Shown piece after piece: positions 1 to 64,000 of a stretch of DNA of 64,000 nucleotides; positions within the stretch are counted from its first letter, which is position 1, and each line of letters starts with the position of its first letter. The stretch lies in the NCBI GenBank assembly GCA_029260795.1, contig JAJDCO010000094.1, positions 161,193 through 225,192 on the forward strand. Reading direction: 5' to 3'. The DNA comes from Planctomycetota bacterium. GTDB taxonomy: Bacteria > Planctomycetota > OFTM77. The translations under genes and the position numbers were made by a program. The notes under the pieces were generated by a model. That model was not told the origin of the DNA. It saw only the letters and a program-made list of their open reading frames with translations, and ran no database searches.

Positions 1-832
1 GTGGATTGTCGAGCAACGCGATGGAGCCGGATTCCGGGGCGAGGGCACCGATCATGGCGAAGCGGAGCGCGAGCACCGCTCCGAGCGTCACCATCAGCAA
101 GGCATAGGACGTCCAACGCTCCCGCAGGCGTTGCCATCCGCCTCGGAGGGATTGCGACTCGATCCCGCCCCGCAGGAAGTCGGCCGCGATCAGCACGAAG
201 GGAAGGGTCGCGGCCATCTCCTTGCCAAGCATGCCGATCGCGAAGCAACCCGCGGCCCCGAGCTCGCGCACGCGACGCGCACGTCCCGTCATGGCCGCGC
301 CTCGATCGTGAAGCAGCCAAGCCCCGAGAAAGCCGAGCGCCGCAAGGAGATCGGCCCGTCCCGAGATATAGGTCACGGCTTCGGTGTGCACGGGATGCAC
401 GGCGAACAGGGCCGCCGCGAAGAAGGCCGGAGGGCCTCGGAGATCCGGGCGCAGGAACGCGTAGAGCAGCAGCGTGATCAGCACGTGCAGCACGATGTTG
501 ACCGCGCGGTAGCCCTCGACCTCCAGCCCTCCCACCGCGTGGTTCCAGGCGTAGGTCAGCACGGTCAATGGGCGGTACAGTGCCTGCCGCTCGCTGCTCT
601 CGGGGTCGAAACCGGCCCAATACCCGGAGGTCAGAATGTCGCCGGTTCGGTTCTCGGTGACGAATCGATTGCGGCTGATGATGGGAACATCATCGAGCAC
701 AAAGGGCGCACTCAGAGCTGCCAGATAGGGGCCGGCGGCGAGCCCGATCAAGATGAGGATGGCCGGCCAAGCGCTCTCGGCCCACCGGCGACCGACCTCG
801 GTCATCGGCGGCTGCCTCGCGGACTGGGGCAT
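1..832 (-). CDS. Partial CDS (N-terminal ~277 codons; 3' end beyond window start): multi-pass membrane protein resembling GT39/PMT_2-type (TMTC-like, DUF1736) glycosyltransferases
   Basis: ATG at 832 on minus strand, frame open to the window edge (absent from ORF track because no stop falls in the window). Hydrophobic helices and motif YRPLTVLTYAWNHAVGG...NIVLHVLITLLLYAF. Starts 7 nt downstream of the xseB stop. Confidence 0.55.
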   Translation of the reverse strand, partial: MPQSARQPPMTEVGRRWAESAWPAILILIGLAAGPYLAALSAPFVLDDVPIISRNRFVTENRTGDILTSGYWAGFDPESSERQALYRPLTVLTYAWNHAVGGLEVEGYRAVNIVLHVLITLLLYAFLRPDLRGPPAFFAAALFAVHPVHTEAVTYISGRADLLAALGFLGAWLLHDRGAAMTGRARRVRELGAAGCFAIGMLGKEMAATLPFVLIAADFLRGGIESQSLRGGWQRLRERWTSYALLMVTLGAVLALRFAMIGALAPESGSIALLDNP

Positions 833-838
833 CGAGGA

Positions 839-1147
839 TCAGAAGAGCTGGGCATCTTCCTCTTGCCCTTCGGAGTCGGACGGATCGGCGTCCTCTGGGG
901 ATTTCGACTCGCCGACCTCCGGATCCTCGTCGTTCGGATCGGCGACCAGCACCTCCACTCGATGCTCCACCTCCCTCAAGATGCGGTGACATTGGCGCAA
1001 GGACTCGACGCCGAGCTGGTAGCGCTCGAGGGAGTCCTCGAGGGGAAGCTCACCGCTCTCGAGATCGTGAACGATCTGCTCCAGCGTCTCGAGGTGCTCC
1101 TCGAACCGCTTGTCGCGAGACTTCTTCTGGGTCGGGGACGGGCTCAT
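839..1147 (-). CDS. xseB: Exodeoxyribonuclease VII small subunit
   Basis: Translation MSPSPTQKKSRDKRFEEHLETLEQIVHDLESGELPLEDSLERYQLGVESLRQCHRILREVEHRVEVL is a typical XseB. Start taken at the internal ATG (1147), which overlaps the xseA stop as ATGA. Confidence 0.88.
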   Translation of the reverse strand: MSPSPTQKKSRDKRFEEHLETLEQIVHDLESGELPLEDSLERYQLGVESLRQCHRILREVEHRVEVLVADPNDEDPEVGESKSPEDADPSDSEGQEEDAQLF

Positions 1148-2574
1148 GACGATCCTTCCTCGGGCGGCTCTGCAGGTGGATGATTTGACTCGCCCCTCTC
1201 GTCGGGCGGCTCCGTGCTCTCGACGCGGCAACGCAAGCTTCCGTCTCCGAGGCGAGTCACGACCTGATCACCCGGCGTGACCTCGTCGAAACGTCGCACG
1301 GCGCGCCCCTGCGCGTCCAGTGTGATCGAGTAGCCTCGAGACAGCACCGCGAGTGGACTCAGCGCATTCAAGGTTCCGACCGCCGCACGCACTCGAGCCC
1401 GCTCGGTATCCAGGCGCCGCTGCATGGCGTGACGAAGCAGATCCTCGCGCCCGGCGAGGTGACGACGCTCTTCGATCACGAGCCGATGCAAGCGCTCGAG
1501 GGACAGAACGCGCGCATGTCCGTCGACGCGCGAGCGAGCCAGAGCGAGGCGTTGTGCGATGGCTCGCGACATTCCGGACTGCAGCTCGTCGAGACGCTGC
1601 TGAGCCCGTCGCACGCGATCGAACGGATCGCGCATCACCCGTGCCTCCTTGAGGCGAACGAGCCGGTCGCGCGCCCCGGCGAGGTGCTGCTCGATGCGCT
1701 GCTGCAGGCGACGGCGCGTGATGGCCAATCGCTCTTCGAGATCGGCGAGCTCGGGCACCACGAGCTCGGCGGCGGCCGACGGCGTCGGAGCGCGCAGATC
1801 GGCCACCAGGTCGGATATCGTCGTATCGATCTCGTGCCCGACGGCGGAGATGATCGGAATCTCGGCCGTGTGGATCGCGCGCACCACGACCTCTTCATTG
1901 AAGGCCCAGAGATCCTCGAGCGAGCCTCCGCCCCGTCCGACGATCAAGACGTCGGGACGCGGTCGCAGGCGATGAAGACGAGCGATGCCCGCCGCGATCT
2001 CGGCCGCGGCTCGGTCGCCCTGCACGCGGGCGGGAGCCAGCACGATCTCGACACGATGGAATCGGCGGCGGATCACCTTGAGGATGTCCTCGATCGCGGC
2101 TCCGGTCGCGGACGTCACGATACCGATCCGGGCCGGAAGCCGCGGGATCGGCTTGCGGTGGGCCGGATCGAAGAGTCCTTCACGCTCGAGGCGTTCTCGG
2201 AGCTGGCGAAAGGCGAGCTCGAGTGCGCCGACGCCGCGAGGCTCGAGGCGATCGATCACGAGCTGGTAGCTGCCGCGTGGCTCGTAGACGGTGAGCTGTC
2301 CTTCGGCGACGACCTCGAGGCCGTCGCGGGGCTCGAAGCGGATGCCCCGACGTCGAGAACGCCAGACCACGGCCGCCAGCTGAGCGCCGTCGTCCTTGAG
2401 GGTGAGGTACAGATGTCCGGACGCCGGCTGGCGAAGCCCGGAGATCTCACCCACCACGTGCACGCGATCGAAGCGGGTCTCGAGCTCCCCGCGAATCCGA
2501 CGCGTCAGCTCGGTGACCGTGAGCAGAGCGGGCTCCGGCAGCGCGCTCTCCCGGGTATGCGATGGTTGCGCCAT
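1144..2574 (-). CDS. xseA: Exodeoxyribonuclease VII large subunit
   Basis: 476 aa ORF with N-terminal OB-fold-like region and conserved core (IGIVTSATGAAIEDILKVIRRRF...LIVGRGGGSLEDLWAFNEE...). 4-nt overlap with xseB. Confidence 0.92.
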   Translation of the reverse strand: MAQPSHTRESALPEPALLTVTELTRRIRGELETRFDRVHVVGEISGLRQPASGHLYLTLKDDGAQLAAVVWRSRRRGIRFEPRDGLEVVAEGQLTVYEPRGSYQLVIDRLEPRGVGALELAFRQLRERLEREGLFDPAHRKPIPRLPARIGIVTSATGAAIEDILKVIRRRFHRVEIVLAPARVQGDRAAAEIAAGIARLHRLRPRPDVLIVGRGGGSLEDLWAFNEEVVVRAIHTAEIPIISAVGHEIDTTISDLVADLRAPTPSAAAELVVPELADLEERLAITRRRLQQRIEQHLAGARDRLVRLKEARVMRDPFDRVRRAQQRLDELQSGMSRAIAQRLALARSRVDGHARVLSLERLHRLVIEERRHLAGREDLLRHAMQRRLDTERARVRAAVGTLNALSPLAVLSRGYSITLDAQGRAVRRFDEVTPGDQVVTRLGDGSLRCRVESTEPPDERGESNHPPAEPPEEGSS

Positions 2575-2625
2575 GAGCTCAGCGAAAGCGGGCCGACGAG
2601 GGCCCGGGCCTCTCCTCGACCCGAT

Positions 2626-3429
2626 TCACGTGACCGGGACGTCCTCGAGTCGAATCATCACGCGCTCGACCTCGACGGTCTTTCCCGTCTCCGTATCGAT
2701 CGTGAAGCTCGAGCCGCAAATGCGCACGTCCTTCTCCGCCACGTCGAAAGGCGCATGCATCTGGGTGACGAACTTGTGGAGCACGGGCTTGATCTTGCGG
2801 CCCAAGATCGAATCGTGCGGTCCCGTCATGCCGACGTCCGTGATGTATCCGGTGCCCCCCCTGAAGATCTGCTCGTCCGCCGTCTGCACGTGAGTGTGCG
2901 TCCCGAACACGGCGCTCACGCGACCGTCGAGATAGTGCCCGAGCGCCAGCTTCTCGCTGGTCGCCTCGGCGTGGAAGTCGACGATGATCACGTTCGTCTT
3001 GCGGCGCATCTCCTCGACAGCCTTGTCGGCTGCTGCGAACGGGCAGTCGACCGGCTGCATGAAGACCCGGCCCAACAAGTTCAAGACACCGACTTGGATT
3101 CCGAGATCGGTGTTGACGATCGCCCAGCCACGCCCGACGGCCGCAGCCGAGTAGTTGGCGGGCCGAATCAGACGTTCCTCTCGCTCGAGCAACGGGATCA
3201 CCTCGGCCTTGCGCCAGGTGTGGTCGCCCAAGGTGATGAAGTCGACGCCCGCTTCTCGAATCTGCTCCCAGCAGCGCTTGGTGAGACCGGAGCCGCCCGC
3301 GGCATTCTCGGCGTTCGCGATGCAGAAGTGGATCCCGTTCTCTTGGAGATAGCGAGGCAGACACTCCCGGAGGATTCTCCGTCCGGGGCTCCCGACGATA
3401 TCCCCCATGACCAGGACCTTCAAGCGCAT
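2626..3429 (-). CDS. ymdB: YmdB-like metallophosphoesterase (TIGR00282-type 2',3'-cyclic-nucleotide phosphodiesterase family)
   Basis: Start set at internal ATG (3429) giving MRLKVLVMGDIVGSPGRRIL...; GDHTW and metal-binding His/Asp motifs. The ORF-track start at 3774 adds 115 low-complexity residues and is probably a high-GC artefact. Confidence 0.85.
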   Translation of the reverse strand: MRLKVLVMGDIVGSPGRRILRECLPRYLQENGIHFCIANAENAAGGSGLTKRCWEQIREAGVDFITLGDHTWRKAEVIPLLEREERLIRPANYSAAAVGRGWAIVNTDLGIQVGVLNLLGRVFMQPVDCPFAAADKAVEEMRRKTNVIIVDFHAEATSEKLALGHYLDGRVSAVFGTHTHVQTADEQIFRGGTGYITDVGMTGPHDSILGRKIKPVLHKFVTQMHAPFDVAEKDVRICGSSFTIDTETGKTVEVERVMIRLEDVPVT

Positions 3430-3598
3430 CGTGCTCTCCCGTGGGCTTCGACGGGAACCGGCCCCCCTCACGATGGGCTGCGGAACGTCGAAAAAATCAT
3501 TATAGGCACGGCTCCAGAGGCCACCCAGTGGATTCTCTCCCGAGGCGGCGGACGCGGGCGTATCCTCACCGGTTGCCCCACTCTCTTCTCGAGGAACG

Positions 3599-4186
3599 AT
3601 GCTCGACACGATTCGGAAGATCCTCGCGGGTGCCATGCTCATCGGTGTGCCGCCCGCGCTCGCGTACTGGCTAGTCCTCCATCCTTGGGCGAGCTTCTGG
3701 AGGCGGCGGCGTCCGGCCTGGGCCATCGGCACGGCCAGCGCCTCGATGTTGATCGTCGCCACGCCACTGGCCATCCTCGCCCCGGCTTGGCTGGCGCACG
3801 ATCTCGGAAGTCAGCCGCTGCTTTGGGTGCTCGCCACGCCGCTGATGATCGCTTCGGCATGGTTGGACGTCCGGTGCCGTCGTCAGCTCAGCTTGGGGAT
3901 CTTGGCCGGAGTGGCGGAAGTCACCGAAGCGGAGGATCGGCCCCGCCTACTCACCCAAGGCGCGTTCGCACGGATCCGACACCCACGCTATGCCGCGGCA
4001 CTTCTCGGTCTGACGGCGACCGCACTGTTCGCGAACCATATCGCCAGCTGGATCGTCTGGGGACTGTCGCTGCCGGGCCTCTGGCTGATCATCGCTCTCG
4101 AGGAGCACGAGCTCGTCCAGCGCTTCGGTGCGGAGTACGAGCGTTATCGAGAACGAGTTCCGGCTTTGATCCCGCGCCGGCGTTGA
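3599..4186 (+). CDS. Isoprenylcysteine carboxyl methyltransferase / phospholipid methyltransferase family membrane protein
   Basis: 195 aa, multiple TM helices, C-terminal motif RIRHPRYAAALLG...EEHELVQRFGAEYERYRERVPALIP typical of ICMT/PEMT-family enzymes. Confidence 0.78.
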   Translation: MLDTIRKILAGAMLIGVPPALAYWLVLHPWASFWRRRRPAWAIGTASASMLIVATPLAILAPAWLAHDLGSQPLLWVLATPLMIASAWLDVRCRRQLSLGILAGVAEVTEAEDRPRLLTQGAFARIRHPRYAAALLGLTATALFANHIASWIVWGLSLPGLWLIIALEEHELVQRFGAEYERYRERVPALIPRRR

Positions 4187-4213
4187 GACGCCGACGCGCG
4201 TAGAGACCTTCTC

Positions 4214-5776
4214 TTACTTCGCATACTCGATAACGCGGGACTCTCGCATCAATGTCACTTTGATCTCGCCCGGATAGGTGAGCTCCTGCTCGATCTGGGT
4301 CGCGATCTCGCGAGCGATCTTGGTGGCGAGCCCGTCGTCGACCTTGCCGGCATCGACCACGACGCGGATCTCGCGGCCGGCCTGGACAGCGAAGGCGGAC
4401 TCCACGCCCTGATAGGAGCGAGCCAGATCCTCGAGCCGATTGAGCCGCTTGATGTACCGCTCGATGGTCTCACGTCTCGCACCTGGCCGCGCTGCCGAGA
4501 TGGCATCGGCGGTCTGAGCGATCACGGCATAGATCGATTCGAACGGCACGTCCTCGTGATGGGCGGCGATCGCGTTCACGACCTCGGGTGGCTCGCTGGA
4601 GCGGCGAGCCACCTCGGCACCGATGGCGGGATGCCCGCCCTCCATCTCGTGATCGAGAGACTTCCCGATGTCGTGGAGCAAGCCGCAGCGCTTGGCGAGC
4701 TGCGTGTCGAGGTGCAGCTCGGCGGCGATCCCCGAGGCGATGTAGGCGACCTCGATCGCATGGAAGAGCTGGTTCTGCCCATAGCTGGTTCGGTACTTGA
4801 GCCGGCCGACGAGCTTCTGGACGCGCGGGTGCACATCGGGAAGCTCGAGGTCGTAGCAGGTCTTCTTGCCGACCTCGGCAATCTCCTGCTCGAGCTCGTC
4901 GTGCACGCCCGCGACCACTTCCTCGATGCGTGCCGGTTGGATTCGCCCGTCCTGAACCAGGAGCTCGAGAGCCCGGCGCGCCACCTCCCGACGAACGTTG
5001 TCAAAGCACGAGACCACGACCACTCCGGGCGTATCGTCGACGATCACGTCGACGCCGGTCGCTTTCTCGAAGGCGCGGATGTTGCGGCCCTCGCGACCGA
5101 TGATACGGCCCTTCATCTCGTCGCTCGGAATGTCGACCGTCGAGACGACGGTGTCGGACGTGTACTGGACGGCGCAACGCTGAATCGCCACTCCGATGAT
5201 CTTCTGTGCGATGCGGTCGGTCTCCTCCTTGAGGCGAGTCCGGTGCTTCTCGATGAGGCGGTCCGCGTCGTCTCCCAGCGATTGTTCGAGCTGCTCGAGG
5301 AGCTGCTGGCGAGCCTCATCGCGAGAGAAGCCGGCGATCTCCTCCAGCCGACGCTCACGCTCGGTGACGAGCCGCTGGAGCTCTTGCTCCCGCTCGACGC
5401 TCTCGAGGCGCTTTTGCTCGAGATCCCCCGTTCGGCGCTCGAGATCCAACTCTCGGCGCTCCAGGGTGTGTGCCTTCTTCTCTTGCTGCTCTTCTCGACG
5501 ATTCAGCCGACGCTCGGCCTCGCGCTGCTCGCGCAAGCGCTCCTGCTTCTCGGACTCGAGGACCTCGCGCATCTTGATCTGCTCTTCGCGAGCGGCCAGC
5601 TCGCCTTCGCGACGGAGCGCGGCTCCCTCGTGTCGAGCCTCTTCCATCATCTGACGAACTCGCTTGCGGGCCTGCTGGTGAGCCCGTGCGAGTATGACGC
5701 GGCTCAACCCCATCCCCACGACGACCGCGGCCAGGATCGCGATCCAGAAGAGGGGCTCGCTCAAGATCTCAGACAC
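4214..5776 (-). CDS. rny: Ribonuclease Y
   Basis: 520 aa: N-terminal TM helix, long coiled-coil, KH domain (GRIIGREGRNIRAFE) and HD domain (HDIGK...HHED). GTG start at 5776. Confidence 0.93.
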   Translation of the reverse strand: MSEILSEPLFWIAILAAVVVGMGLSRVILARAHQQARKRVRQMMEEARHEGAALRREGELAAREEQIKMREVLESEKQERLREQREAERRLNRREEQQEKKAHTLERRELDLERRTGDLEQKRLESVEREQELQRLVTERERRLEEIAGFSRDEARQQLLEQLEQSLGDDADRLIEKHRTRLKEETDRIAQKIIGVAIQRCAVQYTSDTVVSTVDIPSDEMKGRIIGREGRNIRAFEKATGVDVIVDDTPGVVVVSCFDNVRREVARRALELLVQDGRIQPARIEEVVAGVHDELEQEIAEVGKKTCYDLELPDVHPRVQKLVGRLKYRTSYGQNQLFHAIEVAYIASGIAAELHLDTQLAKRCGLLHDIGKSLDHEMEGGHPAIGAEVARRSSEPPEVVNAIAAHHEDVPFESIYAVIAQTADAISAARPGARRETIERYIKRLNRLEDLARSYQGVESAFAVQAGREIRVVVDAGKVDDGLATKIAREIATQIEQELTYPGEIKVTLMRESRVIEYAK

Positions 5777-6194
5777 GTCCCAGTTCTCCAGTCCAGCACC
5801 GGTCGCTCTCAGAAAGGAGATCGCCGGTTATGTCATGCTCTCGACGTCAGCGTCGCTGGAGGAGTGCGGGTCGGTCGTGCGATGAAGTGAGCGCAGGGAA
5901 GCGCCGGCAACGAAGATGCCGGCTCCACCCTCGGACGGTAGGCCGAGCCTCGACTCTCGGTCGAAGCATGCTCTCGGCGGCGAACTCGACTTGGTTCATC
6001 CGAGAGCCCCTTGAAGGCGTCCGTGACTCGCAGCCATCGCTACCGTCTATCGCTTCCGCGGACGGTGATCACCGTCCCGGTTCGGAGCCGTATCCGCAAG
6101 AAGGTGCCGTTGGCGCCTTCCGATCCCCCTGCAACATCCCCGCCGAGAGTGCTCGGTCAGCTCTCCTCGATTAGGAACGTTCGGATTATAGGCA

Positions 6195-6222
6195 GGGGCG
6201 AGTTCGACGTCAAGAAATGCAA
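6195..6222 (-). promoter_or_regulatory. Sigma70-like promoter candidate (TTGACG - 16 nt - TATAAT read on minus strand)
   Basis: Minus-strand -35 TTGACG (6222-6217) and perfect -10 TATAAT (6200-6195) in an AT-richer island; would direct transcription toward rny (start 5776), implying a ~0.4 kb leader or an independent small transcript. Confidence 0.3.
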
Positions 6223-6255
6223 GTGCCGCAGGTGTTTGGGACGACCATGCCGTCG

Positions 6256-7788
6256 TCAACCGCGATCTTCGACGGGAGGTTCCAGCACTTGGAGCCACTC
6301 GACCTCGAGCGCTCGCCAGCGCACTTCGTCGATGTCGGACACGATCAATCGGAACCCGGTCGGTGTGATCGTCTGGGGAGACCCGTTCGTCGGAAGAATG
6401 CGTCCCTCGTAGAGATCGAGCTGGACCATGCGCTGCCCCGCGAGCAGGGTCACCACGCAGCGACGGGCCTCGAGACGCTGGAGTATCGACTCTTTGGCAT
6501 CTCGGCGGATGAGCTCGACATCGCCGAGCTCGCCGGCTCCCACGGTCCCGACGCTCGCGAACTGATAGTGCGCGCGCTCTCCCGAGCCGAGGAGCCATTT
6601 GTTGATCTGTGTCAGCTCCGAGCCGGCCAGACCGGGAACGATGACGGGAAGAGCCGTGGTGGTGGTCGGCGCGGGCTCGGTGGCCGGTGCGACGGTCACG
6701 TCGTAGCGCGGACCGATCGCGGTCCAAGCAGCCGGAGCAATGTCGACGACGCGAATCCAGTGGAAGGGATCGATCTCCTGACGGAGCCCATCCTCGACGA
6801 CGGTGCCCTCTTCGAAGCGGAAGTCGGCGATCTTCTCATCGACGTCGATCGTGAGGTGACAGCGACGAGCGACGACCGATCCGATCGGGAGACCGCGCCG
6901 ATTCACGACGCTGGCCGAGACGTTGGCCAGGACTCCAGGCTCGACCGACTCGACCTCCAGGAATCGAAAGAGCGCGCCCGAGTCCTCGAGCAAACGGTTG
7001 AGGTTTCGGCGAGCCTGCTCGGCTGGCTGAGATTCTCCCGTCGCGGCGGGCTTCTTGCCGGGACCGTTCAGGAGATCCTGAGTCGCAGCGGCCTGGAGCT
7101 CGGGCGGCAGCCGACCGATCAATCCCTGCAAGGCCTCCGACTGGAGAGCCTCGGCCGAGAGCCCGTCTCCACCGACGACCCGAGTGCCCGGCTCCAGTCC
7201 TGCGCTCGGCGCTGCCGAGACCGAGTCTCCAATCTCGCTCGCGGCATCGCCCTCCACTGCGGGCGAGGTGAGGGTCGTCGCGGCGTCGGTGGGCGGCTCG
7301 GTGGAGGTCGGGGCATCCCGGGTCGCCGCCAAGTTCGATTGCGCGAGCTTGGCTTGAAGACGCCGAAGCTGCGAGCGCGTCTCCTCGTGGCGAACTTGTC
7401 TTTTGGAGAGAGCGTCTTCCAGGCGCGTCACCTGCTCACGGGCCTCGGACTCCCGCTCGAGCGTCTGATCGAGCTCGAGCTGAAATCGGGCGAGCTGCCG
7501 ATGCACCTCACCCTGAGCGATCAGGATCTTCTGAAAGCGATCGTCGTTTCGCAGCTCGCCTTCTTCGAGGTAGCTGGACGCGACGAGACTCAAGCGCTGC
7601 AGCTCGGTGCGGGCGATCCAGGGCAATGCGACCGCGACCACCAATGCCGTCACACACCAAGCCACGGCCACGATCCAGCCGGCCGAGCGAGCCCGTTCGG
7701 ACGCGGCTCGGTCCTTCGCCTCATTCGTCACGGTCGACCTCTCTGGCGGAATCTCCGCCATCGCCGGGTTCGTCGTCGAGCTCATCAC
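6256..7788 (-). CDS. Hypothetical membrane-anchored protein (N-terminal TM helix, long coiled-coil, Pro/Thr-rich linker, C-terminal globular domain)
   Basis: 510 aa ORF; TM segment WIVAVAWCVTALVVAVALPWIA followed by heptad-like charged region; no family recognised. Start uncertain (7788 or 7761). Confidence 0.55.
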   Translation of the reverse strand: MMSSTTNPAMAEIPPERSTVTNEAKDRAASERARSAGWIVAVAWCVTALVVAVALPWIARTELQRLSLVASSYLEEGELRNDDRFQKILIAQGEVHRQLARFQLELDQTLERESEAREQVTRLEDALSKRQVRHEETRSQLRRLQAKLAQSNLAATRDAPTSTEPPTDAATTLTSPAVEGDAASEIGDSVSAAPSAGLEPGTRVVGGDGLSAEALQSEALQGLIGRLPPELQAAATQDLLNGPGKKPAATGESQPAEQARRNLNRLLEDSGALFRFLEVESVEPGVLANVSASVVNRRGLPIGSVVARRCHLTIDVDEKIADFRFEEGTVVEDGLRQEIDPFHWIRVVDIAPAAWTAIGPRYDVTVAPATEPAPTTTTALPVIVPGLAGSELTQINKWLLGSGERAHYQFASVGTVGAGELGDVELIRRDAKESILQRLEARRCVVTLLAGQRMVQLDLYEGRILPTNGSPQTITPTGFRLIVSDIDEVRWRALEVEWLQVLEPPVEDRG

Positions 7789-8449
7789 CGTAGAAACTGC
7801 TCACGGGCCGCTCGAGGTAGTCCTCGATCTCGCCGCGCGGTAGACGCCTCGCCCCGAGAAGGACTTCCCCGTTTTCGGTCTTCAGAGCGGGGGAAAGCAG
7901 CTCGCGGGTTCGAGAGGGTATTCCCAACATCAAGGCGCGGCTGGAAGACGGAGGCAGCTCGAAGCGTCCGAGGCTGGCGCCGAGCCCATCCAGGATCAAC
8001 CGATCTCGCGGGGCGATCTCGCCGACTCCCTTTCGCAGATCCACGTTGCCGACACGCTCTGAGCCCGAGCCGGTCGTGAGGGTTCCCGGCTGCAGCTCGA
8101 AGACGGTCGGCCTCTCCGCGTCGAAGTTTGCGACGTGGAGGCGCCAGTAGGAATGTGCCTCGCCGTCACCGAGGATTCCGTCGAGCACTCGCTGATCGTA
8201 CGCCGCCGTTTCTCCTCCTCGTCCGCTCGGAATCAACAGGTAGCCGACGGCTCCCTCGAGGTGCGACCAGACGGTCAGCTCCTCTCGATCAGCCGCGGAC
8301 GGATCGGCTGGCGCACTGCCGTCGGAGGTTCGCCCGCTGAAGCAGGGAGCGAGTGCAATGCCACCGACGAGGACGACCAGAGCGAAGGCCGCGTACTGAA
8401 GGCCGATCGCGACCTGTTTTCCCATCGATGAAGACCCTCGGCTGCTCAT
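7721..8449 (-). CDS. Hypothetical secreted protein
   Basis: 242 aa ORF with N-terminal hydrophobic signal-like segment (GLQYAAFALVVLVGGIALAPCFS); no family recognised. Overlaps the start region of the downstream ORF, so boundaries are uncertain. Confidence 0.45.
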   Translation of the reverse strand: MSSRGSSSMGKQVAIGLQYAAFALVVLVGGIALAPCFSGRTSDGSAPADPSAADREELTVWSHLEGAVGYLLIPSGRGGETAAYDQRVLDGILGDGEAHSYWRLHVANFDAERPTVFELQPGTLTTGSGSERVGNVDLRKGVGEIAPRDRLILDGLGASLGRFELPPSSSRALMLGIPSRTRELLSPALKTENGEVLLGARRLPRGEIEDYLERPVSSFYGDELDDEPGDGGDSAREVDRDE

Positions 8450-8464
8450 GGGCTCGACTCTCGC

Positions 8465-9037
8465 TCAATCCTGGACACTCGGCTCGCGGGTCGTGGGCTT
8501 CTCGTCGCCCGCAGCGCCTCGGCGCCGATAGTAGCGATTCAACAGCACGTACGTGACGGGATAGCCGATCAGGGCACCGAGGGTCGCCACCAAGAGGGAG
8601 CCGATCAGAAGCGGCTCGAAGAGCTCCATGCCCAAGTTCCAGAGCTCGCGCAGGCCAGCGATGAATCCCTCACGGCCGAACGACTCCAATCGTACCGCGA
8701 AACTCGAGTATCCGAGCAGCTTCCGTCCGAGGATGAGACTCCCCAGCCAGTAGTAGCCGTAGTACATCGGAATCATCGTCAGCGGATTCGAGATCCAGAC
8801 CCAGGCGCAGGCGACGAACCGGTTCGCCTTGATCAGGGTTCCCAGCAAGAAGACGACGACCATCTGGAAGCCGACAGTCGGCGTCAAGCCCACGAACAGC
8901 CCGAGCGAGACTCCCAAGGAAACGGAGTGCACGGTGGTCTGAAGAGTGAGCATGGGCTGGATGAAGCGGGCGTGAATCCAGCCCATCAGGCGTCCACGCG
9001 GGGTGGGTGATTCGGAATCGGGGAGTTTCGCCATCAC
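8465..9037 (-). CDS. DUF2062-family membrane protein
   Basis: 190 aa; pattern SLGVSLGLFVGLTPTVGFQMVVVFLLGTLIKANRFVACAWVWISNPLTMIPMYY matches my recollection of DUF2062. Confidence 0.65.
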   Translation of the reverse strand: MMAKLPDSESPTPRGRLMGWIHARFIQPMLTLQTTVHSVSLGVSLGLFVGLTPTVGFQMVVVFLLGTLIKANRFVACAWVWISNPLTMIPMYYGYYWLGSLILGRKLLGYSSFAVRLESFGREGFIAGLRELWNLGMELFEPLLIGSLLVATLGALIGYPVTYVLLNRYYRRRGAAGDEKPTTREPSVQD

Positions 9038-9103
9038 TCAGTCGGAAGTCGGGCCCGACACCTCCGAAAGGCAGGGAAGGCACCCCAGAGCTCTGCGAGT
9101 CGA

Positions 9104-9850
9104 TCAGGAGTCGGACTCGTCCTTCTCCTTCGGCCAAACGCGAGGGTTCTTCTTGGCGTCGCCGTACCACTTCCAGTAAGCATCGGCCGAATCCAGCCCT
9201 TGACCGGTCAGCTTGTAGAGTGCCGCATTCATCGGGGCCTTGATGATGTTGTTCTTGCGGACGGCCGTCGAGTTCTTCGGATCGCGAGCCGAGTTCTCGG
9301 CGGACGTGTACACCTTCAACATCTCGCCCACGATCTTGACCCGATACCCGAGCTTCGTCCCCTCGTAGCCACCCAGCGATTCGGCAGCAGTGGCGATGAT
9401 CGAGAAGTCCTTGTCGTTGAGCAGCTTCGTCAGCTCGCCGATCAGGCTGACGTCGGCATTCTTGCCCATGGCCTGAACGATCTTGATTCGAAGGTCTTGG
9501 TCCTTCTTGGCCTTCCTCAAGCTCGACCGCAGCTCCTTGGCGCCGTCCTCACCGAGCTCGCCCAGCGCGCCGGCCGCTTCGAGACGGACGTCCGCGTTGC
9601 GCGAGCCCATGCCGCTGGCGACCTCGTTGGCGATCTGCTTGCGGATCTTCTTGTCGTCGATCTTCTGATACAGCGCCGTCAGCTCGGCGATGACCGCCGG
9701 GGCCGGTCCGTCGGCGCGAGCCGCCTCGAGCGCTTCGATCTGTGCCTCGACGACCGCTCCCAGGTCTTCCTCGTCTTGCTGACACCAGGCGGTCGGCACC
9801 CATGCCATCGCGATCCCGAGGATCACGATGCTGCTCAAGAATTTCGACAT
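9104..9850 (-). CDS. Secreted HEAT/ARM-like repeat protein
   Basis: 248 aa; signal peptide (MSKFLSSIVILGIAMAWVPTAWC), then Ala/Leu-rich helical repeats. Repeat class is judged from composition only. Confidence 0.6.
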   Translation of the reverse strand: MSKFLSSIVILGIAMAWVPTAWCQQDEEDLGAVVEAQIEALEAARADGPAPAVIAELTALYQKIDDKKIRKQIANEVASGMGSRNADVRLEAAGALGELGEDGAKELRSSLRKAKKDQDLRIKIVQAMGKNADVSLIGELTKLLNDKDFSIIATAAESLGGYEGTKLGYRVKIVGEMLKVYTSAENSARDPKNSTAVRKNNIIKAPMNAALYKLTGQGLDSADAYWKWYGDAKKNPRVWPKEKDESDS

Positions 9851-10006
9851 CAGGTTCTAGCTCCCGAAGGGGGAATCCGTTTTTAGGCCCTTGGCACGGC
9901 CGCCTTTGAATCGCCGACGCGCCAAGCGCCCATCATAGCCCTCACCATCACCAACGTCAAAACGACGTCGAATGCTCCTTCGTCCGTCAGATTCCGATCT
10001 TCCGGA

Positions 10007-10855
10007 TCAACTGGACTCTCGCGAGAGCCAACCCTCGTAGAGCTCGAGAGCCCGCAGCGTCCACGGACCCGGTGCGCCTTTGCCGATCAGCTCCCCATCG
10101 AGCTTCACCACCGGAACCACTCCACCGATCGATTGCGTGAGCCAGAGCTCGTCGCACCTCCGAAGCTCGTCGAGTCCAACCGGCTGCTCCTGCACGGGCC
10201 ACCGCGCCTCATCCGCCAGCTCGAGAAGGCGCCTTCGAGTCACGCCGGCCAGCGCCCGATCTCTCACGGGTGGAGTCCGAACGACGCCGTCGATCACGGC
10301 GAAGACGTTGCTGCTCGCTCCCTCGAGCAGGCTGTCCGACGTGTCGACGAGCAAGATCTCCTCCACGTCTCGGCGGGCCCGAGATGCGAGCCACCAGGGC
10401 AGGTAGGAAGTCGTCTTGTGACCGGCGAGCGAGCCACCGTCGAAACGAGTCGTGCCCGCCGTCACTCCTCGCCGGAAGCGTTCGCTCTCGGCAGGCGATC
10501 GAGGACTACCCATCACGAGGGTCACGGGTTCTCGCGGCTCGAATCGTGAGCCGCCTGCGATCGAGCCGGCGGTGATGGTCAATCGCACCCGACCGTCTCG
10601 AAGTTGCGTTCGCTCTCGCCACTGCTCGATCCGGTCTCGGAGACGATCCGCGGGTGGAACCGTCAGGCCGAGAGTGCGAGCCGAGCTCTCCAGCCTCGCC
10701 AGATGGCGATCGCGATCGACGACCCAACGACGCGCGATGCGCATCGTCTCGAACAGACCGGCTCCGTAGAGGAGCGCCGCGTCGAACACCGAGACCCGTG
10801 CGTCCTCGGCCGGAACGAGCTCTCCGTCCAGCGAGACCCAATCGACGTCCGTCAT
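10007..10855 (-). CDS. pabC: Class IV aminotransferase family, aminodeoxychorismate lyase-like
   Basis: 282 aa; fold-type IV PLP enzyme signatures (FETMRI..., conserved Lys region HKTTSYL, ...NVFAV...). ATGA overlap with the upstream PabB-like gene supports a pabBC pair. Confidence 0.78.
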   Translation of the reverse strand: MTDVDWVSLDGELVPAEDARVSVFDAALLYGAGLFETMRIARRWVVDRDRHLARLESSARTLGLTVPPADRLRDRIEQWRERTQLRDGRVRLTITAGSIAGGSRFEPREPVTLVMGSPRSPAESERFRRGVTAGTTRFDGGSLAGHKTTSYLPWWLASRARRDVEEILLVDTSDSLLEGASSNVFAVIDGVVRTPPVRDRALAGVTRRRLLELADEARWPVQEQPVGLDELRRCDELWLTQSIGGVVPVVKLDGELIGKGAPGPWTLRALELYEGWLSRESS

Positions 10856-12243
10856 TCCGAGCTCGCCTCGAACGCGATCGCCTCGGCCGGCGTTTCCCCC
10901 AACAATGCCCGGGCCAACCCGCGCCCCTTAGCTTCCGTCTCGGACCACTCGCTCTCCGGATCGGAGTCCGCGACGATGCCGCTCCCGACATGGAAGGCGC
11001 CGTGCCCTCGCGATGCCATGACGGTCCGGATCGCGATGTTCAAGTCGAGGCGCCCATCGGCTCCGAGGTAGCCAATGGCACCCGTGTAAGCCTCCCGCGG
11101 CACCGGCTCGAGCTCGTGAATGATCTCCATCGCACGCACCTTGGGGGCCCCGGTGATCGAGCCGCCGGGGAAGGTCGCACGCAGCAGCTCCGCTAGCCCG
11201 ACCTCCGCTCGGAGGAACCCCGTGACTTGCGCCTCGAGATGATGGACGGTCGGAAAGCTCTCGAGCCGGCGAGCGGTCTCGACCCGAATGCTCCCGTACT
11301 CGCAAACGCGACCCAGGTCGTTGCGCTCCAGATCGACGATCATGGTGAGCTCGGCGGCATCTTTCGCACTGGCGAGAAGCCGCTCGCGCGCTCGAGCGTC
11401 CGCCGCCGCATCGGCCTCGCGGGGAACGGTCCCCTTGATGGGTCGGGTCTCGACTCGCCGTCCGTCCGTGGCGAGGAAGCGCTCGGGCGACGTCGACCAG
11501 ATCCAGCGTTCATCGCCCAAATCGAGACAGGCGGTGAACGGCCCTCCGTTGAAGCGCCGCAGGCGACGAAAGGGAGCCCCCCCCCGCGTGTCGAGCTCGA
11601 AGTCGAGCCGGCGAGCCAGGTTCACCTGGAAGATGTCACCGGCCGCGATGTACTCGAGCGCCCGCTCGACCGCCCGATGATAGGCGTCGGCCGTGAGGCT
11701 TTCGCGCAAGATGCCTTCGCGGATCCGCCGTCCACTCGACTCCGAAACCGCCCCCGGAAAGGCAACCGCTTCGTGCAGTGATTCGGCCGAAGCGCCTTCG
11801 AGGGCCACCTGCCAGGTGCGCTGCTCTGCATGATCAATGACGAGCGCCGAGTCGTAGTAGCCGAACCAGAGATCGGGTAGGCCGAGCCCCCCCGGGCGCG
11901 GCGTCGGCAGACACTCGACGTGGCCGCCCAGCTCGTATCCGAGGTAGCCGATCGCGCCGCCGGCAAACGGTAGGGCCGAGGAGGGATGCTGACCAAAGCT
12001 CGCGTGCCAGGCCGCCAAGGCATCGAAGGGATCGGACCGCAGGTGGCGCTCGGACCGGCCGCTCCGAATCGTGATGCCGCGTCCACGTGCTTCGATGACC
12101 GAGCGCGGACGCGTCGCGAGCACACTATATCGACCGAGCTCGGGGTATTGGCCGTCGACGCTATCGAGCCAAACGGTACCGGGAGACCGGGACAGACCGG
12201 CCCAGACCGATTCGACGTCTTGGATGTGCGGGATCTCTTCCAT
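10852..12243 (-). CDS. pabB: Aminodeoxychorismate synthase component I (chorismate-binding enzyme family; TrpE/PabB type)
   Basis: Chorismate-utilising enzyme motifs (FPGGSITGAPKVRAMEII..., GAIGY...). Start chosen at internal ATG 12243 (MEEIPHIQ...); ORF-track start 12387 adds 48 residues. PabB rather than TrpE is inferred from coupling to the class-IV aminotransferase. Confidence 0.8.
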   Translation of the reverse strand: MEEIPHIQDVESVWAGLSRSPGTVWLDSVDGQYPELGRYSVLATRPRSVIEARGRGITIRSGRSERHLRSDPFDALAAWHASFGQHPSSALPFAGGAIGYLGYELGGHVECLPTPRPGGLGLPDLWFGYYDSALVIDHAEQRTWQVALEGASAESLHEAVAFPGAVSESSGRRIREGILRESLTADAYHRAVERALEYIAAGDIFQVNLARRLDFELDTRGGAPFRRLRRFNGGPFTACLDLGDERWIWSTSPERFLATDGRRVETRPIKGTVPREADAAADARARERLLASAKDAAELTMIVDLERNDLGRVCEYGSIRVETARRLESFPTVHHLEAQVTGFLRAEVGLAELLRATFPGGSITGAPKVRAMEIIHELEPVPREAYTGAIGYLGADGRLDLNIAIRTVMASRGHGAFHVGSGIVADSDPESEWSETEAKGRGLARALLGETPAEAIAFEASSE

Positions 12244-12420
12244 GTGAAGGCTCGATTCGGTGGCGAGGATCGCTGGACGAGCGAGACAGACTAACACCGA
12301 GTGAGGAAGTGCAGCCAGGGCAGCTCGCAGCGCATTCGCTTCCCAGACATTTCGGCTCCCGGTCGAGGTGAGCCTGTGGGCACTCAACCCGCACGCTGGC
12401 GCACTCCGCGAGAGGGAGGT

Positions 12421-13347
12421 CTACTCGCGATCCTTGCGACCGCGTCCTCGAGGATGGGCTCGCTCATAGACCTCGCGATGCCGCTCCTTGGAAACGTGCG
12501 TGTAGATCTGGGTGGTGGTGAGCCGCTGATGACCGAGCAGCTCTTGCACGGCACGCAAATGGGCTCCCGCGTCCACGAGATGAGTGGCGAAGCTGTGCCG
12601 CAAGGTGTGTGGGCTGATCCGATCCGCGAGGCCGCTTCGAAGCACGTGCTTATCGAGGATCTTGCGCACGCCCCGATCGGTGAGGCGGCCTCCGCGACGA
12701 TTCACGAAGACCGCCACCGGCTCCCTCCCATCGGAGGGGAATCTCCGAACACGCTCCGGGAGGTAGGCCCGCAGACTCTGCGACGCGGAGCGACCGAGGG
12801 GGGCGAGGCGCTCCCGTTTGCCCTTACCGCGCACGCGGGCGACACCATCGATCAAGTCGAGGTCCGTCTCGTCGAGGCCGACCAGCTCGCTGACGCGCAG
12901 GCCGCCACCATAGAGAACCTCGAATAGCGCGCGATCGCGACGCCCCCAGAGCGTCTCGGCTTCGACCGACTCGATCAGGTGATCGATGTCACGAGGTACC
13001 AAGATGTGAGGCAGCTGCTTCTCGCGGCGCGGCGAGCGAATCATCGTCAGCGGATCGTGCTCGATCACGCCTTCACGGATGAGGTATCGAAAGAAGCTCC
13101 GCAGCGACGCGAGACGTCGAGCAATGGTGGCGTCGGCATACCCGTCCTCACGCAGCCCTCCGAGGTAGGCGCGGATCAGCGGGCGCTCGACGCCCTCGAG
13201 GCCCTTCACGCCTCGTCCGCCAGCGAACCGCTGGAAGCCTTGGAGATCCGTCGAATAGGCACGCACCGTGTGCTCGGAGAAGCCCCGACGATGGATCAGA
13301 TGATCGATGAAGCGGTCGACGTGCTCGTCGAGCATGAGGCTCCCCAT
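12421..13347 (-). CDS. Tyrosine site-specific recombinase, XerC/XerD-like
   Basis: 308 aa; C-terminal catalytic region HTLRHSFATHLVDAGAHLRAVQELLGHQRLTTTQIYTHV closely resembles XerC/XerD, with an N-terminal SAM-like core-binding domain. XerC and XerD cannot be distinguished by eye. Confidence 0.85.
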   Translation of the reverse strand: MGSLMLDEHVDRFIDHLIHRRGFSEHTVRAYSTDLQGFQRFAGGRGVKGLEGVERPLIRAYLGGLREDGYADATIARRLASLRSFFRYLIREGVIEHDPLTMIRSPRREKQLPHILVPRDIDHLIESVEAETLWGRRDRALFEVLYGGGLRVSELVGLDETDLDLIDGVARVRGKGKRERLAPLGRSASQSLRAYLPERVRRFPSDGREPVAVFVNRRGGRLTDRGVRKILDKHVLRSGLADRISPHTLRHSFATHLVDAGAHLRAVQELLGHQRLTTTQIYTHVSKERHREVYERAHPRGRGRKDRE

Positions 13348-13445
13348 CCAACGGGCCCTTGCGGGAGCGACCCGCCCGGATCGGTCCCAGGTTCAGCATA
13401 CGGGCACGGGCCCGAGCTGGGCAACCACCCTGGCTCAAAGGCAAA

Positions 13446-13475
13446 GCGCCTCGGGGTCGTGTGACTCCGAGGCGC
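13446..13475 (-). terminator. Hairpin downstream of tRNA-Glu (candidate terminator)
   Basis: Inverted repeat GCGCCTCGG ... CCGAGGCGC (9-bp stem, 12-nt loop) immediately 3' of the tRNA on its strand, followed by a modest U-containing tract (CUUUGCCUUUGAG). Confidence 0.3.
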
Positions 13476-13479
13476 TCGT

Positions 13480-13557
13480 TGGTGACCCCGACGGGATTTG
13501 AACCCGTGTTACCGGCGTGAAAGGCCGGTGTCCTGGACCTGACTAGACGACGGGGCC
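13480..13557 (-). tRNA. tRNA-Glu (anticodon UUC), CCA encoded
   Basis: Minus-strand sequence GGCCCCGTCGTCTAGTCAGGTCCAGGACACCGGCCTTTCACGCCGGTAACACGGGTTCAAATCCCGTCGGGGTCACCA folds as a cloverleaf: 7-bp acceptor stem (one G-U), anticodon stem CCGGC/GCCGG with loop CTTTCAC, T-loop TTCAAAT. Confidence 0.9.
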
Positions 13558-13652
13558 TCACCGACGGTCGATCGACCGCAATCCAGGGGCGATCGTTTTA
13601 ATGGATCGCTCAGAATCGGGAAAGCCCTTTTTGGAAAGGGCGCTCCCGACGG

Positions 13653-15710
13653 CTACCGCAGCTGCCGCTCCAGCGCCGACGCTCGGGAGGCACCGCCCGG
13701 AAGTGCGGCCGCTCGCCTCAGCAGCCCCCGCGCCGTCTCGACCTCGCCATGTCGAGCCTCCCATCCTGCGCGCGCCAGAACGACCTCTAGATCCTGTGGC
13801 CACTTGGCCTCGGCTTCTCGAAGGAGCTCGCCAGCACGGACCACGTCCTGATGGCGCTCCCAGTGTTCGGCCAACGCCACCGAGACGGCCGGTCGCCGAT
13901 AGCGTGCGGCGATCTCGAGGATCGGTCTTGCCTCCCCTTCCGGGAGACCCTCGGCGGCGGCAACCAAGAGCTCGGGACGATCGAGCTCGGCCGAGGCTTG
14001 CCGATAGGCGCGCGAGGCGGACTCCCGCTGCCCCAGTCGCTTCAGCCCCTCGGCGATATCGAGCAAGCGCGCTCCCCGAGTCCAAGTACTGCCTCCCGCG
14101 AAAGGCGGCGAGGCCTCGACACCGAGCCGCAACGCCTCCTCGTAGGCCGCGATGGCCAGCTCCGACTCTTCGACGCGTTCATGGTAAAGGGCTCGCAGGA
14201 AGGCTCCCCCACCACCGGCCGGAAGCCGGTCCAGCTGCCAACGCGCCAGATCCAGTCGGCCTCGCTCCAGGAATGCGAGCATCTCTTCCTGCATGAGCTG
14301 GCGCCCGACATCGGCGACGTACGGTCTCGGGTCGAGCTCGCGATCAGGCTCCCAATCGAGAGGACGCGAGCTCTTCCCACCCAGGTAGCCCAGGCGCCGC
14401 AGAGCCTCCTGCTCACTGGACGACAACGGACGATCCTGGGCACTCGTGCTCGGGGTCCGGAGCGAGGCGACCAAGGACCGATACGTCTCTTCGAGCTTCT
14501 CGCTGCGCGACGAGTCGGCTCGTCCCAAGTCGACCGTCTCGCCGACATCCAGCGCCAGGTCGTAGACTTCCGGAGCCTCGCGATGGTGAACGTACTTCCA
14601 GGACGAGCTGCGCATCCCACGCGCTGGCGTCGTGTTGAACAAGGCCGACAGCATCGCTGCTTCGAGATACACGAAGGGCGTGATGGCGGGTGCCCCTCCG
14701 GCGAGCCAACCCGCGAGCGAGCGTCCTTGAACGGCGGATCCGGCCGGGAGACCGAGCAGATCGAGCACGGTCGGAAAAAGATCGGCCAAGGTGACTTGCC
14801 CATCCAAGATCCGGCCCGCCGGGATTCCGGCCGGCCACCGAATCGCCAACGGGACTCGCTGCGTCGCGTCGTAGATCAGGCTGCCGTGATAGGCTTCGCC
14901 ATGCTCGCCGAGCGCTTCGCCATGATCAGACGTGATGATGACGATCGTGTCGTCGAGACGCTGCCAGCTCTCGAGCTGATCGATGATTCGGCCGAGCTCC
15001 CGATCCGTGTAGGCAATCTCCCCGGCGTACGGATCGTCTCGGTAGGTCTCGTCGAAAGGAGGAGGCGGCAAGTAGCCGAAGTGGGGATCGTAGTAGTGCA
15101 CCCACTGCAGGAACGGAACACCAGATTCTGCGGGCATGGTCAATGCTCGGAGAGCCGCATCGGTCACCTCGGTCGCCCGGCGTTGGTGGTACTCGAACGG
15201 GAAGGGCGCCTCGTTCTCAGACCACTCGTCGTCGTAGACGTCGAAGCCTTGATCGAGTCCATAGTCGCTCGCCAAGGGCAAGGCCCCGATGACTGCCGAC
15301 GTCCAGTAGCCGCGCTTCTGAAGGATCTCGGCCAGCGTCTCGGCCTCGTCCGCCAGCACCGAGACACCGTTGTTGTGGATCCCGTGCGAGATCGGAAAGC
15401 GCCCCGTCCAGATCGTCGCGTGCGCCGGCAGGGTGATGGGACAGGGCGATATCGCTTCGGTGAAGCGGGCCCCTTCCCGAGCGATGCGATCGAACGTCGG
15501 CACCGGCGCGGTGCCCCCCTGGCTCTCGAGCGCATCGGCTCTCACCGTGTCCCAGGTGACGATCAGCACCGAAGGCGGTCGATCCGGCGAGCACCCGATG
15601 AGCAGGAGAAGCACTCCCCACGCGACACATCCGATCGAAGACACACGAAGTCTCACGGTCTGCAAGAGGACCGGCTCCTGGAAGAGAGGGAATCGAGGTG
15701 GCCCAGCCAT
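13653..15710 (-). CDS. Alkaline-phosphatase-superfamily lipoprotein, nucleotide pyrophosphatase/phosphodiesterase (NPP)-like catalytic domain with C-terminal TPR-like repeats
   Basis: Start set at ATG 15710 (MAGPP...LLLLIGCSPD lipobox-like signal). Motifs VLIVTWDTVRADAL, CPITLPAHATIWTGRFPISHGIHNN and ITSDHGEA fit NPP-type enzymes; the sulfatase CxPxR signature is absent. C-terminal 250 aa Ala/Leu/Arg-rich helical repeats. Confidence 0.75.
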   Translation of the reverse strand: MAGPPRFPLFQEPVLLQTVRLRVSSIGCVAWGVLLLLIGCSPDRPPSVLIVTWDTVRADALESQGGTAPVPTFDRIAREGARFTEAISPCPITLPAHATIWTGRFPISHGIHNNGVSVLADEAETLAEILQKRGYWTSAVIGALPLASDYGLDQGFDVYDDEWSENEAPFPFEYHQRRATEVTDAALRALTMPAESGVPFLQWVHYYDPHFGYLPPPPFDETYRDDPYAGEIAYTDRELGRIIDQLESWQRLDDTIVIITSDHGEALGEHGEAYHGSLIYDATQRVPLAIRWPAGIPAGRILDGQVTLADLFPTVLDLLGLPAGSAVQGRSLAGWLAGGAPAITPFVYLEAAMLSALFNTTPARGMRSSSWKYVHHREAPEVYDLALDVGETVDLGRADSSRSEKLEETYRSLVASLRTPSTSAQDRPLSSSEQEALRRLGYLGGKSSRPLDWEPDRELDPRPYVADVGRQLMQEEMLAFLERGRLDLARWQLDRLPAGGGGAFLRALYHERVEESELAIAAYEEALRLGVEASPPFAGGSTWTRGARLLDIAEGLKRLGQRESASRAYRQASAELDRPELLVAAAEGLPEGEARPILEIAARYRRPAVSVALAEHWERHQDVVRAGELLREAEAKWPQDLEVVLARAGWEARHGEVETARGLLRRAAALPGGASRASALERQLR

Positions 15711-15843
15711 CGTTGCGCAAGCACACGGCCTCGGCAAGCACCTGTCTCGGACGGACGTCGGCGGCGGCTCCGCCTCGCCCTGCGAACGGTTCCCGGTTAA
15801 GTTGGGCCCTCCTCGATGACACAGTGATTGGAGCCCCTCGAAG

Positions 15844-17196
15844 ATGGATCCACTTCCCGCGCCCCCGCCGAGTGAAGAAGGCGTGCCACCTGAGCCGCGA
15901 CTGACCTGGCCCGGCCGGAATCCGTACGGCTTCGATCCGGCTCGTCCGGCCATCGAGCCGATCGCGCTCGAGATCTGCGATCCGCGCGGCGAGCTCGAAG
16001 GACAAGCCTCCGGCCTGCCCGACGACCGTTTGATGATCGGTGACAATCTCGATGCGGCAGCCACCTTGATCCACCGCGGATACTCAGGCCGATTCCAGCT
16101 CGTCTACATCGATCCGCCCTTTGCGAGTGACGTCGAGTACGGACACGAGGTGCAGGTCGAGGAGCGTCCGGAGAGCTGGCAGCGCTCGTCGTACTCCGAC
16201 GCCTGGCCGGGCGGGCTCGGCAGCTACCTCGAGATGCTCGGACCGCGCCTCGAAGCGATTCATCGGCTCCTGCACGACGAAGGCAGCCTGTATGTGCACC
16301 TCGATCATCACAGCGTCCACTACGTCAAAGTGCTGCTCGACGAGATCTTCGGCCGTGAGAACTTCCAGCGCGAGATCATCTGGCGCATCGGATGGATCTC
16401 GGGCTTCAAGAGCGCGGCCCGCAACTGGATTCGCAACCACGACACGGTGCTCTTCTACGTCAAGGACCGAGCGCGCTTCTTCTTCGACAAGGCGTACTTG
16501 CCGTACCCGCCCGGCTATCGTCGGCGTGACGGGCAGCTTCCCAAAGGGAAGGGCATTCCCTTGGAAGACGTCTGGAACGGAAGCGCGGCCGATCCGCTGG
16601 ACTCGATTCAAATCAAGTCCTTCTCGGGTGAGAAGACCGGTTTCAACACCCAAAAGAACCTCGCGTTACTCCAACGAATTATCCAAGCCTCCTCGCGCCC
16701 CGGCGATCTCGTCGGCGATCTCTTCGCGGGATCGGGCACGACAGCAGTGGCGGCAGCCACCATGTCGAATGCGGGCGGCGAGCCGGCTGCTCGACGTTGG
16801 ATCGGAGTCGAGCGCGGGCCACTCGGTGCGGCGCTCGCCCGAACGCGACTCCTCGACGCGGGAGCGCCGCCGTTCGCGATCGAAGGCCACGCCCGAGGAC
16901 AGGTCCTCGAGGAAGCGTCGCCCTATCGCTTGATCGTCGAGCCGACGACGAGCGATTCGTTGGAGGTCGTCTTGGAAGACCGGGAGGACGACGCTCCGCC
17001 CGTCGAGGCCTGGAGCCTCGATCCGAGCTTCGACGGCCTGCCGTTTCGGGGTCGGCTCCATCGCTGGAGATCGCTGGGTCGCAAGCGTCGCGCGCCCGAG
17101 CGCCGAATCGTCTTCGATCGAGTGATTGGCGGCGGAACGATCGCGGCGCGCGTGATCGACATCTTCGGGCAGACCACTCACGTCGTCGCGGATTGA
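15844..17196 (+). CDS. DNA methyltransferase, beta-class (N6-adenine/N4-cytosine family; motif IV before motif I)
   Basis: 450 aa; motif IV LVYIDPPF (DPPF favours N6-adenine) followed much later by motif I DLVGDLFAGSGTTAVAA. About 130 aa C-terminal extension of unknown function. No restriction endonuclease candidate adjacent. Confidence 0.82.
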   Translation: MDPLPAPPPSEEGVPPEPRLTWPGRNPYGFDPARPAIEPIALEICDPRGELEGQASGLPDDRLMIGDNLDAAATLIHRGYSGRFQLVYIDPPFASDVEYGHEVQVEERPESWQRSSYSDAWPGGLGSYLEMLGPRLEAIHRLLHDEGSLYVHLDHHSVHYVKVLLDEIFGRENFQREIIWRIGWISGFKSAARNWIRNHDTVLFYVKDRARFFFDKAYLPYPPGYRRRDGQLPKGKGIPLEDVWNGSAADPLDSIQIKSFSGEKTGFNTQKNLALLQRIIQASSRPGDLVGDLFAGSGTTAVAAATMSNAGGEPAARRWIGVERGPLGAALARTRLLDAGAPPFAIEGHARGQVLEEASPYRLIVEPTTSDSLEVVLEDREDDAPPVEAWSLDPSFDGLPFRGRLHRWRSLGRKRRAPERRIVFDRVIGGGTIAARVIDIFGQTTHVVAD

Positions 17197-17638
17197 CGGC
17201 CTGCGGGGTGGAGGCGGTCGCCCCCCACCGGCCGAAGGGTCTGTCGGAGGGCGGACTTCCGCCGAGCTTTGCAGAGGATCGCCGAGGCAGGTGCGTCAGA
17301 TGCCCATCGGATGGATGCTTGGGCCCTTTCGAGGGCATGTGCGCAGGAATCACCGTCCGTTCGGTTCGGAGACGCCCGGAGTCGGCACTTCTGCCAGACC
17401 CGTCAGGCATTGTCCGTCGCGACGTGAACCTCTTCTGCAACGCCCGGGTTCAGCGCCTTGTCGGGCGGCTCAGGTATTCCATCATTTGATACTTGTGAGC
17501 CTTGATTCGAGGGATCGTGAACCGACCTCTTGGACACCCACCGACTGGATTCGGGAACGACGTGCGTTTATAGCTGAGACACGCTGGCGCTCCGAAGACC
17601 GCTGGCCGTGCCGCCTTTCTCTCGTGGAGACCGCCCCG

Positions 17639-18817
17639 ATGTCCAAGCCCGATCGAGGCACCGCCACCCGTTGTGTTCATCCGGGTCCCGGACGCTCCAA
17701 GCCCTTCGACGTCCTCGCCGAGCCGCTCTTTCAGACATCGACCTTCTCCTTCCCTCGCTTTTCCGACCTCGACCGCTACCTCGAGGATCCGACGAGCCAT
17801 CATCTCTACACGCGGTACGAGAACCCGACGACCGACACGCTTCAGTCAGCCCTGGCCGACCTCGAGGGCACGGAGTCCGCCTTGGCCTTGGGGAGCGGCA
17901 TGGCCGCCATCAGCACGGCCCTCTTGGCCGGGCTCGAGCACGGCGATCACGTGATCTTCATGCAGGACACGTATGGAGGCACCCAAGAGCTCGCGCGGAG
18001 CTGGCTGCCGCGCCTGGGCATTGAGACGACCCGCGTCGCGGAAGCCACACCGGACGCCTTCGAGGCGGCTCGACGAGAGAACACCCGGCTGGTCTACCTC
18101 GAGTCCCCCACCAACCCGGTGCTGAAGATCGTCGATCTGACGGCCGTGTCGGATTGGGCGAGCGGTCACGGGCTGACGACGCTGATCGACAACACGATCG
18201 CAGGGCCGATGACCCAGCGCCCCCACGACTTGGGAATCGATGTCGTGCTGCACAGCGCAACGAAGATCCTCGGCGGTCACTCGGATCTCCTGGCGGGTGC
18301 GATCTGCGGCCGATCCGAGTACCTGCGCCGCTGCCGCGAGACGCTGCGTGTGTTCGGCGCCGTGATCGATCCCTTCGTGGCCAGCCAGCTGATTCGAAGC
18401 TTGAAGACGTTGCCGCTCCGGAACGAGCACATCAATGCTTCCGCGCTCCGGGTCGCCCGATATCTCGAAGCGCGGCCCGAGGTCGAGCGCGTGCATTACC
18501 CGTTTCTCGAGTCCCACGCCCAACACGCGGTCGCTCGCCGTCAGATGTCCGGCGGTGGATGCCTGGTGAGCTTCTCGCTCGGTGACGATCTCGAGCGGGT
18601 GCGCCGCTTCGTCGATGCGCTGCAAGTGTTCACGCATGCGGCCAGCCTCGGCTCGGCCGAGAGCTTGGTCTCGGTGCCGGTCACGATGAGCCACTATCAC
18701 GTGCCGCGTGAGCAGCGACTCCAGATGGGTGTGACGGACGGACTGGTGAGGCTGTCCGTCGGCCTCGAAGACGTGAATGATCTCGAGGCCGATCTGGAGC
18801 GAGCCTTGGCGAGCTGA
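17639..18817 (+). CDS. Cys/Met-metabolism PLP-dependent enzyme (cystathionine gamma-synthase/gamma-lyase/beta-lyase family)
   Basis: Start set at ATG 17639 (MSKPDRGTATRCVHPG...); PLP-lysine motif HSATKILGGHSDLLAG. Exact reaction is not assignable by eye. Confidence 0.85.
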   Translation: MSKPDRGTATRCVHPGPGRSKPFDVLAEPLFQTSTFSFPRFSDLDRYLEDPTSHHLYTRYENPTTDTLQSALADLEGTESALALGSGMAAISTALLAGLEHGDHVIFMQDTYGGTQELARSWLPRLGIETTRVAEATPDAFEAARRENTRLVYLESPTNPVLKIVDLTAVSDWASGHGLTTLIDNTIAGPMTQRPHDLGIDVVLHSATKILGGHSDLLAGAICGRSEYLRRCRETLRVFGAVIDPFVASQLIRSLKTLPLRNEHINASALRVARYLEARPEVERVHYPFLESHAQHAVARRQMSGGGCLVSFSLGDDLERVRRFVDALQVFTHAASLGSAESLVSVPVTMSHYHVPREQRLQMGVTDGLVRLSVGLEDVNDLEADLERALAS

Positions 18818-18827
18818 CGCGGATTCC

Positions 18828-20234
18828 TCAGCGACGCATGTGACAGTACTTCACGAACTCTTCCTCGAACTCATCGAGGGAGAGCCCGAGCGTGCTTTGA
18901 ATGGCCCGCTCGATGGCCGGGAGATCGTTGCGCCTGGTCTTCCCAACCGCATGGAGGAACTCCTGGAAGCTCTTCCGGGTGCTCTTGCTTCGGTGAACGA
19001 ACTCGATCACCAACGCGGCCTGCGTGTAGTTGTCACTCGCCTCGTTGCCGCCCTTCGTCTGCTTGGCGGCCGCCGAGTAGAGCATGCTCGTGATGACGAA
19101 GAACTCGCGAAGCGCGACGTGCTCGCGGTCCTTCACGGCTCGAGCGACGACGTTGAGCTCGTTCTTCGACGTCGAGATGTACTCGGCTACGCCCTCCTGG
19201 AACCAGGACCCGCCCCCTGACAGACGAAGCCGGTTCCTGAAGATCTGGTGCGTGGCCTCGTGGAGGTGCGTCGGGTCGTTGGGCGCCTCATACCAGGTTG
19301 CGTAGTAGTCTCGCCAGGCGTGTCCCTTGGAGCGCCTGGCCGCCTCCTTGCTGGTCTTGGCGATCTTCACGTAGAAGTCGTAGTACTCGTCCGCATTGCG
19401 GAAGAGGAACACCGGCATCAAGCGGTTGCCCTTCACCTCCTCGAACGGATACTGCTTTTGAATCTTCCGATAGAACTCCTCCATGTACTTGGCGAAGGAC
19501 TGACCGCCCGAGGAGTTCGTGAAGATGATGTAGTGCTTGGTGCGGATGATCTTGAAGTCGCCCTTGTATCCCTCGGGCGCATCGTGCAGCCAACGGTCTC
19601 GGGCCTCCTCCTCGGTCCACTTGACGTTCCAGACCTCGCCGCTGTATCGAACGCCCTTCTCGAGGAAGTCCAGGATCGCTTGCTCGTGCTCGCCGGTCGC
19701 GGCCGGTCGGCACTCGACCTCGACCATGTAACCGTTCTCGCGAAGCAAGGCGGCGAGGAAGTAGGTGTTGCCCGCGGCGCTGGTCTCGCCTTCGAGCCGG
19801 ATGTCTGAGCGCGCGAAGCTCGCAAAGGGCGCATATCCGAACTCGCCGTCTGCGATCTCCTTGTCCGTGAAGTGAAAGTCCTTCTCGCGGCGCTGCCGAT
19901 TCTCCTCGATGATCTCGAGGACGTCTTCGGGCGCCTGAAACCCGAACTGGGAGTTGGGCAGCAGCCAAAAGCTGATCGCGACCTGAGCAGGGCCGAGCTG
20001 GCCGGTCCACAGGCCACGCCGCTGATTGCTGATCCCTTCCTCGCGAGACTGAAGCTCTGCCAGATCGGGCAGGGTGAGATTCAGGCCCAAGTCCTCGAAC
20101 TCCACCAGTCGAGGCGTGTCATCGATCGAGCTCGGCTTCGGAGCCGCAGACGCCAACGGCGCGAGAAAGGTGACGGTCATCAGCGCCAGTCCGAGTCGGT
20201 GAACCGAGAATCGCGCGCGCACCTTGCCGATCAT
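18828..20234 (-). CDS. Secreted HEXXH-motif protein, putative zinc metallopeptidase (DUF1570-like)
   Basis: 468 aa; signal peptide (LALMTVTFLAPLASA); HEATH followed ~20 aa later by EGVAEY, a gluzincin-like HEXXH...E arrangement. Confidence 0.65.
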   Translation of the reverse strand: MIGKVRARFSVHRLGLALMTVTFLAPLASAAPKPSSIDDTPRLVEFEDLGLNLTLPDLAELQSREEGISNQRRGLWTGQLGPAQVAISFWLLPNSQFGFQAPEDVLEIIEENRQRREKDFHFTDKEIADGEFGYAPFASFARSDIRLEGETSAAGNTYFLAALLRENGYMVEVECRPAATGEHEQAILDFLEKGVRYSGEVWNVKWTEEEARDRWLHDAPEGYKGDFKIIRTKHYIIFTNSSGGQSFAKYMEEFYRKIQKQYPFEEVKGNRLMPVFLFRNADEYYDFYVKIAKTSKEAARRSKGHAWRDYYATWYEAPNDPTHLHEATHQIFRNRLRLSGGGSWFQEGVAEYISTSKNELNVVARAVKDREHVALREFFVITSMLYSAAAKQTKGGNEASDNYTQAALVIEFVHRSKSTRKSFQEFLHAVGKTRRNDLPAIERAIQSTLGLSLDEFEEEFVKYCHMRR

Positions 20235-20371
20235 GGAGACTCCTTCGTGGGGTTGCGGATGAGTACGCGGGGATTCGACACTCCAGGTCGGTCACGCCAG
20301 GCGCGTGCCCGAGACTCCGGACCACGAGCTCGGCGCGCATCTCTTTCCGCGGACGGCATTCGATCTGGTCA

Positions 20372-20389
20372 CGAGAATCTCAATTCTCG
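20372..20389. promoter_or_regulatory. Inverted repeat CGAGAAT-CTCA-ATTCTCG in the divergent intergenic region upstream of the CDF transporter (operator candidate)
   Basis: Perfect 7-bp inverted repeat with 4-nt spacer, ~150 nt upstream of the 20538 start codon and within the 303-nt divergent region. Confidence 0.2.
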
Positions 20390-20537
20390 AAGGCTGGGCT
20401 CGATTTGCAAGGCGAAGCTCGGGGATGTCGGAACGATCTGTTTGACGGAGTCCCGCGGACCGCGGTAAACCTGGCAGCCCGCTCCCGGGTCCGGGAGCGC
20501 GGCGACCGACTCTCCCGATCCCCGGAGCCCCCGACTC

Positions 20538-21488
20538 ATGGCCGCCTCCACGAAGAAGGTGATCCTCGCTGCCTTGATCGGCAACTCGCTGATCTCGGTC
20601 ACCAAGTTCATCGCCGCCGCCATCACGGGCAGCTCGGCGATGCTCTCCGAAGGCATCCACTCGGTCGTCGACACCGGCAATCAGATCCTGCTCCTCTACG
20701 GGCTCCGCCAGGCCAAGAGACCCGCCGACGAGCGGTTTCCGTTCGGGCACGGCAAGGAGATCTACTTCTGGAGCTTCGTGGTCGCGATCCTGATCTTCGC
20801 CGTCGGTGCCGGCATCTCGATCTACGAGGGGATTCTGCATCTCATCTACCCCCAGACCGTCGAGAGCCCGCTCATCAACTATCTGGTGCTCGGCATGGCC
20901 ATGGTCTTCGAAGCCGGCGCCTGGTGGTTCGCTTACAAGGAGTTCCGTGTCCTCAAAGGGGATCGAAGCTACTTCGCCGCCGTCAATGAAGGCAAAGACC
21001 CCTCGCTCTTCGTCGTGCTCTTTGAAGACACGGCCGCCCTGCTCGGCTTGCTGGTGGCCTTCGTGGGTCTTCTGTTGGGACAGATTCTCGAGAGCCCCTA
21101 CTTCGACGGGGCCGCGTCGATCGTAATCGGTCTGATCCTCGCCGGAACGGCCATCTGGCTCGCCTATGAGACCAAGAGCCTGCTGATCGGTGAAGCCGCC
21201 GAGCCTCAGGTCGTCGAGGGCATCCGGCAGATCGCCGATGCGGAGAGCCGCATCGAGAGCGTCAACGAGATCCTCACCTTGCACATGGGCCCCGACTTCA
21301 TCCTGGTCAACATGAGTGTCGATTTCATCGACACCGTAAAGGCCGAAGAGGTCGAGATGACCATCGTTCTGCTCAATCGGCAGATCAAGCAGCATCACCC
21401 TCGCGTGCGGCGAGTCTTCATCGAAGCCGAGCCTTGGAAGCGAGCCGATGAGACTCCGAGGCCGGACTCACCCGGAGCAAGCACATGA
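20538..21488 (+). CDS. Cation diffusion facilitator (CDF) family metal efflux transporter
   Basis: 316 aa; six predicted TM helices, conserved H/D-containing TM2/TM5 regions (SEGIHSVVDTGNQ...), C-terminal cytoplasmic domain. Confidence 0.88.
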   Translation: MAASTKKVILAALIGNSLISVTKFIAAAITGSSAMLSEGIHSVVDTGNQILLLYGLRQAKRPADERFPFGHGKEIYFWSFVVAILIFAVGAGISIYEGILHLIYPQTVESPLINYLVLGMAMVFEAGAWWFAYKEFRVLKGDRSYFAAVNEGKDPSLFVVLFEDTAALLGLLVAFVGLLLGQILESPYFDGAASIVIGLILAGTAIWLAYETKSLLIGEAAEPQVVEGIRQIADAESRIESVNEILTLHMGPDFILVNMSVDFIDTVKAEEVEMTIVLLNRQIKQHHPRVRRVFIEAEPWKRADETPRPDSPGAST

Positions 21489-22108
21489 AAAGGCCGCGCC
21501 GAATCGTCCTCACCGGAGGCCCGGCCGCCGGAAAGACCGCCATCACCGAGGTCCTGCGGCGCGAGCTCTCGGAAGAGGTCGCCGTCGTGCCCGAGTCCGC
21601 CACGATCCTCTTCGGGGGCGGCTTTCCTCGACCCACCAATCCCAAGGGCCGACGCCACGTGCAACGCGCCATCTTCGCGGTGCAGCACGAGCTCGAAGAT
21701 CTCCACTCGGACATGCATCCTCGCCTGACCCAGATCTGCGATCGCGGCAGCCTCGATGGCGCCGCCTACTGGCCGGGCGGAACCAAGCGCTTCCTCGATG
21801 CCGTCGACACGACGCTCGAGCGCGAGTTCGCGCGCTACGACGCCGTCGTCTTTCTCGAGACGTCCGCTTACACGGCAGACGGTTACGACACAGAGGGTAG
21901 CCTCCTCCGGATCGAGGACGCTGCCGAGGCACGCCGCCTGGACCGCCGCCTGCGCAAGGTCTGGTCCGGGCACCCGCGGTTCTTCCTCATCGGGCATGCG
22001 CAGCGCTTCTATCAAAAGGTGGCCTCGGTGCTGATCATGCTGCACCGTACGCTCGGCATCGGAGTCGGCAACCATTCTCCGGAAGGAGAGGGTCATGGCG
22101 AGTCCTGA
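21485..22108 (+). CDS. P-loop NTPase (AAA_28 / NadR-kinase-like ATPase)
   Basis: 207 aa; Walker A LTGGPAAGKT; ATGA overlap with upstream CDF gene; 14-nt overlap with downstream ankyrin gene. Confidence 0.68.
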   Translation: MKRPRRIVLTGGPAAGKTAITEVLRRELSEEVAVVPESATILFGGGFPRPTNPKGRRHVQRAIFAVQHELEDLHSDMHPRLTQICDRGSLDGAAYWPGGTKRFLDAVDTTLEREFARYDAVVFLETSAYTADGYDTEGSLLRIEDAAEARRLDRRLRKVWSGHPRFFLIGHAQRFYQKVASVLIMLHRTLGIGVGNHSPEGEGHGES

Positions 22109-23120
22109 AGATTGCCAACGCGAAGAGTACACGCCGCTCGACGAGGCCGAAGCGCGTTTCGAGCGGGCGGCGGATGCCGTCGTCACCGGCGATCGGGAGA
22201 CCTTGGCTCGACTTCTCGACGAGGACCCGTCCCTCGCCTGGCGCCCTTCGCCGCGCCCCCATCGTGTCACGCTACTGCATTACGTCTCGGCAAACGGCTT
22301 CGAGCCGCGACGCCAGAAGAGTCCGTCCAATGCCGTGACGATCGCCGAGCTGCTCTTCGAACGCGGTGCCCAGCCCGATCCGACCTGCGAGTTCGGCGAG
22401 GGCGGTCCCAACACGACACCTCTGATCGGAGTGGTCACGAGCGTCTGGACTCATCGCGCCGGAGTTCAGGCCGATCTGGTCGATGTCTTCGTCGCCAACG
22501 GGGCCAAGGTGAATGGGCTCGAGGACGATGCCGCGCCGCTGGAGTTGGCCTTGGGCTTCGGCTACACCGTGGCCGCCGAGGCGCTCGCGCGCGGGGGCGC
22601 CCGAGTCTCTCATGTCATCCATTCGGCCGGGCTGGGTGACCTCGAAGCCGTGCGAGCCGCGTTCGACGAGAAAGGCCAGCTCCGCTCGGAGCACGTCGGA
22701 CCCGCCGGTTGGTGTACCCGTGAAATCCGAACGCCCGACGAGTCCGTCGACCTCGCGTTCGTGGCGGCGTGCCGGCATCGACGCCTCGAGGTCTGCAAGC
22801 TCCTTCGAGACCGCGGCGCCGATCTCGGTGCTCACGGGAATCAGGGCTTCACTCCCCTGCACACGGCCGCCTGGTATGGGCATGGCGAGATCCTCGAGTG
22901 GCTGCTCTCGCTGGCGGCACCGCTCGAAGAGCTCAACGCCTATGGAGGAACCGTGCTCGATGGTACCTGCTGGGGCGCGATCAATGCGGCCGAGCCCGGT
23001 GTCGACCACGCCGCCATCATCGAGCGTCTCTGTCAGGCCGGGGCGAGCGTCCAAGCGATCGACCCGTTCCCGACGGGTGACTCGGAGCTCGACGCGATCC
23101 TGCGACGCCATGGGCGTTGA
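22095..23120 (+). CDS. Ankyrin-repeat protein
   Basis: 341 aa; repeats containing TPLH-like motifs (FTPLHTAAWYGHGEILEWLL, VTLLHYVSANG...). Confidence 0.72.
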   Translation: MASPEDCQREEYTPLDEAEARFERAADAVVTGDRETLARLLDEDPSLAWRPSPRPHRVTLLHYVSANGFEPRRQKSPSNAVTIAELLFERGAQPDPTCEFGEGGPNTTPLIGVVTSVWTHRAGVQADLVDVFVANGAKVNGLEDDAAPLELALGFGYTVAAEALARGGARVSHVIHSAGLGDLEAVRAAFDEKGQLRSEHVGPAGWCTREIRTPDESVDLAFVAACRHRRLEVCKLLRDRGADLGAHGNQGFTPLHTAAWYGHGEILEWLLSLAAPLEELNAYGGTVLDGTCWGAINAAEPGVDHAAIIERLCQAGASVQAIDPFPTGDSELDAILRRHGR

Positions 23121-23437
23121 GCGCTCGACGATCAGCGTGAGATCGCGTGGCTGGCGCACGACGGGCATTCTTCATCGGGTCGACGAAGGACCGCCGTGCC
23201 CATTCGAAGGGACGAACGGAAGCACAAGCCATCAGCCACGGGGCTCTTCGCCTGGCCAGGACCTTCGGCGGTTCGCTTCCGCGTCGACTCGAGATGCCCC
23301 ACATCCTCTGCCTGGCGGTACTTGCATCAGAGGGCGTGGTCCGCGACCATGAGGCGCCCCCCAGTTCACCAGCACTGTCCGCGCCCTGACCGCGCGCTTG
23401 GATTCTCACACGTCGGACCCACTCGACAGGAGATCGC

Positions 23438-26266
23438 ATGTCCCTGACCGCCCTCGGATGGTGGCTCGGAATCTGGACCTGCATGGTTGCCCCCGCGGAC
23501 GAAACACCGTCCCTCTACACGGCAATCCCACCGGGAGAGGCCTTGCTCAGCGAGCGAGGTTGCTTGTCTTGCCACGCGGCGACGCCCGAGGTGGAATCTC
23601 GACTCCACCCCAATCCGGCACCGCACCTCGATCAGGTCGGGGCCCGGCTGTCGCCCACCTACATGAGACGATACCTGACCGACCCCCACGCGACTCGACC
23701 CGGCACGCGCATGCCGGACCTGCTCGCCGGGCTCACCGACTCCGAGCGATCCGAGCGCATCGAGGACCTCGTCCACTTCTTGGTTTCGCGCGGCGGTCCG
23801 CTCGCGAATCCGACGACTGCGGTCACCGGCGACGCACTCGCCGCGGGTCGACGCCTGTACCACGAGGTGGGATGCATCGCGTGTCACCAGCCCGTGGAGC
23901 CCGCCGCCGCTCTCGAGCACGTGATGGGGACCCTGTCAGCGGCCCAGCTGGCCGAGATGAGTGAAGAGGACGAAGGGCTGTTCGAGGTGGAGCCGATTCC
24001 CGGAGCCTGGGTTCCGACCGACGTCCGTCTCGACGATCTCGCCTATCGCACGACCGTGCCCGCGCTGGCTCGCTTCCTCGCGAACCCGAATGCGGTCCGG
24101 CCGGGAGCGCGCATGCCGTCGCTCGACCTGACCGACCGCGAAGCCGAGCAGATCGCGGTGTATCTCTTGCGCGATCGCGCCGAGCGCACGCGTACACCCG
24201 GCATCGGCTTCGAGTACTTCGAAGCTCCCTTCGACACGCCGGTCGGATCGTTCGAGGACCTCTCGCCCGTCCGCCGCGGCTCGATGACGCAGATCGATCG
24301 CTTGCCCGATCACCGACCGGATCACTTCGGATTCCGCTTCAGCGCGACGATGGCGATTCTCGAGGCAGGCTCCTATCGCTTCTTCGTCACTTCGGATGAT
24401 GGCTCGCGCCTCTGGATCGACGACGAGCTCGTGGTCGCGAATGACGGCTTCCATCCGATGCAAGAGCGCTCGGGCCAGATCGACCTCGGCGCCGGCGCCT
24501 ATCGATTCGTCGTCGAGTCGTTCGAACGCGACGGCGGTGAAGGGCTACGAGTGGATTGGGAAGGCCCCGGACGGGAGCGTTCGCCGGTCGGCGGCGAGTC
24601 TTTCACTCACGAAGGCCTCGGCTTCCGACTGCCTGAGGAAGAGGTGAGCCTCTCGCCCGACGCGGCTCGCGTCGAGCGAGGCCAGCAGCACTTCGTCGAG
24701 CTGGGCTGTGCGAGCTGCCACCCAGGCGTGGTCGATGCTCCCGCGGCTAGCGCGCCGGCACTGGGGCGACTCGATCCGCGGCGCGGTTGCCTGGCCGCGG
24801 CACCGGCCGCGACCCTCCCGCAGTATGCACTGGATGCGGTCGAGCGCACCGCCCTTCGGGAGGCGATCGGCCAAGTGGCCGGCTGGCAGCAAACCGCCCC
24901 GACCGCCGAAGAGCGGGTCGTGCGCACGCTCGCCCGACATCAATGTCTGGCGTGCCACCGGCGGGACGATCTCGGAAGCCCCCGCGACGACCGGCGCAGC
25001 TACTTCGTGATTCGAGGCGATGCCGAGCTGGGTGACGAGGGACGTATTCCTCCTCACCTCGATCACGTCGGCAACAAGCTCAGGCCCAGCTCGCTCGAGT
25101 CCGTCCTGTTGGAGTCGAGTCGCGTTCGTCCCTACATGGCAGCCCGCATGCCCCAGTACGGCGCCGAGCACGTGGGCGAGCTCATCACCGATCTGATCGC
25201 GGTCGACGCACGCCCCGAGGACGCGATCGAGCCGCCCTTCACCGCGGAGTCGGTGCAGCAGGGACGTCAGCTCGTGGGCACCGACGACGGGCTGGGCTGC
25301 ATCAACTGTCACACGCTCGGGCCCTACGAGTCCTTGGGTGTCCCCGCGGTCGATCTGGCGACGATGACCGAGCGGCTCCGTCCGGGGTGGTTCCGCCAGC
25401 TCTTGCTCGATCCCATGTCGGTGAACATGATCACGCGCATGCCGAAGTTCTGGTTGGAAGACCGGAGCCCGGTCGACATCGCCGAGGGTGCGCCAGGTCC
25501 CCAAATCGACGCCATGTGGTCGTATCTCTCTCTCGGCGATGCGATGCCCTTGCCCAAGGGCCTGGTGGTGCCCGAGGCCGAGTTCGAGCTGGCCGTCCTC
25601 GACGAGCCGGTGCTGTGCGGTGTCTTCATGGCCGGCGTGAGCCCTCGCACCTTGGTGGTCGGCAACCCCGAGAGCTTGCATTACGCGTTCGACCTTCAAG
25701 GGTCGCGATTGGCCAAGGCTTGGCGTGGGCGGTTTTTCAATGCGAAGGGGACTTGGCACGCTCGGGCCGGTGCGCTCGAATCACCGCCGACAGACGACGT
25801 CCTCGAACTCGCCCCCGGGGCACCCTTCGCTCTCTTGCCGAACGACGAGGCTGCTTGGCCGGACCCGGAATCCGATACCGGCTATCGCACCTTGGGACGT
25901 CGCTTCGACGACCGACGCCGGCCGTCCTTCCGCTATCGATTTGAAGGCATGACGATCGAAGAGAAGCCGGTGCCTCGGCGCGAGCGTCGCAATACTTGGC
26001 TTCAGCGCTCGTTTCAGATCGAGAGCGAGAATGACCAGCAGAACCTCTGGTTCCGGGCAGCAGTCGGCCGCTCGATTCAAGCGATCGCACCCGGGGTCTG
26101 GCTCGTCGATGACCGTTCACTGGTCGAGGTGCCGGTAGGAGCGGAAGCGACCGAGCAGTCGCGGCGCCGCACTCGAGGTGAGTGGCAGGAGATCCTGGTT
26201 CCGGTTCGTTTCGTGGAGTCCGAGAGCGGCTGGACGGCCGCATTCGAAGTGGAGCTGACCTGGTGA
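23438..26266 (+). CDS. Multi-heme c-type cytochrome with PA14-like domain (PVC-type heme-binding protein)
   Basis: 942 aa; five CxxCH motifs (CLSCH, CIACH, CASCH, CLACH, CINCH); central PA14-like segment (GSYRFFVTSDDGSRLWIDDELVVANDG...GAYRFVVESFERDGGEGLRVDWEGP); N-terminal signal/TM. Confidence 0.85.
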   Translation: MSLTALGWWLGIWTCMVAPADETPSLYTAIPPGEALLSERGCLSCHAATPEVESRLHPNPAPHLDQVGARLSPTYMRRYLTDPHATRPGTRMPDLLAGLTDSERSERIEDLVHFLVSRGGPLANPTTAVTGDALAAGRRLYHEVGCIACHQPVEPAAALEHVMGTLSAAQLAEMSEEDEGLFEVEPIPGAWVPTDVRLDDLAYRTTVPALARFLANPNAVRPGARMPSLDLTDREAEQIAVYLLRDRAERTRTPGIGFEYFEAPFDTPVGSFEDLSPVRRGSMTQIDRLPDHRPDHFGFRFSATMAILEAGSYRFFVTSDDGSRLWIDDELVVANDGFHPMQERSGQIDLGAGAYRFVVESFERDGGEGLRVDWEGPGRERSPVGGESFTHEGLGFRLPEEEVSLSPDAARVERGQQHFVELGCASCHPGVVDAPAASAPALGRLDPRRGCLAAAPAATLPQYALDAVERTALREAIGQVAGWQQTAPTAEERVVRTLARHQCLACHRRDDLGSPRDDRRSYFVIRGDAELGDEGRIPPHLDHVGNKLRPSSLESVLLESSRVRPYMAARMPQYGAEHVGELITDLIAVDARPEDAIEPPFTAESVQQGRQLVGTDDGLGCINCHTLGPYESLGVPAVDLATMTERLRPGWFRQLLLDPMSVNMITRMPKFWLEDRSPVDIAEGAPGPQIDAMWSYLSLGDAMPLPKGLVVPEAEFELAVLDEPVLCGVFMAGVSPRTLVVGNPESLHYAFDLQGSRLAKAWRGRFFNAKGTWHARAGALESPPTDDVLELAPGAPFALLPNDEAAWPDPESDTGYRTLGRRFDDRRRPSFRYRFEGMTIEEKPVPRRERRNTWLQRSFQIESENDQQNLWFRAAVGRSIQAIAPGVWLVDDRSLVEVPVGAEATEQSRRRTRGEWQEILVPVRFVESESGWTAAFEVELTW

Positions 26267-26274
26267 ACCGAACG

Positions 26275-27753
26275 ATGCTGCTCATCTCGTTGATGGTGGG
26301 AATCGGCGCCGTTCAGGCGCTGGCTCAGGCTCCCGCCGGCGACGACGATCCGAACGTCGAAGCGCTGTCGTACCGCATCGTCTCAATGCCCCAGCCCGAG
26401 GGGATCTCGCTCGAGGTCAGCGGTCTGGCCTGGCTGCCCGACGAACGACTGATGATGGCGACGCGGCGCGGCGAGATCTTCATCGCACAGAACCCGCTGG
26501 CAGCTTCGGGTGAGACGCTCGAGCTGGTGCGCTTCGCCCACGGCCTTCAGGAGCCTTTGGGTCTGCTGGTGCACGACGGATGGATCTACTGCGTGCAGCG
26601 CGGTGAGCTGTCACGCCTTCGAGACGTCGATGGCGACGATCGCGTCGACGAGATCGAGACCGTCTGCGACACCTGGCGTGTGAGCGGGAACTACCACGAG
26701 TACAACTTCGGTCCGCGCATCGACGCCGAGGGAAACTTCTGGATCACGACCAACAAGCCGTTCGGTGGCGAGCCCTTCGGACGAGTCGATTGGCGTGGTT
26801 GGGCGCTTCGCATCACCCCCGACGGGGAGATGATCCCGACCGCCTGCGGTCTCCGATCTCCCGCCGGCATCGAGATCAGCCCTTGGGGAGATGCCTTCTA
26901 CACCGACAATCAGGGCGAGTGGTGCGGCGCGAGCAAGCTCAGCCACCTCGAGCCCGGCGACTTCCACGGGCACCCCTGGGGCCTGCCGTCGGCTCGCCGT
27001 GAGGAGTGGGCCTACGACTATCCCGGAGATCCTCCCAATGGCAAGCTGATGCCGGACGTGGTCCAGGACATTCCGACCTTCAAGCTCCCAGCGGTCTGGT
27101 TCCCGTACGACAAGATGGGCAAGTCTCCGGCCGGGATGACTTGGGATCAATCGGGCGGCCGCTTCGGCCCCTTCTCCGGACAGCTCTTCGTCGGGGATCA
27201 GCACCACGCCTCGGTCATGCGTGTCTTCCTCGAGCGCGTCAACGGCCACTGGCAGGGAGCCTGCTTCCCCTTCCGCTCGGGCTTCCAGTCCGGTGCGCTC
27301 CGCCTCGCCTGGGGGCCGGACGCGCAGCTCTTCGTCGGCATGACGAATCGGGGATGGGGCTCACGCGGGAATCAAACCGACGGCTTGCAGCGTCTCGAGT
27401 GGACAGGACACGTGCCCTTCGAAGTGCGTGAGATGCAGGCGCGGCCGCACGGCTTCCGGTTGGTGTTCACGGTTCCTGTCGACCTCGAGCGCGCCCAAGA
27501 CCCCGCCTCCTATCGTATGGAGAGCTACACCTACCGATTGCATGCCCAATACGGCAGCCCGGAGGTCGAGCAGAAGACACTCTCGATCGAATCGATCACG
27601 GTCTCCGAGGACGGGTTGGCCGCCGACCTGAAGATCGCCGGCCTACGACGCGGCTACGTGCATGAGCTCCATCTTCCGGGCATTCGAGCCGAAGACGATC
27701 GACCGCTGGCGCATGCCGTGGCTTATTACACTCTCATCGAGCAACCTCGCTGA
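26275..27753 (+). CDS. Beta-propeller protein of the sorbosone/glucose dehydrogenase-like (DUF7133-type) family, secreted
   Basis: Start set at ATG 26275 (MLLISLMVGIGAVQALA signal peptide); a GTG at 26263 overlapping the cytochrome stop is an alternative. Tight coupling to the upstream cytochrome gene. Confidence 0.78.
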   Translation: MLLISLMVGIGAVQALAQAPAGDDDPNVEALSYRIVSMPQPEGISLEVSGLAWLPDERLMMATRRGEIFIAQNPLAASGETLELVRFAHGLQEPLGLLVHDGWIYCVQRGELSRLRDVDGDDRVDEIETVCDTWRVSGNYHEYNFGPRIDAEGNFWITTNKPFGGEPFGRVDWRGWALRITPDGEMIPTACGLRSPAGIEISPWGDAFYTDNQGEWCGASKLSHLEPGDFHGHPWGLPSARREEWAYDYPGDPPNGKLMPDVVQDIPTFKLPAVWFPYDKMGKSPAGMTWDQSGGRFGPFSGQLFVGDQHHASVMRVFLERVNGHWQGACFPFRSGFQSGALRLAWGPDAQLFVGMTNRGWGSRGNQTDGLQRLEWTGHVPFEVREMQARPHGFRLVFTVPVDLERAQDPASYRMESYTYRLHAQYGSPEVEQKTLSIESITVSEDGLAADLKIAGLRRGYVHELHLPGIRAEDDRPLAHAVAYYTLIEQPR

Positions 27754-27870
27754 CACTCCCGGGCTCCGAATCTCCACCCTGCGGTGATTCTTCCCACGCG
27801 TCTTGGCAATGCTCCGTAACCAGGAGAGCGCTGCCGCCCGAATGACCTGACGAGAACGGAATCCAACGCC

Positions 27871-29166
27871 ATGTTGCGTCTCAGCCTCGCCCTCTCTTGC
27901 TCACTGCTCTGCGTGTCGCCGGCCTTGGCTCAGGAAGGCAGTGATTGGCCTCAGTTCCAGGGGCCCGATCGCTCGGGCGCTTCCACCGAGACCCAGCTGG
28001 CTTGGAGCTGGGGCGAGAGAGGCCCGAAGGTGATGTGGTCGACTGAGCTCGGCCCCGGCTACGGCGGAGCGGCGGTCCTGGGTGACGAGGTCTTCGTGCT
28101 CGATCGGATCGCGGAAGAGCAAGACATCCTGCGATGCTTCGACTTGGCGACCGGCAGCGAGAAGTGGAACTTCGCCTACGCCGCTCCGGGGCGACTGGAC
28201 TACCCGGGCTCGCGCGGAGTGCCGGCCGTGACCGCGGATCACGTGTACACGATCGGCGGATTCGGCCAGGTGCTGTGCGTCGACCGCAAGACGCATGAGC
28301 CGGCTTGGAGAGTCGACCTGGCGGACCAATACGAGGCTCACATCCCGCAATGGGGCTGGGCGCAGTCGCCCTTGGTCACCGAGAAGTCGGTCATCGTGGC
28401 GCCCCTGGCCCGAGACGCGGGGCTCGCCGCCTTGAACCTCCGGACGGGCAAGGAAGTCTGGCACTCCCCGGGACTGGGCACGACGCACTCCTCTCCGGCA
28501 TTGCTACACATCCAAGGGAAGGACCAGGTCCTCTTGGTCACGACCAAGGGTCGCACCGGTCTGATCACGAGCGTGGATCCGAAGACGGGGCAGATCCTGT
28601 GGCAGCACGACCAGTACTTCTGCCGTTTCCCCATCACGGCACCCATTCGAATCGACGACGAGCGCGTGTTCGTAACGGGCGGCTACGGAGCCGGCTCACT
28701 CATGCTGAAGGTCGCACGGGGCTCGAGCAAGAGCTGGTCGGTAACCGAGCTCTATCGGCTGGAGAAGGGCTCTCAGGTTCACCTCCCGATGCTGATCGAC
28801 GATCATCTCTATCTCATGGCGAACGAGAACGGCACGGACAGTCCTCGGCGGCGCCAGAATGGCGGCCTGATGTGTGTCGATCTGAAGGGCAACGTGAAAT
28901 GGCGCACCGGCGCCGAGCCCTACTTCGGTCGCGGAAACTCGATCGTGGTCGGTGGCCAGCTGATTACGCAGGACGGCCTCAGCGGCACGCTGCGAGTCAT
29001 CGAGCCGTCGCCTTCCCAGTACCGTGCCATTGCCGAGGCGAATGTGTTCGGCACCGAGACGCAGCGCGACGAGCACATGTGGGCGCCGATGGCGCTGAGC
29101 CGAGGTCGTCTGCTGATGCGGAGCCAAGATCGGATGCTCTGCCTGGACGTCCGCGCCAGCCAGTGA
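27871..29166 (+). CDS. PQQ-like beta-propeller repeat protein (BamB/PQQ_2-like), secreted (paralog 1)
   Basis: 431 aa; signal peptide; N-terminal WPQFQGPDRSG motif shared by the six paralogs; repeated propeller blades (G..YA.D..TG...W). Confidence 0.82.
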   Translation: MLRLSLALSCSLLCVSPALAQEGSDWPQFQGPDRSGASTETQLAWSWGERGPKVMWSTELGPGYGGAAVLGDEVFVLDRIAEEQDILRCFDLATGSEKWNFAYAAPGRLDYPGSRGVPAVTADHVYTIGGFGQVLCVDRKTHEPAWRVDLADQYEAHIPQWGWAQSPLVTEKSVIVAPLARDAGLAALNLRTGKEVWHSPGLGTTHSSPALLHIQGKDQVLLVTTKGRTGLITSVDPKTGQILWQHDQYFCRFPITAPIRIDDERVFVTGGYGAGSLMLKVARGSSKSWSVTELYRLEKGSQVHLPMLIDDHLYLMANENGTDSPRRRQNGGLMCVDLKGNVKWRTGAEPYFGRGNSIVVGGQLITQDGLSGTLRVIEPSPSQYRAIAEANVFGTETQRDEHMWAPMALSRGRLLMRSQDRMLCLDVRASQ

Positions 29167-29179
29167 GGCCGAGAAGAGG

Positions 29180-29214
29180 ATCAGCCCCGACCGATCGAAT
29201 GGTACGGGGCTGAT
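29180..29214. terminator. Hairpin between convergent genes (candidate bidirectional terminator)
   Basis: ATCAGCCCCG ... CGGGGCTGAT, 10-bp stem with 15-nt loop, 14 nt after the stop of the 27871-29166 gene. Confidence 0.3.
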
Positions 29215-29272
29215 TCGTGCTTGCGAGCGGGGTTGAGAGCGATCCACCCGCAGATTCTCGGTCAGGCGATCG

Positions 29273-29641
29273 TCAATCCGAGACGAGGGTCGTGCTCGTT
29301 CCATCCAGTCGGATGGAGAAGTGCGGCCGACCTCCGGTCTCGCGATTCAAATAGGCGACGAGGTCCATCCAACGATCGAGCTCGGACCCGGAGCTAGTCT
29401 CCAGATCGAAGGCCTCTGATCGTGTCGTCGCGCGCTTCGGAGCCGACAGGGTGCTCGTCGATTGCCGACCGGCTTGACTCGCCTTCTTCTTTCGTTGCGC
29501 GCGCTTTGCAGGGCTCGTTCCGAACACCTCACCCAGGTTGGCGGGCGGAATGCCCTTTCCGAACTTCTTCTTCACCTGGCTCTGAAGCGCACCCACGTTG
29601 CGCGCTTTGCCCTGTTGGAAGATCTTCTTACCGTAGGCCAT
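29273..29641 (-). CDS. Hypothetical small basic protein
   Basis: Start set at ATG 29641 (MAYGKKIFQQGKARNVG...); Lys-rich N-terminus and C-terminal ELDRWMDLVAYLNRETGGRPHFSIRLDG; no family recognised, so coding status is uncertain. Confidence 0.35.
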   Translation of the reverse strand: MAYGKKIFQQGKARNVGALQSQVKKKFGKGIPPANLGEVFGTSPAKRAQRKKKASQAGRQSTSTLSAPKRATTRSEAFDLETSSGSELDRWMDLVAYLNRETGGRPHFSIRLDGTSTTLVSD

Positions 29642-29809
29642 GCGTTCTTGCAGAGTCGCTTCAGCCAAAATTCCACCCTCTCGCAATCGGGAATGTCTCA
29701 ACTTCATTCCCCCTTCGTCGGCCCTTATAACAGGCCACTCCGAGAAGGTCTCTCACGTATTTGAGCGGAATTGCGAAACGCGAGCATCTCGTCCCACAAT
29801 CCACGAGCT

Positions 29810-31084
29810 TCATTGCCAGGAGTATGCCGCCAGGCCGGTGAGCTCTCGAATGAAGATCTCGCGGCCGGACATTGCCAAATGAGCCCAGGTCTCCTGCTCC
29901 GAGACTCCGGCCTGATCCAGAACCTGGTAGGACTCGGGATTCGCCCGCAGCAAGTACAGCCGACCCGAGTCGGCCAACGCCAGGATACGGTCGCCCTGAC
30001 GTACCAGAGACCAGTAGGAGTCGCCAGTCGGAGGCGAGGTCCAACACGTCTCGCCGGTCGGAAGGTGAATGCAGGTGAATCGATTCGCACGCGTGAACAG
30101 ATAGGCATGCTCGTCGATGATCACCGGCGAGGTCATGTAGCCTTGGGTGGAGTTCTGCCAACCGGCCTCGATGTTCCAGCCGGCCTCGAGTCGACTCACG
30201 TTCAGCAGACGAGCCCTCGCGCCGTATGCGGCCGTGAAGATCCCTTCGTCAAAGACGATCGGCGTCAGGATGTTCATGCCGCGAAACGATGGCGTTTGCA
30301 TTCGCCACAGCACCGCGCCCTCCGACTCGCTCACGCCCTGGAGGTGAGTCCGCGACTGCACAACGAGCTGAGGGACACCACCCAGCGTGACACGGACTGG
30401 AGAGGCGAAGGCGCTGCCGTTCATGCCGCCCCCATCTCCCAGCGAGCGCCAGATCTCCTTGCCGGTCTCCTTGTTCAGCTTGACGAAGGCTCCGCCCGCT
30501 TGCACGTAGACCGCGTCGCCCACGACCAGCGGAGAGCAAACGAAGCCAAAGGCCGGGAGGTCGGTGCCTTGATCTTCGGAAAAGTCGACTCGCCAAACCA
30601 CTTCACCCGTCTTCGCGTCGAGGCACACGAGCAGGTCGCACATGCCGGCCACGTAGAGGCGTTGCCCGTCGAACGCAGGCGTCGAGCGCACCCAGGATCC
30701 GTTGCGAGCCGCGAAGAAGGGCACCTTCATGGCCCCCTCCCACTCAATCTTCCACAGCTCGTGCCCCGTTCGACGGTCCAGGGCGCGGACGACCTCGTGC
30801 GTCTCGTCTCGCGTCTCGACCGAGAAGACTCGGTCCGCGGTCACGATCGGCCCCGCGTAGCTCTCCCCGAGCTCGACTCGCCATTGCAGCTTCAGTCGCG
30901 CGTCTCCAAAGCCCTCCGGCCAGGTCGGCCCCGTGAACGTCCCGTCTCGCACCGGCCCTCGCCACTGGTTCCAATCCACGGGAGCGTCGGTCGTCAAAGT
31001 CTCGGCCGTCTTTTGGACGTCGTCATCCGAGAGACCGAATCCGAGTAGCGACAGGAGTCCAGAAGTCAGTGCCAGCGTGATCAT
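29810..31084 (-). CDS. PQQ-like beta-propeller repeat protein (paralog 2)
   Basis: Start set at ATG 31084 (MITLALTSGLLSLLGFG signal); WNQWRGPVRDG motif; propeller repeats. Confidence 0.8.
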   Translation of the reverse strand: MITLALTSGLLSLLGFGLSDDDVQKTAETLTTDAPVDWNQWRGPVRDGTFTGPTWPEGFGDARLKLQWRVELGESYAGPIVTADRVFSVETRDETHEVVRALDRRTGHELWKIEWEGAMKVPFFAARNGSWVRSTPAFDGQRLYVAGMCDLLVCLDAKTGEVVWRVDFSEDQGTDLPAFGFVCSPLVVGDAVYVQAGGAFVKLNKETGKEIWRSLGDGGGMNGSAFASPVRVTLGGVPQLVVQSRTHLQGVSESEGAVLWRMQTPSFRGMNILTPIVFDEGIFTAAYGARARLLNVSRLEAGWNIEAGWQNSTQGYMTSPVIIDEHAYLFTRANRFTCIHLPTGETCWTSPPTGDSYWSLVRQGDRILALADSGRLYLLRANPESYQVLDQAGVSEQETWAHLAMSGREIFIRELTGLAAYSWQ

Positions 31085-31189
31085 GAACCGCTCCAGGGAG
31101 ATGTCGACGACTGAGAGCACCCCGAGATGGGGGACGCGCTGACGTTCGACGGACAGCTCGGGGCAGATTCAGGCAGCGGCGAGGCTCCC

Positions 31190-31909
31190 TCAGTTCGAGC
31201 GCGCCCCGATCGGAATCAGGTAGAGCGGGAGCTCGCGAGGAGACCCCCCCAGCGCCGCACGCACGAGATCGGAATCGATCCCTCCGACGGGCACGGCCCC
31301 CAGATCGAGCGCAGTCGCTTGCAGCAACAGGTTCTGGGCCGCGTGCCCGGCCTCGAGCTGCACGTAACGGGGCGCGATCTCGGCGTCGTACTCCGCGGCC
31401 ATGCGGTCGACGACGCCACACAGCACGAAGACCGCGGGCGCTTGGGCGAGGACCTTCTGATCGTAGGCGGCCGCAGGCAGCGCCGAACGCAGGTCTCCTC
31501 GGCGGTACAAGATCAGGCGATGGTCCTGCGGCTCGTAATGATAAAGGCCTTCCGGCAGCACGATCCACAGCTCGAGTGGGTAAGCGGGTCCAGCCGACGG
31601 CGCCGTGCGATGCCCATCGGCGTCCGTCGTCCCCTGTGCAGCCCAGGCGAGCTGCGAGATCTCTTCACGGCTCAGAGAGCGACCTCCGAACTCACGAATC
31701 GAGCGCCGTTGAGCCAAGACCTCTTCGAGCGACCGCTCCCCTTTCAATCGGGGTGCGGGAAGCTCGATCGTCTCCAGAGCCTCGCCTCGCTCGATCGGTC
31801 CCGAGCCGGTCTCGTCGCCACAGCTCGCCAGCCCGGCGAGCCCAATCAGGAGCACGAGACGACACAGGCCCGTCACTCGGATCACTGAGACTCCCCGGCT
31901 TGGAGGCAC
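31190..31909 (-). CDS. SagB-type dehydrogenase / nitroreductase-family protein (lipoprotein-like signal)
   Basis: 239 aa; nitroreductase-like N-terminal motif RRSIREF...LSREEISQLAWAAQG and SagB-like PSAGPAYP; N-terminal LAGLASCG lipobox-like signal. Confidence 0.78.
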   Translation of the reverse strand: MPPSRGVSVIRVTGLCRLVLLIGLAGLASCGDETGSGPIERGEALETIELPAPRLKGERSLEEVLAQRRSIREFGGRSLSREEISQLAWAAQGTTDADGHRTAPSAGPAYPLELWIVLPEGLYHYEPQDHRLILYRRGDLRSALPAAAYDQKVLAQAPAVFVLCGVVDRMAAEYDAEIAPRYVQLEAGHAAQNLLLQATALDLGAVPVGGIDSDLVRAALGGSPRELPLYLIPIGARSN

Positions 31910-33147
31910 AGCAAGGCTCCGCGCGTCCGGACGAAGAGACGTCCCTGGGACCAGGCGGGAGTCGCCTGTGTGGGCTCACCGAGCTCGAGTCGCTGCAGCA
32001 GGCCAAACTCGGCTGCCGCACGAAGCACGAGCAGCTCGCCCGACGTGGTTCCGATGACGAAACGCTCGCCGATGCGAATCGGGGAGCCGAAGGTCTCGCC
32101 CCCCTCGACGCGCTCGCGCCAGTGGACCTCACCGGTCGAGCGGTCCAAGCAAGACGCCACTCCCGAGTCGCTCCAAAGAAACAGAGCGTCTCCGAGTCCG
32201 ATCGGGCTCGGAACGTAGGGGAGCGCCTGCTGGGCGCGAAAGAGGATCTCGGGCGCTTCCTTCGCCGGGTCGAGTGGGAGACGAACCGTGACGCTCTCCT
32301 TGCCCCCTCCACCGGAGCCTGCAGCCTGGATGAGTGTCCTCCCGACCAAACCAGATGATCCCACGCAGCGTTGCTCGAACAGGTCCTCCAAGGACCACAA
32401 GACCCGCCCGGTGCTCGGCTCGATCCCCGTCAAGCCGTGAGCCGTGCTCGCCGTGACGATCTGGATCGGTCCCCCATCGGGCTCGAAGGCCACGGGCGTC
32501 GCGTACGAGGCGCGAACGCTTCGACGGGGAATCCGCCATCGATCACGACCGGTCGCGGGGTCGAGACCGACGAGAAAGCCGTCTTCGCCCTCGTGCTCCT
32601 TCGCGACGATGAGGACGCCTTGAACGAGCAAGGGCGAAGCGCCACTACCGTGCTGGGCCTGGAAGGCACCCAGGTCTCGACGCCAAGCGGGCTCGCCGTC
32701 CAGCTTCAGAGCCAGCAGCTCGAGCTTCTCACCACTCGTCCAAGAGACATAGAGACGCTCACCGTCCACGGCCGGTGTCGAGGCCGCGAAGCTGTTGAGC
32801 CGGTGTTGCGAGTGGGACTGAAACTCGTACGAGCGCGACCACTGGACGGTGCCCGTTCGCACGTCGAGACAAGTGACGCGGCGTTTTCCGGTGTCGGGCA
32901 TCTCCTCGGTGAGGAAGAGCCGGTCGCCGCGGACCACGGGCGACGAGTGCCCTTGTCCTCCGGTCTTCACGCGCCACACGATCTCGAGCGGTCCCGCGTC
33001 GGCGGGCCATCCGGCATCGACCTGTCCGCGGGCGCCAGGCCCTCGGAAACCGGGCCAGTCCTGACTCGGCCAGCCGAGGCTTCCAAAGAGCAACGAGAAC
33101 ACCAGCAGGCTCATGAGCCACCGGACGAGCCGAACGCCGTGGCTCAT
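31882..33147 (-). CDS. PQQ-like beta-propeller repeat protein (paralog 3)
   Basis: Start set at ATG 33147 (MSHGVRLVRWLMSLLVFSLLFGSLG signal); WPGFRGPGARG motif. Confidence 0.8.
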   Translation of the reverse strand: MSHGVRLVRWLMSLLVFSLLFGSLGWPSQDWPGFRGPGARGQVDAGWPADAGPLEIVWRVKTGGQGHSSPVVRGDRLFLTEEMPDTGKRRVTCLDVRTGTVQWSRSYEFQSHSQHRLNSFAASTPAVDGERLYVSWTSGEKLELLALKLDGEPAWRRDLGAFQAQHGSGASPLLVQGVLIVAKEHEGEDGFLVGLDPATGRDRWRIPRRSVRASYATPVAFEPDGGPIQIVTASTAHGLTGIEPSTGRVLWSLEDLFEQRCVGSSGLVGRTLIQAAGSGGGGKESVTVRLPLDPAKEAPEILFRAQQALPYVPSPIGLGDALFLWSDSGVASCLDRSTGEVHWRERVEGGETFGSPIRIGERFVIGTTSGELLVLRAAAEFGLLQRLELGEPTQATPAWSQGRLFVRTRGALLCLQAGESQ

Positions 33148-33181
33148 GGACCATCTCCTCCTCGAGGGTGAGTCTTCTCGT

Positions 33182-34510
33182 TCAGGCTCCGCTCGCCTCA
33201 CCTTCGCCGCCGCCACTTCGGTGGATTCGCGGGCTCGCCTGACTCGGTGCCAGCGGGCGACCGTGCGAGAGCGGCTCGGGCAGAGTAGCAAAGGCCCTCA
33301 TGTCCTCGAACATCTGACCGAGGCTTTCTTGATAGACATTGCCGATCAGGCAATCCGTCAACGCCCGCCCGTGACTCGGGTGCGCCTTGAGGAAGTCACC
33401 AAAGTTGAAGCTCGAATCATAGAAGGCATAGACCAGTCGGCGCATGGCCTCGATGCCTTCGCAGAACCGATCGCCGTACTCGGTGAAGCGAGCGGCGCTG
33501 CAGTCTCCGTCCTTCAGGGCTTGCTCGACGGCATCCGCAGCCATGACCCCGGACTGCAAGGCCAGGAAGACACCGGAAGAGAAGACCGGGTCCAGGAAGG
33601 CGAAGGCATCGCCGGCGAGCAACAGGCCGTTGGCCGCGCAATGTCGCGATCGGTAGGAGTAGTCACCGGTCACCCGGAAGCTGCCGGCCTGTCGGCCTCC
33701 TCGAACGTGATCCCGAACCCACGGTTGAATGGCGAGCTCGCGCCGAAAGATCTCCTCGGGGTCGCGCGTGCCGCGGTACAGATACTCGCGGTCGGCGACG
33801 ACTCCGACGCTCACGCGATCATTCGCCATCGGGATGTACCAGAACCAGCCCTTCTCGGGCAGGTATGCGACCGTGGTCGCACCGGCATCGACACCGGTGT
33901 CGCGCTGAGCTCCGTCGAAGTAGGTCCAGATCGCGATCTTCTTGAGCACCTGATCCGGGATGCGCCACGAGTTCCGGAGCTGGGAGAAGGTATCCCGACC
34001 GCTGGCATCGATGGTGATGGGCGCATAGACCTCGTAGGTGCCGAGGTCCTTGGAATCGACCTCGAGGCCGGCCACCGAGTCTCCGTCCCAGATCAGCTGC
34101 CGGGCGGAGGTTTCGAACCGAGCCTCGGCTCCTTTCTCCACGGCATTGTCGACCATCAGAGTGTCGAAGTCGCTGCGCACGACCTGCCAGGTCCGCGAGC
34201 TGGGGTGATCGTCATGGTCGACGAAGTAGAAGGGTTTCGAGAGCTTGCCGCCAGTGTCGACGAACTGCACGCTCAGCTTCGGAAAGGCGAAGGCCGCCTG
34301 GTTCATCTTCTCCACCAGGCCCAGCCGATCGAGCGCGAACCAACAGTACGGGATCAAGGACTCCCCGACTCGGTAGCGAGGAAAGCTCTCCCGCTCGAGA
34401 ATGAGGACGGATCGACCGTACTCGGCCAAGACGGCGGCTGTCGCAGATCCTGCCGGTCCGGCGCCAATGACGATGGCGTCGAACTCGACCGGATGAGTCT
34501 TCGAGTTCAT
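33182..34510 (-). CDS. Flavin-dependent halogenase-like FAD enzyme (tryptophan-halogenase family)
   Basis: 442 aa; GxGxxG (IVIGAGPAGSATA), GESLIP region, Lys-containing AAFAFPKLSVQF segment, WxWxIP motif (GWFWYIP), C-terminal FLDPVFSSG motif. Confidence 0.8.
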   Translation of the reverse strand: MNSKTHPVEFDAIVIGAGPAGSATAAVLAEYGRSVLILERESFPRYRVGESLIPYCWFALDRLGLVEKMNQAAFAFPKLSVQFVDTGGKLSKPFYFVDHDDHPSSRTWQVVRSDFDTLMVDNAVEKGAEARFETSARQLIWDGDSVAGLEVDSKDLGTYEVYAPITIDASGRDTFSQLRNSWRIPDQVLKKIAIWTYFDGAQRDTGVDAGATTVAYLPEKGWFWYIPMANDRVSVGVVADREYLYRGTRDPEEIFRRELAIQPWVRDHVRGGRQAGSFRVTGDYSYRSRHCAANGLLLAGDAFAFLDPVFSSGVFLALQSGVMAADAVEQALKDGDCSAARFTEYGDRFCEGIEAMRRLVYAFYDSSFNFGDFLKAHPSHGRALTDCLIGNVYQESLGQMFEDMRAFATLPEPLSHGRPLAPSQASPRIHRSGGGEGEASGA

Positions 34511-34578
34511 GGAGCAAGCTCTTCTGGAGGATCAGGACTCGGAAGCGATCGAGTCGATCCCGGGTGACCGGGACAGCG

Positions 34579-36405
34579 TTATCCGTCTCTTCGTTCACCC
34601 ACGGCAATGAGATGATGCTGAGTCCGAAAATACAAAACACCTTCCGAGAGGGCGGGCGACGCCATCGTCGGATCCTTCAATGAGTTGACCTCGAGAATCT
34701 CGAACTCCGGTCCCAGCTTCACGACGTAAACCTCCCCGTCCTCACTCGCCTGGTACAGCTTCCCGTCTCCAGAAACGCCCGAAGCCGTGAAGCCGTAGCC
34801 GCCCATCTGGGTGTTGGCGAGTCGCTCGCGATAGATCTCGTCGCCCGTTTTGGCGTCGAAGCACGACAGGACACCGAGATCGTTGCAGCAGTAGAGAAGG
34901 TCGCTCGCGACCAACGGCGTCTGCATGTAGTTGCCGCGCCGCATGTGGAACCAGGCGAGGTCCTTACTGGTCGGCAGCGTCGAGAGCTTACCGCTGGCAT
35001 CGAGCGGAATCGCATAGATCGGCGCGTGGCGTCCATGCGCATTCGTGATGTAGGCGAGGTCATTCGCGACGATCGGTGTCGGGACCGGGATGTCCCCGCC
35101 CCCTTCCAACCACCAGAGCGCCTCTCCCGTCTCGAGGTCATATCCGCCGATGTGCTTCCAGCCATTGCAGATCACCTGCGACCGCTGCTTCCCGACGTGC
35201 ACGGTCGGCGTTCCCCAGGTGGGCACTTCCTCACGCTCGGTGCGCCAGAGGTCTTCGCCCGTCTCGAGCGACAAGGCCCCCACCCACGACTGCGCTTGAA
35301 TGTCGACCTGAAGGATGATCTTGTCCTCGTGGATGACCGGTGAGCTCGCGAAGCCCCACTGAGCCTGCGGCATCGAGAAGTAGCCCGAGTCCAGGAGACC
35401 GAAGTCCTCGCGCTTCCACAGCAGCTTGCCATCGCGGTCGTAGCAGTAGAGCCCTTCCGAGCCGAAGAACGCGACCACACGATCGCCGTTCGTCGCGACC
35501 GACGAGGCGGCGTGGCTGCCCTTGGGATGCCGCTTCACCTGGGGCATCCCGCCCCACGCCGTCTGCGACCACAGCAGATTGCCCGTGTGCTTGTCGTAGC
35601 AGAGCACACGAAACGTCTGAGCGCCTTCGTCTTCCACCGGCGCGATCGAGCCGTACAACCCGACCTTGAGCTCGGCCTCACCTTCGTTCGCACCGACCGC
35701 CGTCGTCAGGTAGAGACGTTCGCCCCAGATCACGGGGCTCGAGTGCGCCAAGCCCGGAACGTCGATCTTGAAGACGACGTTCTCGCCGCTTTCGACGTTC
35801 CACTTCGTCGGCAGCGGATACCCGTCGGAGTGGCCTCGAGCCTGCTCGCCGCGGAAGGCCGGCCAGTTGCCGTCGCCCTTATCTGTGGGAGCCGGACCGT
35901 CACTCGCCTCGGCCCGCTTCTCGAGGCGCCCATACATCTGGCCACCATGGTCGCCCGCATCCCAGATGCCCGCGTATTGTCCGCGGAAGAACACGACGCG
36001 CGCGGAGAACGTGCCCATGCCCGGCACCGGCACGTCCGTGAGCGTGATGACGGGCGTATCTCCTGCCCACTTCACCTTGACGGGTGCCGGCCAGACCGAG
36101 TCCGTCTTGCCGTACTGGATCCGGGCCGTGATCAGCCAGAGGTCCCCGATCATCTTGCGCGCACCCTGAATCGAGTAGCGCTCCTCTTGCGGGGCCGTCT
36201 TTTGACCCGTGACGGTGAAATGTCCGACCAGGTCGACTCCGGTCAGCATCTGGGCGAACTCGTCCTCGAGACGCTCACGGTCGTTCGGCTTGGCCGTCTC
36301 GGGGGGCGGAGCCGACTCGTCGGTTTCGGTTTGAGCGATCAACGGCAACGTGCCGACACCCAAGACCAGCAGAACGACAGCCCGGGCGAGCCAGTGGCGG
36401 ATCAT
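34579..36405 (-). CDS. PQQ-like beta-propeller repeat protein with ~170 aa N-terminal extension (paralog 4)
   Basis: 608 aa; signal peptide; extra N-terminal domain, then WPAFRGEQARG and propeller repeats. Confidence 0.8.
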   Translation of the reverse strand: MIRHWLARAVVLLVLGVGTLPLIAQTETDESAPPPETAKPNDRERLEDEFAQMLTGVDLVGHFTVTGQKTAPQEERYSIQGARKMIGDLWLITARIQYGKTDSVWPAPVKVKWAGDTPVITLTDVPVPGMGTFSARVVFFRGQYAGIWDAGDHGGQMYGRLEKRAEASDGPAPTDKGDGNWPAFRGEQARGHSDGYPLPTKWNVESGENVVFKIDVPGLAHSSPVIWGERLYLTTAVGANEGEAELKVGLYGSIAPVEDEGAQTFRVLCYDKHTGNLLWSQTAWGGMPQVKRHPKGSHAASSVATNGDRVVAFFGSEGLYCYDRDGKLLWKREDFGLLDSGYFSMPQAQWGFASSPVIHEDKIILQVDIQAQSWVGALSLETGEDLWRTEREEVPTWGTPTVHVGKQRSQVICNGWKHIGGYDLETGEALWWLEGGGDIPVPTPIVANDLAYITNAHGRHAPIYAIPLDASGKLSTLPTSKDLAWFHMRRGNYMQTPLVASDLLYCCNDLGVLSCFDAKTGDEIYRERLANTQMGGYGFTASGVSGDGKLYQASEDGEVYVVKLGPEFEILEVNSLKDPTMASPALSEGVLYFRTQHHLIAVGERRDG

Positions 36406-36515
36406 CCGTCCTTCTCCTCAAATCGATCGGCGTCACGGGGAGGCGCCGAGGTCCGGACCCCGGCGAGCGAGCGAAGTGCCCATTCTACGGTCAACTCGTT
36501 GCCGATGTTGAATCT

Positions 36516-39500
36516 CTATTCGCTGCGCAGAGCCGCGAGAAGGGGGCCTCGGAGGGCGAGCCAGGTCGCGGCCACGACCCAAGCGACTCCCGAGATGGCG
36601 ACGCCGATCACCAGGATGCCGGCCGCACCCCATGGGCTCTCGGCGCCCGGATCCGCCAGCGCCGGCCAGACCGCCACCGCTGCCGCCAGGATTCCGCTGA
36701 GCAACCCCAAGGCGAGCAAGGCGCCGTGCTCGCTCCACACGAGCCAGCGCACGGCCGAGCGCCGATATCCGACGGCCCGAACCAGCGCGAGCTCTGAGCG
36801 ACGCTCGAGCACGTTGCGAAGCACCACCGTCCCCAAGCCCGCCGCGCCCAACAACAATCCAAGCCCCCCCAGCATCTGAAAGATGACCAAGTAGGTGTTC
36901 TGCACCGAGTTGAAGGCGGCCAGCCGTTCCGCGGTGTCGGTCACCTCCAGGCCCATGTCCGCAAGCCCGCGGGTCAGCTCCCGCTCCACCTCGTCGGTTC
37001 GCGCCGGTGCCACGTCGAACAGAAACCAGCGATAGCCGCTCTCCGACGGGAACAGCTCCTCAAAGTGATCGCCGCCGATGACCAGATTGCCTTGGAGGAT
37101 CGAGTTGGCGACCGTCCCGACGATGCGAACCTGAAAGGGCCGACCCCGCTCATCCAGGTAGTCGATGGTGCCCCCGACCGACTTGTGGAGGGCCCACTGC
37201 ACGCTGGCGGCATCACCGATGGCCGGGATCGCGCCATCGGCCCGCTGCTCGAGCAACGTCCACGGGCTCCTGCCTTCCGCCAGGCCGAGATGGTCCGTGA
37301 ATCGAAACGCCTCGCGCTCTGCGAGCCGGGCCGGGTTCACGCCGACCAGACGCGGCTGCTGCGTTTGGTTGAGATTCAAGCAGCTCGCCTCGTCACCGTC
37401 CCGCACCCGGAACGACACGACGCTTCCAGGTGCCAAGAGGTCCTTGGGCAAAGCGTAGGCGTCGATCGCGTCCTGCGAGTCGAGGTCGTGGAGCACGCCG
37501 ATCGTCGCGCGCGCCTGCAGCGTGAAGCCCCCCGTGCCGGAGTCGCGCCGCGTCGGATCCTCGGGCTCTCCCAGACGGTTCGCTCCGACCGCGACGACCA
37601 GAAACGTCCCCGATGCTAGTAGCGAGATGGTGGCCAAGCTCCGCCCCGGGCGCCGCGTGCTGTTGCGCAGACCCAAACGACCGACGGTCTCCTTCTCCGG
37701 GAGCCCTTCGGAGCTCCAACCGGCCAGAAGCAGTCGGCTACCGAACAGGCCGGCCATGAGGAGCAGAGCCCCGACGCCGAAGAACGCCCCAGCTGCCGCC
37801 GTGCCTCGGCCCGGTCCGACCGCCACCGCGATGGCGATCGCCGCCACGACGCAGACGAGCGTCAGTATCACCAATGCCTTCCGTCGGCTCGCCGACAGCA
37901 CTCCCCCGCTCTCGCCAACGCCGCCTCGACGACCGAGCAGCTCTCTCGCCGAGCTCTTGGCCTGACGGCGCAAGGTCCCGGCGAGGGCCGCGAGTGCGGC
38001 CAGGATCGAGATCCCAGCGCCGAGGACGAGCGTCATCGGAGAGATCGCGACCGAGATCGCCGCGGAGGCGACGGCTTCTTTCCACACGCTCGCCAACGCG
38101 CCGAGCACGAGGCGGGTGTACCCGAGCGCGCCGAGAACACCGAGAGAGGCTCCGAGCACCGCGAGCACCAGGCCTTCACCGAGGAGGAGGCGCCGCACCT
38201 GCCGCGGTGTCCAGCCGACGGCGAGGAGAAGCCCGACCTGCGAAGCCCGCTGCTCGACGCCGAAGACGAAGAGCAACGCCGTCAGCAGGAAGGCCGCGAT
38301 CAGGAGGAAGGAGCTCAAACCGAGGAACAGGCCCCCAAAGTCCGTCGTCGCACGTCCCGAGGCGAGCGCCTGGCCGCGCAGATCCTGAAAGAAGAGCCCC
38401 AGGGCGGCCGGCCGGAGTGCGGACACGAGGTCCTGCTCGAGCGCGGTCCGATCCGTCTCGGAGAAGCGAACGGCCGTCAGGGCTCCGAAGCGATTGCCCC
38501 ACATCCCTTGCGCCGTCTCGAGCGTGATGAAGGCCTTGGGCGTGCCGTGGTGATCGTCCCAGTAGGCCTCGTCTTCGTCGCGGATGCGCTCGAGGTCGAC
38601 CGGGATACCCGGCTCCCAGTCGCGGCAGTCCTCGGTATCGGCCAGCCCGGGAAAACCGGGCATCAGCGAAGGATCGCCCGCGAAGCCCTCGAGCGGTGTC
38701 ACTCGCCCGACGGTGAAGACGTGCTCCTTCTCGACCAGTCGGCGATCGCGACCAATGGCGAAGTAGCGGATGCTCAGTCGGTCTTGTGCTTTGGCGCCGA
38801 GATCCGTTGCGAGCCAGCGGCCGAGGATCGTCCCATCGTTTGCCAGACCAGTTCCATAGAGGACGTGCCAGTCGGGAAAGTCTTCGGGCGCTCCGGCGAG
38901 CAGGCCAGCGCCGGCGACCATCGAGTACGGAGTCGCGCGATCACCGATCCGGAGCTCGTTGACGAAGTAGGTGAGAATGCCGAGCGCCGAGCGCGAGCCG
39001 CTTCGTACAGCCTCCTCCACCGGTGGATCGAGGAAGATGCGCTCACTGCGGAGCTCGAGCAAGCCGCTCTCGTGATCATGGAGGCTCAGCTCACCGTCCT
39101 CGAGCTTCCAATGCTGGGCGAGCGCTTCGTCGAGAGCTTCCGACGCGGGCGCCGAGTCTTCGGAAGCACCGGCGACGAGCAGCAAGTTGGCGCGCCCCGC
39201 GCGCTCGACGGTGCGCTGCAGCCAGTCGAGATCGACGAAGGCATTGAAGGGCGGAATCTGGTCGGCCTCGAGCGCGAACCGTCCGAATGTTTCGTCGGTC
39301 ACGATGGCGACGACCTCGACCCGCAACGCGGTCGCGACGTCGTCGCTGGTTGCGAGCGCCATGTCCCGCGGGAGTCCACTCGGCTTTTCGACTCGGAGCA
39401 AGATCGTGTCACCGACGGCGACCTCGAGCTGGCTCGCGAGCCGCTCGCTCACCAGCACTTGCCGAGGCCCAGGGAGCGGGCCGTTCCAGGCTGCCGCTCC

Positions 39501-39857
39501 GAGCGCCGGAAAGCGTGCATCGATGCCGGTGACGCGCACGTCGTTCGCGCGCCGTTCCCCTCCCGGCACCGATCCGACTCCGCTGAGCCGCAAGGCGGGA
39601 ACCACGCGGAGGTCTCGGAAGCTGGCCGCGAGCTCGTCGGCCAAGGCGGCTCGAAAAAAGCGATCGTGCGACACGAGCACACGATCGGTGCGACCAATCC
39701 GCTGCCGCGCCTGCGATTGCAAGCTCGCCTGCACGGAGTCGCCGACCACCAGGGCACCCACCAAGACGGCGGTTCCGATGGCGGTTCCCAGCAGGACGCC
39801 CAGATGGCTTCGCCAATAGTAGAGCGCGCTGCGGAGAACGAGCCGAAGCCGAGTCAT
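36516..39857 (-). CDS. ABC transporter permease, FtsX/MacB-like, large (two FtsX-type membrane domains with large extracytoplasmic domains)
   Basis: 1113 aa; N-terminal TM, large periplasmic regions, C-terminal 4-TM FtsX-like bundle; 4-nt overlap with the upstream ABC ATPase. Confidence 0.83.
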   Translation of the reverse strand: MTRLRLVLRSALYYWRSHLGVLLGTAIGTAVLVGALVVGDSVQASLQSQARQRIGRTDRVLVSHDRFFRAALADELAASFRDLRVVPALRLSGVGSVPGGERRANDVRVTGIDARFPALGAAAWNGPLPGPRQVLVSERLASQLEVAVGDTILLRVEKPSGLPRDMALATSDDVATALRVEVVAIVTDETFGRFALEADQIPPFNAFVDLDWLQRTVERAGRANLLLVAGASEDSAPASEALDEALAQHWKLEDGELSLHDHESGLLELRSERIFLDPPVEEAVRSGSRSALGILTYFVNELRIGDRATPYSMVAGAGLLAGAPEDFPDWHVLYGTGLANDGTILGRWLATDLGAKAQDRLSIRYFAIGRDRRLVEKEHVFTVGRVTPLEGFAGDPSLMPGFPGLADTEDCRDWEPGIPVDLERIRDEDEAYWDDHHGTPKAFITLETAQGMWGNRFGALTAVRFSETDRTALEQDLVSALRPAALGLFFQDLRGQALASGRATTDFGGLFLGLSSFLLIAAFLLTALLFVFGVEQRASQVGLLLAVGWTPRQVRRLLLGEGLVLAVLGASLGVLGALGYTRLVLGALASVWKEAVASAAISVAISPMTLVLGAGISILAALAALAGTLRRQAKSSARELLGRRGGVGESGGVLSASRRKALVILTLVCVVAAIAIAVAVGPGRGTAAAGAFFGVGALLLMAGLFGSRLLLAGWSSEGLPEKETVGRLGLRNSTRRPGRSLATISLLASGTFLVVAVGANRLGEPEDPTRRDSGTGGFTLQARATIGVLHDLDSQDAIDAYALPKDLLAPGSVVSFRVRDGDEASCLNLNQTQQPRLVGVNPARLAEREAFRFTDHLGLAEGRSPWTLLEQRADGAIPAIGDAASVQWALHKSVGGTIDYLDERGRPFQVRIVGTVANSILQGNLVIGGDHFEELFPSESGYRWFLFDVAPARTDEVERELTRGLADMGLEVTDTAERLAAFNSVQNTYLVIFQMLGGLGLLLGAAGLGTVVLRNVLERRSELALVRAVGYRRSAVRWLVWSEHGALLALGLLSGILAAAVAVWPALADPGAESPWGAAGILVIGVAISGVAWVVAATWLALRGPLLAALRSE

Positions 39858-40582
39858 GCGCCGCTCTCCGCACGCACGAGCAAGCGACCTGCGCGGAGCT
39901 CGCGAATGCTCCCCAGCCGGGACGCGAGATCTTTGGAATGCGTCACACAGACCAACGTCAGCCCTCGCTCTCGACAGAGTCGCTCGAGCAAGTCGGCGAG
40001 GTCATCGGCCGAGCGGGCATCGAGTGACCCCGTCGGCTCATCGGCGAGAAGGATGGACGGCTCGTTCACGAGGGCGCGCACGACCGCGACCCGTTGACAC
40101 TCGCCACCCGAGAGCTGGGCCGGCCGATGATCGAGGCGAGCACTCAGTCCGACGGCGCTCAAGAGCTCGCGGGCGCGCTCGACCGTAGTGGCCCGACTGG
40201 CGCGATCGCGATGCACGAGCGTCGGGACGAGGACATTCTCGAGAGCGCTACATTGAGGCAGAAGATGATGGAGCTGAAAGACGAACCCGACCGCATCGTT
40301 GCGGAAGCGCGCCAAGTCCTCGGCGTCCACGCGCGTCAAGTCGATGCCCGCGACCTGCACCGAGCCCCGCGTGGGAAGCTCGAGCCCGCCGAGGATGTTG
40401 AGGAGCGTGCTCTTTCCCGAGCCCGAAGGCCCGACGATCGCGACCGACTCGCCGCGCGCCACCTCGAGATCGACGCCGCGCAGCACCTCGGTCGTGATCG
40501 AGCCGCGCTGAAACTCCTTGGTCACGCCTTCCAAGTGGATCCAATGCTCTTGTCCGGCACTTGATCGGGTTGGTTCATTCAA
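39854..40582 (-). CDS. ABC transporter ATP-binding protein (LolD/MacB-type)
   Basis: 242 aa; Walker A GPSGSGKST, ABC signature LSGGECQRVAVVRAL, Walker B ILLADEPTGSLD. Confidence 0.9.
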   Translation of the reverse strand: MNEPTRSSAGQEHWIHLEGVTKEFQRGSITTEVLRGVDLEVARGESVAIVGPSGSGKSTLLNILGGLELPTRGSVQVAGIDLTRVDAEDLARFRNDAVGFVFQLHHLLPQCSALENVLVPTLVHRDRASRATTVERARELLSAVGLSARLDHRPAQLSGGECQRVAVVRALVNEPSILLADEPTGSLDARSADDLADLLERLCRERGLTLVCVTHSKDLASRLGSIRELRAGRLLVRAESGA

Positions 40583-40597
40583 GCTCGGGATCTCCGC

Positions 40598-41152
40598 TCA
40601 GCGTTGTTCGGTCTCGGCCGGTCTCTCGATGGACGCCGTCGACTTCTTGGGCGATGGCCCCGGCTTGTAGAGCATCACCAGCATCCCTCCGACTGCGGCC
40701 AACAGGATGCCGAGGAAGAACTGGGGCTTGATGCTCGAGAAGCCAGCGGCCGGGGGATGCAGCGCAAGCGAGACGACCGCGTTCACGACCGGCGCCCCGG
40801 CGAAGATGATCGACATCACGACGGCGGGCTTGCCGTTGGCACCGAAGGCGAGCAGAACGCCGAAGGCACCGATCGCACCGGCGACGCCCGCGACCAGGGA
40901 CCAGGTGATGCCCTTGCCACTCATCGACCAGTCGCTGCCCTTGAGAAGGAGCAGGAGAGCGGGCGCCAAGACGGCGGCGAGGAAGTAGGCGATGCCGACC
41001 CAGAGGAATGCCTTGTAGCGGGCATTGGGATCATTCACCCCCATGGTCGTCTGTCCGGTGTGGAGCAGAATGCCGTAGAGGCCCCAACAGGCGACAGTCA
41101 GCATCGCGTAGGCGAGCCAGAGGTTGCTTTCTTGTCCAGAGCTCCCGGGCAT
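40598..41152 (-). CDS. Hypothetical small integral membrane protein (4-5 TM helices)
   Basis: 184 aa, strongly hydrophobic; 16 nt upstream of the ABC ATPase start; no family recognised. Confidence 0.55.
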   Translation of the reverse strand: MPGSSGQESNLWLAYAMLTVACWGLYGILLHTGQTTMGVNDPNARYKAFLWVGIAYFLAAVLAPALLLLLKGSDWSMSGKGITWSLVAGVAGAIGAFGVLLAFGANGKPAVVMSIIFAGAPVVNAVVSLALHPPAAGFSSIKPQFFLGILLAAVGGMLVMLYKPGPSPKKSTASIERPAETEQR

Positions 41153-41178
41153 GGGGCACGTGTCCTTTCAGTTCATTC

Positions 41179-41670
41179 TCAGTTCCGACGCGCCGACTCA
41201 GGCGTCGTCAGCTTCAGCTCTTTCAATCGACGGCTCGGAGCGGCCTCGAGTGACGCGTCGACGTCCGCTGACATCGGCACGGCGCGAAAGTCGCGATCCC
41301 CGGGTCTCTTCTCGACATGCACGACCGTCATCATCCCGCGAGCGATCTCGGCGCCCGCTTCTCCTCCTTCGCCGATCCGACGGAACAGCACGGCGTGACG
41401 CAGTACCTTGGAGCGCTTCTCCAGGACCACGAGGTGAAGTGAGACGTGATCGAGATATCGGAGCGGCTCGCGATAATCACACTCGGCCCGCACGCGTACC
41501 CACCCTCGCATGACGCCCTCTTCCTCCCAGTGAAGGGCGAGACCGAGCGAGTGGAAGAAATAATGCTCGGTCGCCTCCATGAACCGGAAGTAGTTCGAGA
41601 AGTGCATGATGCCGGCCATGTCGGTCTCGGCAAACTCGACCTGGCGTTGGGTGATGAACTCGTGGGCCAT
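41179..41670 (-). CDS. Hotdog-fold acyl-CoA thioesterase (4-hydroxybenzoyl-CoA thioesterase/YbgC-like)
   Basis: Start set at ATG 41670 (MAHEFITQRQVEFAETDMAGIMHFSNYFRFMEATEHYFF...), the typical 4HBT N-terminal motif; ORF-track start 41904 adds 78 low-complexity residues. Confidence 0.72.
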   Translation of the reverse strand: MAHEFITQRQVEFAETDMAGIMHFSNYFRFMEATEHYFFHSLGLALHWEEEGVMRGWVRVRAECDYREPLRYLDHVSLHLVVLEKRSKVLRHAVLFRRIGEGGEAGAEIARGMMTVVHVEKRPGDRDFRAVPMSADVDASLEAAPSRRLKELKLTTPESARRN

Positions 41671-41731
41671 GTTCACTCGACCGGAGAAAGGGAATCGTTC
41701 GCGCACAACGTGACGCCGACGACCTCGGGGG

Positions 41732-43078
41732 TCAAGCCGATACGGAGCGGCGGCAGAAGGCCTCGAACTCGTCGGCCATTCTCTCCATCGTGAAGTACTC
41801 ACGGGCCGCGCGTTGGCCCGCTGCCGACAAGCGATCGGAGAGGCAGCGGTCTTCGAGGACCCGGCGCAACCCGTCGGCCAGGGAAGCGGTATCGTTGGCT
41901 TCACAGAGCAGGCCCGCCTCGGTCGCCTCGATCAGCTCGAGGAAGGAGCCGTGCCGGGGTTGAACGACCGGAACGCCCGCCGCCCAGGCTTCCACCAGGT
42001 AGAGCCCGAACGACTCGCCATAGGTGGCCGGCACCGACATCACCGACAGCTCGCCGAGGAAGCGCAGCTTCTCCGCTTTGGTGCAGTTCGGAAGCCAGGT
42101 GACCTCGCTGCCGAGACCGGCCGAGCGAAGCTGCTCCTGAAGCTGTCGGACGAATGGCCGGTCCTCGGCCAGCTGCACGCCGGCGACCTGCAACCTCGCC
42201 TCGGTGCCCGAGGCCCGCAAGGCCACGAAGGCCGCGACCAGCCTGTCGAGGCCCTTGTCGGCACACATGCGAGCCAGGTAGCCGATGACTGGCGGACTCG
42301 CATCTCGGGCAGCGGTCGGGATCCCTTCCAGCGCGATTCCATTGTGAATGACCGACACTCGCTCGGGCGGTAGCTGCAGCCGCTCGCTCATCAAGTCGGC
42401 CGTGTAGCGGCTGACGGCGACGAAGGCGTCCAGGTCGCCCGCCCGCCGCTGGAGCTCGCTCCAAGCCTGGTCTCGGTGGACCTTCGGCAGCGCGTCCAAG
42501 AAAGGAGCCTCCCCCTGCAGGGTTCCGACCACAGGGCATTCGATGGCCTCGCGCAGGCGCCGCGCCAACCCGCTGAGCAGGGCATTCGACAGACAGATCA
42601 GGTCAGGGCGCTCGTGATCCCGAAGCCAGGTGATGAGCTCGTCGAGGCCCGCCTGCTGTGGACCGCTCTCACCGCGCAGCATGGCGACCGTCAGGGCTCC
42701 GAGGTCCTTGGCCTCGGTCATCGAGCCGCGTGACGCCGCCCAGCGCAAGAAAGACGGCCGATCGAGCCAGTGACGAACGAATCGAGGCAACCAGTGCCAC
42801 CAACGAAGCCGGTGCTCGAGGTACACGTTCACGCCGCCGAGGAAGACGGGATCCTCCGTCTTCTCCGCAGAGTCGTCCTCGAGGACGAAGGGCAAGTAGA
42901 CGGGAATCATCATCACGTCGTGCCCGCGCGCCCGGAGTGCCCGCACGAGCAGCTCGTCTCGCAAGCAGCTTCCGCAGTAGAAGTGGCCCGTCCCGGGGGT
43001 GATCTGGACGATCTTCAGAGGTGCCGAAGCGCGGTTGGCCTCGAGCGCGACGCGCTCGAGCTCATCGCTGCCCTTCAT
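41732..43078 (-). CDS. Glycosyltransferase family 4 (GT-B, group-1 glycosyl transferase)
   Basis: 448 aa; C-terminal GT4 pattern (VPATYGESFGLYLVEAWAAGVPVV...) with the E-x7-E-type motif. Confidence 0.83.
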   Translation of the reverse strand: MKGSDELERVALEANRASAPLKIVQITPGTGHFYCGSCLRDELLVRALRARGHDVMMIPVYLPFVLEDDSAEKTEDPVFLGGVNVYLEHRLRWWHWLPRFVRHWLDRPSFLRWAASRGSMTEAKDLGALTVAMLRGESGPQQAGLDELITWLRDHERPDLICLSNALLSGLARRLREAIECPVVGTLQGEAPFLDALPKVHRDQAWSELQRRAGDLDAFVAVSRYTADLMSERLQLPPERVSVIHNGIALEGIPTAARDASPPVIGYLARMCADKGLDRLVAAFVALRASGTEARLQVAGVQLAEDRPFVRQLQEQLRSAGLGSEVTWLPNCTKAEKLRFLGELSVMSVPATYGESFGLYLVEAWAAGVPVVQPRHGSFLELIEATEAGLLCEANDTASLADGLRRVLEDRCLSDRLSAAGQRAAREYFTMERMADEFEAFCRRSVSA

Positions 43079-43099
43079 CTCGGCCCACTCCAGACGGCC

Positions 43100-44434
43100 T
43101 CACGCATAACGCGCATTGCGGTGCTCCGAGCGGAAGAAGCGCGGCAACAGCTCATCGATGCGAAGTAGAGCGTCGCGCGTCACGTCAACCGCCTGCTCCG
43201 TCACCTTGAAATCACCCTGCGCCTCGAGCTCGGCCAGAGGCTCGGCGAAGCGTTGGCGCGGATCCTCCCCAAACTTCTGACGGAAGTACTCCAGCGGCAA
43301 GTGGCCGAGCTTGAGCTGCAAGATGAACTCTCGCACGAACTGCTCATCCTTCGTGAGCACCAGCGCCCGATGAATCGGAAGCTCGCCTCGCTCGACGCGT
43401 TCCACGTAGGGCTCGTAACGATGCTCGTTCTGCAGATGAACACCGCCGAGATGGCCGAACGACGACACGCCCAGGCCGATCAGATCTGCGCCCGTCCACA
43501 GCGCATCGCGATACCGGAACTCGATCCCCTCACCCTTCTTGGCCGTGGTGACCGAACCGATCTGGTATCCCGCCCGCTCCAGGGCAGCGTAGGCCTCTTG
43601 AGTCCAGCGTCGCTTGGTGGGCCAGTCGGCGACGGGAGCGACCTGCGTTCCGCCCTCTTGCATGCGCTGATAGATCGTCGTGTTGTACGGGACCTCGAGC
43701 TGATAGATGGTCACGTTGTCCGGCTCGAGCTTCAGCGTCTCCTCGATACAGCGGCGCCAGTTCTCATCCGTCTCGCCGACCATGCCGGCGATCAGATCGA
43801 TGTTGATCTGTTCGAAGCCGACATCCCGCGCCGTCTGGTAGGCGCCGTAGATCTCCTTGGCTCGATGGGCGCGGTTGTTGAGCGCGAGGATCTCGGCATT
43901 GAAGTTCTCGACACCCAGGCTCAGTCGCGTCACACCCAGCTCGTGAAGGACCTCGATCTTCTTCGTCTGCAGCGTGCCCGGCTCACACTCGAAGGTGACC
44001 TCCTCGGCCTCTGACCAGTCGAAGATGTCGCGCAACCCTTCGAACAGGAATCGGAGCTGATCCGGGGAGAGGTAGGACGGCGTGCCACCCCCGAAGTAGA
44101 CGAGCTTCGGTTGGCGACCTACGAGATAGGGCTGCTCGGCGTAGAGCCGTGACTCGGTCAGGACCGCATCGAGGTAGCGACGAACGTCTTGGGCGTTCTT
44201 GTCGGTGTAGACCTTGTAGTAACAGAAGTCGCAGCGCTTTCGGCAGAACGGAATGTGCACGTAGAGACCGAGCATCGGCGGAGACTCGGCCCCTTCCGAG
44301 AGAAGCTGGAGGACTCTCGGGACTTGGTCTTCTCGCCAGAACGAGAAGGGCGGGTAGTTGGCGATGAAGTAGTTACCGACCGTCGTCTCTTCTGTGGAAG
44401 GACCTGGGCTCTTCGGCTCATCGGAGCTCATCAA
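43100..44434 (-). CDS. Radical SAM enzyme, HemN-like (oxygen-independent coproporphyrinogen-III oxidase family; class-C radical SAM methyltransferases share this fold)
   Basis: 444 aa; CxxxCxxC cluster motif (CRKRCDFCYY), GGGTPS motif, C-terminal HemN_C-like region. Confidence 0.83.
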   Translation of the reverse strand: MMSSDEPKSPGPSTEETTVGNYFIANYPPFSFWREDQVPRVLQLLSEGAESPPMLGLYVHIPFCRKRCDFCYYKVYTDKNAQDVRRYLDAVLTESRLYAEQPYLVGRQPKLVYFGGGTPSYLSPDQLRFLFEGLRDIFDWSEAEEVTFECEPGTLQTKKIEVLHELGVTRLSLGVENFNAEILALNNRAHRAKEIYGAYQTARDVGFEQINIDLIAGMVGETDENWRRCIEETLKLEPDNVTIYQLEVPYNTTIYQRMQEGGTQVAPVADWPTKRRWTQEAYAALERAGYQIGSVTTAKKGEGIEFRYRDALWTGADLIGLGVSSFGHLGGVHLQNEHRYEPYVERVERGELPIHRALVLTKDEQFVREFILQLKLGHLPLEYFRQKFGEDPRQRFAEPLAELEAQGDFKVTEQAVDVTRDALLRIDELLPRFFRSEHRNARYA

Positions 44435-45630
44435 CGACCTCGTTTCTTCTCACCGGACTTCTGATCCGACTCACCGAACACGTACAGCAGTCCGTCATTG
44501 GCGCCGATCAGGATGCGACCGCCCGCCACGGCGGGCGAGGAGAAGATCGACTGGCCGATGTCGTACGACCACGTCTCTTCGCCCGTTGCGGCATTCAAGA
44601 CATACAGGCGGCCATCCGCCGAGCCGAAGACCACGCGGTCGCCACAGAGCACCGGCGAGGCGTCGATCTTGCGTCGCGTCTTGAACGCCCACACCTCTTC
44701 GCCATCGGCGAAGCGAACGCAGTGCAGCTTCTTGTCACGACCCCCGAAGTAGACGAGGTCCTCGCCGATCGCGGGTGACGAGAAGAAGGCGTTCCGGCCG
44801 TCGCCGAACGACCAGACCTCCTCGCCTTTGTTCAGATCGAGGCGCACGAACGCGTTGCCGTAGTGGCCGAAGAACGCTTGGTCGCGATCGACTCCGACCG
44901 AGCCCGCGATGTAGCTCTCGGCTCCCATGTCGAGCTGCGACTGGGCTTGCCCCTCGGCGAGGGACACCACGTGCAGGCGAGCGTCACAGCCGCCAAACAC
45001 GATCTGATCGTTCCAAACCGCCGGCGTTCCGTTGACGTAGTTCTCCGTCTCGTAGCGCCACACCGGCTCGCCCGTCTTCGCATCCAGACAGTAGAGAGCG
45101 GAGTCGTAGCTCCCGAACACGACGCGACGGCCCTCAGCCGACTCGAAGAGCGTCGCTCCCCCTTGAACCTTGTCTCCGGTCTCGAACTTCCAGCGCAGAT
45201 CCCCCGTCTTCTTGTCGAGGGCGTAGAAGAAGCCGTCCGTGGAGCCGACGTAGACCGTGTCCCCGCTTACGGTCGGGGGCGCCTCGATCATGTCCTCCGT
45301 CGCGAATCGCCAGAGGCCGCGGCCGGTCTCGAAGTCGATCGCGTGGAGGTGGTAGTCGTCGGAGCCCACAAACACTCGCCCGCCCTCGATCACTGGAGAA
45401 GAGGCGATGGCGGCTTCCGTTGCGTACGTCCAGAGCAGTCGAGGCTCCGCTGGGAGTCGCCCCGAGGCGACTCCGGTCTGACTCGGATTCCCGCGGAAGC
45501 TGGGCCACTCGCTCGAGGTCGGGGAGGCAACCGGCTTCGCCGTCGGCTCTTGAGCGCAGATGGCTCCGGACACCAGCATGCCGACCATCAGGAGCGCCAA
45601 CGCCAGAATGCGATCGCCTCGTCGATTCAT
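44431..45630 (-). CDS. PQQ-like beta-propeller repeat protein (paralog 5)
   Basis: Start set at ATG 45630 (MNRRGDRILALALLMVGMLVSGAICA signal); WPSFRGNPSQTG motif; 4-nt overlap with the HemN-like gene. Confidence 0.8.
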   Translation of the reverse strand: MNRRGDRILALALLMVGMLVSGAICAQEPTAKPVASPTSSEWPSFRGNPSQTGVASGRLPAEPRLLWTYATEAAIASSPVIEGGRVFVGSDDYHLHAIDFETGRGLWRFATEDMIEAPPTVSGDTVYVGSTDGFFYALDKKTGDLRWKFETGDKVQGGATLFESAEGRRVVFGSYDSALYCLDAKTGEPVWRYETENYVNGTPAVWNDQIVFGGCDARLHVVSLAEGQAQSQLDMGAESYIAGSVGVDRDQAFFGHYGNAFVRLDLNKGEEVWSFGDGRNAFFSSPAIGEDLVYFGGRDKKLHCVRFADGEEVWAFKTRRKIDASPVLCGDRVVFGSADGRLYVLNAATGEETWSYDIGQSIFSSPAVAGGRILIGANDGLLYVFGESDQKSGEKKRGR

Positions 45631-45702
45631 CTCCACCTCACTCGTCAACCGGGTCTTTCGGGGGTTCATCGGGTCTAAACCATGATCTGCCAAGGTGCAA
45701 GC

Positions 45703-46881
45703 TCAACGAGTGCCATGGAGGGCCTCGCCGTACAAGGCCCGCAGCGAAGCCCGATCGACCGGCCGCGGATTGAAGCCGCCCGTCCACTGCTCGGCGGCCA
45801 GCTCGGCGAGCCCATCCAAGTCGGATTCAGCCACGCCGCATTCGGCCAACGATTCGGGCATCCCCGCCGCGTCCAGAAGCGCACCGATCCGTCGAGCCAG
45901 GCGATCGGCGGACTCGGAAGCCTGTCGGTCCCCGACAGCTGATGGATCGAAGAGCTCGGCGTAGAGCCGGGCGACGGCAGGATCCTCGGCATTGAAGCGC
46001 ACCACCGTGGGCAGCATCAGCCCGACGGCTCGACCGTGCTCGGTGTCGAAGCGAGCGGTGAGCGGATTGGCGAGCGCATGCGCCGCGCCCAGCATGCTCG
46101 CCTCGATCGCGAGACCCGCGAAAGCCGAGGCGAGGAGCATTCCACCGCGAGCCGTGTGGTCGCTCGGCGCCGAGAGCACCGTCTCCAAGTGTCGATTCAC
46201 AAGGCGAAATGCCTCCTTCGCCCAGAGCGACGAGACGGGATTTCGGCGGCTGGTGACGAAGGACTCGACGGCGTGCGTCAGGGTATCGATACCGGTGTGG
46301 GCGGTAACGTGAGTCGGCATCGTCTCGGTCAGCACCGGATCGAGCAGGGCGATGCGCGGCTGGGCGCTCGGGTCCCCGCACGCCATCTTGCGGTGGGATT
46401 CCAGCTGCGAGATCAGCGCGAAGGATTGTACCTCGCTGCCCGTGCCTGCGGTCGTCGGGACCGCGATCATCGGGAGGAGAGGCGTCGCGACCGGCCCACT
46501 TCGCCAGTAGTCCTTCATGCTTCCACCATTGGTCAGCAGGAAGTTCGCACCCTTGGCGGTATCGAGGCTGCTCCCGCCACCGAGGCCGAGGATCAGGTCC
46601 GGAGCGTGTGGCGCCGCGGCCGCTCGACAGCGCTCGACATCCTCGGTGGTCGGATTCTGATGAACCTCCGAGAAGACGGCGGTCGGCAAGCCGGCGGCCT
46701 CGAGCGCGGCTCGCACGGGCTCGACGTGCCCCGCGGCGACCAGACCGGCATCACTCACGAGCAGGACGCGCCGCGCGCCCAGCGATCGACAGAGCTCGGG
46801 AATCCGGGCGGCCGCGCCTACACCGAAGACGAGACGCGGGCCGAGCGCGAGATCGAATTCGGCAGGCGGATCCGGAGTCAT
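45703..46881 (-). CDS. Iron-containing (group III) alcohol dehydrogenase
   Basis: Start set at ATG 46881 (MTPDPPAEFDLALGPRLVFGVG...); Fe-ADH motifs (GLGGGSSLDTAKG, metal-binding His region HTGIDTLTHAVESF). Confidence 0.85.
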   Translation of the reverse strand: MTPDPPAEFDLALGPRLVFGVGAAARIPELCRSLGARRVLLVSDAGLVAAGHVEPVRAALEAAGLPTAVFSEVHQNPTTEDVERCRAAAAPHAPDLILGLGGGSSLDTAKGANFLLTNGGSMKDYWRSGPVATPLLPMIAVPTTAGTGSEVQSFALISQLESHRKMACGDPSAQPRIALLDPVLTETMPTHVTAHTGIDTLTHAVESFVTSRRNPVSSLWAKEAFRLVNRHLETVLSAPSDHTARGGMLLASAFAGLAIEASMLGAAHALANPLTARFDTEHGRAVGLMLPTVVRFNAEDPAVARLYAELFDPSAVGDRQASESADRLARRIGALLDAAGMPESLAECGVAESDLDGLAELAAEQWTGGFNPRPVDRASLRALYGEALHGTR

Positions 46882-46891
46882 GGACGGTCGA

Positions 46892-48334
46892 TCACCATTG
46901 GGCGGCACGCTGGATGGCCCGACGCGCGTAGAGGAACTCGAACAGGTTGCCTTCGTGGGGCTGATCCCACTCGACATGGCCGGTCGGAACGGGACCCAGG
47001 TTGAGCCGATGGATCTCCGGCGAGCGCAGCAGCCGGCTCTGCAGCACGGTGTTCTTCGTGATCGCCGAGACGACCAAGGACGGGCCGAGCGTCTCGATCC
47101 ACTCGTCTTCGGGCAGCTCGACCACACTGACGTACGGAAACAGGAACTCGGTGTTGGCAAGTGGGTGATCGAAGCGTTGGCAGCGGACCACGGTCGGAAG
47201 CAGGTAGGTGGAGCCCTCGACCTCGACTCGGCGCGGCCCGGTTCGAAATCGTGCGGTCAGGTCTTCGGCGCCGCCTTGGGCCAGACCGGCATCGATCGTA
47301 CTGTCAATCCACTCGGCGACCTTGGGGTTGGCGAAAGCCGAGAGCTGCGCCTCGGGATCGGCCGCCGGTCGAGCTTCGATGCGGGCGAGGCGCTCGGCGA
47401 GCGCCTCGGCGATCTCGTCGCCGTGCGCGGGCACGATGATGGCCGAGGCGTTGACGCAGCTGCGCCCGCCGTTCGCCGCGACCGAGTCGGCGAGGACGTC
47501 CAGGTGATCTCGCCACCGCTCGATCTCGTCGGACCCGACGAGCACCTTGCTCCAGCCGGGACCATGGATCTCGATGCCCGGGTTCTGCGCATACTGAGCG
47601 GTCGTCTTCGCATCACCGAAGATCAAGCCGCGTCCACACTGCTCGAGGATCGACGCCGCGCCCTCATGATCGGTCGGGTAGTAGCTGAAGGCCTCGCGGG
47701 GCGCCCCCGCCTCGATGAAGGCCTGCATGATGCGGAGGGGTGTCCAGGGCTCCTCGCGGCCCGGCTTGAGCACGACCGGTATCTTGAGCGCCAGCGCCGG
47801 AATCCAGAGCGAGTTCACGCCCGGCGAGTTGCTCGGGAGCACGATGCCCAGGCTGTTCGTCTGCGGAACGTAGGAGACCGGGACGCCGTCCTGCTCGCCG
47901 ATCCCCGCCTCGAGCACCGACAGATCGAGGCCCCGTGTGAGGCCTTTCAGGATGCGCGGCATCTCCGCGAAGACGCTGTGGATCTTGTCCATGTTGCGGC
48001 GACACAGCACATGGGGAAGACCGCTGGTAGCGCTGAGCGTCTCGACGTACTGCTCGGGACCCTGTCGATCGCCCTGGTCGTTGAGCGGCAGCTCGGCCTG
48101 CATGAACAGCTCACCGGCTCGGCGACAGACGTCGATCATCTCGACGACGCTGAGGTCGGCGAATGGATCGGGACTGCGCTCTTGCTTACGCAGATCGCGA
48201 CGCACCAGGCCGGCATTGACCTGGCTGACCAGGGCGAGGGGTGTGCCATCGCGATGCGAGCGGACCTCGTTGGTCTCGAGGCTCTCATAGAACTGGCCCG
48301 CACGCAGTGCCGGAATGGGAATCGGCTTCGACAT
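46892..48334 (-). CDS. Aldehyde dehydrogenase-superfamily protein, acyl-CoA reductase (LuxC)-like
   Basis: Start set at ATG 48334 (MSKPIPIPALRAGQFYESLE...); ALDH-like fold with candidate catalytic Cys (GGRSCVNAS). LuxC-like assignment is by family recollection and the LuxE/PaaK-like neighbour. Confidence 0.75.
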   Translation of the reverse strand: MSKPIPIPALRAGQFYESLETNEVRSHRDGTPLALVSQVNAGLVRRDLRKQERSPDPFADLSVVEMIDVCRRAGELFMQAELPLNDQGDRQGPEQYVETLSATSGLPHVLCRRNMDKIHSVFAEMPRILKGLTRGLDLSVLEAGIGEQDGVPVSYVPQTNSLGIVLPSNSPGVNSLWIPALALKIPVVLKPGREEPWTPLRIMQAFIEAGAPREAFSYYPTDHEGAASILEQCGRGLIFGDAKTTAQYAQNPGIEIHGPGWSKVLVGSDEIERWRDHLDVLADSVAANGGRSCVNASAIIVPAHGDEIAEALAERLARIEARPAADPEAQLSAFANPKVAEWIDSTIDAGLAQGGAEDLTARFRTGPRRVEVEGSTYLLPTVVRCQRFDHPLANTEFLFPYVSVVELPEDEWIETLGPSLVVSAITKNTVLQSRLLRSPEIHRLNLGPVPTGHVEWDQPHEGNLFEFLYARRAIQRAAQW

Positions 48335-48339
48335 GGTGC

Positions 48340-49416
48340 TCAGTACACTCCTTCGACGATCTTCTCTTCGTTGGCCCGAAAGGGTCGGACCTCGCCGACG
48401 CCATCCCACGGGTATTCGTCGTAGGGCCGGCGCCGGATGGCCTCATCTCGCTCGAGAAAGCGCGGCATGAAGAACTCGCGCGTCAGCGTCGTGAGCTCGA
48501 CTCGACCCCAGGCATCGTAGTCGACCAGCTCGTCGGTCGCTTCGGGCTGAACCACGCGCAGAACCGCCCGTGGCTGAGGCGCATGATAGGTCACCGAGTA
48601 GCCGTCCTCGCGCAGGGTCGGCTTGGAGTGCGCCAGACCCATCAGCGTGTTGCCGTAGGTCGGAACGAGCTTGACCTCGTCCTCGAGCACCTCCTCGACC
48701 AGGAAGCGCAGGATCTGCGGGGACATCTCGGTGCCTCCACAGAAGACTCCCTGGATGCCGGCTTCGGGGATCGAGACGCGCTCGCTGAGCGCCTCGAGGA
48801 GCTTGGGCGTCGTGAACAGCGCACTCACCTTCCGATGCTTCAAGATCGTGACGGCCTGATCGACGACGTGGACCATGTAGGCCTTGGCTTGATCCCCATG
48901 CCCTTCACGAATCAGCCGCTTCACCCAGCGCGGATCGAGATCGATGAAGTAGCAAGAGCAGCCGCGGACGTTGGCGAGGTGCTCGATCGAGAGGCGAAGA
49001 CGTCGCGGCCCGGTCGGGCCCATCATCAGCCAGTAGTGGTTCCGCGGGAACGCGTCGTCGTCGAGCGTCTCCGAGAACTCGCTGTAGTCGATCTTGTAGT
49101 CTTCCCAGCCGATCCGCTGCTTGGGCATGCCGGTCGTGCCGCCGGTCTCGAAGATGGTGAACGGCTTCCCCGCGTAGGCTTTCGGCGCAAAGCGCTCCGG
49201 TTGCTCGACGCGCAGGTGCTCCCCATCGAAGTGGCCGAAGCGGACGAGATCGTCGAAGCCTTGCACTTCGTGCGCGGGATCCCAGCCCGCCTTCTGTGCC
49301 CACTCGAGCCAGAAGGGGCTGCCCGTCTCGGGCGAGAAGTGCCACGGGACGATCTCGCGGATGTGCGCATCCAGCTGGGCGCGAGCTTGCTCCGGATCCT
49401 GGGGACGCGTGCTCAT
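48340..49416 (-). CDS. LuxE/PaaK-family adenylate-forming enzyme (acyl-protein synthetase / phenylacetate-CoA ligase-like)
   Basis: 358 aa; PaaK-type nucleotide-binding motif FETGGTTGMPK; 4-nt overlap with the upstream symporter. Confidence 0.72.
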   Translation of the reverse strand: MSTRPQDPEQARAQLDAHIREIVPWHFSPETGSPFWLEWAQKAGWDPAHEVQGFDDLVRFGHFDGEHLRVEQPERFAPKAYAGKPFTIFETGGTTGMPKQRIGWEDYKIDYSEFSETLDDDAFPRNHYWLMMGPTGPRRLRLSIEHLANVRGCSCYFIDLDPRWVKRLIREGHGDQAKAYMVHVVDQAVTILKHRKVSALFTTPKLLEALSERVSIPEAGIQGVFCGGTEMSPQILRFLVEEVLEDEVKLVPTYGNTLMGLAHSKPTLREDGYSVTYHAPQPRAVLRVVQPEATDELVDYDAWGRVELTTLTREFFMPRFLERDEAIRRRPYDEYPWDGVGEVRPFRANEEKIVEGVY

Positions 49417-51020
49417 TGAGGGTTCTCCACGATGCGTGCCGCCTCATGGACGGCGAAGAAACGATCGACGACGGCGGGGCTGGGGGGCTTCGTCACGAGC
49501 GAGACTCCGACCAGAGTCAGCGCGGAAGCGGCAAAGATATAGACGACGGGCAGCACGCCACCGAGGACGAGGTACTCGTCGGCACCGCGCAGCGTTCCCG
49601 CGATCGCGGGCGCGATGAGCCCGTCATAGAAGAAGGCCGACCACACTCCGACCATCACGAGGACGGAAGCGATAGCGCCTGCCTTGGTCGTGCGTCGCCA
49701 GTACACGGCACAGAACACGAGCGGGAACAGGCTGGCGAAGCCGCTGAAGCACCAGACCGCGAGGTCGAAGATGTTGGGCGGCTTGAGCAGCGACAGAAAG
49801 TAGGTGATCGCGACGATGGCGACGATGAAGCCGCGTCCCAAGAGGAGCTTCCCCCGATCAGTGAGACGGTCCTCACCCACCGCGTGCAGGACGATGTCGT
49901 GCGTGAACATCGTGCCCAGGCAAACGAACTGCGAGTCCATCGAGGACATGATCGCCGCCAGGATGCCCGCCGTGAGGAGCCCGGTCAGAATCGGATTGTG
50001 GAGCAGCTGGTTCACCATCAACGACAAGACGGCGTTCGGGGTGGGCGCCTTGATCCCGTGGCCGGCCGCCCAGATGCCGATCAAGATGCAGGGCACCCAC
50101 ACGATCATGATGAAGATCGGGTGCGCGATGATACTGAGCCGGAAGGTCTTCGCGCTGCGAGCGGTCAGCCAATGCTGGAAGAGGTGCGGAAACATCCCCA
50201 CCGAGAACGGGACCAGCATGTAGCTGAGGAACTGGGCCTTCCCGATCATGCCGTCACGGGTGAGATGATCCTTCGCGTTGTCCTTCACCGCTTGGGTCGC
50301 CGCTTCGAGTCCCCCGAGCCGATCGGAGATCAGCAGGAAGGCGACCACTCCCATGATCATGAAGACCAACGTCTGGAAGGTGTTCGCCCAGGCGGCGCCG
50401 CGCAGCCCGCCACCCGAGATGTAGAAGAGCACTACGGCGCAGACGACCAGGCCTGAGAGCCAGGGGGGCACCGAGCCCACCATGATCATCTTGCCGGCCG
50501 GGTTCAGACGCCCTTCGAAGACGTCCGGGAACATGCCCTGCGTCACGCCTTCCATCACCACTCCGGCGCCCAGCACCCCGATCAAGAGGTACGGGATCAC
50601 CAGCAGGACGAGGATCGGAAACAGTAGGTAACCCAGGCCGTTCGATTCGAAGCGATCGCGGAAGTACTGGATCTGCGTGACGTAGCCGTAGCGCTTGCCG
50701 ATCGCCCACAGCTTGATGCCGACCACGAAGAAGATCAGCGAGTGGATGATGCCCGACGAGGACGCCATCAATCCGTATACGCCGACGCCGAGCTGGTAGG
50801 CCTTGCCCGTCGATCCGACCAGTGCGAACGCGGTCATGGTCGTGCCGAACACGCTCATCAGGAGCAGGAACGGACCGATCGAGCGCGTGGCGACGAAGTA
50901 ATCCGAGCTCGTCCCGCGAAAGAAGCGCTTCGAAACGACGCCGAGCCCGATCAGCAGCATCAGGTACCCGGCGATGACCCACAAGGGACCCAAGTCGCCG
51001 ATCACGGCCAGCGGAGTCAT
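49413..51020 (-). CDS. Sodium:solute symporter family (SSF) transporter
   Basis: Start set at ATG 51020 (MTPLAVIGDLGPLWVIAGYL...); ~13 TM helices with SSF-like organisation. Confidence 0.87.
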   Translation of the reverse strand: MTPLAVIGDLGPLWVIAGYLMLLIGLGVVSKRFFRGTSSDYFVATRSIGPFLLLMSVFGTTMTAFALVGSTGKAYQLGVGVYGLMASSSGIIHSLIFFVVGIKLWAIGKRYGYVTQIQYFRDRFESNGLGYLLFPILVLLVIPYLLIGVLGAGVVMEGVTQGMFPDVFEGRLNPAGKMIMVGSVPPWLSGLVVCAVVLFYISGGGLRGAAWANTFQTLVFMIMGVVAFLLISDRLGGLEAATQAVKDNAKDHLTRDGMIGKAQFLSYMLVPFSVGMFPHLFQHWLTARSAKTFRLSIIAHPIFIMIVWVPCILIGIWAAGHGIKAPTPNAVLSLMVNQLLHNPILTGLLTAGILAAIMSSMDSQFVCLGTMFTHDIVLHAVGEDRLTDRGKLLLGRGFIVAIVAITYFLSLLKPPNIFDLAVWCFSGFASLFPLVFCAVYWRRTTKAGAIASVLVMVGVWSAFFYDGLIAPAIAGTLRGADEYLVLGGVLPVVYIFAASALTLVGVSLVTKPPSPAVVDRFFAVHEAARIVENPQ

Positions 51021-51292
51021 GCCGCACCTCCCGAGCTCGCGTCGTCTTCTTGGGCCGCCCACGCTTCGAGCTCACTCGGCCAGGCGAAGCGCACCACCAA
51101 GGCCCAGACGATCCCGGCAGCAATCGAGATCCCGGCGTGGTAGGCCAGCCCCAGCGGCAGAAAGCCGAAGATCAGCGAGTCGTTCGACCAGTTCCACAGG
51201 TCCTGGCGCAGGATGGCGAGCACCCCGACCAACGACCACACGATCCACCACGCCGTTGGGCGACGGCTTCCACTCATTCCATCGACTCCCAT
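51017..51292 (-). CDS. Small membrane protein, DUF3311-like (class commonly encoded upstream of sodium:solute symporters)
   Basis: 91 aa; two hydrophobic helices (WWIVWSLVGVLAIL..., GLAYHAGISIAAGIVWALVV); ATGA overlap with the symporter start. Confidence 0.55.
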   Translation of the reverse strand: MGVDGMSGSRRPTAWWIVWSLVGVLAILRQDLWNWSNDSLIFGFLPLGLAYHAGISIAAGIVWALVVRFAWPSELEAWAAQEDDASSGGAA

Positions 51293-51441
51293 TCCGGAGC
51301 ACCGGCGATCGAGGAAGTCGAGGGGCCTGGCTCCTTCCCGATCGAGCGCGCACGTCAGTGACGTCCCTCGCGGACGATTGGCGCGTAATCTAGCGAAAAC
51401 AGCCCCGCTTCGCGACGATGTTCGGACGGCACGCGGTCAAT

Positions 51442-51463
51442 CGACCTCCCACCCGATTCGGGG
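51442..51463 (+). repeat. Degenerate copy of dispersed repeat module B (CGACCTCCCACCCGA-TTCGGGG)
   Basis: Matches the core of the modules at 51664-51716, 63442-63479 and 63586-63667 with a short internal deletion. Confidence 0.5.
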
Positions 51464-51566
51464 TCTGTCCAAGAGGTGTCCGAACAAGTGGTCCCGTGAG
51501 ATTCACGAAGGCCACTTCGGACCTTTGGCTTTCAGCCGGCACTTCGACCCTTCGACGAGCCGAATC

Positions 51567-51592
51567 GGAGGGCGGACTTCAGTCCGCTGGAA
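51567..51592 (+). repeat. Dispersed repeat module A (GGAGGGCGGACTTCAGTCCGCTGGA; contains palindrome GCGGACT-TC-AGTCCGC)
   Basis: Near-identical copy at 63524-63550; partial copy at 63491-63506; related GGAGGGCGGACTTCCGCC at ~17240. Confidence 0.6.
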
Positions 51593-51663
51593 GGTCGATC
51601 GACATCAGGCCGCTGCGGTGCGAGTCTAGGGGCGGCCGATGCCCCGACGAACCGACTCGAGGC

Positions 51664-51716
51664 TGACGACCTCCCACCCGAATGAATTCGGGCCTCCGAG
51701 GGGCGGTCTGGAAGCA
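51664..51716 (+). repeat. Dispersed repeat module B (TGACGACCTCCCACCCGAATGAATTCGGGCCTCCGAGGGGCGGTCTGGAAGCA; contains palindrome CCCGAAT-GA-ATTCGGG)
   Basis: Copies at 63442-63479 and, expanded by internal tandem duplication, at 63586-63667; same orientation and same A-then-B order at both loci. Confidence 0.6.
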
Positions 51717-51762
51717 GCCGGCTGTCCGTAATCATCGTCGGTCGACCGCCGGCTTCCCGTCC

Positions 51763-53157
51763 CTACCGATCCACCGCATCACCGACCGCGCGACGACACA
51801 GCTCTTCAGCACGCTTCACCAGCTCGTCGTCCCTCAGCGTCGCGTTCGAGAACACCATCTCGACCGCGATGCTGCCGCGCGCTCCGACCAAGCTCAGAGT
51901 CTCGATCCGATCGGGCCCGGCTCCCTCCAGCCCCTTGGCTGCCAGCACTGCCTGGAAGCCCGGGCGGCGGATCGACTCGTAGCGTGGATCGACGATCCGG
52001 ATGGAGCCGGTCTTCATCGCCTCGTCTTTCAGCTTGCCCAGCTGCTCGAAAGCAGCGACGTAGCCGAGCGCACCGGCCGCGTCCTTGAACTCGTACAGCC
52101 CCACGATGACCTGCTGAGCCGGATTCTCGGCCGGGGCCATCACCAGCAATCGGTTGTGCAGGAGCGATCCGACGACCTGCTCGACGGACTCCTTGGGCAG
52201 GAGGGCGAGCGCGGCCGCGATCTGCGGCTTCACTGCCACGGCTTGCTGCGCATTCCAGCCCTCGAAGGTCTTCGAGAACTCGGTGAGAGCTCCTTCGAAG
52301 TCGTGTTTCAGCTCCGGACGCTTGGAGGGATCGAGATACCACTCGGGATGGAGGATCACGTCGAGATCTGCCGGCGGCTCGCGAAACAGTCGCCCAACCA
52401 GCTCCGCCTGCTCGGCGTCTCCTTGCCCCTCCAGGAGGGTCGCCACGAAGCGCTCGCCGTCGTAGTACGCGACGCTCATCGACGCCGCCGCGACTCGGCT
52501 GAGCAACTTCGTCGCCTCGTCACCCTTTTCGGGAACCCAACCGATGGCCGACGTGAACTGATCGAAGGCCTCTTTCCAGCCCTGCTGCTCGCACACCTGG
52601 CGAGCTCGATGCTGGGCGTATCCTTCGATGATCGCCTGATAGGCCTGAAAGCGGCCGGCCGTCGACAGGGTGTCGAGCACCTTGCCGAACTCGTGCCGCT
52701 GGTCGTCGAGCGCGTGCATCGCCTCGTGGACCAACACGGCTTGCAGGCACTGACGTGAGTTGAGCTCCGGCTTCTCCATGAGCTTCGAGAGGTTCTCGAA
52801 GTTGGTCGCACAGATCAGGATCGTCTGCGAGTCGAATGCATACTTCCCGAGCAGAGCCATCGAGAGCGCGCCGGCACCGAGCCGAGCTTGCGTTTCGGGA
52901 TCTTCGATCCCCTGTGCCCGGAGCTGTCGCTCCAGCTCGGGCCGGAGCACCTTCGCGATGTCCGCCGGCTCGGCGAGGCGCACCTTCGTCTCCGGCATCT
53001 CGAGCTCGAGCGCTGCCTCGATGGCCCGCTCGGCCTCCGACCAGCATTCGCGCAGCAACGCGGCGTCGATCTCGAAGGCATCGGAAGCCTCGAGATCCTG
53101 GCTGCAGGAGAGGGGCGACAGCAACAGGACCGCGATCAGGACAGGAAGGGCACGCAT
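51763..53157 (-). CDS. Secreted HEXXH-motif protein, putative zinc metallopeptidase (paralog-like to 18828-20234)
   Basis: Start set at ATG 53157 (MRALPVLIAVLLLSPLSCS signal); VHEAMHAL followed ~25 aa later by EGYAQH, the same HEXXH...EGxA arrangement as the 18828-20234 protein. Confidence 0.65.
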   Translation of the reverse strand: MRALPVLIAVLLLSPLSCSQDLEASDAFEIDAALLRECWSEAERAIEAALELEMPETKVRLAEPADIAKVLRPELERQLRAQGIEDPETQARLGAGALSMALLGKYAFDSQTILICATNFENLSKLMEKPELNSRQCLQAVLVHEAMHALDDQRHEFGKVLDTLSTAGRFQAYQAIIEGYAQHRARQVCEQQGWKEAFDQFTSAIGWVPEKGDEATKLLSRVAAASMSVAYYDGERFVATLLEGQGDAEQAELVGRLFREPPADLDVILHPEWYLDPSKRPELKHDFEGALTEFSKTFEGWNAQQAVAVKPQIAAALALLPKESVEQVVGSLLHNRLLVMAPAENPAQQVIVGLYEFKDAAGALGYVAAFEQLGKLKDEAMKTGSIRIVDPRYESIRRPGFQAVLAAKGLEGAGPDRIETLSLVGARGSIAVEMVFSNATLRDDELVKRAEELCRRAVGDAVDR

Positions 53158-53365
53158 CGGGATTCTCCTGGAATTCGTCGCAGCGGCGTTGGGCGAGCCG
53201 CGATCATCGCAAAGGAACGCGGGTCCGAGAAGCGCCGTTCGGCCTCGAGGTGACGCCACGACGTTCCCACCACGGCTCTCGACGGAGCCCCTTGCCCCGA
53301 CTGCGGTGCCCGAGGACACTAGGGGCCGGTCCGACGCGCTCGCCCACCGATTCGGGAGGCTGTCC

Positions 53366-54640
53366 GTGCTGTTTTCGCAGGTGATGCTCTTTTCCGTCCT
53401 CCTAGGGACCTCGACCATCCGCGACGAAGAAGCGGCCGCTTGGCCGGACTTTCGTGGACCGCGCGGCGACGGGCACGCCATCGCCACTGCTCGCCCGCCC
53501 GTCGAATGGAGCGAAGAGCGGTACGTGACCTGGAAGACACCCGTTCACGGGCTCGGCTGGTCGTCGCCGGTCGTCGTCGACGGTCAGGTGTGGATGACCA
53601 CCGGCACCGAAGATGGGCACCGACTCTCGGTGGTTGCCGTCGATCTCGCGTCGGGCGCGGTCGTGCACGATCGCGTGCTGTTCGAGGTCGATGAGCCCCA
53701 GTTCCGGAATGCGCTCAATAGCCATGCCTCCCCCTCACCCGTCGCGATGCCTGGCCGCGTGTTCGTCCACTTCGGCGCCTACGGAACGGCGGCCTTGGAC
53801 TCCCGGACGGGCGAGACGGTTTGGCAACGACGCGATCTCCCCTGCCAGCACCTGATGGGACCCGGTTCCTCTCCCGTGCTGGTCGACGGTCGCCTCGTGC
53901 TCACTTTCGACGGGGCCGATCGTCAAGTGGTCGTGGGACTGGACCCGGCGACTGGCGAGACGCTCTGGGAGACGCCGCGCTCGACCGACTTCACGAACAT
54001 CATCCCGGACCAACGCAAGGCTTACGGAACGCCCTTCGTCGCCGAGGTCGACGGCCAGCGGCAGCTGGTGAGCGTGGGCGCGCAGGCGGCGTTCGGACTC
54101 GATCCCCGCACCGGCGTCGAGCTGTGGCAGGTGCGAATCCCCGGCTACTCCATGTCCTCGCGCCCCTTCGCGGGCCGCGGCCTGACCTTCATCAACACCG
54201 GCTTCGATCGACCGCAGCTCTGGGCAATTCGCCTGGGTGGTCTGGGCGATGTGACCGAATCCCACGTAGCATGGAAGGAGACGCGCAGCCTCCCGACCAT
54301 CGCCTCGAAGGTGCTCGTCGACGACCGAATCTACCTGGTCAGTGACGGAGGCGTGCTGGGCTGTTTGAAGGCGGACACCGGCGAGACGATCTGGCGCGAG
54401 CGCATCGGGGGCCGCTTCTGCGCCTCGCCGATCGTGGCCGGCGGACACGTCTACTTCTTCGACCGCGAGGGCATGGCCACGGTGATCGTACCCGAGGACG
54501 AGTATCGCCTCGTCGCCCAGAACAGCCTCGAGGCGGGCTGCATGGCATCGCCCGCCGTCATCGGAAACGCCCTCATCGTCCGCACGACCTCCCACCTCTA
54601 TCGGATCGAGGGCCCGAAGCGGGCCGACTCGAAACGCTAG
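53366..54640 (+). CDS. PQQ-like beta-propeller repeat protein (paralog 6)
   Basis: Start tentatively GTG 53366, preceded by GGGAGG 6 nt upstream (ATG 53384 is an alternative); WPDFRGPRGDG motif; propeller repeats. Confidence 0.78.
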   Translation: MLFSQVMLFSVLLGTSTIRDEEAAAWPDFRGPRGDGHAIATARPPVEWSEERYVTWKTPVHGLGWSSPVVVDGQVWMTTGTEDGHRLSVVAVDLASGAVVHDRVLFEVDEPQFRNALNSHASPSPVAMPGRVFVHFGAYGTAALDSRTGETVWQRRDLPCQHLMGPGSSPVLVDGRLVLTFDGADRQVVVGLDPATGETLWETPRSTDFTNIIPDQRKAYGTPFVAEVDGQRQLVSVGAQAAFGLDPRTGVELWQVRIPGYSMSSRPFAGRGLTFINTGFDRPQLWAIRLGGLGDVTESHVAWKETRSLPTIASKVLVDDRIYLVSDGGVLGCLKADTGETIWRERIGGRFCASPIVAGGHVYFFDREGMATVIVPEDEYRLVAQNSLEAGCMASPAVIGNALIVRTTSHLYRIEGPKRADSKR

Positions 54641-54663
54641 CCTCCGTCGGGTTCACACTTGCC

Positions 54664-55611
54664 ATGACATCGCCGATCGATCCCCGCGAAGATCCCCGCG
54701 CCTTCTTCCAACGTCCCGAGCTCATGGCCCTGCCCTGGGTCGAGTCGCCTTTCTTCGAGCAGCTCCTGGTGAACAGCGGGCTGCCGGAGTCCCAGCAGGA
54801 CCAAGCCCGGCGATTCTCGCGCGATGGTCTCCTGACCCTCGAGCTGGGCGATGAGCAATTCCAGGACACGGCTGGTCGCATCATCGCGCGCCTGGCCGAT
54901 CGTTATCCCGAAGGGAACCGGCGAGTGGCTGAGGCGTGGACGTTCCATGAAGACGTGCGCGGCCTCGCGGGCCACCCGATTGTCATCGACACGCTTCGCA
55001 TGCTGTACGGTCGCGAGCCACTTCCGTTCCAGACGCTGAACTTCGACGCCGGCACCCAGCAGCTCGGGCACAGCGATGTCGTTCATTTCTACGCGCGACC
55101 CCGGCGTTTCATGTGCGGCGTCTGGATCGCGCTCGAGGACATCGACGGCGACAACGGGCCACTCTTCTACTACCCGGGCAGCCACCGCCTACCCGAGTAC
55201 GACTTCAGCGACCTGGGACTGAAGCCCGACATCAGCGAGTAAGCGACCTACGAGTCGTTCGTGCGCGCGCTCGTGCACGTCGAGGGCTTCGAGCGGCAGG
55301 AGCTCCACCTCCGCCGCGGGCAGGCCGTCATCTGGGCCGCCAACCTCGTGCATGGCGGCACCCCGGTGAAGGACTCGGCGCGCACACGGCACAGCCAAGT
55401 CACCCACGACTACTTCGACGGCGGCGCCTGGTACATGCCGCTCGGCTCCGACCCCTTCGGGGGCCAGGTCTGCTTCCGAGAGGTCATCGACATTCGAACG
55501 GGCCGCATGGTCCCCCCCCACCTGGCCGGACAGGTGCTCGACCTCGACGCTCAGCCGACCGTCTGGCGCTACCCGCGTCCCCTGCCCGACTGGGTCGTCG
55601 TCGATCGATGA
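54664..55611 (+). pseudogene. Phytanoyl-CoA dioxygenase (PhyH) family Fe(II)/2-oxoglutarate oxygenase interrupted by one in-frame TAA (55240-55242)
   Basis: ORFs 54664-55242 and 55261-55611 are in the same frame, separated only by TAA. Upstream part carries the HxD region (GHSDVVHFYARP...YYPGSHRL); downstream part carries the distal-His region (GQAVIWAANLVHGGTP...RTRHSQVTHYF). Together they make one ~315 aa PhyH-like protein. Confidence 0.65.
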
Positions 55612-55632
55612 GCTTCGAGGGGACATTCGACG

Positions 55633-56727
55633 TCAGGCGAAGTACTTCCCAAACCGGTTCTCGATGAAGGCTCGGAACGGGATCTCTTCCTGGCGCACGA
55701 AGCCGCGGGCCGGAATCTTGCCTTCGCGGAGGAGGTCCACCAGGGCACAGACCCCGGCGGCGGTCGTGACCTGGATGCCGCTCCAATTCTCGCCGTCGAT
55801 CTCTTGGTGGTAGATCGTGTTGGCGTAGGTGCGCTCGGTGAGTCGGTCTTGGTAGACGCCGACGGCGCTGACGACGATGACGATCTGGTCGTGCAGCGTG
55901 AGCGGGAGGCAACGCTCAAAGATGTCGCGGAGCACATCCGGCTGATCGCGCATCTGCAAGTCTTGCACCAGGAACTTGATCAGATCACAGTGGCCGGGAT
56001 ATCGGATCGACTTGTAGTTGACGTTGCGGACGCGCCCCTGGAGCGAGTGTGCGAAGCTGCCGAGCCCACCCGAGGTGTTGAAGGCCTCGTACTCGACACC
56101 GTCGATCGTCAGATGCTCGAGGTTCTCGAGCGGCTGCACTTGCCGGAACTCACCATCGAGGAGCACTTCACACGGGTTGAGGTACTCATTGATGAGACCT
56201 TCGGTGCTCCAGGTCAGGTTGTACTTCAGACGGTTGGAGGGGTATCGCGGCAAAGCACCGACGCGCATCTGGATGTCCGTGACCTCGGTCATCGGTGCGA
56301 TCAGATCGTTGGCGATGATCGTGATAAAGCCTGGCGCCAGGCCACACTGCGGGACGAAGGCCGTCTCGGCGCCGTCGGCGAGCGCTTCGACCTTGTTGGT
56401 GACGGCGACATCCTCGGTCAGGTCGAAGTAGTGCAGGCCGAGCTCCCGGGCGCGCTCCGCGATCAGCGGGTTGCAGTGGAAGGGCGCGCAAGAGATCACG
56501 ATGTCGGCGCCCTCGAGGATGCCGTCCAGGCTCGTCGCGTCCGAAAAGTCCACGGTTCGAGGGTCGACGCCGGTCAAGCGGCTGGCGATCCGTTGGGCGG
56601 CACCTTCCGCCGCATCACCGACCCTCAGGGAGTAGTCTCCCGAGGTGGCCAAGAAGTGGGCCACCATCCGGCCGATCTTTCCGGCGCCCAGCAGTACCAC
56701 GTTTTTCAAGTCAATCGCTCCGCTCAT
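55633..56727 (-). CDS. Saccharopine dehydrogenase-family NAD(P)-binding oxidoreductase
   Basis: Start set at ATG 56727 (MSGAIDLKNVVLLGAGKIGRMVAHFLA, Rossmann GxGxxG); remainder consistent with the Sacchrp_dh fold. Substrate unknown. Confidence 0.78.
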   Translation of the reverse strand: MSGAIDLKNVVLLGAGKIGRMVAHFLATSGDYSLRVGDAAEGAAQRIASRLTGVDPRTVDFSDATSLDGILEGADIVISCAPFHCNPLIAERARELGLHYFDLTEDVAVTNKVEALADGAETAFVPQCGLAPGFITIIANDLIAPMTEVTDIQMRVGALPRYPSNRLKYNLTWSTEGLINEYLNPCEVLLDGEFRQVQPLENLEHLTIDGVEYEAFNTSGGLGSFAHSLQGRVRNVNYKSIRYPGHCDLIKFLVQDLQMRDQPDVLRDIFERCLPLTLHDQIVIVVSAVGVYQDRLTERTYANTIYHQEIDGENWSGIQVTTAAGVCALVDLLREGKIPARGFVRQEEIPFRAFIENRFGKYFA

Positions 56728-56885
56728 CACGCTCTTTGGCCCGGCCGGGCCTCGAATTCGAAGACCGCACACGGTAGACGGGTTGGATCGAGAACGCAAC
56801 GATCGCCAAGATGTGGAGCGGCCGACTGGGTCGGCGAAGACTTCGTGAGGCGACCTCGCCTCGCCGGCACTCTGAAAGGACTCCC

Positions 56886-57647
56886 ATGCCCCGACTCGGC
56901 ACGCTCCACCGCTGGTTCGCATTCGTGGCGGGAATCCAGCTGCTGCTCTGGACCGTCAGTGGCCTGATCTTCACGCTCGACCCGATCGCGGTCGTCCGAG
57001 GCGAAGACACGCTGCCGGTGCCGGTGCCGGTTCCTCTCGATCCCGAGCGCGTCCGCGTGACGGTACCGGAAGCGTGCCAGGCGGCTCGGGCGAGCGGTCG
57101 ACTCGAGGAGCCGATCCGGGGCGTCTCGTTGGGCCTCGATCGCGATCGCTTGACCCTGGCGGTGCTGGGAGCCCAGGACCGCACGGTGCTCGTCGATGCG
57201 GAGACCGGAGTCGTGCTCGATCCCTTGACGCCCGTCGAGGCGGGCGAGCTCGTCCAACGCCGCTATCGCGCCGAGACGCCGCCGGCCGTCGTGGACAGCC
57301 AGCTCATCGAGGACGAGGCGCCGTTCGAGTTTCGCGGTGGGCGGCTGCCCGTCTTGAGAGTGGACCTCGACGACGGGCGCGACACGCACGTCTACGTGGA
57401 CCCCGAGACGGGCCGCATCCTCAAGCGCCGGAATGCCACCTGGAGACGCTTCGATTTCTTCTGGATGCTGCACATCATGGACTACTCGGAGCGCGAGGAC
57501 TTCTCGACGCCGTGGCTGAAGATCTTCGCCGGTTTGGGCGTGCTCACGGCGCTGTCGGGCCTCGGAATGGTCGTGATCCACGTTCGACGGCGCTGGCGGC
57601 GGTGGCGCTATCGAAACGCCTCCCCCATCTCCATCGTCACGGACTGA
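56886..57647 (+). CDS. Membrane protein with two TM helices flanking a periplasmic domain (PepSY-associated TM-like)
   Basis: Start set at ATG 56886 (MPRLGTLHRWFAFVAGIQLLLWTVSGLIF); C-terminal TM (LKIFAGLGVLTALSGLGMVVIHV); family assignment tentative. Confidence 0.5.
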   Translation: MPRLGTLHRWFAFVAGIQLLLWTVSGLIFTLDPIAVVRGEDTLPVPVPVPLDPERVRVTVPEACQAARASGRLEEPIRGVSLGLDRDRLTLAVLGAQDRTVLVDAETGVVLDPLTPVEAGELVQRRYRAETPPAVVDSQLIEDEAPFEFRGGRLPVLRVDLDDGRDTHVYVDPETGRILKRRNATWRRFDFFWMLHIMDYSEREDFSTPWLKIFAGLGVLTALSGLGMVVIHVRRRWRRWRYRNASPISIVTD

Positions 57648-58160
57648 GCTGGATGGCAGTGGGTCGCGCCCAACGCCGAATCGCGCCCGACCAGGCGGGG
57701 CTCGCGATCATCGAGACAGCGATGATCAGGTGCGTCACCCAACGGGTATCTCGAGTCATCGCGACCAACATCCCGCCCACGAACGCCCCCACAGGATCGG
57801 CAGGATCGGATCGAGATGCATGCCGTCCCCTTCCCTCGAGCCAGCTTCCACGAACCGCGCCCCCACCCATAACCGACGACATCGGGAGGCGTCCACCTTC
57901 GGGTCCGCCGGGAACGACTGGCAGCGCCCGATTTCGAATCGGTCCGGATCTCGTGTTGCGCGGCTCGACGGTTTCCGTTTCCGACCGGGCTCGGCACTCC
58001 AGGAGGCGGCCCGCGGCGCGTGTTCGGACGCAGCGGCTTGATCGGGTGAACATGGAGTGCCAGACTCCCTAGCGGAAGGGGCGAATCTCATCCGAACCCG
58101 ACCACGGTCCAAACCGGGACACCGACCTTTCCGCAGCACCCTCATCAGGAGAGCAAGACA

Positions 58161-58793
58161 ATGTCAATCAAGCTCGGCGATACGGCTCCGGACTTCACGG
58201 CACCCTCGACTCAAGGTGATATCAAGTTCCACCAGTGGATCGGCGACGGCTGGGCCGTGCTGTTCTCACATCCGAAGGACTTCACGCCCGTCTGCACGAC
58301 CGAGCTGGGCGAAGTGGCCAAGCTCAAGAGCGAGTTCGAGAAGCGCCACTGCAAGGTGATCGGGTTGAGCGTGGACTCGGTCGACGAACACGAGAAGTGG
58401 GCGAGCGACATCGAGGAGACCCAAGGGGTCGCGCTGAACTTCCCGCTGATCGGTGATCCCGATCGCTCCGTGGCCAACCTCTACGGGATGATCCATCCCA
58501 AGGCGCTCGACACTCTGACCGTCCGCTCGGTCTTCGTCATCGGACCGGACAAGAAGGTCAAGCTGACGCTCACCTACCCGGCGAGCACCGGCCGCAACTT
58601 CCAAGAGATCCTCCGCACGATCGACTCCCTGCAGCTCACGGCCAAACACCAGGTGGCGACGCCGGTGAACTGGAAGCACGGTGAGGACGTGATCATCGTC
58701 CCGGCGCTGTCCGACGAGCAAGCCAAGGAGAAGTTCCCGGGCGGGTGGAAGACCTTGAAGCCCTACTTGCGGGTCGTGGCACAGCCGAAATGA
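58161..58793 (+). CDS. Peroxiredoxin, 1-Cys (Prx6-like) type
   Basis: 210 aa; peroxidatic Cys motif FTPVCTTE; good RBS (AGGAGA) 8 nt upstream of ATG. Confidence 0.9.
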   Translation: MSIKLGDTAPDFTAPSTQGDIKFHQWIGDGWAVLFSHPKDFTPVCTTELGEVAKLKSEFEKRHCKVIGLSVDSVDEHEKWASDIEETQGVALNFPLIGDPDRSVANLYGMIHPKALDTLTVRSVFVIGPDKKVKLTLTYPASTGRNFQEILRTIDSLQLTAKHQVATPVNWKHGEDVIIVPALSDEQAKEKFPGGWKTLKPYLRVVAQPK

Positions 58794-58802
58794 TTCATGT
58801 GC

Positions 58803-58836
58803 GAGGACGATGTCGCCATCCGGCGGCGTCGTCCTC
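58803..58836. terminator. Hairpin between convergent peroxiredoxin and gdhA genes (candidate terminator)
   Basis: GAGGACGA ... TCGTCCTC, 8-bp stem with 18-nt loop, 10 nt after the peroxiredoxin stop. Confidence 0.25.
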
Positions 58837-58857
58837 GGACTCGTTCCCTCGTCGGGC

Positions 58858-60228
58858 CTAACAGATCCCGTAGGCGAGCATCGCATCCGCGACGCGCACG
58901 AATCCGGCCCGGTTCGCACCCGTGACGTAGTCGACGGCGCCGGAGTCCCCGTTCCGACCGTGCTCGACACACTGCTCGTGGATGCGGGACATGATGCCGC
59001 GGAGTCGACTGTCGACCTCCTCGCGGGTCCAGGAGAGACGCAAGGCGTTCTGGCTCTGCTCGAGACCCGAGACGGCCACCCCGCCCGCATTGGCGGCCTT
59101 GGCCGGACCGAACAGCACGCCGGACGACTGGAAGAGGTGCATGCCTTCGAGCGTGGTCGGCATGTTGGCCCCCTCCGCCACGGTCCGGACGCCGTTGTCG
59201 ATCAGGCGCGCCGCGTCCTCCCCATCGAGCTCGTTCTGGGTTGCACAGGGAAACGCGACGTCGCAGGCGACACCCCACGGTCGACGGTCCCTGTGGAACT
59301 CGGCCTTTTGAAAGCGCTCCGCGTACTCGTGAATGCGGCCGCGCCGCACCTCCTTGAGATCCTTGAGAAAGGCGAGCTTCTCGGCGTCGATGCCGTCAAC
59401 GTCATGGACGAAGCCACTCGAGTCGGAGACCGTCACGACCCGGCAGCCGAGCTCGTTCAGCTTCTCGATGCAGTAGAGGGCGACATTGCCCGATCCGGAA
59501 ACCGTCGCGATCTTGCCCTCCAGGCTGTCGTCCTTCGCCTGCAGCATGTTTTGTGCAAAGTAGACCGTTCCGTAGCCGGTCGCCTCGGTTCGCACGTGGC
59601 TGCCACCGTAGGAGATGGCTTTCCCGGTCAGGATCCCGCTGAAGCGTGCGTGCAAGCGCTTGTACTGGCCGAAGAGGTAGCTGATCTCGCGCGAGCCGAC
59701 ACCGATGTCGCCGGCCGGCACGTCGATGTCGGCTCCGATGTGTCGGTGGAGCTCGATCATCATCGCCTGGCAGAAGCGCATGACCTCGCGATCGCTCTTG
59801 CCCTTGGGATCGAAGTTCGAGCCCCCCTTGCCTCCGCCGAGGGGCAACGTCGTCAACGCGTTCTTGAAGCACTGCTCGAAGCCCAGGAACTTCAACACGC
59901 TCAGGTTCACCGACGGGTGAAAGCGCAGCCCGCCCTTGTAGGGTCCGATCGCATTGTTGAACTGCACTCGCCAGGCTCGGTTGACGCGCACCTTTCCATG
60001 GTCGTCCTCCCAGACGACTCGAAAGATGACGACCCGGTCCGGCTCGGTCATGCGCTCGAGTATGCGCGCCTCCTGATAGACCGGGTTCTCGACGATGAGC
60101 GGCATCACGGAGTCGGCCACCTCTCGAACCGCCTGGTGGAACTCGACCTCACCCGGGTTCCGGGCGATGACGCCTTCCATGAAGTCGTCGACCTTCTGGC
60201 GGCAGGTGTCAGCCAGCGTGCGGGTCAT
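58858..60228 (-). CDS. gdhA: NADP-specific glutamate dehydrogenase
   Basis: Start set at ATG 60228 (MTRTLADTCRQKVDDFMEGVIARNPGEVEFHQAVREV...); catalytic motif GGGKGGSNFDPKGKSD; Rossmann region. Confidence 0.92.
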   Translation of the reverse strand: MTRTLADTCRQKVDDFMEGVIARNPGEVEFHQAVREVADSVMPLIVENPVYQEARILERMTEPDRVVIFRVVWEDDHGKVRVNRAWRVQFNNAIGPYKGGLRFHPSVNLSVLKFLGFEQCFKNALTTLPLGGGKGGSNFDPKGKSDREVMRFCQAMMIELHRHIGADIDVPAGDIGVGSREISYLFGQYKRLHARFSGILTGKAISYGGSHVRTEATGYGTVYFAQNMLQAKDDSLEGKIATVSGSGNVALYCIEKLNELGCRVVTVSDSSGFVHDVDGIDAEKLAFLKDLKEVRRGRIHEYAERFQKAEFHRDRRPWGVACDVAFPCATQNELDGEDAARLIDNGVRTVAEGANMPTTLEGMHLFQSSGVLFGPAKAANAGGVAVSGLEQSQNALRLSWTREEVDSRLRGIMSRIHEQCVEHGRNGDSGAVDYVTGANRAGFVRVADAMLAYGIC

Positions 60229-60368
60229 GTCCGCTCTCCTCGGTGATTCCATTCGAGTTCGTGGGCGGCTTTGTCGGCGCACGGTCAAGCCCTGCTCGCA
60301 GCCGCGCACTCGGTTACAATGCCGGGCCGAAGGCTCCGGCGCCAGATGCTGTCTGAGAGGGTTTTCTC

Positions 60369-62726
60369 ATGCTCGCCGTTCTGTGGTCCACGTTGCTCCC
60401 GCTCGCGATCGCCTTCCACGACCCCGAGACTCCACCTGCGCTCGAGCTCCGCTACGACCGCCCCGCCTCCCAATGGGTCGAGGCTCTCCCGATTGGAAAC
60501 GGTCGGCTGGGTGCCATGGTCTTCGGGGAGCGTGCTCGAGAGCGGCTCCAGCTCAACGAGGATACGGTTTGGGCAGGCCCTCCGTTCCCGACTGCTCGAG
60601 AAGGGGCCGCCGAAACCATTCGAGAGGCGCGCCAGCTGTTCTTCGCGGGGCGAGCCGCCGAGGCCGAAGCCCTCGTTCAGGCGAAGGTGATGAATCCGAG
60701 GATATCCCCCCGCAGCTATCAGCCCCTCGGCGACCTGCGAATCACTTTCGACGACCCGCTGCCTGAGGATGCCGAGTATCTGCGCACCCTCGACCTCGAC
60801 ACGGCCATCGCCACCGTTCGACTCGAGTCCGGCGCCGATTGGCAGCAGCGCGAGTTTCTCTCGAGTGTCCCCGATCAGGTCATCGCCGTTCGCCTGACCG
60901 GCAGCCAGCCTCTGAGCCTGAGCGTGAGCCTGACGCGAGCCCTGGGCGCCCAGACGACGGCTCTCGGTCCGGATCGGCTCGAGATGCGCGGCCAGGCCAG
61001 CCACGGAGAGAAGCACCTCGGCGTGCAGTTCGTCTCGCAGCTCCAGGTCGTCAACCAGGGCGGAACGCTGTCCATCCTGGACGGAGCTTTGCGCGTGGAA
61101 GACGCCGACGCCGTCACGCTGCTGCTCGTCGCTGAAACCAACTACTCCGGAGCCCGCGACCTGTCCCAGGGGTGTGCCAACACCCTCGCCGCGCCGAGTG
61201 GGAAGACCTGGGAGCAGATTCGAGACGCCCATGTCGTCGAGCACCGTCGGTTGTTCCGACGCGTCTCGCTCGACCTCGGTGGTCCATCGAGCGAGAACCG
61301 AACGACCGACGCCCGGCTGGCGGCCGTCCGCGCCGGGGGCGTCGACCCCGGCCTCGAAGCCCTTCACTTCCAGCTCGGTCGCTACCTCTTGATGTCGTGC
61401 TCCCGGCGCGGCAGCTTGCCGGCCAACCTCCAAGGGCTCTGGAACGAGCACTTCGAAGCGCCCTGGAACGCCGACTACCACACCAACATCAACCTGCAGA
61501 TGAACTACTGGCCGGCCGAGGTGACCGGCCTGGCCGAGTGCCATGAGCCCCTGCTCCAGTTCATCGAGTGGCTGAGCGCCTCCGGACGGTCGGTGGCCCG
61601 CACGCATTACGATTGCGATGGTTGGGTCGCCAATCACACCACCGACGCCTGGCTAGGTACCGCCCCGCACGGTCGAGTCGAGTGGGGCATGTGGCCGATG
61701 GGCGGCGGCTGGCTGGTTCAGCATCTCATGGAGCACTATCGCTTCGGTGGGGACGAGGTCTTCCTGCGCCGGGAGGCCTGGCCTCCCCTGAAAGGTGCGG
61801 CCGAGTTCTTCCTCGACTGGCTCGTCGAGCATCCCGAGACGAAGAAGCTCGTGTCGGGACCTTCGACGTCGCCCGAGAACCGATACGTGCTTCCCGATGG
61901 GCAGGAGGCCTGCCTCTCCATGGGCGCGGCCATGGACCAGCAGATCATCTGGGACACCTTCTCGAGCTGCATCGAAGCGGCCGAGATTCTCGAGATCGAG
62001 GACGACTTCGTGAAGCGCGTCGCCGCGGCCAGAGAAAGGCTGGCCGGACCGCAGATCGGATCCGATGGACGCCTACTCGAATGGGATCGAGAGTATCAGG
62101 AGAAGTGGCCCGGACACCGACACATCTCACACCTGTACGCCCTGCACCCGGGTCATCAGATCGATCGGCACCGGACGCCGAAGCTGGCTGCCGCCGCGCA
62201 CAAGTCGCTCGAGCATCGCCTCGCGAACGGCGGCGGACACACCGGCTGGAGCCGGGCTTGGATCATCAACTTCTTCGCCCGCCTGGGTGACGGAGACAAG
62301 GCCCACGAGAACCTCATCGCGCTGCTGCGCAAGTCGACCTTGCCGAACCTTTTCGACGACCATCCCCCCTTTCAGATCGACGGCAACTTCGGCGGCACGG
62401 CCGGCATCGCCGAGATGCTGCTCCAAAGCCAAGCGGGTGTGATCGAGCTCTTGCCGGCACTTCCCAAGGCCTGGCCACAGGGGAAAGTCTCGGGCCTGCG
62501 CGCGCGCGGAGGCTTCGTCGTCGACATCACGTGGGCGAACGGTCAGCTCGTGAAGGCCGAGCTCACCTCACTCCGTGGCGAGCGATGCCGTCTGGTTCCC
62601 GGGTCGACGGGACGACTTCGCACGGCGGACGGCGAGCCAGTCGAGGTCAACGGCGAGGCGTTCGGAAGCTGGCTCTTCGAAACGGTGCCGAATCAGACCG
62701 TGGTCTTCGAAGCGGTCCGGCGGTAG
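60369..62726 (+). CDS. Glycoside hydrolase family 95 (alpha-L-fucosidase-like), secreted
   Basis: 785 aa; N-terminal signal; GH95-type N-terminal motif ([18 protein letters not shown]) and (alpha/alpha)6 catalytic region. Confidence 0.87.
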
Positions 62727-62750
62727 CCGGCGGACTCCGTTCAGGTCCTT

Positions 62751-62824
62751 CGGACCCGCCGGCTTTCAGAGTCTGTCCAACAAGTGTGCGAGTCGAGGTG
62801 ACTCTTTGGACCGCCGGCTTTCAG
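62751..62824. repeat. Short palindromic element flanked by direct repeats (GGAC(C)CGCCGGCTTTCAG x2 around AGAGTC...GACTCT)
   Basis: Direct repeats at 62751-62769 and 62807-62824; inverted repeat AGAGTC (62771-62776) / GACTCT (62803-62808) between them; related GGCTTTCAGCCGGC at 51527-51540. Confidence 0.4.
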
Positions 62825-63044
62825 CCGGTGCGTTACGCCTCGTGATTCGTGAACTCTCCGGACGACTTCGTCCCGGGTCGAGCCTGCGGAAAGTACAAAT
62901 GTTGCCGAACACGTAACGATCCCGGCTGAAGCCCAAGGTTGCAAAAACCGAGGCCTGTCGGGGCCTCTTGGCCAGCCTTGTCAGGGGAGGAGGCCTGTTG
63001 GCTAGCCGCCACCCCGACGAACGGAAGGTGATTCGGGCCGACTT

Positions 63045-63065
63045 GGTAATCATATGATATTTACC
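63045..63065. promoter_or_regulatory. AT-rich palindromic site GGTAA-TCATATGA-TATTTACC (operator/promoter candidate)
   Basis: Central perfect palindrome TCATATGA flanked by inverted GGTAA/TTACC arms, inside the only strongly AT-rich island of a gene-free repeat region. Confidence 0.3.
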
Positions 63066-63128
63066 TCATTTTAGTGCAACAAGAGAGCCCGTTCGGTCAC
63101 GACGCTCCGCTCCCCAGAAAACACCGTC

Positions 63129-63146
63129 TCGTTTTGCAAAGCTGGG
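63129..63146 (+). repeat. 18-bp direct repeat TCGTTTTGCAAAGCTGGG (copy 1)
   Basis: Identical 18-mer recurs at 63671-63688; the two copies bracket the segment carrying the module A/B repeats. Confidence 0.5.
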
Positions 63147-63390
63147 ATTCAGTCGAGCGGGAGGGCTTCTCGCGCACCGCTCTCTCACCCACGCTCTTCG
63201 AAGGCGAATCGCCCCGCCGACAGGCCACGAGGATGAAGTGGCGCGACCTGTCGAACTCCGTTCGGGTCTCTGTACCCCATGCACGTGCGAGAAGGCAGAG
63301 CCTCCGACGGTAATCGTCACGCGAGACCGACTGCGAAGCGGACTGAAAACCCGAGCGTTGAAAAAGCTCCAGCGCGCCGACTTGAAGATC

Positions 63391-63416
63391 TGAACGTTGA
63401 ACGTTGAACGTTGAAT
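63391..63416 (+). repeat. Tandem heptamer repeat (TGAACGT x3, then TGAATCC)
   Basis: Three perfect 7-mer copies at 63391-63411 followed by a degenerate fourth. Confidence 0.6.
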
Positions 63417-63441
63417 CCGCCTGATCGAGCGGAGGCGAGGT

Positions 63442-63479
63442 TGACGACCTCCCACCCGAATGAATTCGGGCCTCCGAGG
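63442..63479 (+). repeat. Dispersed repeat module B, copy 2
   Basis: TGACGACCTCCCACCCGAATGAATTCGGGCCTCCGAGG, identical to the core of 51664-51701. Confidence 0.6.
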
Positions 63480-63490
63480 AGCCGGGTGGG

Positions 63491-63552
63491 TTCAGTCCGC
63501 TGGATACTCGCCGACTGAAAACCGGAGGGCGGACTTCAGTCCGCTGGATACG
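63491..63552 (+). repeat. Dispersed repeat module A: partial copy plus full copy (TTCAGTCCGCTGGATAC duplicated 44 nt apart)
   Basis: 63524-63550 matches 51567-51592; 63491-63508 repeats its 3' half. Confidence 0.55.
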
Positions 63553-63585
63553 CCCTCGGCGATCACGACGGCTTCGCAAGGGCGA

Positions 63586-63667
63586 ACGACCTCCCACCCG
63601 AATGAATTCGGGCCTCCGAGGAGCCGGGCCTCCGAGGAGCCGGGCCTCCGAGGGGACGGTCTGGAGC
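63586..63667 (+). repeat. Dispersed repeat module B, copy 3, expanded by internal tandem duplication (GGGCCTCCGAGGAGCC x2.75)
   Basis: Same ends as 51664-51716 (ACGACCTCCCACCCGAATGAATTCGGG ... GG(G/A)CGGTCTGGA(A)GCA) with the 16-mer tandemly repeated. Confidence 0.6.
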
Positions 63668-63670
63668 ATT

Positions 63671-63688
63671 TCGTTTTGCAAAGCTGGG
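63671..63688 (+). repeat. 18-bp direct repeat TCGTTTTGCAAAGCTGGG (copy 2)
   Basis: Identical to 63129-63146. Confidence 0.5.
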
Positions 63689-63911
63689 CTGAAGCCGGCG
63701 GTCCAAGAACGGTGGTCAACAAGCAACTCGGGCCCCTTCATTTGATATCCCTGAGACTGGATCGAGGGATCGTGATCCGACTTCGTGGACAGGCCCTGAA
63801 AACCGCGATCCCGGCCAATGATCAAGCGGCCGACCACTCCTCGCCGATAGATCCGAGAGATTCCGGACCCGGAGCGGGGCCGGTTCCTTCGATCTCTACG
63901 GCGACTGGCCA

Positions 63912-64000
63912 ATGCTGCTCACTTCTGGGCTGGCGCGCGCGCTGCTCATCGTTGCCGCCCTCGCCGGACTGACGGCGATACTGCTGCCGATTGCCGAGGC
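63912..64000 (+). CDS. Possible 5' end of a CDS running off the window (signal peptide/TM-like N-terminus)
   Basis: ATG at 63912 followed by MLLTSGLARALLIVAALAGLTAILLPIAE..., open to the window end; only ~29 codons visible. Confidence 0.3.
   Translation, partial: MLLTSGLARALLIVAALAGLTAILLPIAE

Follow-up and report, generated by a model that had tools for sequence, protein, structure and literature searches.

Three co-directional, tightly spaced genes on the minus strand, found by ORF calling, fill positions 45703-49416 of the window analysed here, a 64,000-nucleotide stretch of a Planctomycetota genome. What reaction do they carry out, and on which substrate? A sequence-only reading had seen in them a LuxC-like reductase, a LuxE/PaaK-like adenylating enzyme and an iron-containing alcohol dehydrogenase (Fe-ADH) without a luciferase, preceded by a sodium:solute symporter pair. 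The layout was borne out: Pfam scans of ~40 ORFs, picked over the whole window by third-position GC, revealed no luciferase-like protein, and luxD, luxA and luxB are missing from the window. The reading had overlooked, however, that the three genes belong to a longer operon, with 12 genes or more. Third-position GC is 0.76-0.87 in all genes, typical of real genes in a genome of 65% GC. The operon begins as follows:

51017-51292, minus strand: DUF3311 small membrane protein, symporter subunit (PF11755, 32.9 bits)
49413-51020, minus strand: sodium:solute symporter (SSS), 535 aa (PF00474, 116.6 bits)
48340-49416, minus strand: adenylating enzyme, 358 aa
46892-48334, minus strand: aldehyde dehydrogenase (ALDH)-fold protein, 480 aa
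45703-46881, minus strand: Fe-ADH, 392 aa

The first gene of the operon, with an alternative start at 51277, encodes the DUF3311 protein, which together with the SSS permease makes up the symporter pair. ATGA overlaps join the DUF3311 stop to the SSS start and the SSS stop to the adenylase start; the symporter is translationally coupled to the adenylase. The ALDH-fold gene starts (ATG, 48334) 5 nt past the adenylase stop, and the true start of the Fe-ADH is the ATG at 46881, the TTG at 47160 of the longest ORF having been discarded.

The motif FETGGTTGMPK, from which a PaaK-type enzyme had been deduced, is indeed present at residues 89-99 of the adenylase, but we take it to be a general ANL P-loop consensus rather than a PaaK signature. 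Homology points to EhpF, which was recovered from the PDB by phmmer over residues 18-358 (3L2K/3HGU, E = 7e-42) and by a profile search (3L2K, E = 1e-52), and which also ranked first in Foldseek (1e-23). Both proteins stop at a shared ...EGVY C-terminus, indicating that the ANL C-terminal domain is absent. The LuxE family (PF04443) gave no match even at E ≤ 10, and the LuxE-like label was dropped in favour of a full-length EhpF homologue. Family-model searches left the adenylase unmatched to PaaK, and profile searches likewise failed to recover that family. The protein is thus an EhpF/GriC-type ANL enzyme reduced to its N-terminal domain, not a true phenylacetate-CoA ligase.

That an ordinary PaaK or F390-synthetase-type ligase lies here by chance beside a conventional aldehyde dehydrogenase is hardly credible. 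Homologues do carry the JGI annotation “PaaK-like adenylate-forming protein”, PaaK-family ligases come second in the structural search (1e-12 to 1e-13), and the N-terminus is a weak match to F390 synthetase (28.9 bits, where the model's cutoff is 458.7). Yet EhpF scores some ten orders of magnitude better in the fold search, the C-terminal AMP-binding_C_2 domain is absent from a protein that ends exactly where EhpF does, and the pairing with an ALDH-like protein is kept in more than one domain of life. EhpF homology and conserved pairing effectively refute this assignment. Streptomyces relatives of the adenylase are named “arylcarboxylate reductase” by NCBI.

The second protein has the ALDH-like features ascribed to it (PF00171, 55.7 bits), but the LuxC-like label failed: PF05893 was silent even at E ≤ 10, and the protein is homologous to EhpG. 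In BLASTP it aligned over its whole length with an ehpG homologue that sits next to ehpF on an E. coli phenazine plasmid (E = 3e-33), and it also matched the haloarchaeal neighbour of an adenylase homologue (E = 1e-33); identity to EhpG-type proteins, taken from strains other than those in which EhpG and GriD were characterised, was 24-31%. An AlphaFold2 model (pLDDT 89.6) has an ordinary ALDH fold (TM ~0.75). Asn169 and Cys293 are invariant throughout the family in our alignment, and the C-terminus bears a PHEGN motif. In KauB the ALDH motif “LEAGGKS” contains a Glu that we take to be the general base; aligned with it are His257 here and, across the family, H, Q, Y, R or L, never Glu. Since the general-base Glu of ALDHs is expected to be necessary for hydrolysis of the thioacyl-enzyme, the reductase would not hydrolyse its thioester. 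The protein is most likely an EhpG/GriD-type reductase, the partner of the EhpF-type adenylase.

Gene order agrees with this partnership. The reductase gene lies directly 3' of the adenylase gene in 51 of 69 related loci, and in 41 of 47 the Fe-ADH gene comes after it. Five unrelated lineages have the two genes side by side, and the distant ones that carry the pair include E. coli/Pantoea phenazine clusters, Burkholderia, Streptomyces and a haloarchaeon, so that the pairing is a conserved one. In about a quarter of the related loci the adenylase is solitary, with neither reductase nor Fe-ADH nearby, and may thus serve other partners too. Some distant relatives have a Zn-ADH or a class-III aminotransferase fused to the EhpF-like domain, both of them partners that consume aldehydes.

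The third assignment held (PF00465, 166.5 bits; PF25137, 130.6 bits). The closest solved relatives of the Fe-ADH are methanol dehydrogenase, 1,3-propanediol oxidoreductase and lactaldehyde reductase (E = 1e-47 to 1e-56). It has GGGSS at 101, and D199-x3-H203, H268 and H282, presumably the metal ligands, line up with the same motifs in 8zrl, a solved methanol dehydrogenase that depends on NAD. By these features it is a standard group III Fe-ADH/aldehyde reductase.

Could the module run oxidatively, the Fe-ADH and the ALDH-like protein converting alcohol via aldehyde to acid, and the adenylase activating the acid for ligation or catabolism? Fe-ADHs are reversible, with methanol dehydrogenases among the closest solved relatives here, and the ALDH-like protein matches the general Aldedh model. 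This direction nevertheless seems very unlikely: the ANL C-terminal domain, which performs CoA or carrier ligation, is missing from the adenylase, the residue aligned with the general-base Glu is missing family-wide, and the gene order of transporter, adenylase, reductase and ADH is that of a reductive sequence. GriC/GriD, too, run reductively, as far as the account in PMC10179220 goes.

We instead propose, with a probability of roughly two in three, that the module combines a two-component carboxylic acid reductase of the EhpF/EhpG (GriC/GriD) type, dependent on ATP and NAD(P)H, with an Fe-dependent aldehyde reductase that acts after it. A carboxylic acid would be taken up by the Na+-coupled symporter and, as family membership suggests, converted by the adenylase to the acyl-adenylate. 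As the adenylase has the N-terminal ANL domain alone, the usual thioester-forming second half-reaction would be beyond it. Instead, Cys293 of the ALDH-fold partner may receive the acyl group, to be reduced with NAD(P)H to the aldehyde, as the conserved residues and the GriC/GriD precedent suggest. The Fe-ADH would then yield the primary alcohol, giving acid → acyl-AMP → aldehyde → alcohol overall. The module would form the cytoplasmic reductive arm of the operon, whose remaining genes are:

44431-45630, minus strand: secreted PQQ_2/BamB-like beta-propeller (PF13570, 202 bits; PF13360, 164 bits)
43100-44431, minus strand: HemN-like radical SAM enzyme (PF04055 and PF06969; CRKRCDFC at 63, GGGTP at 114)
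41732-43078, minus strand: GT4 glycosyltransferase (PF00534, PF13439)
41179-41670, minus strand: 4HBT-fold thioesterase, YbgC/FadM/MenI-like (PF13279, 42.8 bits; weak NCBIfam matches)
40598-41152, minus strand: hydrophobic protein of 184 aa, probably membrane
39854-40582, minus strand: LolD/MacB-like ABC ATPase (PF00005; LolD model 252 bits, under cutoff)
36516-39857, minus strand: duplicated FtsX/MacB-type permease, 1113 aa (PF02687 and PF12704)
34579-36405, minus strand: PQQ_2 beta-propeller (PF13360, 61 bits)
33182-34510, minus strand: flavin-dependent halogenase-like/QhpG-like monooxygenase (PF04820, 92 bits; GAGPAG at 16, WFWYIP at 222)
31882-33291, minus strand: PQQ_2 beta-propeller (PF13360, 87.5 bits; true start uncertain)

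Many of these genes recur in related loci. The first beta-propeller, whose hydrophobic N-terminal stretch ILALALLMVGMLVSGAICAQEP resembles a signal peptide by eye, is syntenic in Planctomycetota, Phycisphaerae and Verrucomicrobiota, and the glycosyltransferase in Planctomycetota, Opitutia and Terrimicrobiaceae. The radical SAM gene keeps its position at 51-74% identity; its product scored under the cutoffs of the NCBIfam models hemN, STM4012 and ChuW/HutW. The thioesterase is syntenic, as is the 184-aa protein (50-82% identity), for which Pfam and NCBIfam searches were both empty. The ABC ATPase stop overlaps the permease start, and L089 and L060 hold the same 1113-aa gene at the permease position. 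The flavoenzyme (CmlS 195, QhpG 122 and LodB 93 bits, all under cutoff) has copies 47-55% identical in the same operon of L027, L032, L036, L047, L062, L071 and L084, with a Trp_halogenase-family gene at its position in L090; the 5' end of the 31882-33291 ORF overlaps its gene. The operon is highly conserved across the PVC superphylum (Planctomycetota, Verrucomicrobiota).

Several of these genes would suit lipid handling, namely those for the YbgC/FadM-like thioesterase, GT4, the small hydrophobic protein and the LolD/MacB-like exporter. A LuxC/LuxE-type reductase might accordingly turn thioesterase-released fatty acids into fatty aldehydes and alcohols, perhaps for a GT4-glycosylated, MacB-exported envelope glycolipid. 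Such a reductase has the same chemistry in two steps, and the adenylase and reductase match LuxE (~370 aa) and LuxC (~480 aa) in size. We consider this unlikely. Besides the silence of both Lux families, the nearest characterised relatives use aromatic acids, a solute symporter coupled to the adenylase is needless for fatty acids made in the cell, and the compact Verrucomicrobiota operons (L003/L004, L090) keep the module while lacking the GT4 and thioesterase genes. The earlier idea of aldehyde or alcohol production stands as far as function goes, with an adenylase and an ALDH-fold reductase making the aldehyde, an Fe-ADH converting it to the alcohol and no luciferase taking part; the known substrates of this reductase type are aromatic acids, not fatty acids.

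A tentative possibility is that the operon makes its own acid. The thioesterase would release an aryl- or acyl-CoA, the radical SAM and flavin enzymes would modify it, and the module would turn the COOH of the resulting acid into CH2OH, much as in griseoluteic acid biosynthesis; the symporter would bring a different precursor or have another role. Characterised or annotated relatives all reside in biosynthetic clusters, the operon holds typical tailoring enzymes and an exporter, and in L001 a PaaK-type ligase follows the cluster. Against this, Pfam scans and related loci revealed no scaffold-forming genes (chorismate-utilising enzymes, PKS or NRPS) in or beside the operon; a pabB/pabC-like pair, ~24 kb away from the operon's closest gene, is unlinked. 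Moreover, no feature of the locus is more constant than the transporter-adenylase junction.

The preferred reading is reduction of an imported acid. In 31 of 64 loci the SSS gene lies directly 5' of the adenylase, and many related loci keep DUF3311 5' of the SSS gene; among Verrucomicrobiota, the loci examined (L003/L004, L090) have an MFS transporter in its stead. The best NCBIfam subfamilies for the SSS, all under their cutoffs, are PanF, PutP and MctP, carriers of aliphatic solutes, which speaks against an aromatic substrate. Our best guess for the substrate is nevertheless an aromatic or otherwise small soluble carboxylate, with indirect evidence in favour of the aromatic option: outside PVC, wherever the context shows a recognisable pathway, it involves aromatic acids derived from chorismate, the Verrucomicrobiota MFS is closest to the aromatic acid/H+ symporter family (weakly, 75-78 bits against a cutoff of 418), and the operon contains a 4HBT-fold thioesterase and a halogenase-like flavin enzyme.

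New here are the very strong conservation of an EhpF/EhpG-type pair, seen mostly in MAGs, and its place inside a previously undescribed syntenic operon of Planctomycetota and Verrucomicrobiota. Adenylase homologues form more than 8000 clusters at 90% identity, mostly from MAGs, and the best 120 of these are 71-88% identical. For an enzyme that tailors secondary metabolites, identities of 70-88% between phyla are unusual, a point against the preferred reading. The reductase type is little studied and was first seen in antibiotic pathways.

Among known systems, LuxC/LuxE offers a functional parallel from different families: its small adenylating enzyme activates a carboxylate, and the acyl group passes to an ALDH-fold protein, which has a catalytic Cys and uses NADPH for the reduction to the aldehyde. 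The Lux Pfam families presumably share clans with the window pair (ANL, ALDH-like), but neither PF05893 nor PF04443 matches, luxD/luxA/luxB do not accompany the pair, and its nearest relatives use aromatic acids, not myristate. The single-polypeptide carboxylic acid reductases (CARs; A-PCP-R) of Nocardia/Mycobacterium use ATP and NADPH to reduce acids to aldehydes, in vivo usually then to alcohols, the same net reaction as proposed here; they rely on a phosphopantetheinyl carrier and an SDR-type reductase domain, whereas the window has an ALDH-fold reductase and no carrier domain was found. PaaK-family aryl-CoA ligases (PaaK1, BT_0428, NatL2, AjiA1) are the next-closest solved fold to the adenylase N-terminal domain (Foldseek E ~1e-12); they differ in that the window enzyme has no C-terminal domain and profile searches do not bring them up.

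Known two-component aryl-carboxylate reductases include EhpF/EhpG and GriC/GriD. EhpF/EhpG belongs to the D-alanylgriseoluteic acid phenazine pathway of Pantoea agglomerans Eh1087 (EhpF structures 3HGU, 3HGV, 3L2K), and Bera et al. 2010 reportedly proposed that EhpF chemistry takes carboxylate to aldehyde via an acyl-adenylate. It shares with the window pair full-length adenylase homology (E = 1e-52), the truncated ANL architecture, an ALDH-fold partner gene immediately 3' that aligns end to end, and the proposed chemistry. Identities are low, however (~35% adenylase, 24% reductase), the Glu-equivalent is His in the window's reductase and Gln in the EhpG type, and the window has a solute symporter and an Fe-ADH coupled to the pair but lacks phenazine core genes. 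The window operon is chromosomal and phylum-spanning, whereas EhpF/EhpG lies in a plasmid-borne antibiotic cluster. GriC/GriD, from grixazone biosynthesis in Streptomyces griseus, is likewise a two-protein system as described in PMC10179220, which, citing Suzuki 2007, has the AMP-binding protein make acyl-AMP and GriD reduce it to the aldehyde. Its substrate, 3-amino-4-hydroxybenzoate, is made inside the cluster, and neither a dedicated transporter nor an Fe-ADH is known to belong to that system. Griseoluteic acid bears a hydroxymethyl group and its pathway starts from phenazine-1,6-dicarboxylate (PMC3175449); we infer that this group derives from one of the two carboxylates, by the same COOH → CH2OH logic.

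Three co-directional minus-strand ORFs occupy 45703-49416, and the three-gene module proposed in the sequence-only reading is thus real; the symporter pair placed before it was likewise recovered, as an SSS permease and a DUF3311 small membrane protein.

Genes of the symporter pair and the module, in the order of transcription
51017-51292, minus strand, DUF3311 small membrane protein (PF11755, 32.9 bits, above the gathering score)
49413-51020, minus strand, SSS permease (PF00474, 116.6 bits, above the gathering score)
48340-49416, minus strand, adenylating enzyme (adenylase), 358 aa
46892-48334, minus strand, ALDH-like protein (reductase), 480 aa, ATG 5 nt past the upstream stop
45703-46881, minus strand, Fe-ADH, 392 aa, corrected start with the ATG 10 nt past the upstream stop

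The DUF3311-SSS and SSS-adenylase junctions are ATGA start/stop overlaps. A Pfam scan of about 40 ORFs across the window, picked by third-position GC over its whole length, found no luciferase-like protein, in line with the earlier claim, and no LuxD-like ORF.

The first two enzymes had been labelled LuxE/PaaK-like and LuxC-like, names that our searches do not support. At E ≤ 10, a setting at which the HMMER speed filters may conceal very weak matches, hmmscan matched neither PF04443 (LuxE) to the adenylase nor PF05893 (LuxC) to the reductase, returning only PF00501 AMP-binding for the former (28.7 bits, below the gathering score) and PF00171 Aldedh alone for the latter (55.7 bits). When PDB sequences were searched with profiles of the adenylase and reductase families, no Lux protein was recovered, and every NCBIfam match to either protein fell far below its cutoff, the F390 synthetase model scoring 28.9 bits on the adenylase against a cutoff of 458.7. 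The adenylase also lacks the C-terminal AMP-binding_C_2 domain of the PaaK/F390 synthetase architecture.

Its full-length homologue is EhpF, the adenylase of the D-alanylgriseoluteic acid pathway, annotated as a 'phenazine antibiotic biosynthesis protein' in Pantoea agglomerans. The two align by phmmer with an E-value of 7e-42 (residues 18-358 versus 23-366), and a profile built from 20 homologues of the adenylase matches EhpF at 1.3e-52. Foldseek searches with the AF2 model (pLDDT 75.6) ranked EhpF structures first (E ~1e-23) and PaaK-family ligases as a second tier (E ~1e-12); at 358 aa the protein ends where the single-domain EhpF ends, which, with this ranking, sets aside the PaaK-type label. 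The motif FETGGTTGMPK does lie at residues 89-99, as read before; it is the ANL P-loop and is invariant in the 20 homologues. Because the adenylase and EhpF are co-terminal, both finishing at ...EGVY, the ANL C-terminal domain is missing from the adenylase, and this absence is reportedly what makes EhpF 'atypical'. Streptomyces relatives of the protein are named 'arylcarboxylate reductase' by NCBI. Full-length homology to EhpF, the kept P-loop, the absent C-terminal domain and the adjacent ALDH-fold partner identify it, at the level of sequence, as a predicted truncated ANL enzyme of the EhpF/GriC type.

The reductase aligns over residues 30-480 (versus 35-446; BLASTP E 3e-33, 24% identity) with a protein of an E. 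coli phenazine plasmid (L006; L-numbers denote loci of relatives found by our searches). The corresponding gene, annotated 'aldehyde dehydrogenase family protein', lies directly after the ehpF homologue, and carries the label ehpG in Proteus (PMC11278526). The reductase aligns similarly (E 1e-33) with the partner protein on a Halalkalicoccus plasmid. Modelled by AF2 (pLDDT 89.6), it folds like a normal ALDH, with a TM-score of ~0.75 to many ALDHs, and Foldseek against the PDB returned ordinary ALDHs and nothing more specific. Two residues do not vary in the family, the catalytic Cys (C293) and the oxyanion Asn (N169). In an alignment with KauB, opposite the Glu of the 'LEAGGKS' motif, which is the general base of ALDHs, the reductases of PVC bacteria have an invariant His257, and other EhpG-like proteins have Gln, Tyr, Arg or Leu in this column, never Glu. 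Since no general base is present, the thioacyl-enzyme should escape hydrolysis, a property that would fit a reductase or an acyl-acceptor and not an aldehyde oxidase. We infer that retention of Cys and Asn with loss of the general-base Glu is the family-defining trait, a definition that we propose here and do not take from the literature. The Arg of KPGREEP (at 190) sits at what we take to be the position of ALDH residue 195, which, as we understand ALDH cofactor specificity, could speculatively point to NADPH use. Full-length homology and the kept Cys and Asn thus place the protein, by prediction, in the EhpG/GriD type.

The third assignment, a group III Fe-ADH, stands as made: PF00465 (166.5 bits) and PF25137 (130.6 bits) both exceed their gathering scores. 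GGGSS at 101, the nucleotide-binding motif, and D199-x3-H203, H268 and H282 align with methanol dehydrogenase 8zrl, and D199, H203, H268 and H282 are presumably the metal ligands. Among solved structures it stands nearest to methanol dehydrogenase, 1,3-propanediol oxidoreductase and lactaldehyde reductase.

The pairing of the two enzymes is kept well beyond this genome. We found 80 GTDB loci with the adenylase, and in 51 of the 69 PVC loci with enough flank the reductase gene lies directly downstream. The Fe-ADH gene comes next after the reductase in 41 of 47 loci, and 31 of 64 have an SSS gene directly ahead of the adenylase. Those Verrucomicrobiota loci that were examined (L003/L004, L090) carry an MFS transporter in place of the SSS permease; among NCBIfam models this transporter best matches the aromatic acid/H+ symporter family, at 75-78 bits, far below the cutoff. 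Outside the PVC group the adenylase-ALDH pair is adjacent in the phenazine clusters of E. coli and Pantoea, adjoins isochorismatase and anthranilate-synthase-family genes in Burkholderia ubonensis and DAHP synthase and pabB in Streptomyces goshikiensis, and is again adjacent, with an SSS gene upstream, in Halalkalicoccus. On plasmid 2 of Halalkalicoccus jeotgali (L008, 5508-9566) this trio of SSS, EhpF-like and ALDH-like genes lies by SDR, IclR regulator and primary-amine oxidase genes.

The adenylase also occurs without its partner. On two Streptomyces plasmids it precedes a type I PKS gene and no ALDH partner accompanies it, and in roughly one PVC locus out of four it is solitary amid unrelated genes. 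Solitary copies ~70% identical to the protein of the window were seen at L068 (9998-11068), L066, L076, L079, L080 and L088, with no reductase or Fe-ADH gene within 10 kb; the neighbours in L068 are DUF7133-HEAT-cytochrome c (upstream), TPR, thiE and pdxJ. Two distant relatives are fusions: in P0372 (725 aa) an EhpF-like domain is joined to a Zn-ADH and in P0336 (824 aa) to a class-III aminotransferase. Zn-ADHs and class-III aminotransferases alike use up aldehydes, so the fusions speak for an aldehyde-making role of the EhpF-like family.

Searches with the adenylase returned at least 8000 clusters at 90% identity, and the best 120 of these, 71-88% identical and drawn from Planctomycetota, Phycisphaerae and Verrucomicrobiota MAGs, are annotated hypothetical or 'PaaK-like', as the PVC branch is almost everywhere. 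The reductase gave a similar number of clusters at 61-67% identity, some from MAGs labelled Armatimonadota or Omnitrophica. When a library clustered at 50% identity was searched, no more than 218 clusters (E ≤ 1e-30) made up the whole EhpF family; so few 50% clusters against so many 90% clusters imply that the PVC branch is very populous yet slowly evolving. By these searches the branch ranks with the best-conserved proteins that Planctomycetota and Verrucomicrobiota have.

The extent of the module is where the sequence-only reading falls short: its three genes belong to a series of 12 or more genes on the minus strand whose junctions are overlaps or gaps of at most 61 nt. In order, the run encodes the DUF3311 protein, the SSS permease, the adenylase, the reductase, the Fe-ADH, a secreted PQQ_2/BamB-like beta-propeller, a HemN-like radical SAM enzyme (CxxxCxxC and GGGTP), a GT4 glycosyltransferase, a 4HBT thioesterase, a 184-aa hydrophobic protein without family assignment, an ABC ATPase and a duplicated FtsX/MacB permease. 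Past the permease the operon continues with a propeller, a flavin-dependent halogenase-like enzyme and a further propeller. Overall it would comprise 12 to 15 genes on the minus strand (31882-51292).

Further features of the operon and its surroundings
51293-51762, untranslated leader of 470 nt upstream of the operon
33182-34510, minus strand, flavin-dependent halogenase-like enzyme (WFWYIP at 222; best NCBIfam matches CmlS, QhpG and LodB, all below cutoff)
27871-29166, plus strand, PQQ_2/BamB-like propeller, the first of six within 27 kb
29810-31120, minus strand, PQQ_2/BamB-like propeller
31882-33291, minus strand, PQQ_2/BamB-like propeller
34579-36405, minus strand, PQQ_2/BamB-like propeller
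44431-45630, minus strand, PQQ_2/BamB-like propeller
about 53350-54640, plus strand, PQQ_2/BamB-like propeller

WxWxIP is a halogenase signature, and eight further loci (L027, L032, L036, L047, L062, L071, L084 and L090) keep the flavoenzyme within this operon. The propeller at 44431-45630 matches the Beta-prop_ACSF4 model with 202 bits; we take that model to represent the propeller that animal ACSF4 carries joined to an adenylating enzyme. Operon order is syntenic in Planctomycetota (L009, L060, L089), Phycisphaeraceae (L001), Opitutia (L062, L071), Terrimicrobiaceae (L047) and an Armatimonadota-labelled MAG (L091), and Chthoniobacterales-type Verrucomicrobiota carry a compact operon of two propellers, MFS, adenylase, reductase, Fe-ADH, propeller, radical SAM, flavoenzyme and propeller. 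The leader is not conserved in L009, the closest relative; an Rfam/riboswitch search of the leader and the whole window yielded one tRNA elsewhere and nothing more, and a promoter and terminator scan gave no signal above shuffled background. GC content is flat over the region (0.63-0.68), and on this ground horizontal transfer or a mobile island was rejected.

Several other features of the window were recorded. An ORF from 51763 to about 53150 (minus strand) has a lipoprotein-signal-like N-terminus (…LLLSPLSCSQ) and a HEAMH motif suggesting a putative zinc metalloprotease; it has no Pfam match and no homologue in L009. A chorismate-binding enzyme and a class IV aminotransferase (10007-12387, minus strand) form a pabB/pabC-like pair; ~24 kb separate this pair from the closest gene of the operon, to which it is unlinked. 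A tRNA gene (13483-13557, minus strand) adjoins a tyrosine recombinase/integrase gene (12421-13347, minus strand), with sulfatase and N6/N4 DNA methylase genes nearby; 12421-13557 may be an integration site, or the enzyme may simply be an XerC/D-type recombinase. At 23438-27753 (plus strand) a 942-aa multi-cytochrome-c protein with a PA14 domain is followed by a DUF7133 protein.

A literature search found no description of the PVC operon. None of the ladderane, hopanoid, menaquinone (futalosine), mycofactocin, PQQ and carotenoid-glycoside pathways is known to have a gene complement like that of the operon, and we rejected them. Maturation of a protein quinone, as in QHNDH, was rejected as the main reading because the radical SAM enzyme of that system is of the SPASM type and the one in the operon is HemN-like. 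PQQ-like propeller proteins are abundant in PVC bacteria and orphan as to ligand. On the boldest reading, to which we give a low probability of roughly one in eight, the module would form the cytoplasmic arm of a very highly conserved PVC operon for producing or regenerating a small aromatic aldehyde or alcohol, and the propellers would use this molecule as a novel cofactor or redox shuttle. Its parts may be the transporter, the two-component carboxylate reductase, the Fe-ADH, the radical SAM enzyme, the halogenase/QhpG-like flavoenzyme and the secreted PQQ-type propellers, with the GT4, thioesterase and MacB exporter optional. The uncharacterised operon is a more interesting finding than the module itself.

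Within the module, a carboxylate would be imported and converted to an acyl-adenylate, the acyl group would pass to Cys293 of the reductase, NAD(P)H would reduce the Cys293-bound acyl to the aldehyde, and the Fe-ADH would turn the aldehyde into the alcohol. The earlier mechanistic idea, acyl activation leading to an aldehyde or alcohol, is in our judgement right; the LuxC, LuxE and PaaK names attached to it have no family match, and the fatty acid they implied is an unlikely substrate. An aromatic substrate, favoured by the known substrates of the family, the contexts of the relatives, the type of the MFS transporter and the thioesterase and halogenase-like genes, is a tentative choice that we place somewhat short of even odds.

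Two-component carboxylate reductases of the GriC/GriD and EhpF/EhpG type are known from a few antibiotic pathways only, and neither Pfam nor NCBIfam has a model dedicated to them. The substrate, once identified, would let a function be assigned to thousands of genes of aquatic and soil bacteria that are abundant and mostly uncultured, and the module could also provide a carrier-free carboxylate reductase for biocatalysis. In grixazone biosynthesis, according to the part of PMC10179220 that cites Suzuki et al. 2007, the AMP-binding protein GriC converts 3-amino-4-hydroxybenzoate to the acyl-AMP and GriD yields the aldehyde. Griseoluteic acid, made by EhpF-O from phenazine-1,6-dicarboxylate, bears a hydroxymethyl group (PMC3175449), which would derive from one phenazine carboxylate by the same COOH to CHO to CH2OH chemistry. 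Compared with these systems, the module is probably a new and unusually conserved variant of the two-component carboxylate reductase of GriC/GriD and EhpF/EhpG, one that is coupled to a transporter and an Fe-ADH.

Follow-up and report, generated by a model that had tools for sequence, protein, structure and literature searches.

A recent TAC-to-TAA nonsense mutation has probably inactivated a PhyH-type oxygenase gene in a Planctomycetota genome

A reading frame for a PhyH-type oxygenase in a Planctomycetota metagenome-assembled genome is interrupted by a single in-frame TAA, and the question this locus raises is whether that codon marks a gene that has been lost, a base that the organism does not carry, or a stop in spite of which an enzyme is still produced. 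The locus was analysed within a 64,000-nucleotide stretch of DNA, hereafter the window (64 kb), and all positions are those of the window unless another locus is named. Three options had been left side by side in the initial annotation, namely a recent pseudogene, a sequencing error and stop-codon readthrough. The first of these is now favoured, given that a tyrosine codon TAC has been lost, that the TAA is found in a second assembly, and that TAA terminates normally in this genome. The interruption is probably a real and recent TAC-to-TAA nonsense mutation that inactivates the gene, which would make the locus either a null allele or a pseudogene of recent origin.

The frame occupies positions 54664-55611 of the forward strand, with an ATG at 54664 and a natural TGA at 55609-55611, and comprises 315 codons with one internal stop only, the TAA at 55240-55242. 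The residues on the two sides of this stop read ...KPDISE, stop, ATYESFVRALVHVEGF.... Two open reading frames had been listed for the region, at 54664-55242 (192 aa) and at 55261-55611 (116 aa, with a GTG start), and both lie in this same frame. No frameshift, no indel and no stop other than the TAA at 55240-55242 was found in the frame 54664-55611. Coordinates and translation thus agree with two statements of the initial annotation: that the two open reading frames are one frame split by one TAA, and that this frame holds no frameshifts or further stops. The G+C content is about 65% throughout the 64 kb. In the 80 codons before the TAA, GC3 is 0.86, and in the 80 codons after it GC3 is 0.95, so the stretch 3' of the stop is still coding-like. 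The parts of the gene and the neighbouring features are presented in Table 1.

Table 1. Features of the interrupted PhyH-type gene, its neighbours, and the PQQ-like beta-propeller genes of the window.
Feature	Position	Strand	Basis or remark
PhyH-type gene, codons 1-192 (N fragment)	54664..55239	+	holds metal ligands His136 and Asp138
Premature TAA in place of a conserved Tyr codon	55240..55242	+	sequence, homologue column, orthologue codon, Logan contig (L003)
PhyH-type gene, codons 194-315 and natural TGA (C fragment)	55243..55611	+	holds distal ligand His230, and Arg242
PQQ-like beta-propeller gene, 424 aa	53366..54640	+	called as a gene on the identical Logan contig, with a Pfam PQQ_2 match; tblastn
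Saccharopine-dehydrogenase-like gene, 364 aa	55633..56727	-	convergent; 78% identical to L001 13622-14713
PQQ-like propeller paralogue	27931..29046	+	tblastn
PQQ-like propeller paralogue	29831..31000	-	tblastn
PQQ-like propeller paralogue	31900..33108	-	tblastn
PQQ-like propeller paralogue	34600..35883	-	tblastn
PQQ-like propeller paralogue	44461..45516	-	tblastn

When searched separately, the N fragment matches the Pfam family PhyH (PF05721) with 51.1 bits, and the C fragment matches it weakly, with 13.6 bits, which is under the 22-bit cut-off. The joined halves yield a single unbroken PF05721 match over residues 126-242 with 64.5 bits (cut-off 22). NCBIfam gives no specific family, the best match reaching 15.9 bits where 226 are required. 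With a profile built from 21 family members, the closest solved relative is the human phytanoyl-CoA hydroxylase PHYH (2a1x). His136 (55069-55071) and Asp138 (55075-55077), both 5' of the TAA, and His230 (55351-55353), 3' of it, align with the HQD and LIHG (LxHG) motifs of 2a1x, and Arg242 (55387-55389), which is also 3' of the TAA and corresponds to the basic residue that binds the C5 carboxylate of 2-oxoglutarate, expected some 10-12 residues beyond the distal His, aligns with the Arg of the FRKA motif. A search of 5.8 billion proteins gave 3604 relatives, the best 119 of which were aligned, and these four residues are invariant in all 119. The coding sequence for the HxD...H triad is divided by the TAA. 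The continuous match on the joined sequence upholds the family assignment that the initial annotation had made, and the placement of the residues, together with the 2a1x alignment, agrees with its claim that the stop has the HxD on its upstream side and the distal His and Arg on its downstream side.

Each of the 119 aligned homologues, the best of the 3604 relatives, is one protein of about 300-550 aa that aligns across the break, which shows that the two halves do not adjoin by chance. None of the 119 is split. P0002 and P0121, the sole short matches, are the two fragments of the window gene itself. It had been considered beforehand that the orthologues might be naturally two genes, and the best 119 homologues, all single proteins, speak against this. 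In the column of the stop, Tyr is found in 115 of the 119 sequences, and W, Q, R and S occur once each. The closest relative, P0001, is a protein of 312 aa that is 72% identical, encoded in the Planctomycetota metagenome-assembled genome GCA_040219065.1 on contig JAVJTD010000180. Its locus (L001) is syntenic with that of the window, with a PQQ-like beta-propeller gene immediately upstream and genes for a saccharopine dehydrogenase and AhpC downstream. The P0001 codon at the position of the stop is TAC, and tyrosine codons within the window gene are TAC nine times and TAT once. Since the syntenic orthologue has TAC, one C-to-A change at 55242, turning the TAC of Tyr193 into TAA, most likely accounts for the stop.

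No intact, near-identical allele was found in the protein collection, the GTDB representatives or the JGI metagenomes that were searched. The search of 5.8 billion proteins returned no relative between 72% and 100% identity, none of the GTDB species representatives is closer than 73% identity, and the JGI metagenomes, scanned for the exact pattern with N allowed at the third position of the codon, gave 0 matches.

The fold was assessed on a structure predicted for the orthologue P0001 rather than for the window protein. The AlphaFold model of P0001 (pLDDT 96.4, pTM 0.93) presents a double-stranded beta-helix fold, and Foldseek relates it to SnoN, MysH, EctD, PHYHD1 and PHYH, with E values of 1e-11 to 1e-13 and a probability of 1.0. 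Tyr192 of the model, which is residue 193 in the window, lies in the first turn of a helix formed by residues 189-205. This helix is preceded by a loop (169-188) whose length varies within the family, and the strands that bear His229 and Arg241 come after it.

These observations suggest the following course of events. A C-to-A transversion at 55242 would have changed TAC, the codon of the conserved Tyr193, to TAA within an intact gene of 315 codons, and translation would stop after residue 192. The resulting product would keep the HxD motif and would be without helix 189-205 and the later beta-strands bearing His230 and Arg242. Judging from the orthologue model, these 192 residues would be without about half of the jelly-roll and without two of the four cofactor-binding residues. 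Lacking the metal and 2-oxoglutarate site, the truncated product would be inactive, as is to be expected from the known chemistry of the family. The gene would then be a very young pseudogene that has become fixed, or else the predominant allele of the sampled population would be a null one. No uninterrupted polypeptide with the whole active site is encoded, the TAA parting the HxD from His230 and Arg242, and the locus, as read from its sequence, is a remnant of a PhyH-family gene and not a functional member.

The members of the PhyH subfamily to which the gene belongs share conserved motifs of their own, PFQTLNF and SQVTHY(Y/F)F, and a C-terminal WRYPRPLP tail outside the Pfam domain. The subfamily is found in Planctomycetota, in filamentous cyanobacteria (Okeania, Trichodesmium, Rivularia), in Bacteroidota (Dyadobacter, Spirosoma, Mucilaginibacter), and also in Candidatus Peribacteria and Chlamydiia. 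No characterised member or close homologue of the subfamily was found.

The age of the lesion was assessed from the state of the remaining gene. Among the 119 homologues, 59 columns are at least 90% conserved (the column of the stop being excluded), and the window sequence departs from them at two, one in each half, with E60 in place of D in the N half and D249 in place of Y in the C half. Intact relatives with at least as many departures amount to 62% for the N half and 36% for the C half. There are 86 single-base changes that could make a further stop in the gene, and none of them has happened. In terms of stops, frameshifts and conserved columns, neither half presents any relaxed constraint or decay beyond the TAA. 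Given this lack of excess damage at conserved positions in both halves, the lesion appears young. Gene sequence and alignment indicate that it is recent, as the initial annotation had proposed, the window copy carrying no extra damage at conserved columns in comparison with intact relatives. Values of dN/dS against the orthologue, 0.19 in the N part of the gene as compared with 0.57 in its C part, are based on few sites, reflect mostly divergence that predates the lesion, and were given no weight.

Asp249 (GAC, 55408-55410) deserves a separate remark. Its column contains Y in 114, F in three and C in two of the 119 homologues and never D, so that the residue is unique among the 120 sequences; it adjoins the invariant His248 and lies in the fragment 3' of the stop. 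It was considered as a second damaging change and rejected as not significant, given that a unique residue in at least one conserved column is seen in 31% of intact relatives.

That the gene is otherwise undecayed is equally compatible with a recent mutation, with an error and with a gene still in use. If the TAA had arisen in sequencing or in consensus building, or came from a minority allele made consensus, the organism would carry TAC and an intact gene. A lone third-position substitution without other damage is the form that an error would take, and the source is a metagenome-assembled genome. The NCBI and Logan assemblies probably go back to one read set, which would make them independent as assemblers and not as data. 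Nevertheless, we consider this explanation unlikely. SRR15505515_140901, a Logan contig of 8012 bp that was assembled independently from the public run SRR15505515, encodes the C fragment letter for letter; over 6351 bp it shows 100% identity to the window, with the TAA and the split into 192 and 116 aa both present, so two assemblers arrived at the identical base. The contig that carries the window measures 227,939 bp, which suggests adequate coverage. A six-frame scan of the 64 kb was also performed for isolated stops with 80 stop-free, coding-like codons on each side, and its hits are the TAA at 55240-55242 and six TGA sites. Two of the TGA sites were inspected, at 43100 (radical SAM/glycosyltransferase) and at 40598 (membrane protein/ABC ATPase), and are ordinary gene boundaries; the other four were judged by their flanks only, as ordinary gene boundaries or shadow frames. 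No gene in the 64 kb other than the PhyH gene is broken by such an isolated stop, which indicates that the assembly is not generally error-prone and that the lesion is isolated. Moreover, wrong substitutions in the consensus of short-read assemblies occur far less often than real pseudogenes, which account for roughly 1-5% of bacterial genes. The TAA is thus likely to be present in the cells, and not just in the reads.

The remaining alternatives accept the TAA as real and concern how it is read. That the two open reading frames are naturally separate genes, or that TAA is a sense codon under an altered code, is next to impossible. Apart from the bare fact that two open reading frames are called, nothing speaks for either: separate genes were ruled out by homologues that are all single chains, and the C fragment alone falls under the Pfam threshold. 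As for the code, the RNase Y gene (4214-5776, minus strand) ends with ...KVTLMRESRVIEYAK (RVIEYAK) followed by TAA, and since ...EYAK is presumably the usual C-terminus of RNase Y, TAA ends this gene at its normal place. A second long open reading frame, for a beta-propeller of 608 aa, also ends on TAA, and no other in-frame TAA occurs within coding-like sequence in the 64-kb window; an altered code was rejected on these grounds. In this genome, TAA acts as a true stop. Functional bypass, in which an active enzyme is still made through low-level near-cognate readthrough of the UAA, or through termination and restart at the GTG at 55261, is very unlikely. Less credence still is given to its specific outcomes, a wild-type enzyme produced by tRNA-Tyr misreading the UAA, or a two-piece oxygenase whose fragments, made by a restart, assemble non-covalently at residue 193. 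Use of the gene despite the stop would, if true, explain the lack of decay in both halves, which are undamaged and coding-like; the GTG begins 19 bases past the TAA, and the break falls at the end of the length-variable loop and the start of the helix, a kind of boundary at which split proteins are sometimes tolerated. However, the in-frame stop is conserved in none of the 119 relatives, and the orthologue has TAC. No suppressor tRNA was found in the window, where the sole tRNA is a tRNA-Glu, and the RNA fold of positions 55225-55330 (106 nt) has a z of -1.29, with 16 of 200 shuffles folding as well. A restart at 55261 would lose residues 193-199 (YATYESF), among them Tyr196 and Glu197, which are nearly invariant, and no Shine-Dalgarno-like sequence precedes this GTG. 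No promoter-like or terminator-like site was found inside the gene when positions 53000-57000 were examined. UAA is the least leaky of the bacterial stops, and we know of no natural bacterial recoding of it. A recent nonsense mutation is the explanation retained.

As a side observation on stop usage, 56 GC3-filtered open reading frames of the window end in TAA in two cases, in TGA in 39 and in TAG in 15, in a crude list that includes shadow-frame open reading frames.

The PQQ-like beta-propeller gene upstream ends 23 bases before the PhyH start and is probably co-transcribed with it; as the TAA lies downstream of it, the propeller gene is unaffected. Its counterpart on JAVJTD010000180 is 62% identical and sits before the intact PhyH orthologue, the adjacency of the two genes spanning positions 53366-55611 in the window and 8719-10939 in L001. 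This adjacency is absent around PhyH homologues in 79 other genomes (loci L005-L083). A conserved propeller-PhyH operon was considered and rejected, the arrangement being kept only in the nearest relative, JAVJTD010000180; hence, there is no family-wide operon to suggest a substrate. The 64-kb window contains no PhyH paralogue that could compensate for the loss.

On the other side of the gene, the saccharopine-dehydrogenase-like gene serves as the synteny anchor to the orthologous locus. The two loci present differences in gene content. In L001, a 750-aa sigma-70-domain gene (11203-13455) lies between PhyH and the saccharopine dehydrogenase, and the gap at 55612-55632 of the window is without it; the window, unlike L001, has a PepSY_TM gene (56811-57647) between the saccharopine-dehydrogenase gene and AhpC. 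A tblastn search with the gene upstream of PhyH gives six paralogous PQQ-like beta-propeller genes in the 64 kb, with 21-30% identity; the gene at 53366-54640 is counted among them.

In comparison with known systems, the locus is most similar to the internal-stop pseudogenes of the NCBI PGAP class, with which it shares a one-base change from sense to stop, intact homologues, and a rest of the frame that is kept. Both PhyH fragments are without an NCBI protein accession, which would fit an annotation as a pseudogene. Relative to a typical internal-stop pseudogene, the window copy is unusually young and has no second lesion, yet nothing essential differs. With the PhyH-family oxygenases (PHYH 2a1x, PHYHD1, EctD, SnoN/SnoK, MysH), it shares the HxD...H triad and the Arg, and, by way of the orthologue model, the fold. 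However, identity to the solved members is just 14-22%, the subfamily has its own motifs, and the window copy is truncated by the stop. Bacterial recoding, as in UGA-selenocysteine, UAG-pyrrolysine and lineage-wide reassignment of UGA or UAG, resembles the present case in having an in-frame stop in a conserved enzyme, and only in that: here the codon is UAA, the stop is unconserved, the RNA downstream folds no better than shuffles, and UAA terminates in the same window. The window gene is most probably an ordinary nonsense pseudogene and not an instance of new decoding.

A 2-oxoglutarate oxygenase that is naturally split or dependent on readthrough would be of moderate interest if bypass were shown, but none of the present observations suggests it. 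Finding one nonsense pseudogene in a metagenome-assembled genome is nothing unusual, and the locus is fit for annotation as a pseudogene with an internal stop. The case is a clean one, in that the ancestral codon can be given with confidence as the TAC of Tyr, and it draws attention to a widespread, uncharacterised PhyH subfamily that is apparently losable in this lineage.

Follow-up and report, generated by a model that had tools for sequence, protein, structure and literature searches.

The 1.2-kb gap between a GH95 fucosidase gene and the next gene (62727-63911) lies near the end of the analyzed window, a 64,000-nt stretch of DNA from an uncultured member of the Planctomycetota. The GC content of this spacer is 0.61, compared with 0.65 for the window. 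GC3 periodicity is strong in the GH95 gene, is lost at 62727, and returns at about 63875, and the gene-free stretch ends at 63911, as had been proposed, with the ATG of the next gene at 63912. The N-terminus of the downstream gene product (MLLTSGLARALLIVAALAGLTAILLPIAE) resembles a signal peptide or a transmembrane segment, and the final ~180 nt of the spacer may represent the upstream region of this gene. The spacer is non-coding: the original prediction saw no credible CDS here, only Arg-rich read-throughs of repeats, which agrees with the lack of codon-position GC periodicity, of Pfam matches, and of any non-repeat homologue. The features of the spacer, of its two neighbors, and of two related regions of the window are as follows.

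60369-62726, plus strand: GH95 alpha-L-fucosidase gene, the upstream neighbor (Pfam GH95 domains; stop codon TAG at 62724-62726).
62725-62764, plus strand: hairpin over the GH95 stop codon, AGCCGGCGG ... CCGCCGGCU, with a 9-bp stem (MFE and centroid fold of 62724-62850, z = -2.1).
62748-62769, plus strand: Z copy 1, CTTCGGACCCGCCGGCTTTCAG (repeat family D8).
62765-62803, plus strand: Y module, GTCTGTCCAAnAnGTGTnCGA, with inverted hexamers AGAGTC/GACTCT (81% identity over 27 nt to its homologue at 51457-51483).
62804-62829, plus strand: Z copy 2, CTTTGGACCGCCGGC-TTTCA-GCCGGT, a 5-bp GC hairpin (23/25 nt match to positions 186-209 of L008).
62949-62967, minus strand: GC hairpin followed by a T-run, terminator-like (1 found vs 1.6 expected).
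63045-63065, no strand assigned: AT-rich imperfect palindrome, GGTAA-TCATATGA-TAT-TTACC (GC 0.275 over 40 nt).
63129-63155, plus strand: 18-mer module copy 1, TCGTTTTGCAAAGCTGGG plus a TTCAG half-hairpin, containing the palindrome TTTGCAAA (family D3).
63237-63428, no strand assigned: W-V segment, including the TGAACGT x3.6 array (near-identical second copy on another NCBI contig of 29,190 bp).
63445-63477, plus strand: X1, CGACCTCCCA-CCCGAA-TGAA-TTCGGG-CCTCCGA (covariance model, 59.9 bits).
63484-63510, minus strand: degenerate X2 with one stem arm broken (TTCAGTCCGCTGGA in common with 51578-51591).
63522-63554, minus strand: X2, ..TCCA-GCGGAC-TGAA-GTCCGC-CCTCCGG (covariance model, 50.8 bits).
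63587-63619, plus strand: second copy of X1, within a 43-nt perfect direct repeat (family D1; covariance model, 63.5 bits).
63609-63653, plus strand: tandem 16-mer CGGGCCTCCGAGGAGC x2.8, equal to the 3' flank of X1 (score 90, 100% matches).
63641-63665, plus strand: tail linker, CGGGCCTCCGAGGGGACGGTCTGGA, also found after X1 at 51689-51712 (96% identity over 25 nt).
63671-63706, minus strand: 18-mer module copy 2 fused to Z copy 3 (GGC-TGAA-GCC GGCGGTCCAAG), which is Z in reverse complement (perfect 15-nt inverted repeat with 62806-62820).
63735-63791, plus strand: 58-nt module in common with 17479-17536 (81% identity).
63912-64000, plus strand: start of the downstream gene (ATG at 63912; GC3 periodicity present again; gene cut by the window end).
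51438-51760, no strand assigned: cluster B, with truncated X1, Y, Z, X2 (minus), X1 (plus), tail, and a Z-like piece (module matches and covariance model).
17244-17275, plus strand: region C, half of an X2 module plus GCTTTGCAGAGG, intergenic and upstream of a Cys/Met PLP-dependent enzyme gene.

All features listed in the original prediction were recovered in place and exceed chance. The spacer is built mainly from small, GC-rich hairpins whose loop is TGAA/TTCA and which occur in both orientations, and the linkers between them (Y, the W-V segment, the tail GGGRCGGTCTGGA, the 18-mer with TTTGCAAA, and the 58-nt module) are all recurrent. One of the hairpins, Z, has the form GGACCGCCGGCTT(T)CAGCCGG with a 5-bp stem (CCGGC/GCCGG) and the flank GGACCG. 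The direct repeat pair described near the start of the spacer (CCGCCGGCTTTCAG at 62756 and 62811, flanking the inverted hexamers AGAGTC/GACTCT) is present and extends to 22 nt at 91% identity. The related MAG L008 has kept Z behind its GH95 stop codon, though the GH95 orthologues are only 68% identical. Just after the GH95 stop, Z is probably a 3'-end hairpin of the GH95 mRNA, where it would provide exonuclease protection or termination without a U-tract. Lacking a U-tract behind it, Z does not qualify as a canonical intrinsic terminator, and the intrinsic-terminator test gave no plus-strand match after GH95.

The other hairpin, X, is the core module, 33 nt long (5'-CGACCTYCCA, a 6-bp stem arm, TGAA, the other stem arm, and CCTCCGA) present in five full copies and in both orientations. 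The pattern CCA-N6-TGAA-N6-CCTCCG has five matches in the window, at two loci, against 0.10 expected, and all five have perfect stems. In the 64-kb window, the covariance model of X identified five full and three degenerate copies at three intergenic loci, with degenerate copies outside the spacer at 51438 and 17244. X1 and X2 share 79% identity over 33 nt, and their stems (CCCGAA/TTCGGG vs GCGGAC/GTCCGC) differ in 3 of the 6 pairs, each difference being compensatory. The X stem covaries, with 100% of cells paired and the observed score reached by none of 500 shuffles, a covariation that rests on two stem variants and represents a single evolutionary event. This clean compensatory stem variation offers a possible handle for finding the protein or process that recognizes the family. 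The two X1 copies of the spacer fall in the 43-nt perfect direct repeat (63444 and 63586, spaced 142 nt), and the order of X orientations is + - - + in the spacer cluster (cluster A, 63445-63619) and (+) - + in cluster B (51442-51699).

The modules are dispersed: besides the spacer, they appear between genes at 51438-51760 and at 17244-17536 of the window, as well as on a further NCBI contig. The three intergenic regions have Y, Z, tail, and 58-nt modules in common. Cluster B folds with z = -2.8, its truncated X1 pairing with X2 as a long hairpin. The other contig (29,190 bp) carries a further copy of 63237-63480 that is interrupted by an extra X2 module. P0242, an ORF called over another repeat copy, matches with 53 identical residues flanking a 10-residue insertion reading IQRTEVRPP, which is translated X2. 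For approximately half of the spacer (roughly 62830-63230), no second copy was detected. The syntenic relative L008 has no X in 14 kb, a stretch that takes in the orthologous SSF/DUF3311 upstream spacer, and the GTDB representative genomes had no match to the exact X1 core or to the degenerate flank-loop-flank pattern. Viral contigs scanned for X2 also gave no match. A metagenome scan with an X1 20-mer recovered six contigs, none of this lineage and with unrelated flanks.

The tandem arrays expected from the original prediction were also recovered, namely the heptamer TGAACGT (x3.6 at 63391-63415) and the expansion of the 16-mer CGGGCCTCCGAGGAGC (x2.8 at 63609-63653). The repeats do not form a CRISPR array, as their spacings are 142, 16, 16, 44, and 542 nt and the copies are in mixed orientations. 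The AT-rich palindrome GGTAA-TCATATGA-TAT-TTACC (63045-63065) is indeed the sole AT-rich stretch of the spacer; it may serve for protein binding or as a promoter, and a promoter check at 63045-63065 found no sigma-70 consensus promoter.

Taken together, the spacer 62727-63911 is a non-coding mosaic of dispersed hairpin-repeat modules and probably an uncultured planctomycete's counterpart of a REP/BIME cluster, and within this reading the X modules appear to be lineage-specific. We favor the view that the repeat family is previously undescribed and that the type of cluster is ordinary REP/BIME; the repeat cluster by itself opens no new question. Selection may act on hairpin formation in single-stranded DNA or RNA, and the modules may spread by a hairpin-recognizing process or by recombination between copies. 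The spacer cluster probably grew through the 142-nt duplication and slippage of the 16-mer and 7-mer. The original prediction of structured non-coding RNA or a degenerate small mobile element holds in part: the gene-free layout and dispersed repeats favor its mobile or repeat-element half, whereas the structured RNA half is unsupported, as there are no Rfam matches and folding is no better than that of shuffled sequence.

It is unlikely that the spacer encodes small RNAs or cis-regulatory leaders, either as the 58-nt element or as a minus-strand sRNA ending at the hairpin 62967-62950. Such a role would fit the placement of the 58-nt element, which lies 100-120 nt upstream of a plus-strand start codon in both places, one of them the leader of a Cys/Met-metabolism gene, and the retention of its 13-bp hairpin via G-U changes; the structural constraint on the X hairpins and the minus-strand hairpin with its T-run point the same way. 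However, the two sequences of the 58-nt element give a weak consensus fold (-8.95 kcal/mol), the 3' part of the element looks like the Y repeat module in reverse complement, and its covariance model identified the two known copies only, plus weak matches on Y modules. X is found in both orientations at each locus, and terminator-like matches occur at chance frequency. Folding z-scores of spacer sub-regions range from -1.2 to +1.0, except for the first 127 nt (-2.1); folds of both strands showed no excess stability, and the energies of 62830-63712 are not distinct from those of shuffled sequence on either strand. Rfam 15 at the gathering threshold identified nothing in the whole window except one tRNA, searches of regions A, B, and C at E<=10 returned only noise, and the six metagenome loci had nothing relevant. 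For the Cys/Met gene, an upstream SAM-type riboswitch was considered on account of a GCAAAGCU motif, but it was unsupported by Rfam and was rejected.

The perfect 18-mer TCGTTTTGCAAAGCTGGG does occur at 63129 and 63671 (2 matches vs 0.03 expected), and the original prediction took these copies as possible insertion or excision boundaries. Accordingly, 63147-63670 would be a decayed, non-autonomous MITE-like element whose insertion duplicated an 18-bp target, which we consider quite unlikely. The 18-bp direct repeats do enclose 524 nt of repeat-rich DNA, much of which has a second copy elsewhere (63237-63480 plus the tail). Nevertheless, the 18-mer belongs to the mosaic as another module instead of being a target-site duplication, because the similarity of its copies continues past 18 nt (23/27 nt), the direct repeats enclose no terminal inverted repeats, and the composite of a hairpin plus GCTTTGCA is found elsewhere, at 17244-17275 and, probably, the P0242 locus. 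The P0242 copy also appears to keep GCTTTGCAA beside the tail, so that the 18-mer would fall within the repeated unit. Moreover, 18 bp far exceeds the usual duplication length, the order of modules varies between copies, and no transposase is present among the about 45 scanned ORFs of the window.

It is very doubtful that the TGAA-loop hairpins with CCUCC-containing flanks (GGAGG on the other strand) are a distinct, functionally constrained element class and not passive REP-like DNA. They could in that case be an RNA module that sequesters or mimics a Shine-Dalgarno or anti-Shine-Dalgarno sequence, a protein-binding module, or a family spread by a non-RAYT transposase. Hairpin families on the unrelated metagenome contigs have the same loop, compensatory stems, and sometimes an identical CCCGAATGAATTCGGG core, which hints at a wider undescribed class.

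That the spacer is a frameshifted or decayed protein gene, or that it is an artefact in which the assembly collapsed repeats or joined them chimerically, is highly improbable: a 271-aa minus-strand ORF across 63097-63912 is called as protein P0241 by one source and other assemblies break within the spacer, but this ORF is an Arg-rich repeat read-through that has neither codon periodicity nor a Pfam match, an independent assembly is identical over the first 213 nt, and the modules are found again at two other well-assembled loci. Pfam gave no match for any spacer ORF, a HMMER search of 1.84 billion representative proteins returned only repeat-derived ORFs (the spacer ORF itself and P0242), and a concatenated six-frame translation had nothing at E<=10 among 5.8 billion proteins. 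The ORF calls P0241 and P0242 are therefore spurious, which is a caution for annotators. Contig L001, from a Logan assembly, matches the window at 100% identity up to 62939, which independently confirms those first 213 nt. In two independent assemblies, a break falls 213-225 nt after GH95, as would be expected of dispersed repeats, and the repeat cluster explains the assembly breaks after GH95 in this lineage.

Among known systems, intrinsic terminators and 3' stabilizer hairpins resemble Z in its placement 20-80 nt after the GH95 stop, a position conserved in the relative, but Z has no U-tract and also occurs reversed and elsewhere in the clusters. MITEs (Correia, ERIC, RUP) are likewise small, non-coding, dispersed, hairpin-folding elements between genes, whereas the modules described here have no defined unit length and no TIRs with target-site duplications, and they combine freely instead of moving as a unit. 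As in REPINs, which are RAYT-mobilized doublets, inverted X pairs are predicted to form a longer hairpin (e.g., 51439-51600 and 63445-63510), and this genome has modules that are missing in a related one; however, their spacers are variable and contain other modules, the copies are not uniform doublets, and no RAYT gene was seen in the 64 kb.

The closest likeness is to REP/BIME clusters of Enterobacteria and Pseudomonas. The usual model for the spread of REPs is a REP-associated tyrosine transposase acting on single-stranded DNA, and no REP-associated/RAYT (IS200/IS605-type Y1) transposase was identified among about 45 scanned ORFs of the window. REP families are described as comprising sub-families whose stems carry alternative complementary residues; the stems are 6-9 bp long, and REPs lie downstream of genes and form BIME clusters (PMC3733652). 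With respect to the 20-40 bp imperfect palindrome of a REP, X is 33 nt long, and in 5/5 copies its 6-bp stem is perfect and its loop is TGAA; Z has a 5-bp stem. The modules described here are likewise extragenic, mostly downstream of genes, species-specific, and present in both orientations, and X1 and X2 correspond to sub-families with complementary stem changes (3/6 pairs). As in BIMEs, they cluster in alternating orientation in mosaics joined by recurrent linkers, and the tail, Y, and Z are common to clusters A and B. The copies counted are five full and three degenerate X in the 64-kb window, plus the P0242 locus. Unlike most described REPs, X and Z lack a GTAG or CGTC tag by the stem: every X copy has CCCA/TCCA next to the stem at its 5' side and CCTC at its 3' side, and CGTC is found several nt from the stem in only 2/5 X copies. 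The flanks are instead CCTCC-containing and anti-Shine-Dalgarno-like, and the host is an uncultured planctomycete. The spacer thereby adds a tagless REP/BIME-like family from a poorly sampled lineage of Planctomycetota.

The spacer between the GH95 fucosidase gene and its downstream neighbor comprises 1185 nt (62727-63911, "region A"), bounded by the GH95 stop codon (TAG, 62724-62726) and the ATG of the next gene at 63912. All of the features claimed for it in the original prediction were located when 62000-64000 was read directly. When the region was compared with the remaining window sequence, its modules were also found in two more intergenic regions, termed B (51438-51760) and C (17244-17536).

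Repeat features and modules of regions A, B, and C
62756 and 62811: direct repeat pair CCGCCGGCTTTCAG, bracketing the inverted hexamers AGAGTC and GACTCT (repeat family D8)
63391-63415: heptamer array, TGAACGT x3.6
63444 and 63586: 43-nt perfect repeat
63609-63653: 16-mer array, x2.8
51674, 63452, and 63594, plus strand: hairpin module X1, stem CCCGAA/TTCGGG (three copies)
51566 and 63523, minus strand: hairpin module X2, stem GCGGAC/GTCCGC (two copies)
62748, 62804, and 51515, plus strand: Z module
63687, minus strand: Z module
62765-62803 and 51457-51483: Y module
3' of X1 at both loci: tail linker CGGGCCTCCGAGGGG(A)CGGTCTGGA
63735-63791 and 17479-17536: 58-nt module, 81% identity

Similarity within the CCGCCGGCTTTCAG pair reaches 22 nt (91% identity), and the 18-mer TCGTTTTGCAAAGCTGGG occurs at 63129 and 63671 (two matches observed vs. 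0.03 expected). Modules with a detected second copy cover about half of the 1185 nt, and the 142-nt duplication together with the 16-mer and 7-mer arrays points to local growth via duplication and slippage. An imperfect palindrome at 63045-63065, centered on TCATATGA, lies within the sole AT-rich stretch of the spacer; GC content there is 0.275 over 40 nt, compared with 0.65 window-wide and 0.61 in the region, and a consensus sigma-70 promoter was not detected at this palindrome.

No coding signal is evident in the region. The GC periodicity by codon position that is strong within GH95 (about 0.45/0.82/0.70) is lost at 62727 and returns near 63875, and the seven longest ORFs had no Pfam match at E ≤ 0.1 (the sole listing, at E = 0.2, was far under the family cut-off). 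When the 271-aa minus-strand ORF was searched with HMMER against 1.84 billion representative proteins, just two repeat-derived ORFs came back: P0241, which is this very ORF annotated by one source, and P0242, an ORF called across another copy of the same repeats. The absence of a credible CDS, as originally proposed, is thus upheld.

The proposal of a structured non-coding RNA fared less well. The Rfam scan that accompanied it as a suggested check (Rfam 15) yielded, at the gathering threshold, a tRNA-Glu and nothing else across the window; at E ≤ 10, regions A, B, and C gave only noise. Folding energies relative to dinucleotide shuffles were near the shuffled level for 63425-63712 (z = -1.2 and -0.9), 63225-63445 (+0.2 and +1.0), and 62830-63230 (-0.45 and -0.84), and z = -2.1 was reached solely by the opening 127 nt, the part with the stop-codon hairpins and the Z module. 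The region has local hairpin structure, with nothing to suggest a single large structured RNA.

The core hairpin module X reads 5'-CGACCTYCCA / 6-bp stem / TGAA / stem' / CCTCCGA-3'. The window matches CCA-N6-TGAA-N6-CCTCCG five times (0.10 expected), with a perfect stem in every copy. X1 and X2 are 79% identical over 33 nt, and all three stem pairs that differ between them are compensatory. In the alignment of X, 100% of cells are paired, none of 500 shuffles attained the covariation score observed, and slid registers collapse. A covariance model trained on these five copies found them again, along with degenerate copies at 51438-51461 and 17244-17262, and nothing else in its search. Neither exact nor degenerate X patterns matched GTDB representative genomes, and the exact X2 sequence had no match in viral contigs.

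Intergenic hairpins that share the TGAA/TTCA loop and have 8-bp stems were also observed on three unrelated metagenome contigs (L002 686-853, L005 6279-6554, and L006 1752-1917; GC 0.56-0.58). Their stems vary by compensatory changes (CCCCCGAA/TTCGGGGG vs. CCCCCATC/GATGGGGG), and one, CACCCGAA-TTCA-TTCGGGTG, has a CCCGAATGAATTCGGG core in common with X1. This family has no Rfam match. The likeness was partly forced by the 20-mer search query, and it suggests that hairpins of this architecture are common among uncultured bacteria.

The Z module has the form GGACCGCCGGC-TT(T)CA-GCCGG. The 58-nt module lies 100-120 nt upstream of a plus-strand start codon at both sites, the gene downstream of region C being a Cys/Met PLP-dependent enzyme, and has a 13-bp hairpin maintained via G-U changes, with a weak consensus fold (-8.95 kcal/mol, two sequences). 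Its covariance model found no copies beyond the known two and matches the Y modules weakly, and the Y reverse complement has ..CTCTTGGACAG.. in common with it. The 58-nt module may be a promoter/operator or one more mosaic module. The gap containing region C (17197-17638) also has half an X2 plus GCTTTGCAGAGG at 17244-17275 and a 17-nt stretch matching 63018-63034 in reverse complement; neither a SAM riboswitch nor any other riboswitch was detected in region C.

Region B combines X, Y, Z, and tail modules between a DUF3311/SSF operon and a gene absent from the relative, and a truncated X1 and an X2 within it are predicted to form a long hairpin (z = -2.8). The directly adjoining gene (51763-53487, minus strand) encodes a hypothetical exported/lipoprotein-like protein with no Pfam match and is missing from the otherwise syntenic locus of the relative; this gene and the repeats may have arrived together.

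The two 18-mer copies were originally suggested as possible insertion boundaries. However, they stay alike past 18 nt (23/27 nt, repeat family D3), no terminal inverted repeats occur inside them, and the composite of a TTCA hairpin and GCTTTGCA is also present at 17244-17275 and apparently at the P0242 locus. The 18-mer, which contains the palindrome TTTGCAAA found nowhere else in the window, is therefore interpreted as one more module rather than a target-site duplication. P0242 derives from a 29,190-bp NCBI contig and is translated from a further copy of 63237-63480 and the tail, with 53 residues identical to the minus-strand translation of the window. The match is interrupted by 10 inserted residues, IQRTEVRPP, that correspond to X2 in translation. 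Module order therefore varies between copies, which is mosaic behavior and not that of a single unit element. The original interpretation receives partial support, in that the repeats are dispersed, but nothing speaks for a structured RNA and the direct repeats do not mark insertion boundaries.

GH95 has no close relative in the protein collection (best non-self identity among the matches listed, 61%); for the neighboring glutamate dehydrogenase, an 83%-identical homologue is present in the Planctomycetota MAG GCA_040219065.1. The contig of this relative (JAVJTD010000180.1) is syntenic for GH95, glutamate dehydrogenase, peroxiredoxin, saccharopine dehydrogenase, PQQ, DUF3311, and SSF genes, and its GH95 protein is 68% identical to that of the window. 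Both genomes have TTYGGACCGCCGGC(T)TTCAGCCGGT 25-80 nt past the GH95 stop codon (23/25 nt match). X is absent throughout the 14 kb of the relative's contig, including the spacer upstream of DUF3311/SSF that is the counterpart of region B. This contig (at its position 1) and an independently assembled Logan contig from the source sample (100% identity to the window, ending at 62939) both terminate 213-225 nt after GH95, which points to repeat-induced assembly breaks, as at dispersed repeats. Short ACGTT-containing repeats lie 3' of GH95 in both genomes: the TGAACGT array in the window, and GTTGGACGTT twice, 15 nt apart, at ~75-110 (reverse strand) in the relative. P0242 reads LNVQRSTFNVQ. These repeats could represent a candidate conserved protein-binding motif.

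Elsewhere in the window, a XerC/D-type tyrosine recombinase gene (12421-13347, minus strand) directly adjoins a tRNA-Glu (13480-13557), which is flanked by palindromes at 13445-13476 and 13616-13649. The window also encodes at least seven paralogous PQQ-like beta-propeller proteins (PQQ_2; 27871-36405, 44431-45693, and ~53600-54640), along with sulfatase and GH95 genes, a gene set that is a typical Planctomycetota polysaccharide-degradation context.

The hairpins would form in single-stranded DNA or RNA, the GH95 mRNA may use Z as its 3'-end hairpin, and the modules may have spread via a hairpin-recognizing transposase or recombination. No Y1 transposase was found among the about 45 ORFs of the window; a single such gene may lie elsewhere in the genome. 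REPs and BIMEs are short extragenic stem-loops with 6-9 bp stems, comprise sub-families with alternative complementary stem residues, form clusters of alternating orientation mostly downstream of genes, and are present in Planctomycetes (PMC3733652). The region matches this anatomy in its hairpins, stem sub-families, alternating clusters, and downstream location, although X differs from the usual REPs in lacking the GTAG or CGTC tag beside the stem, where the adjoining bases are CCCA/TCCA and CCTC. Because its anatomy fits that of described REPs/BIMEs, we classify the region as a REP/BIME-like cluster of a new, untagged, lineage-specific family.
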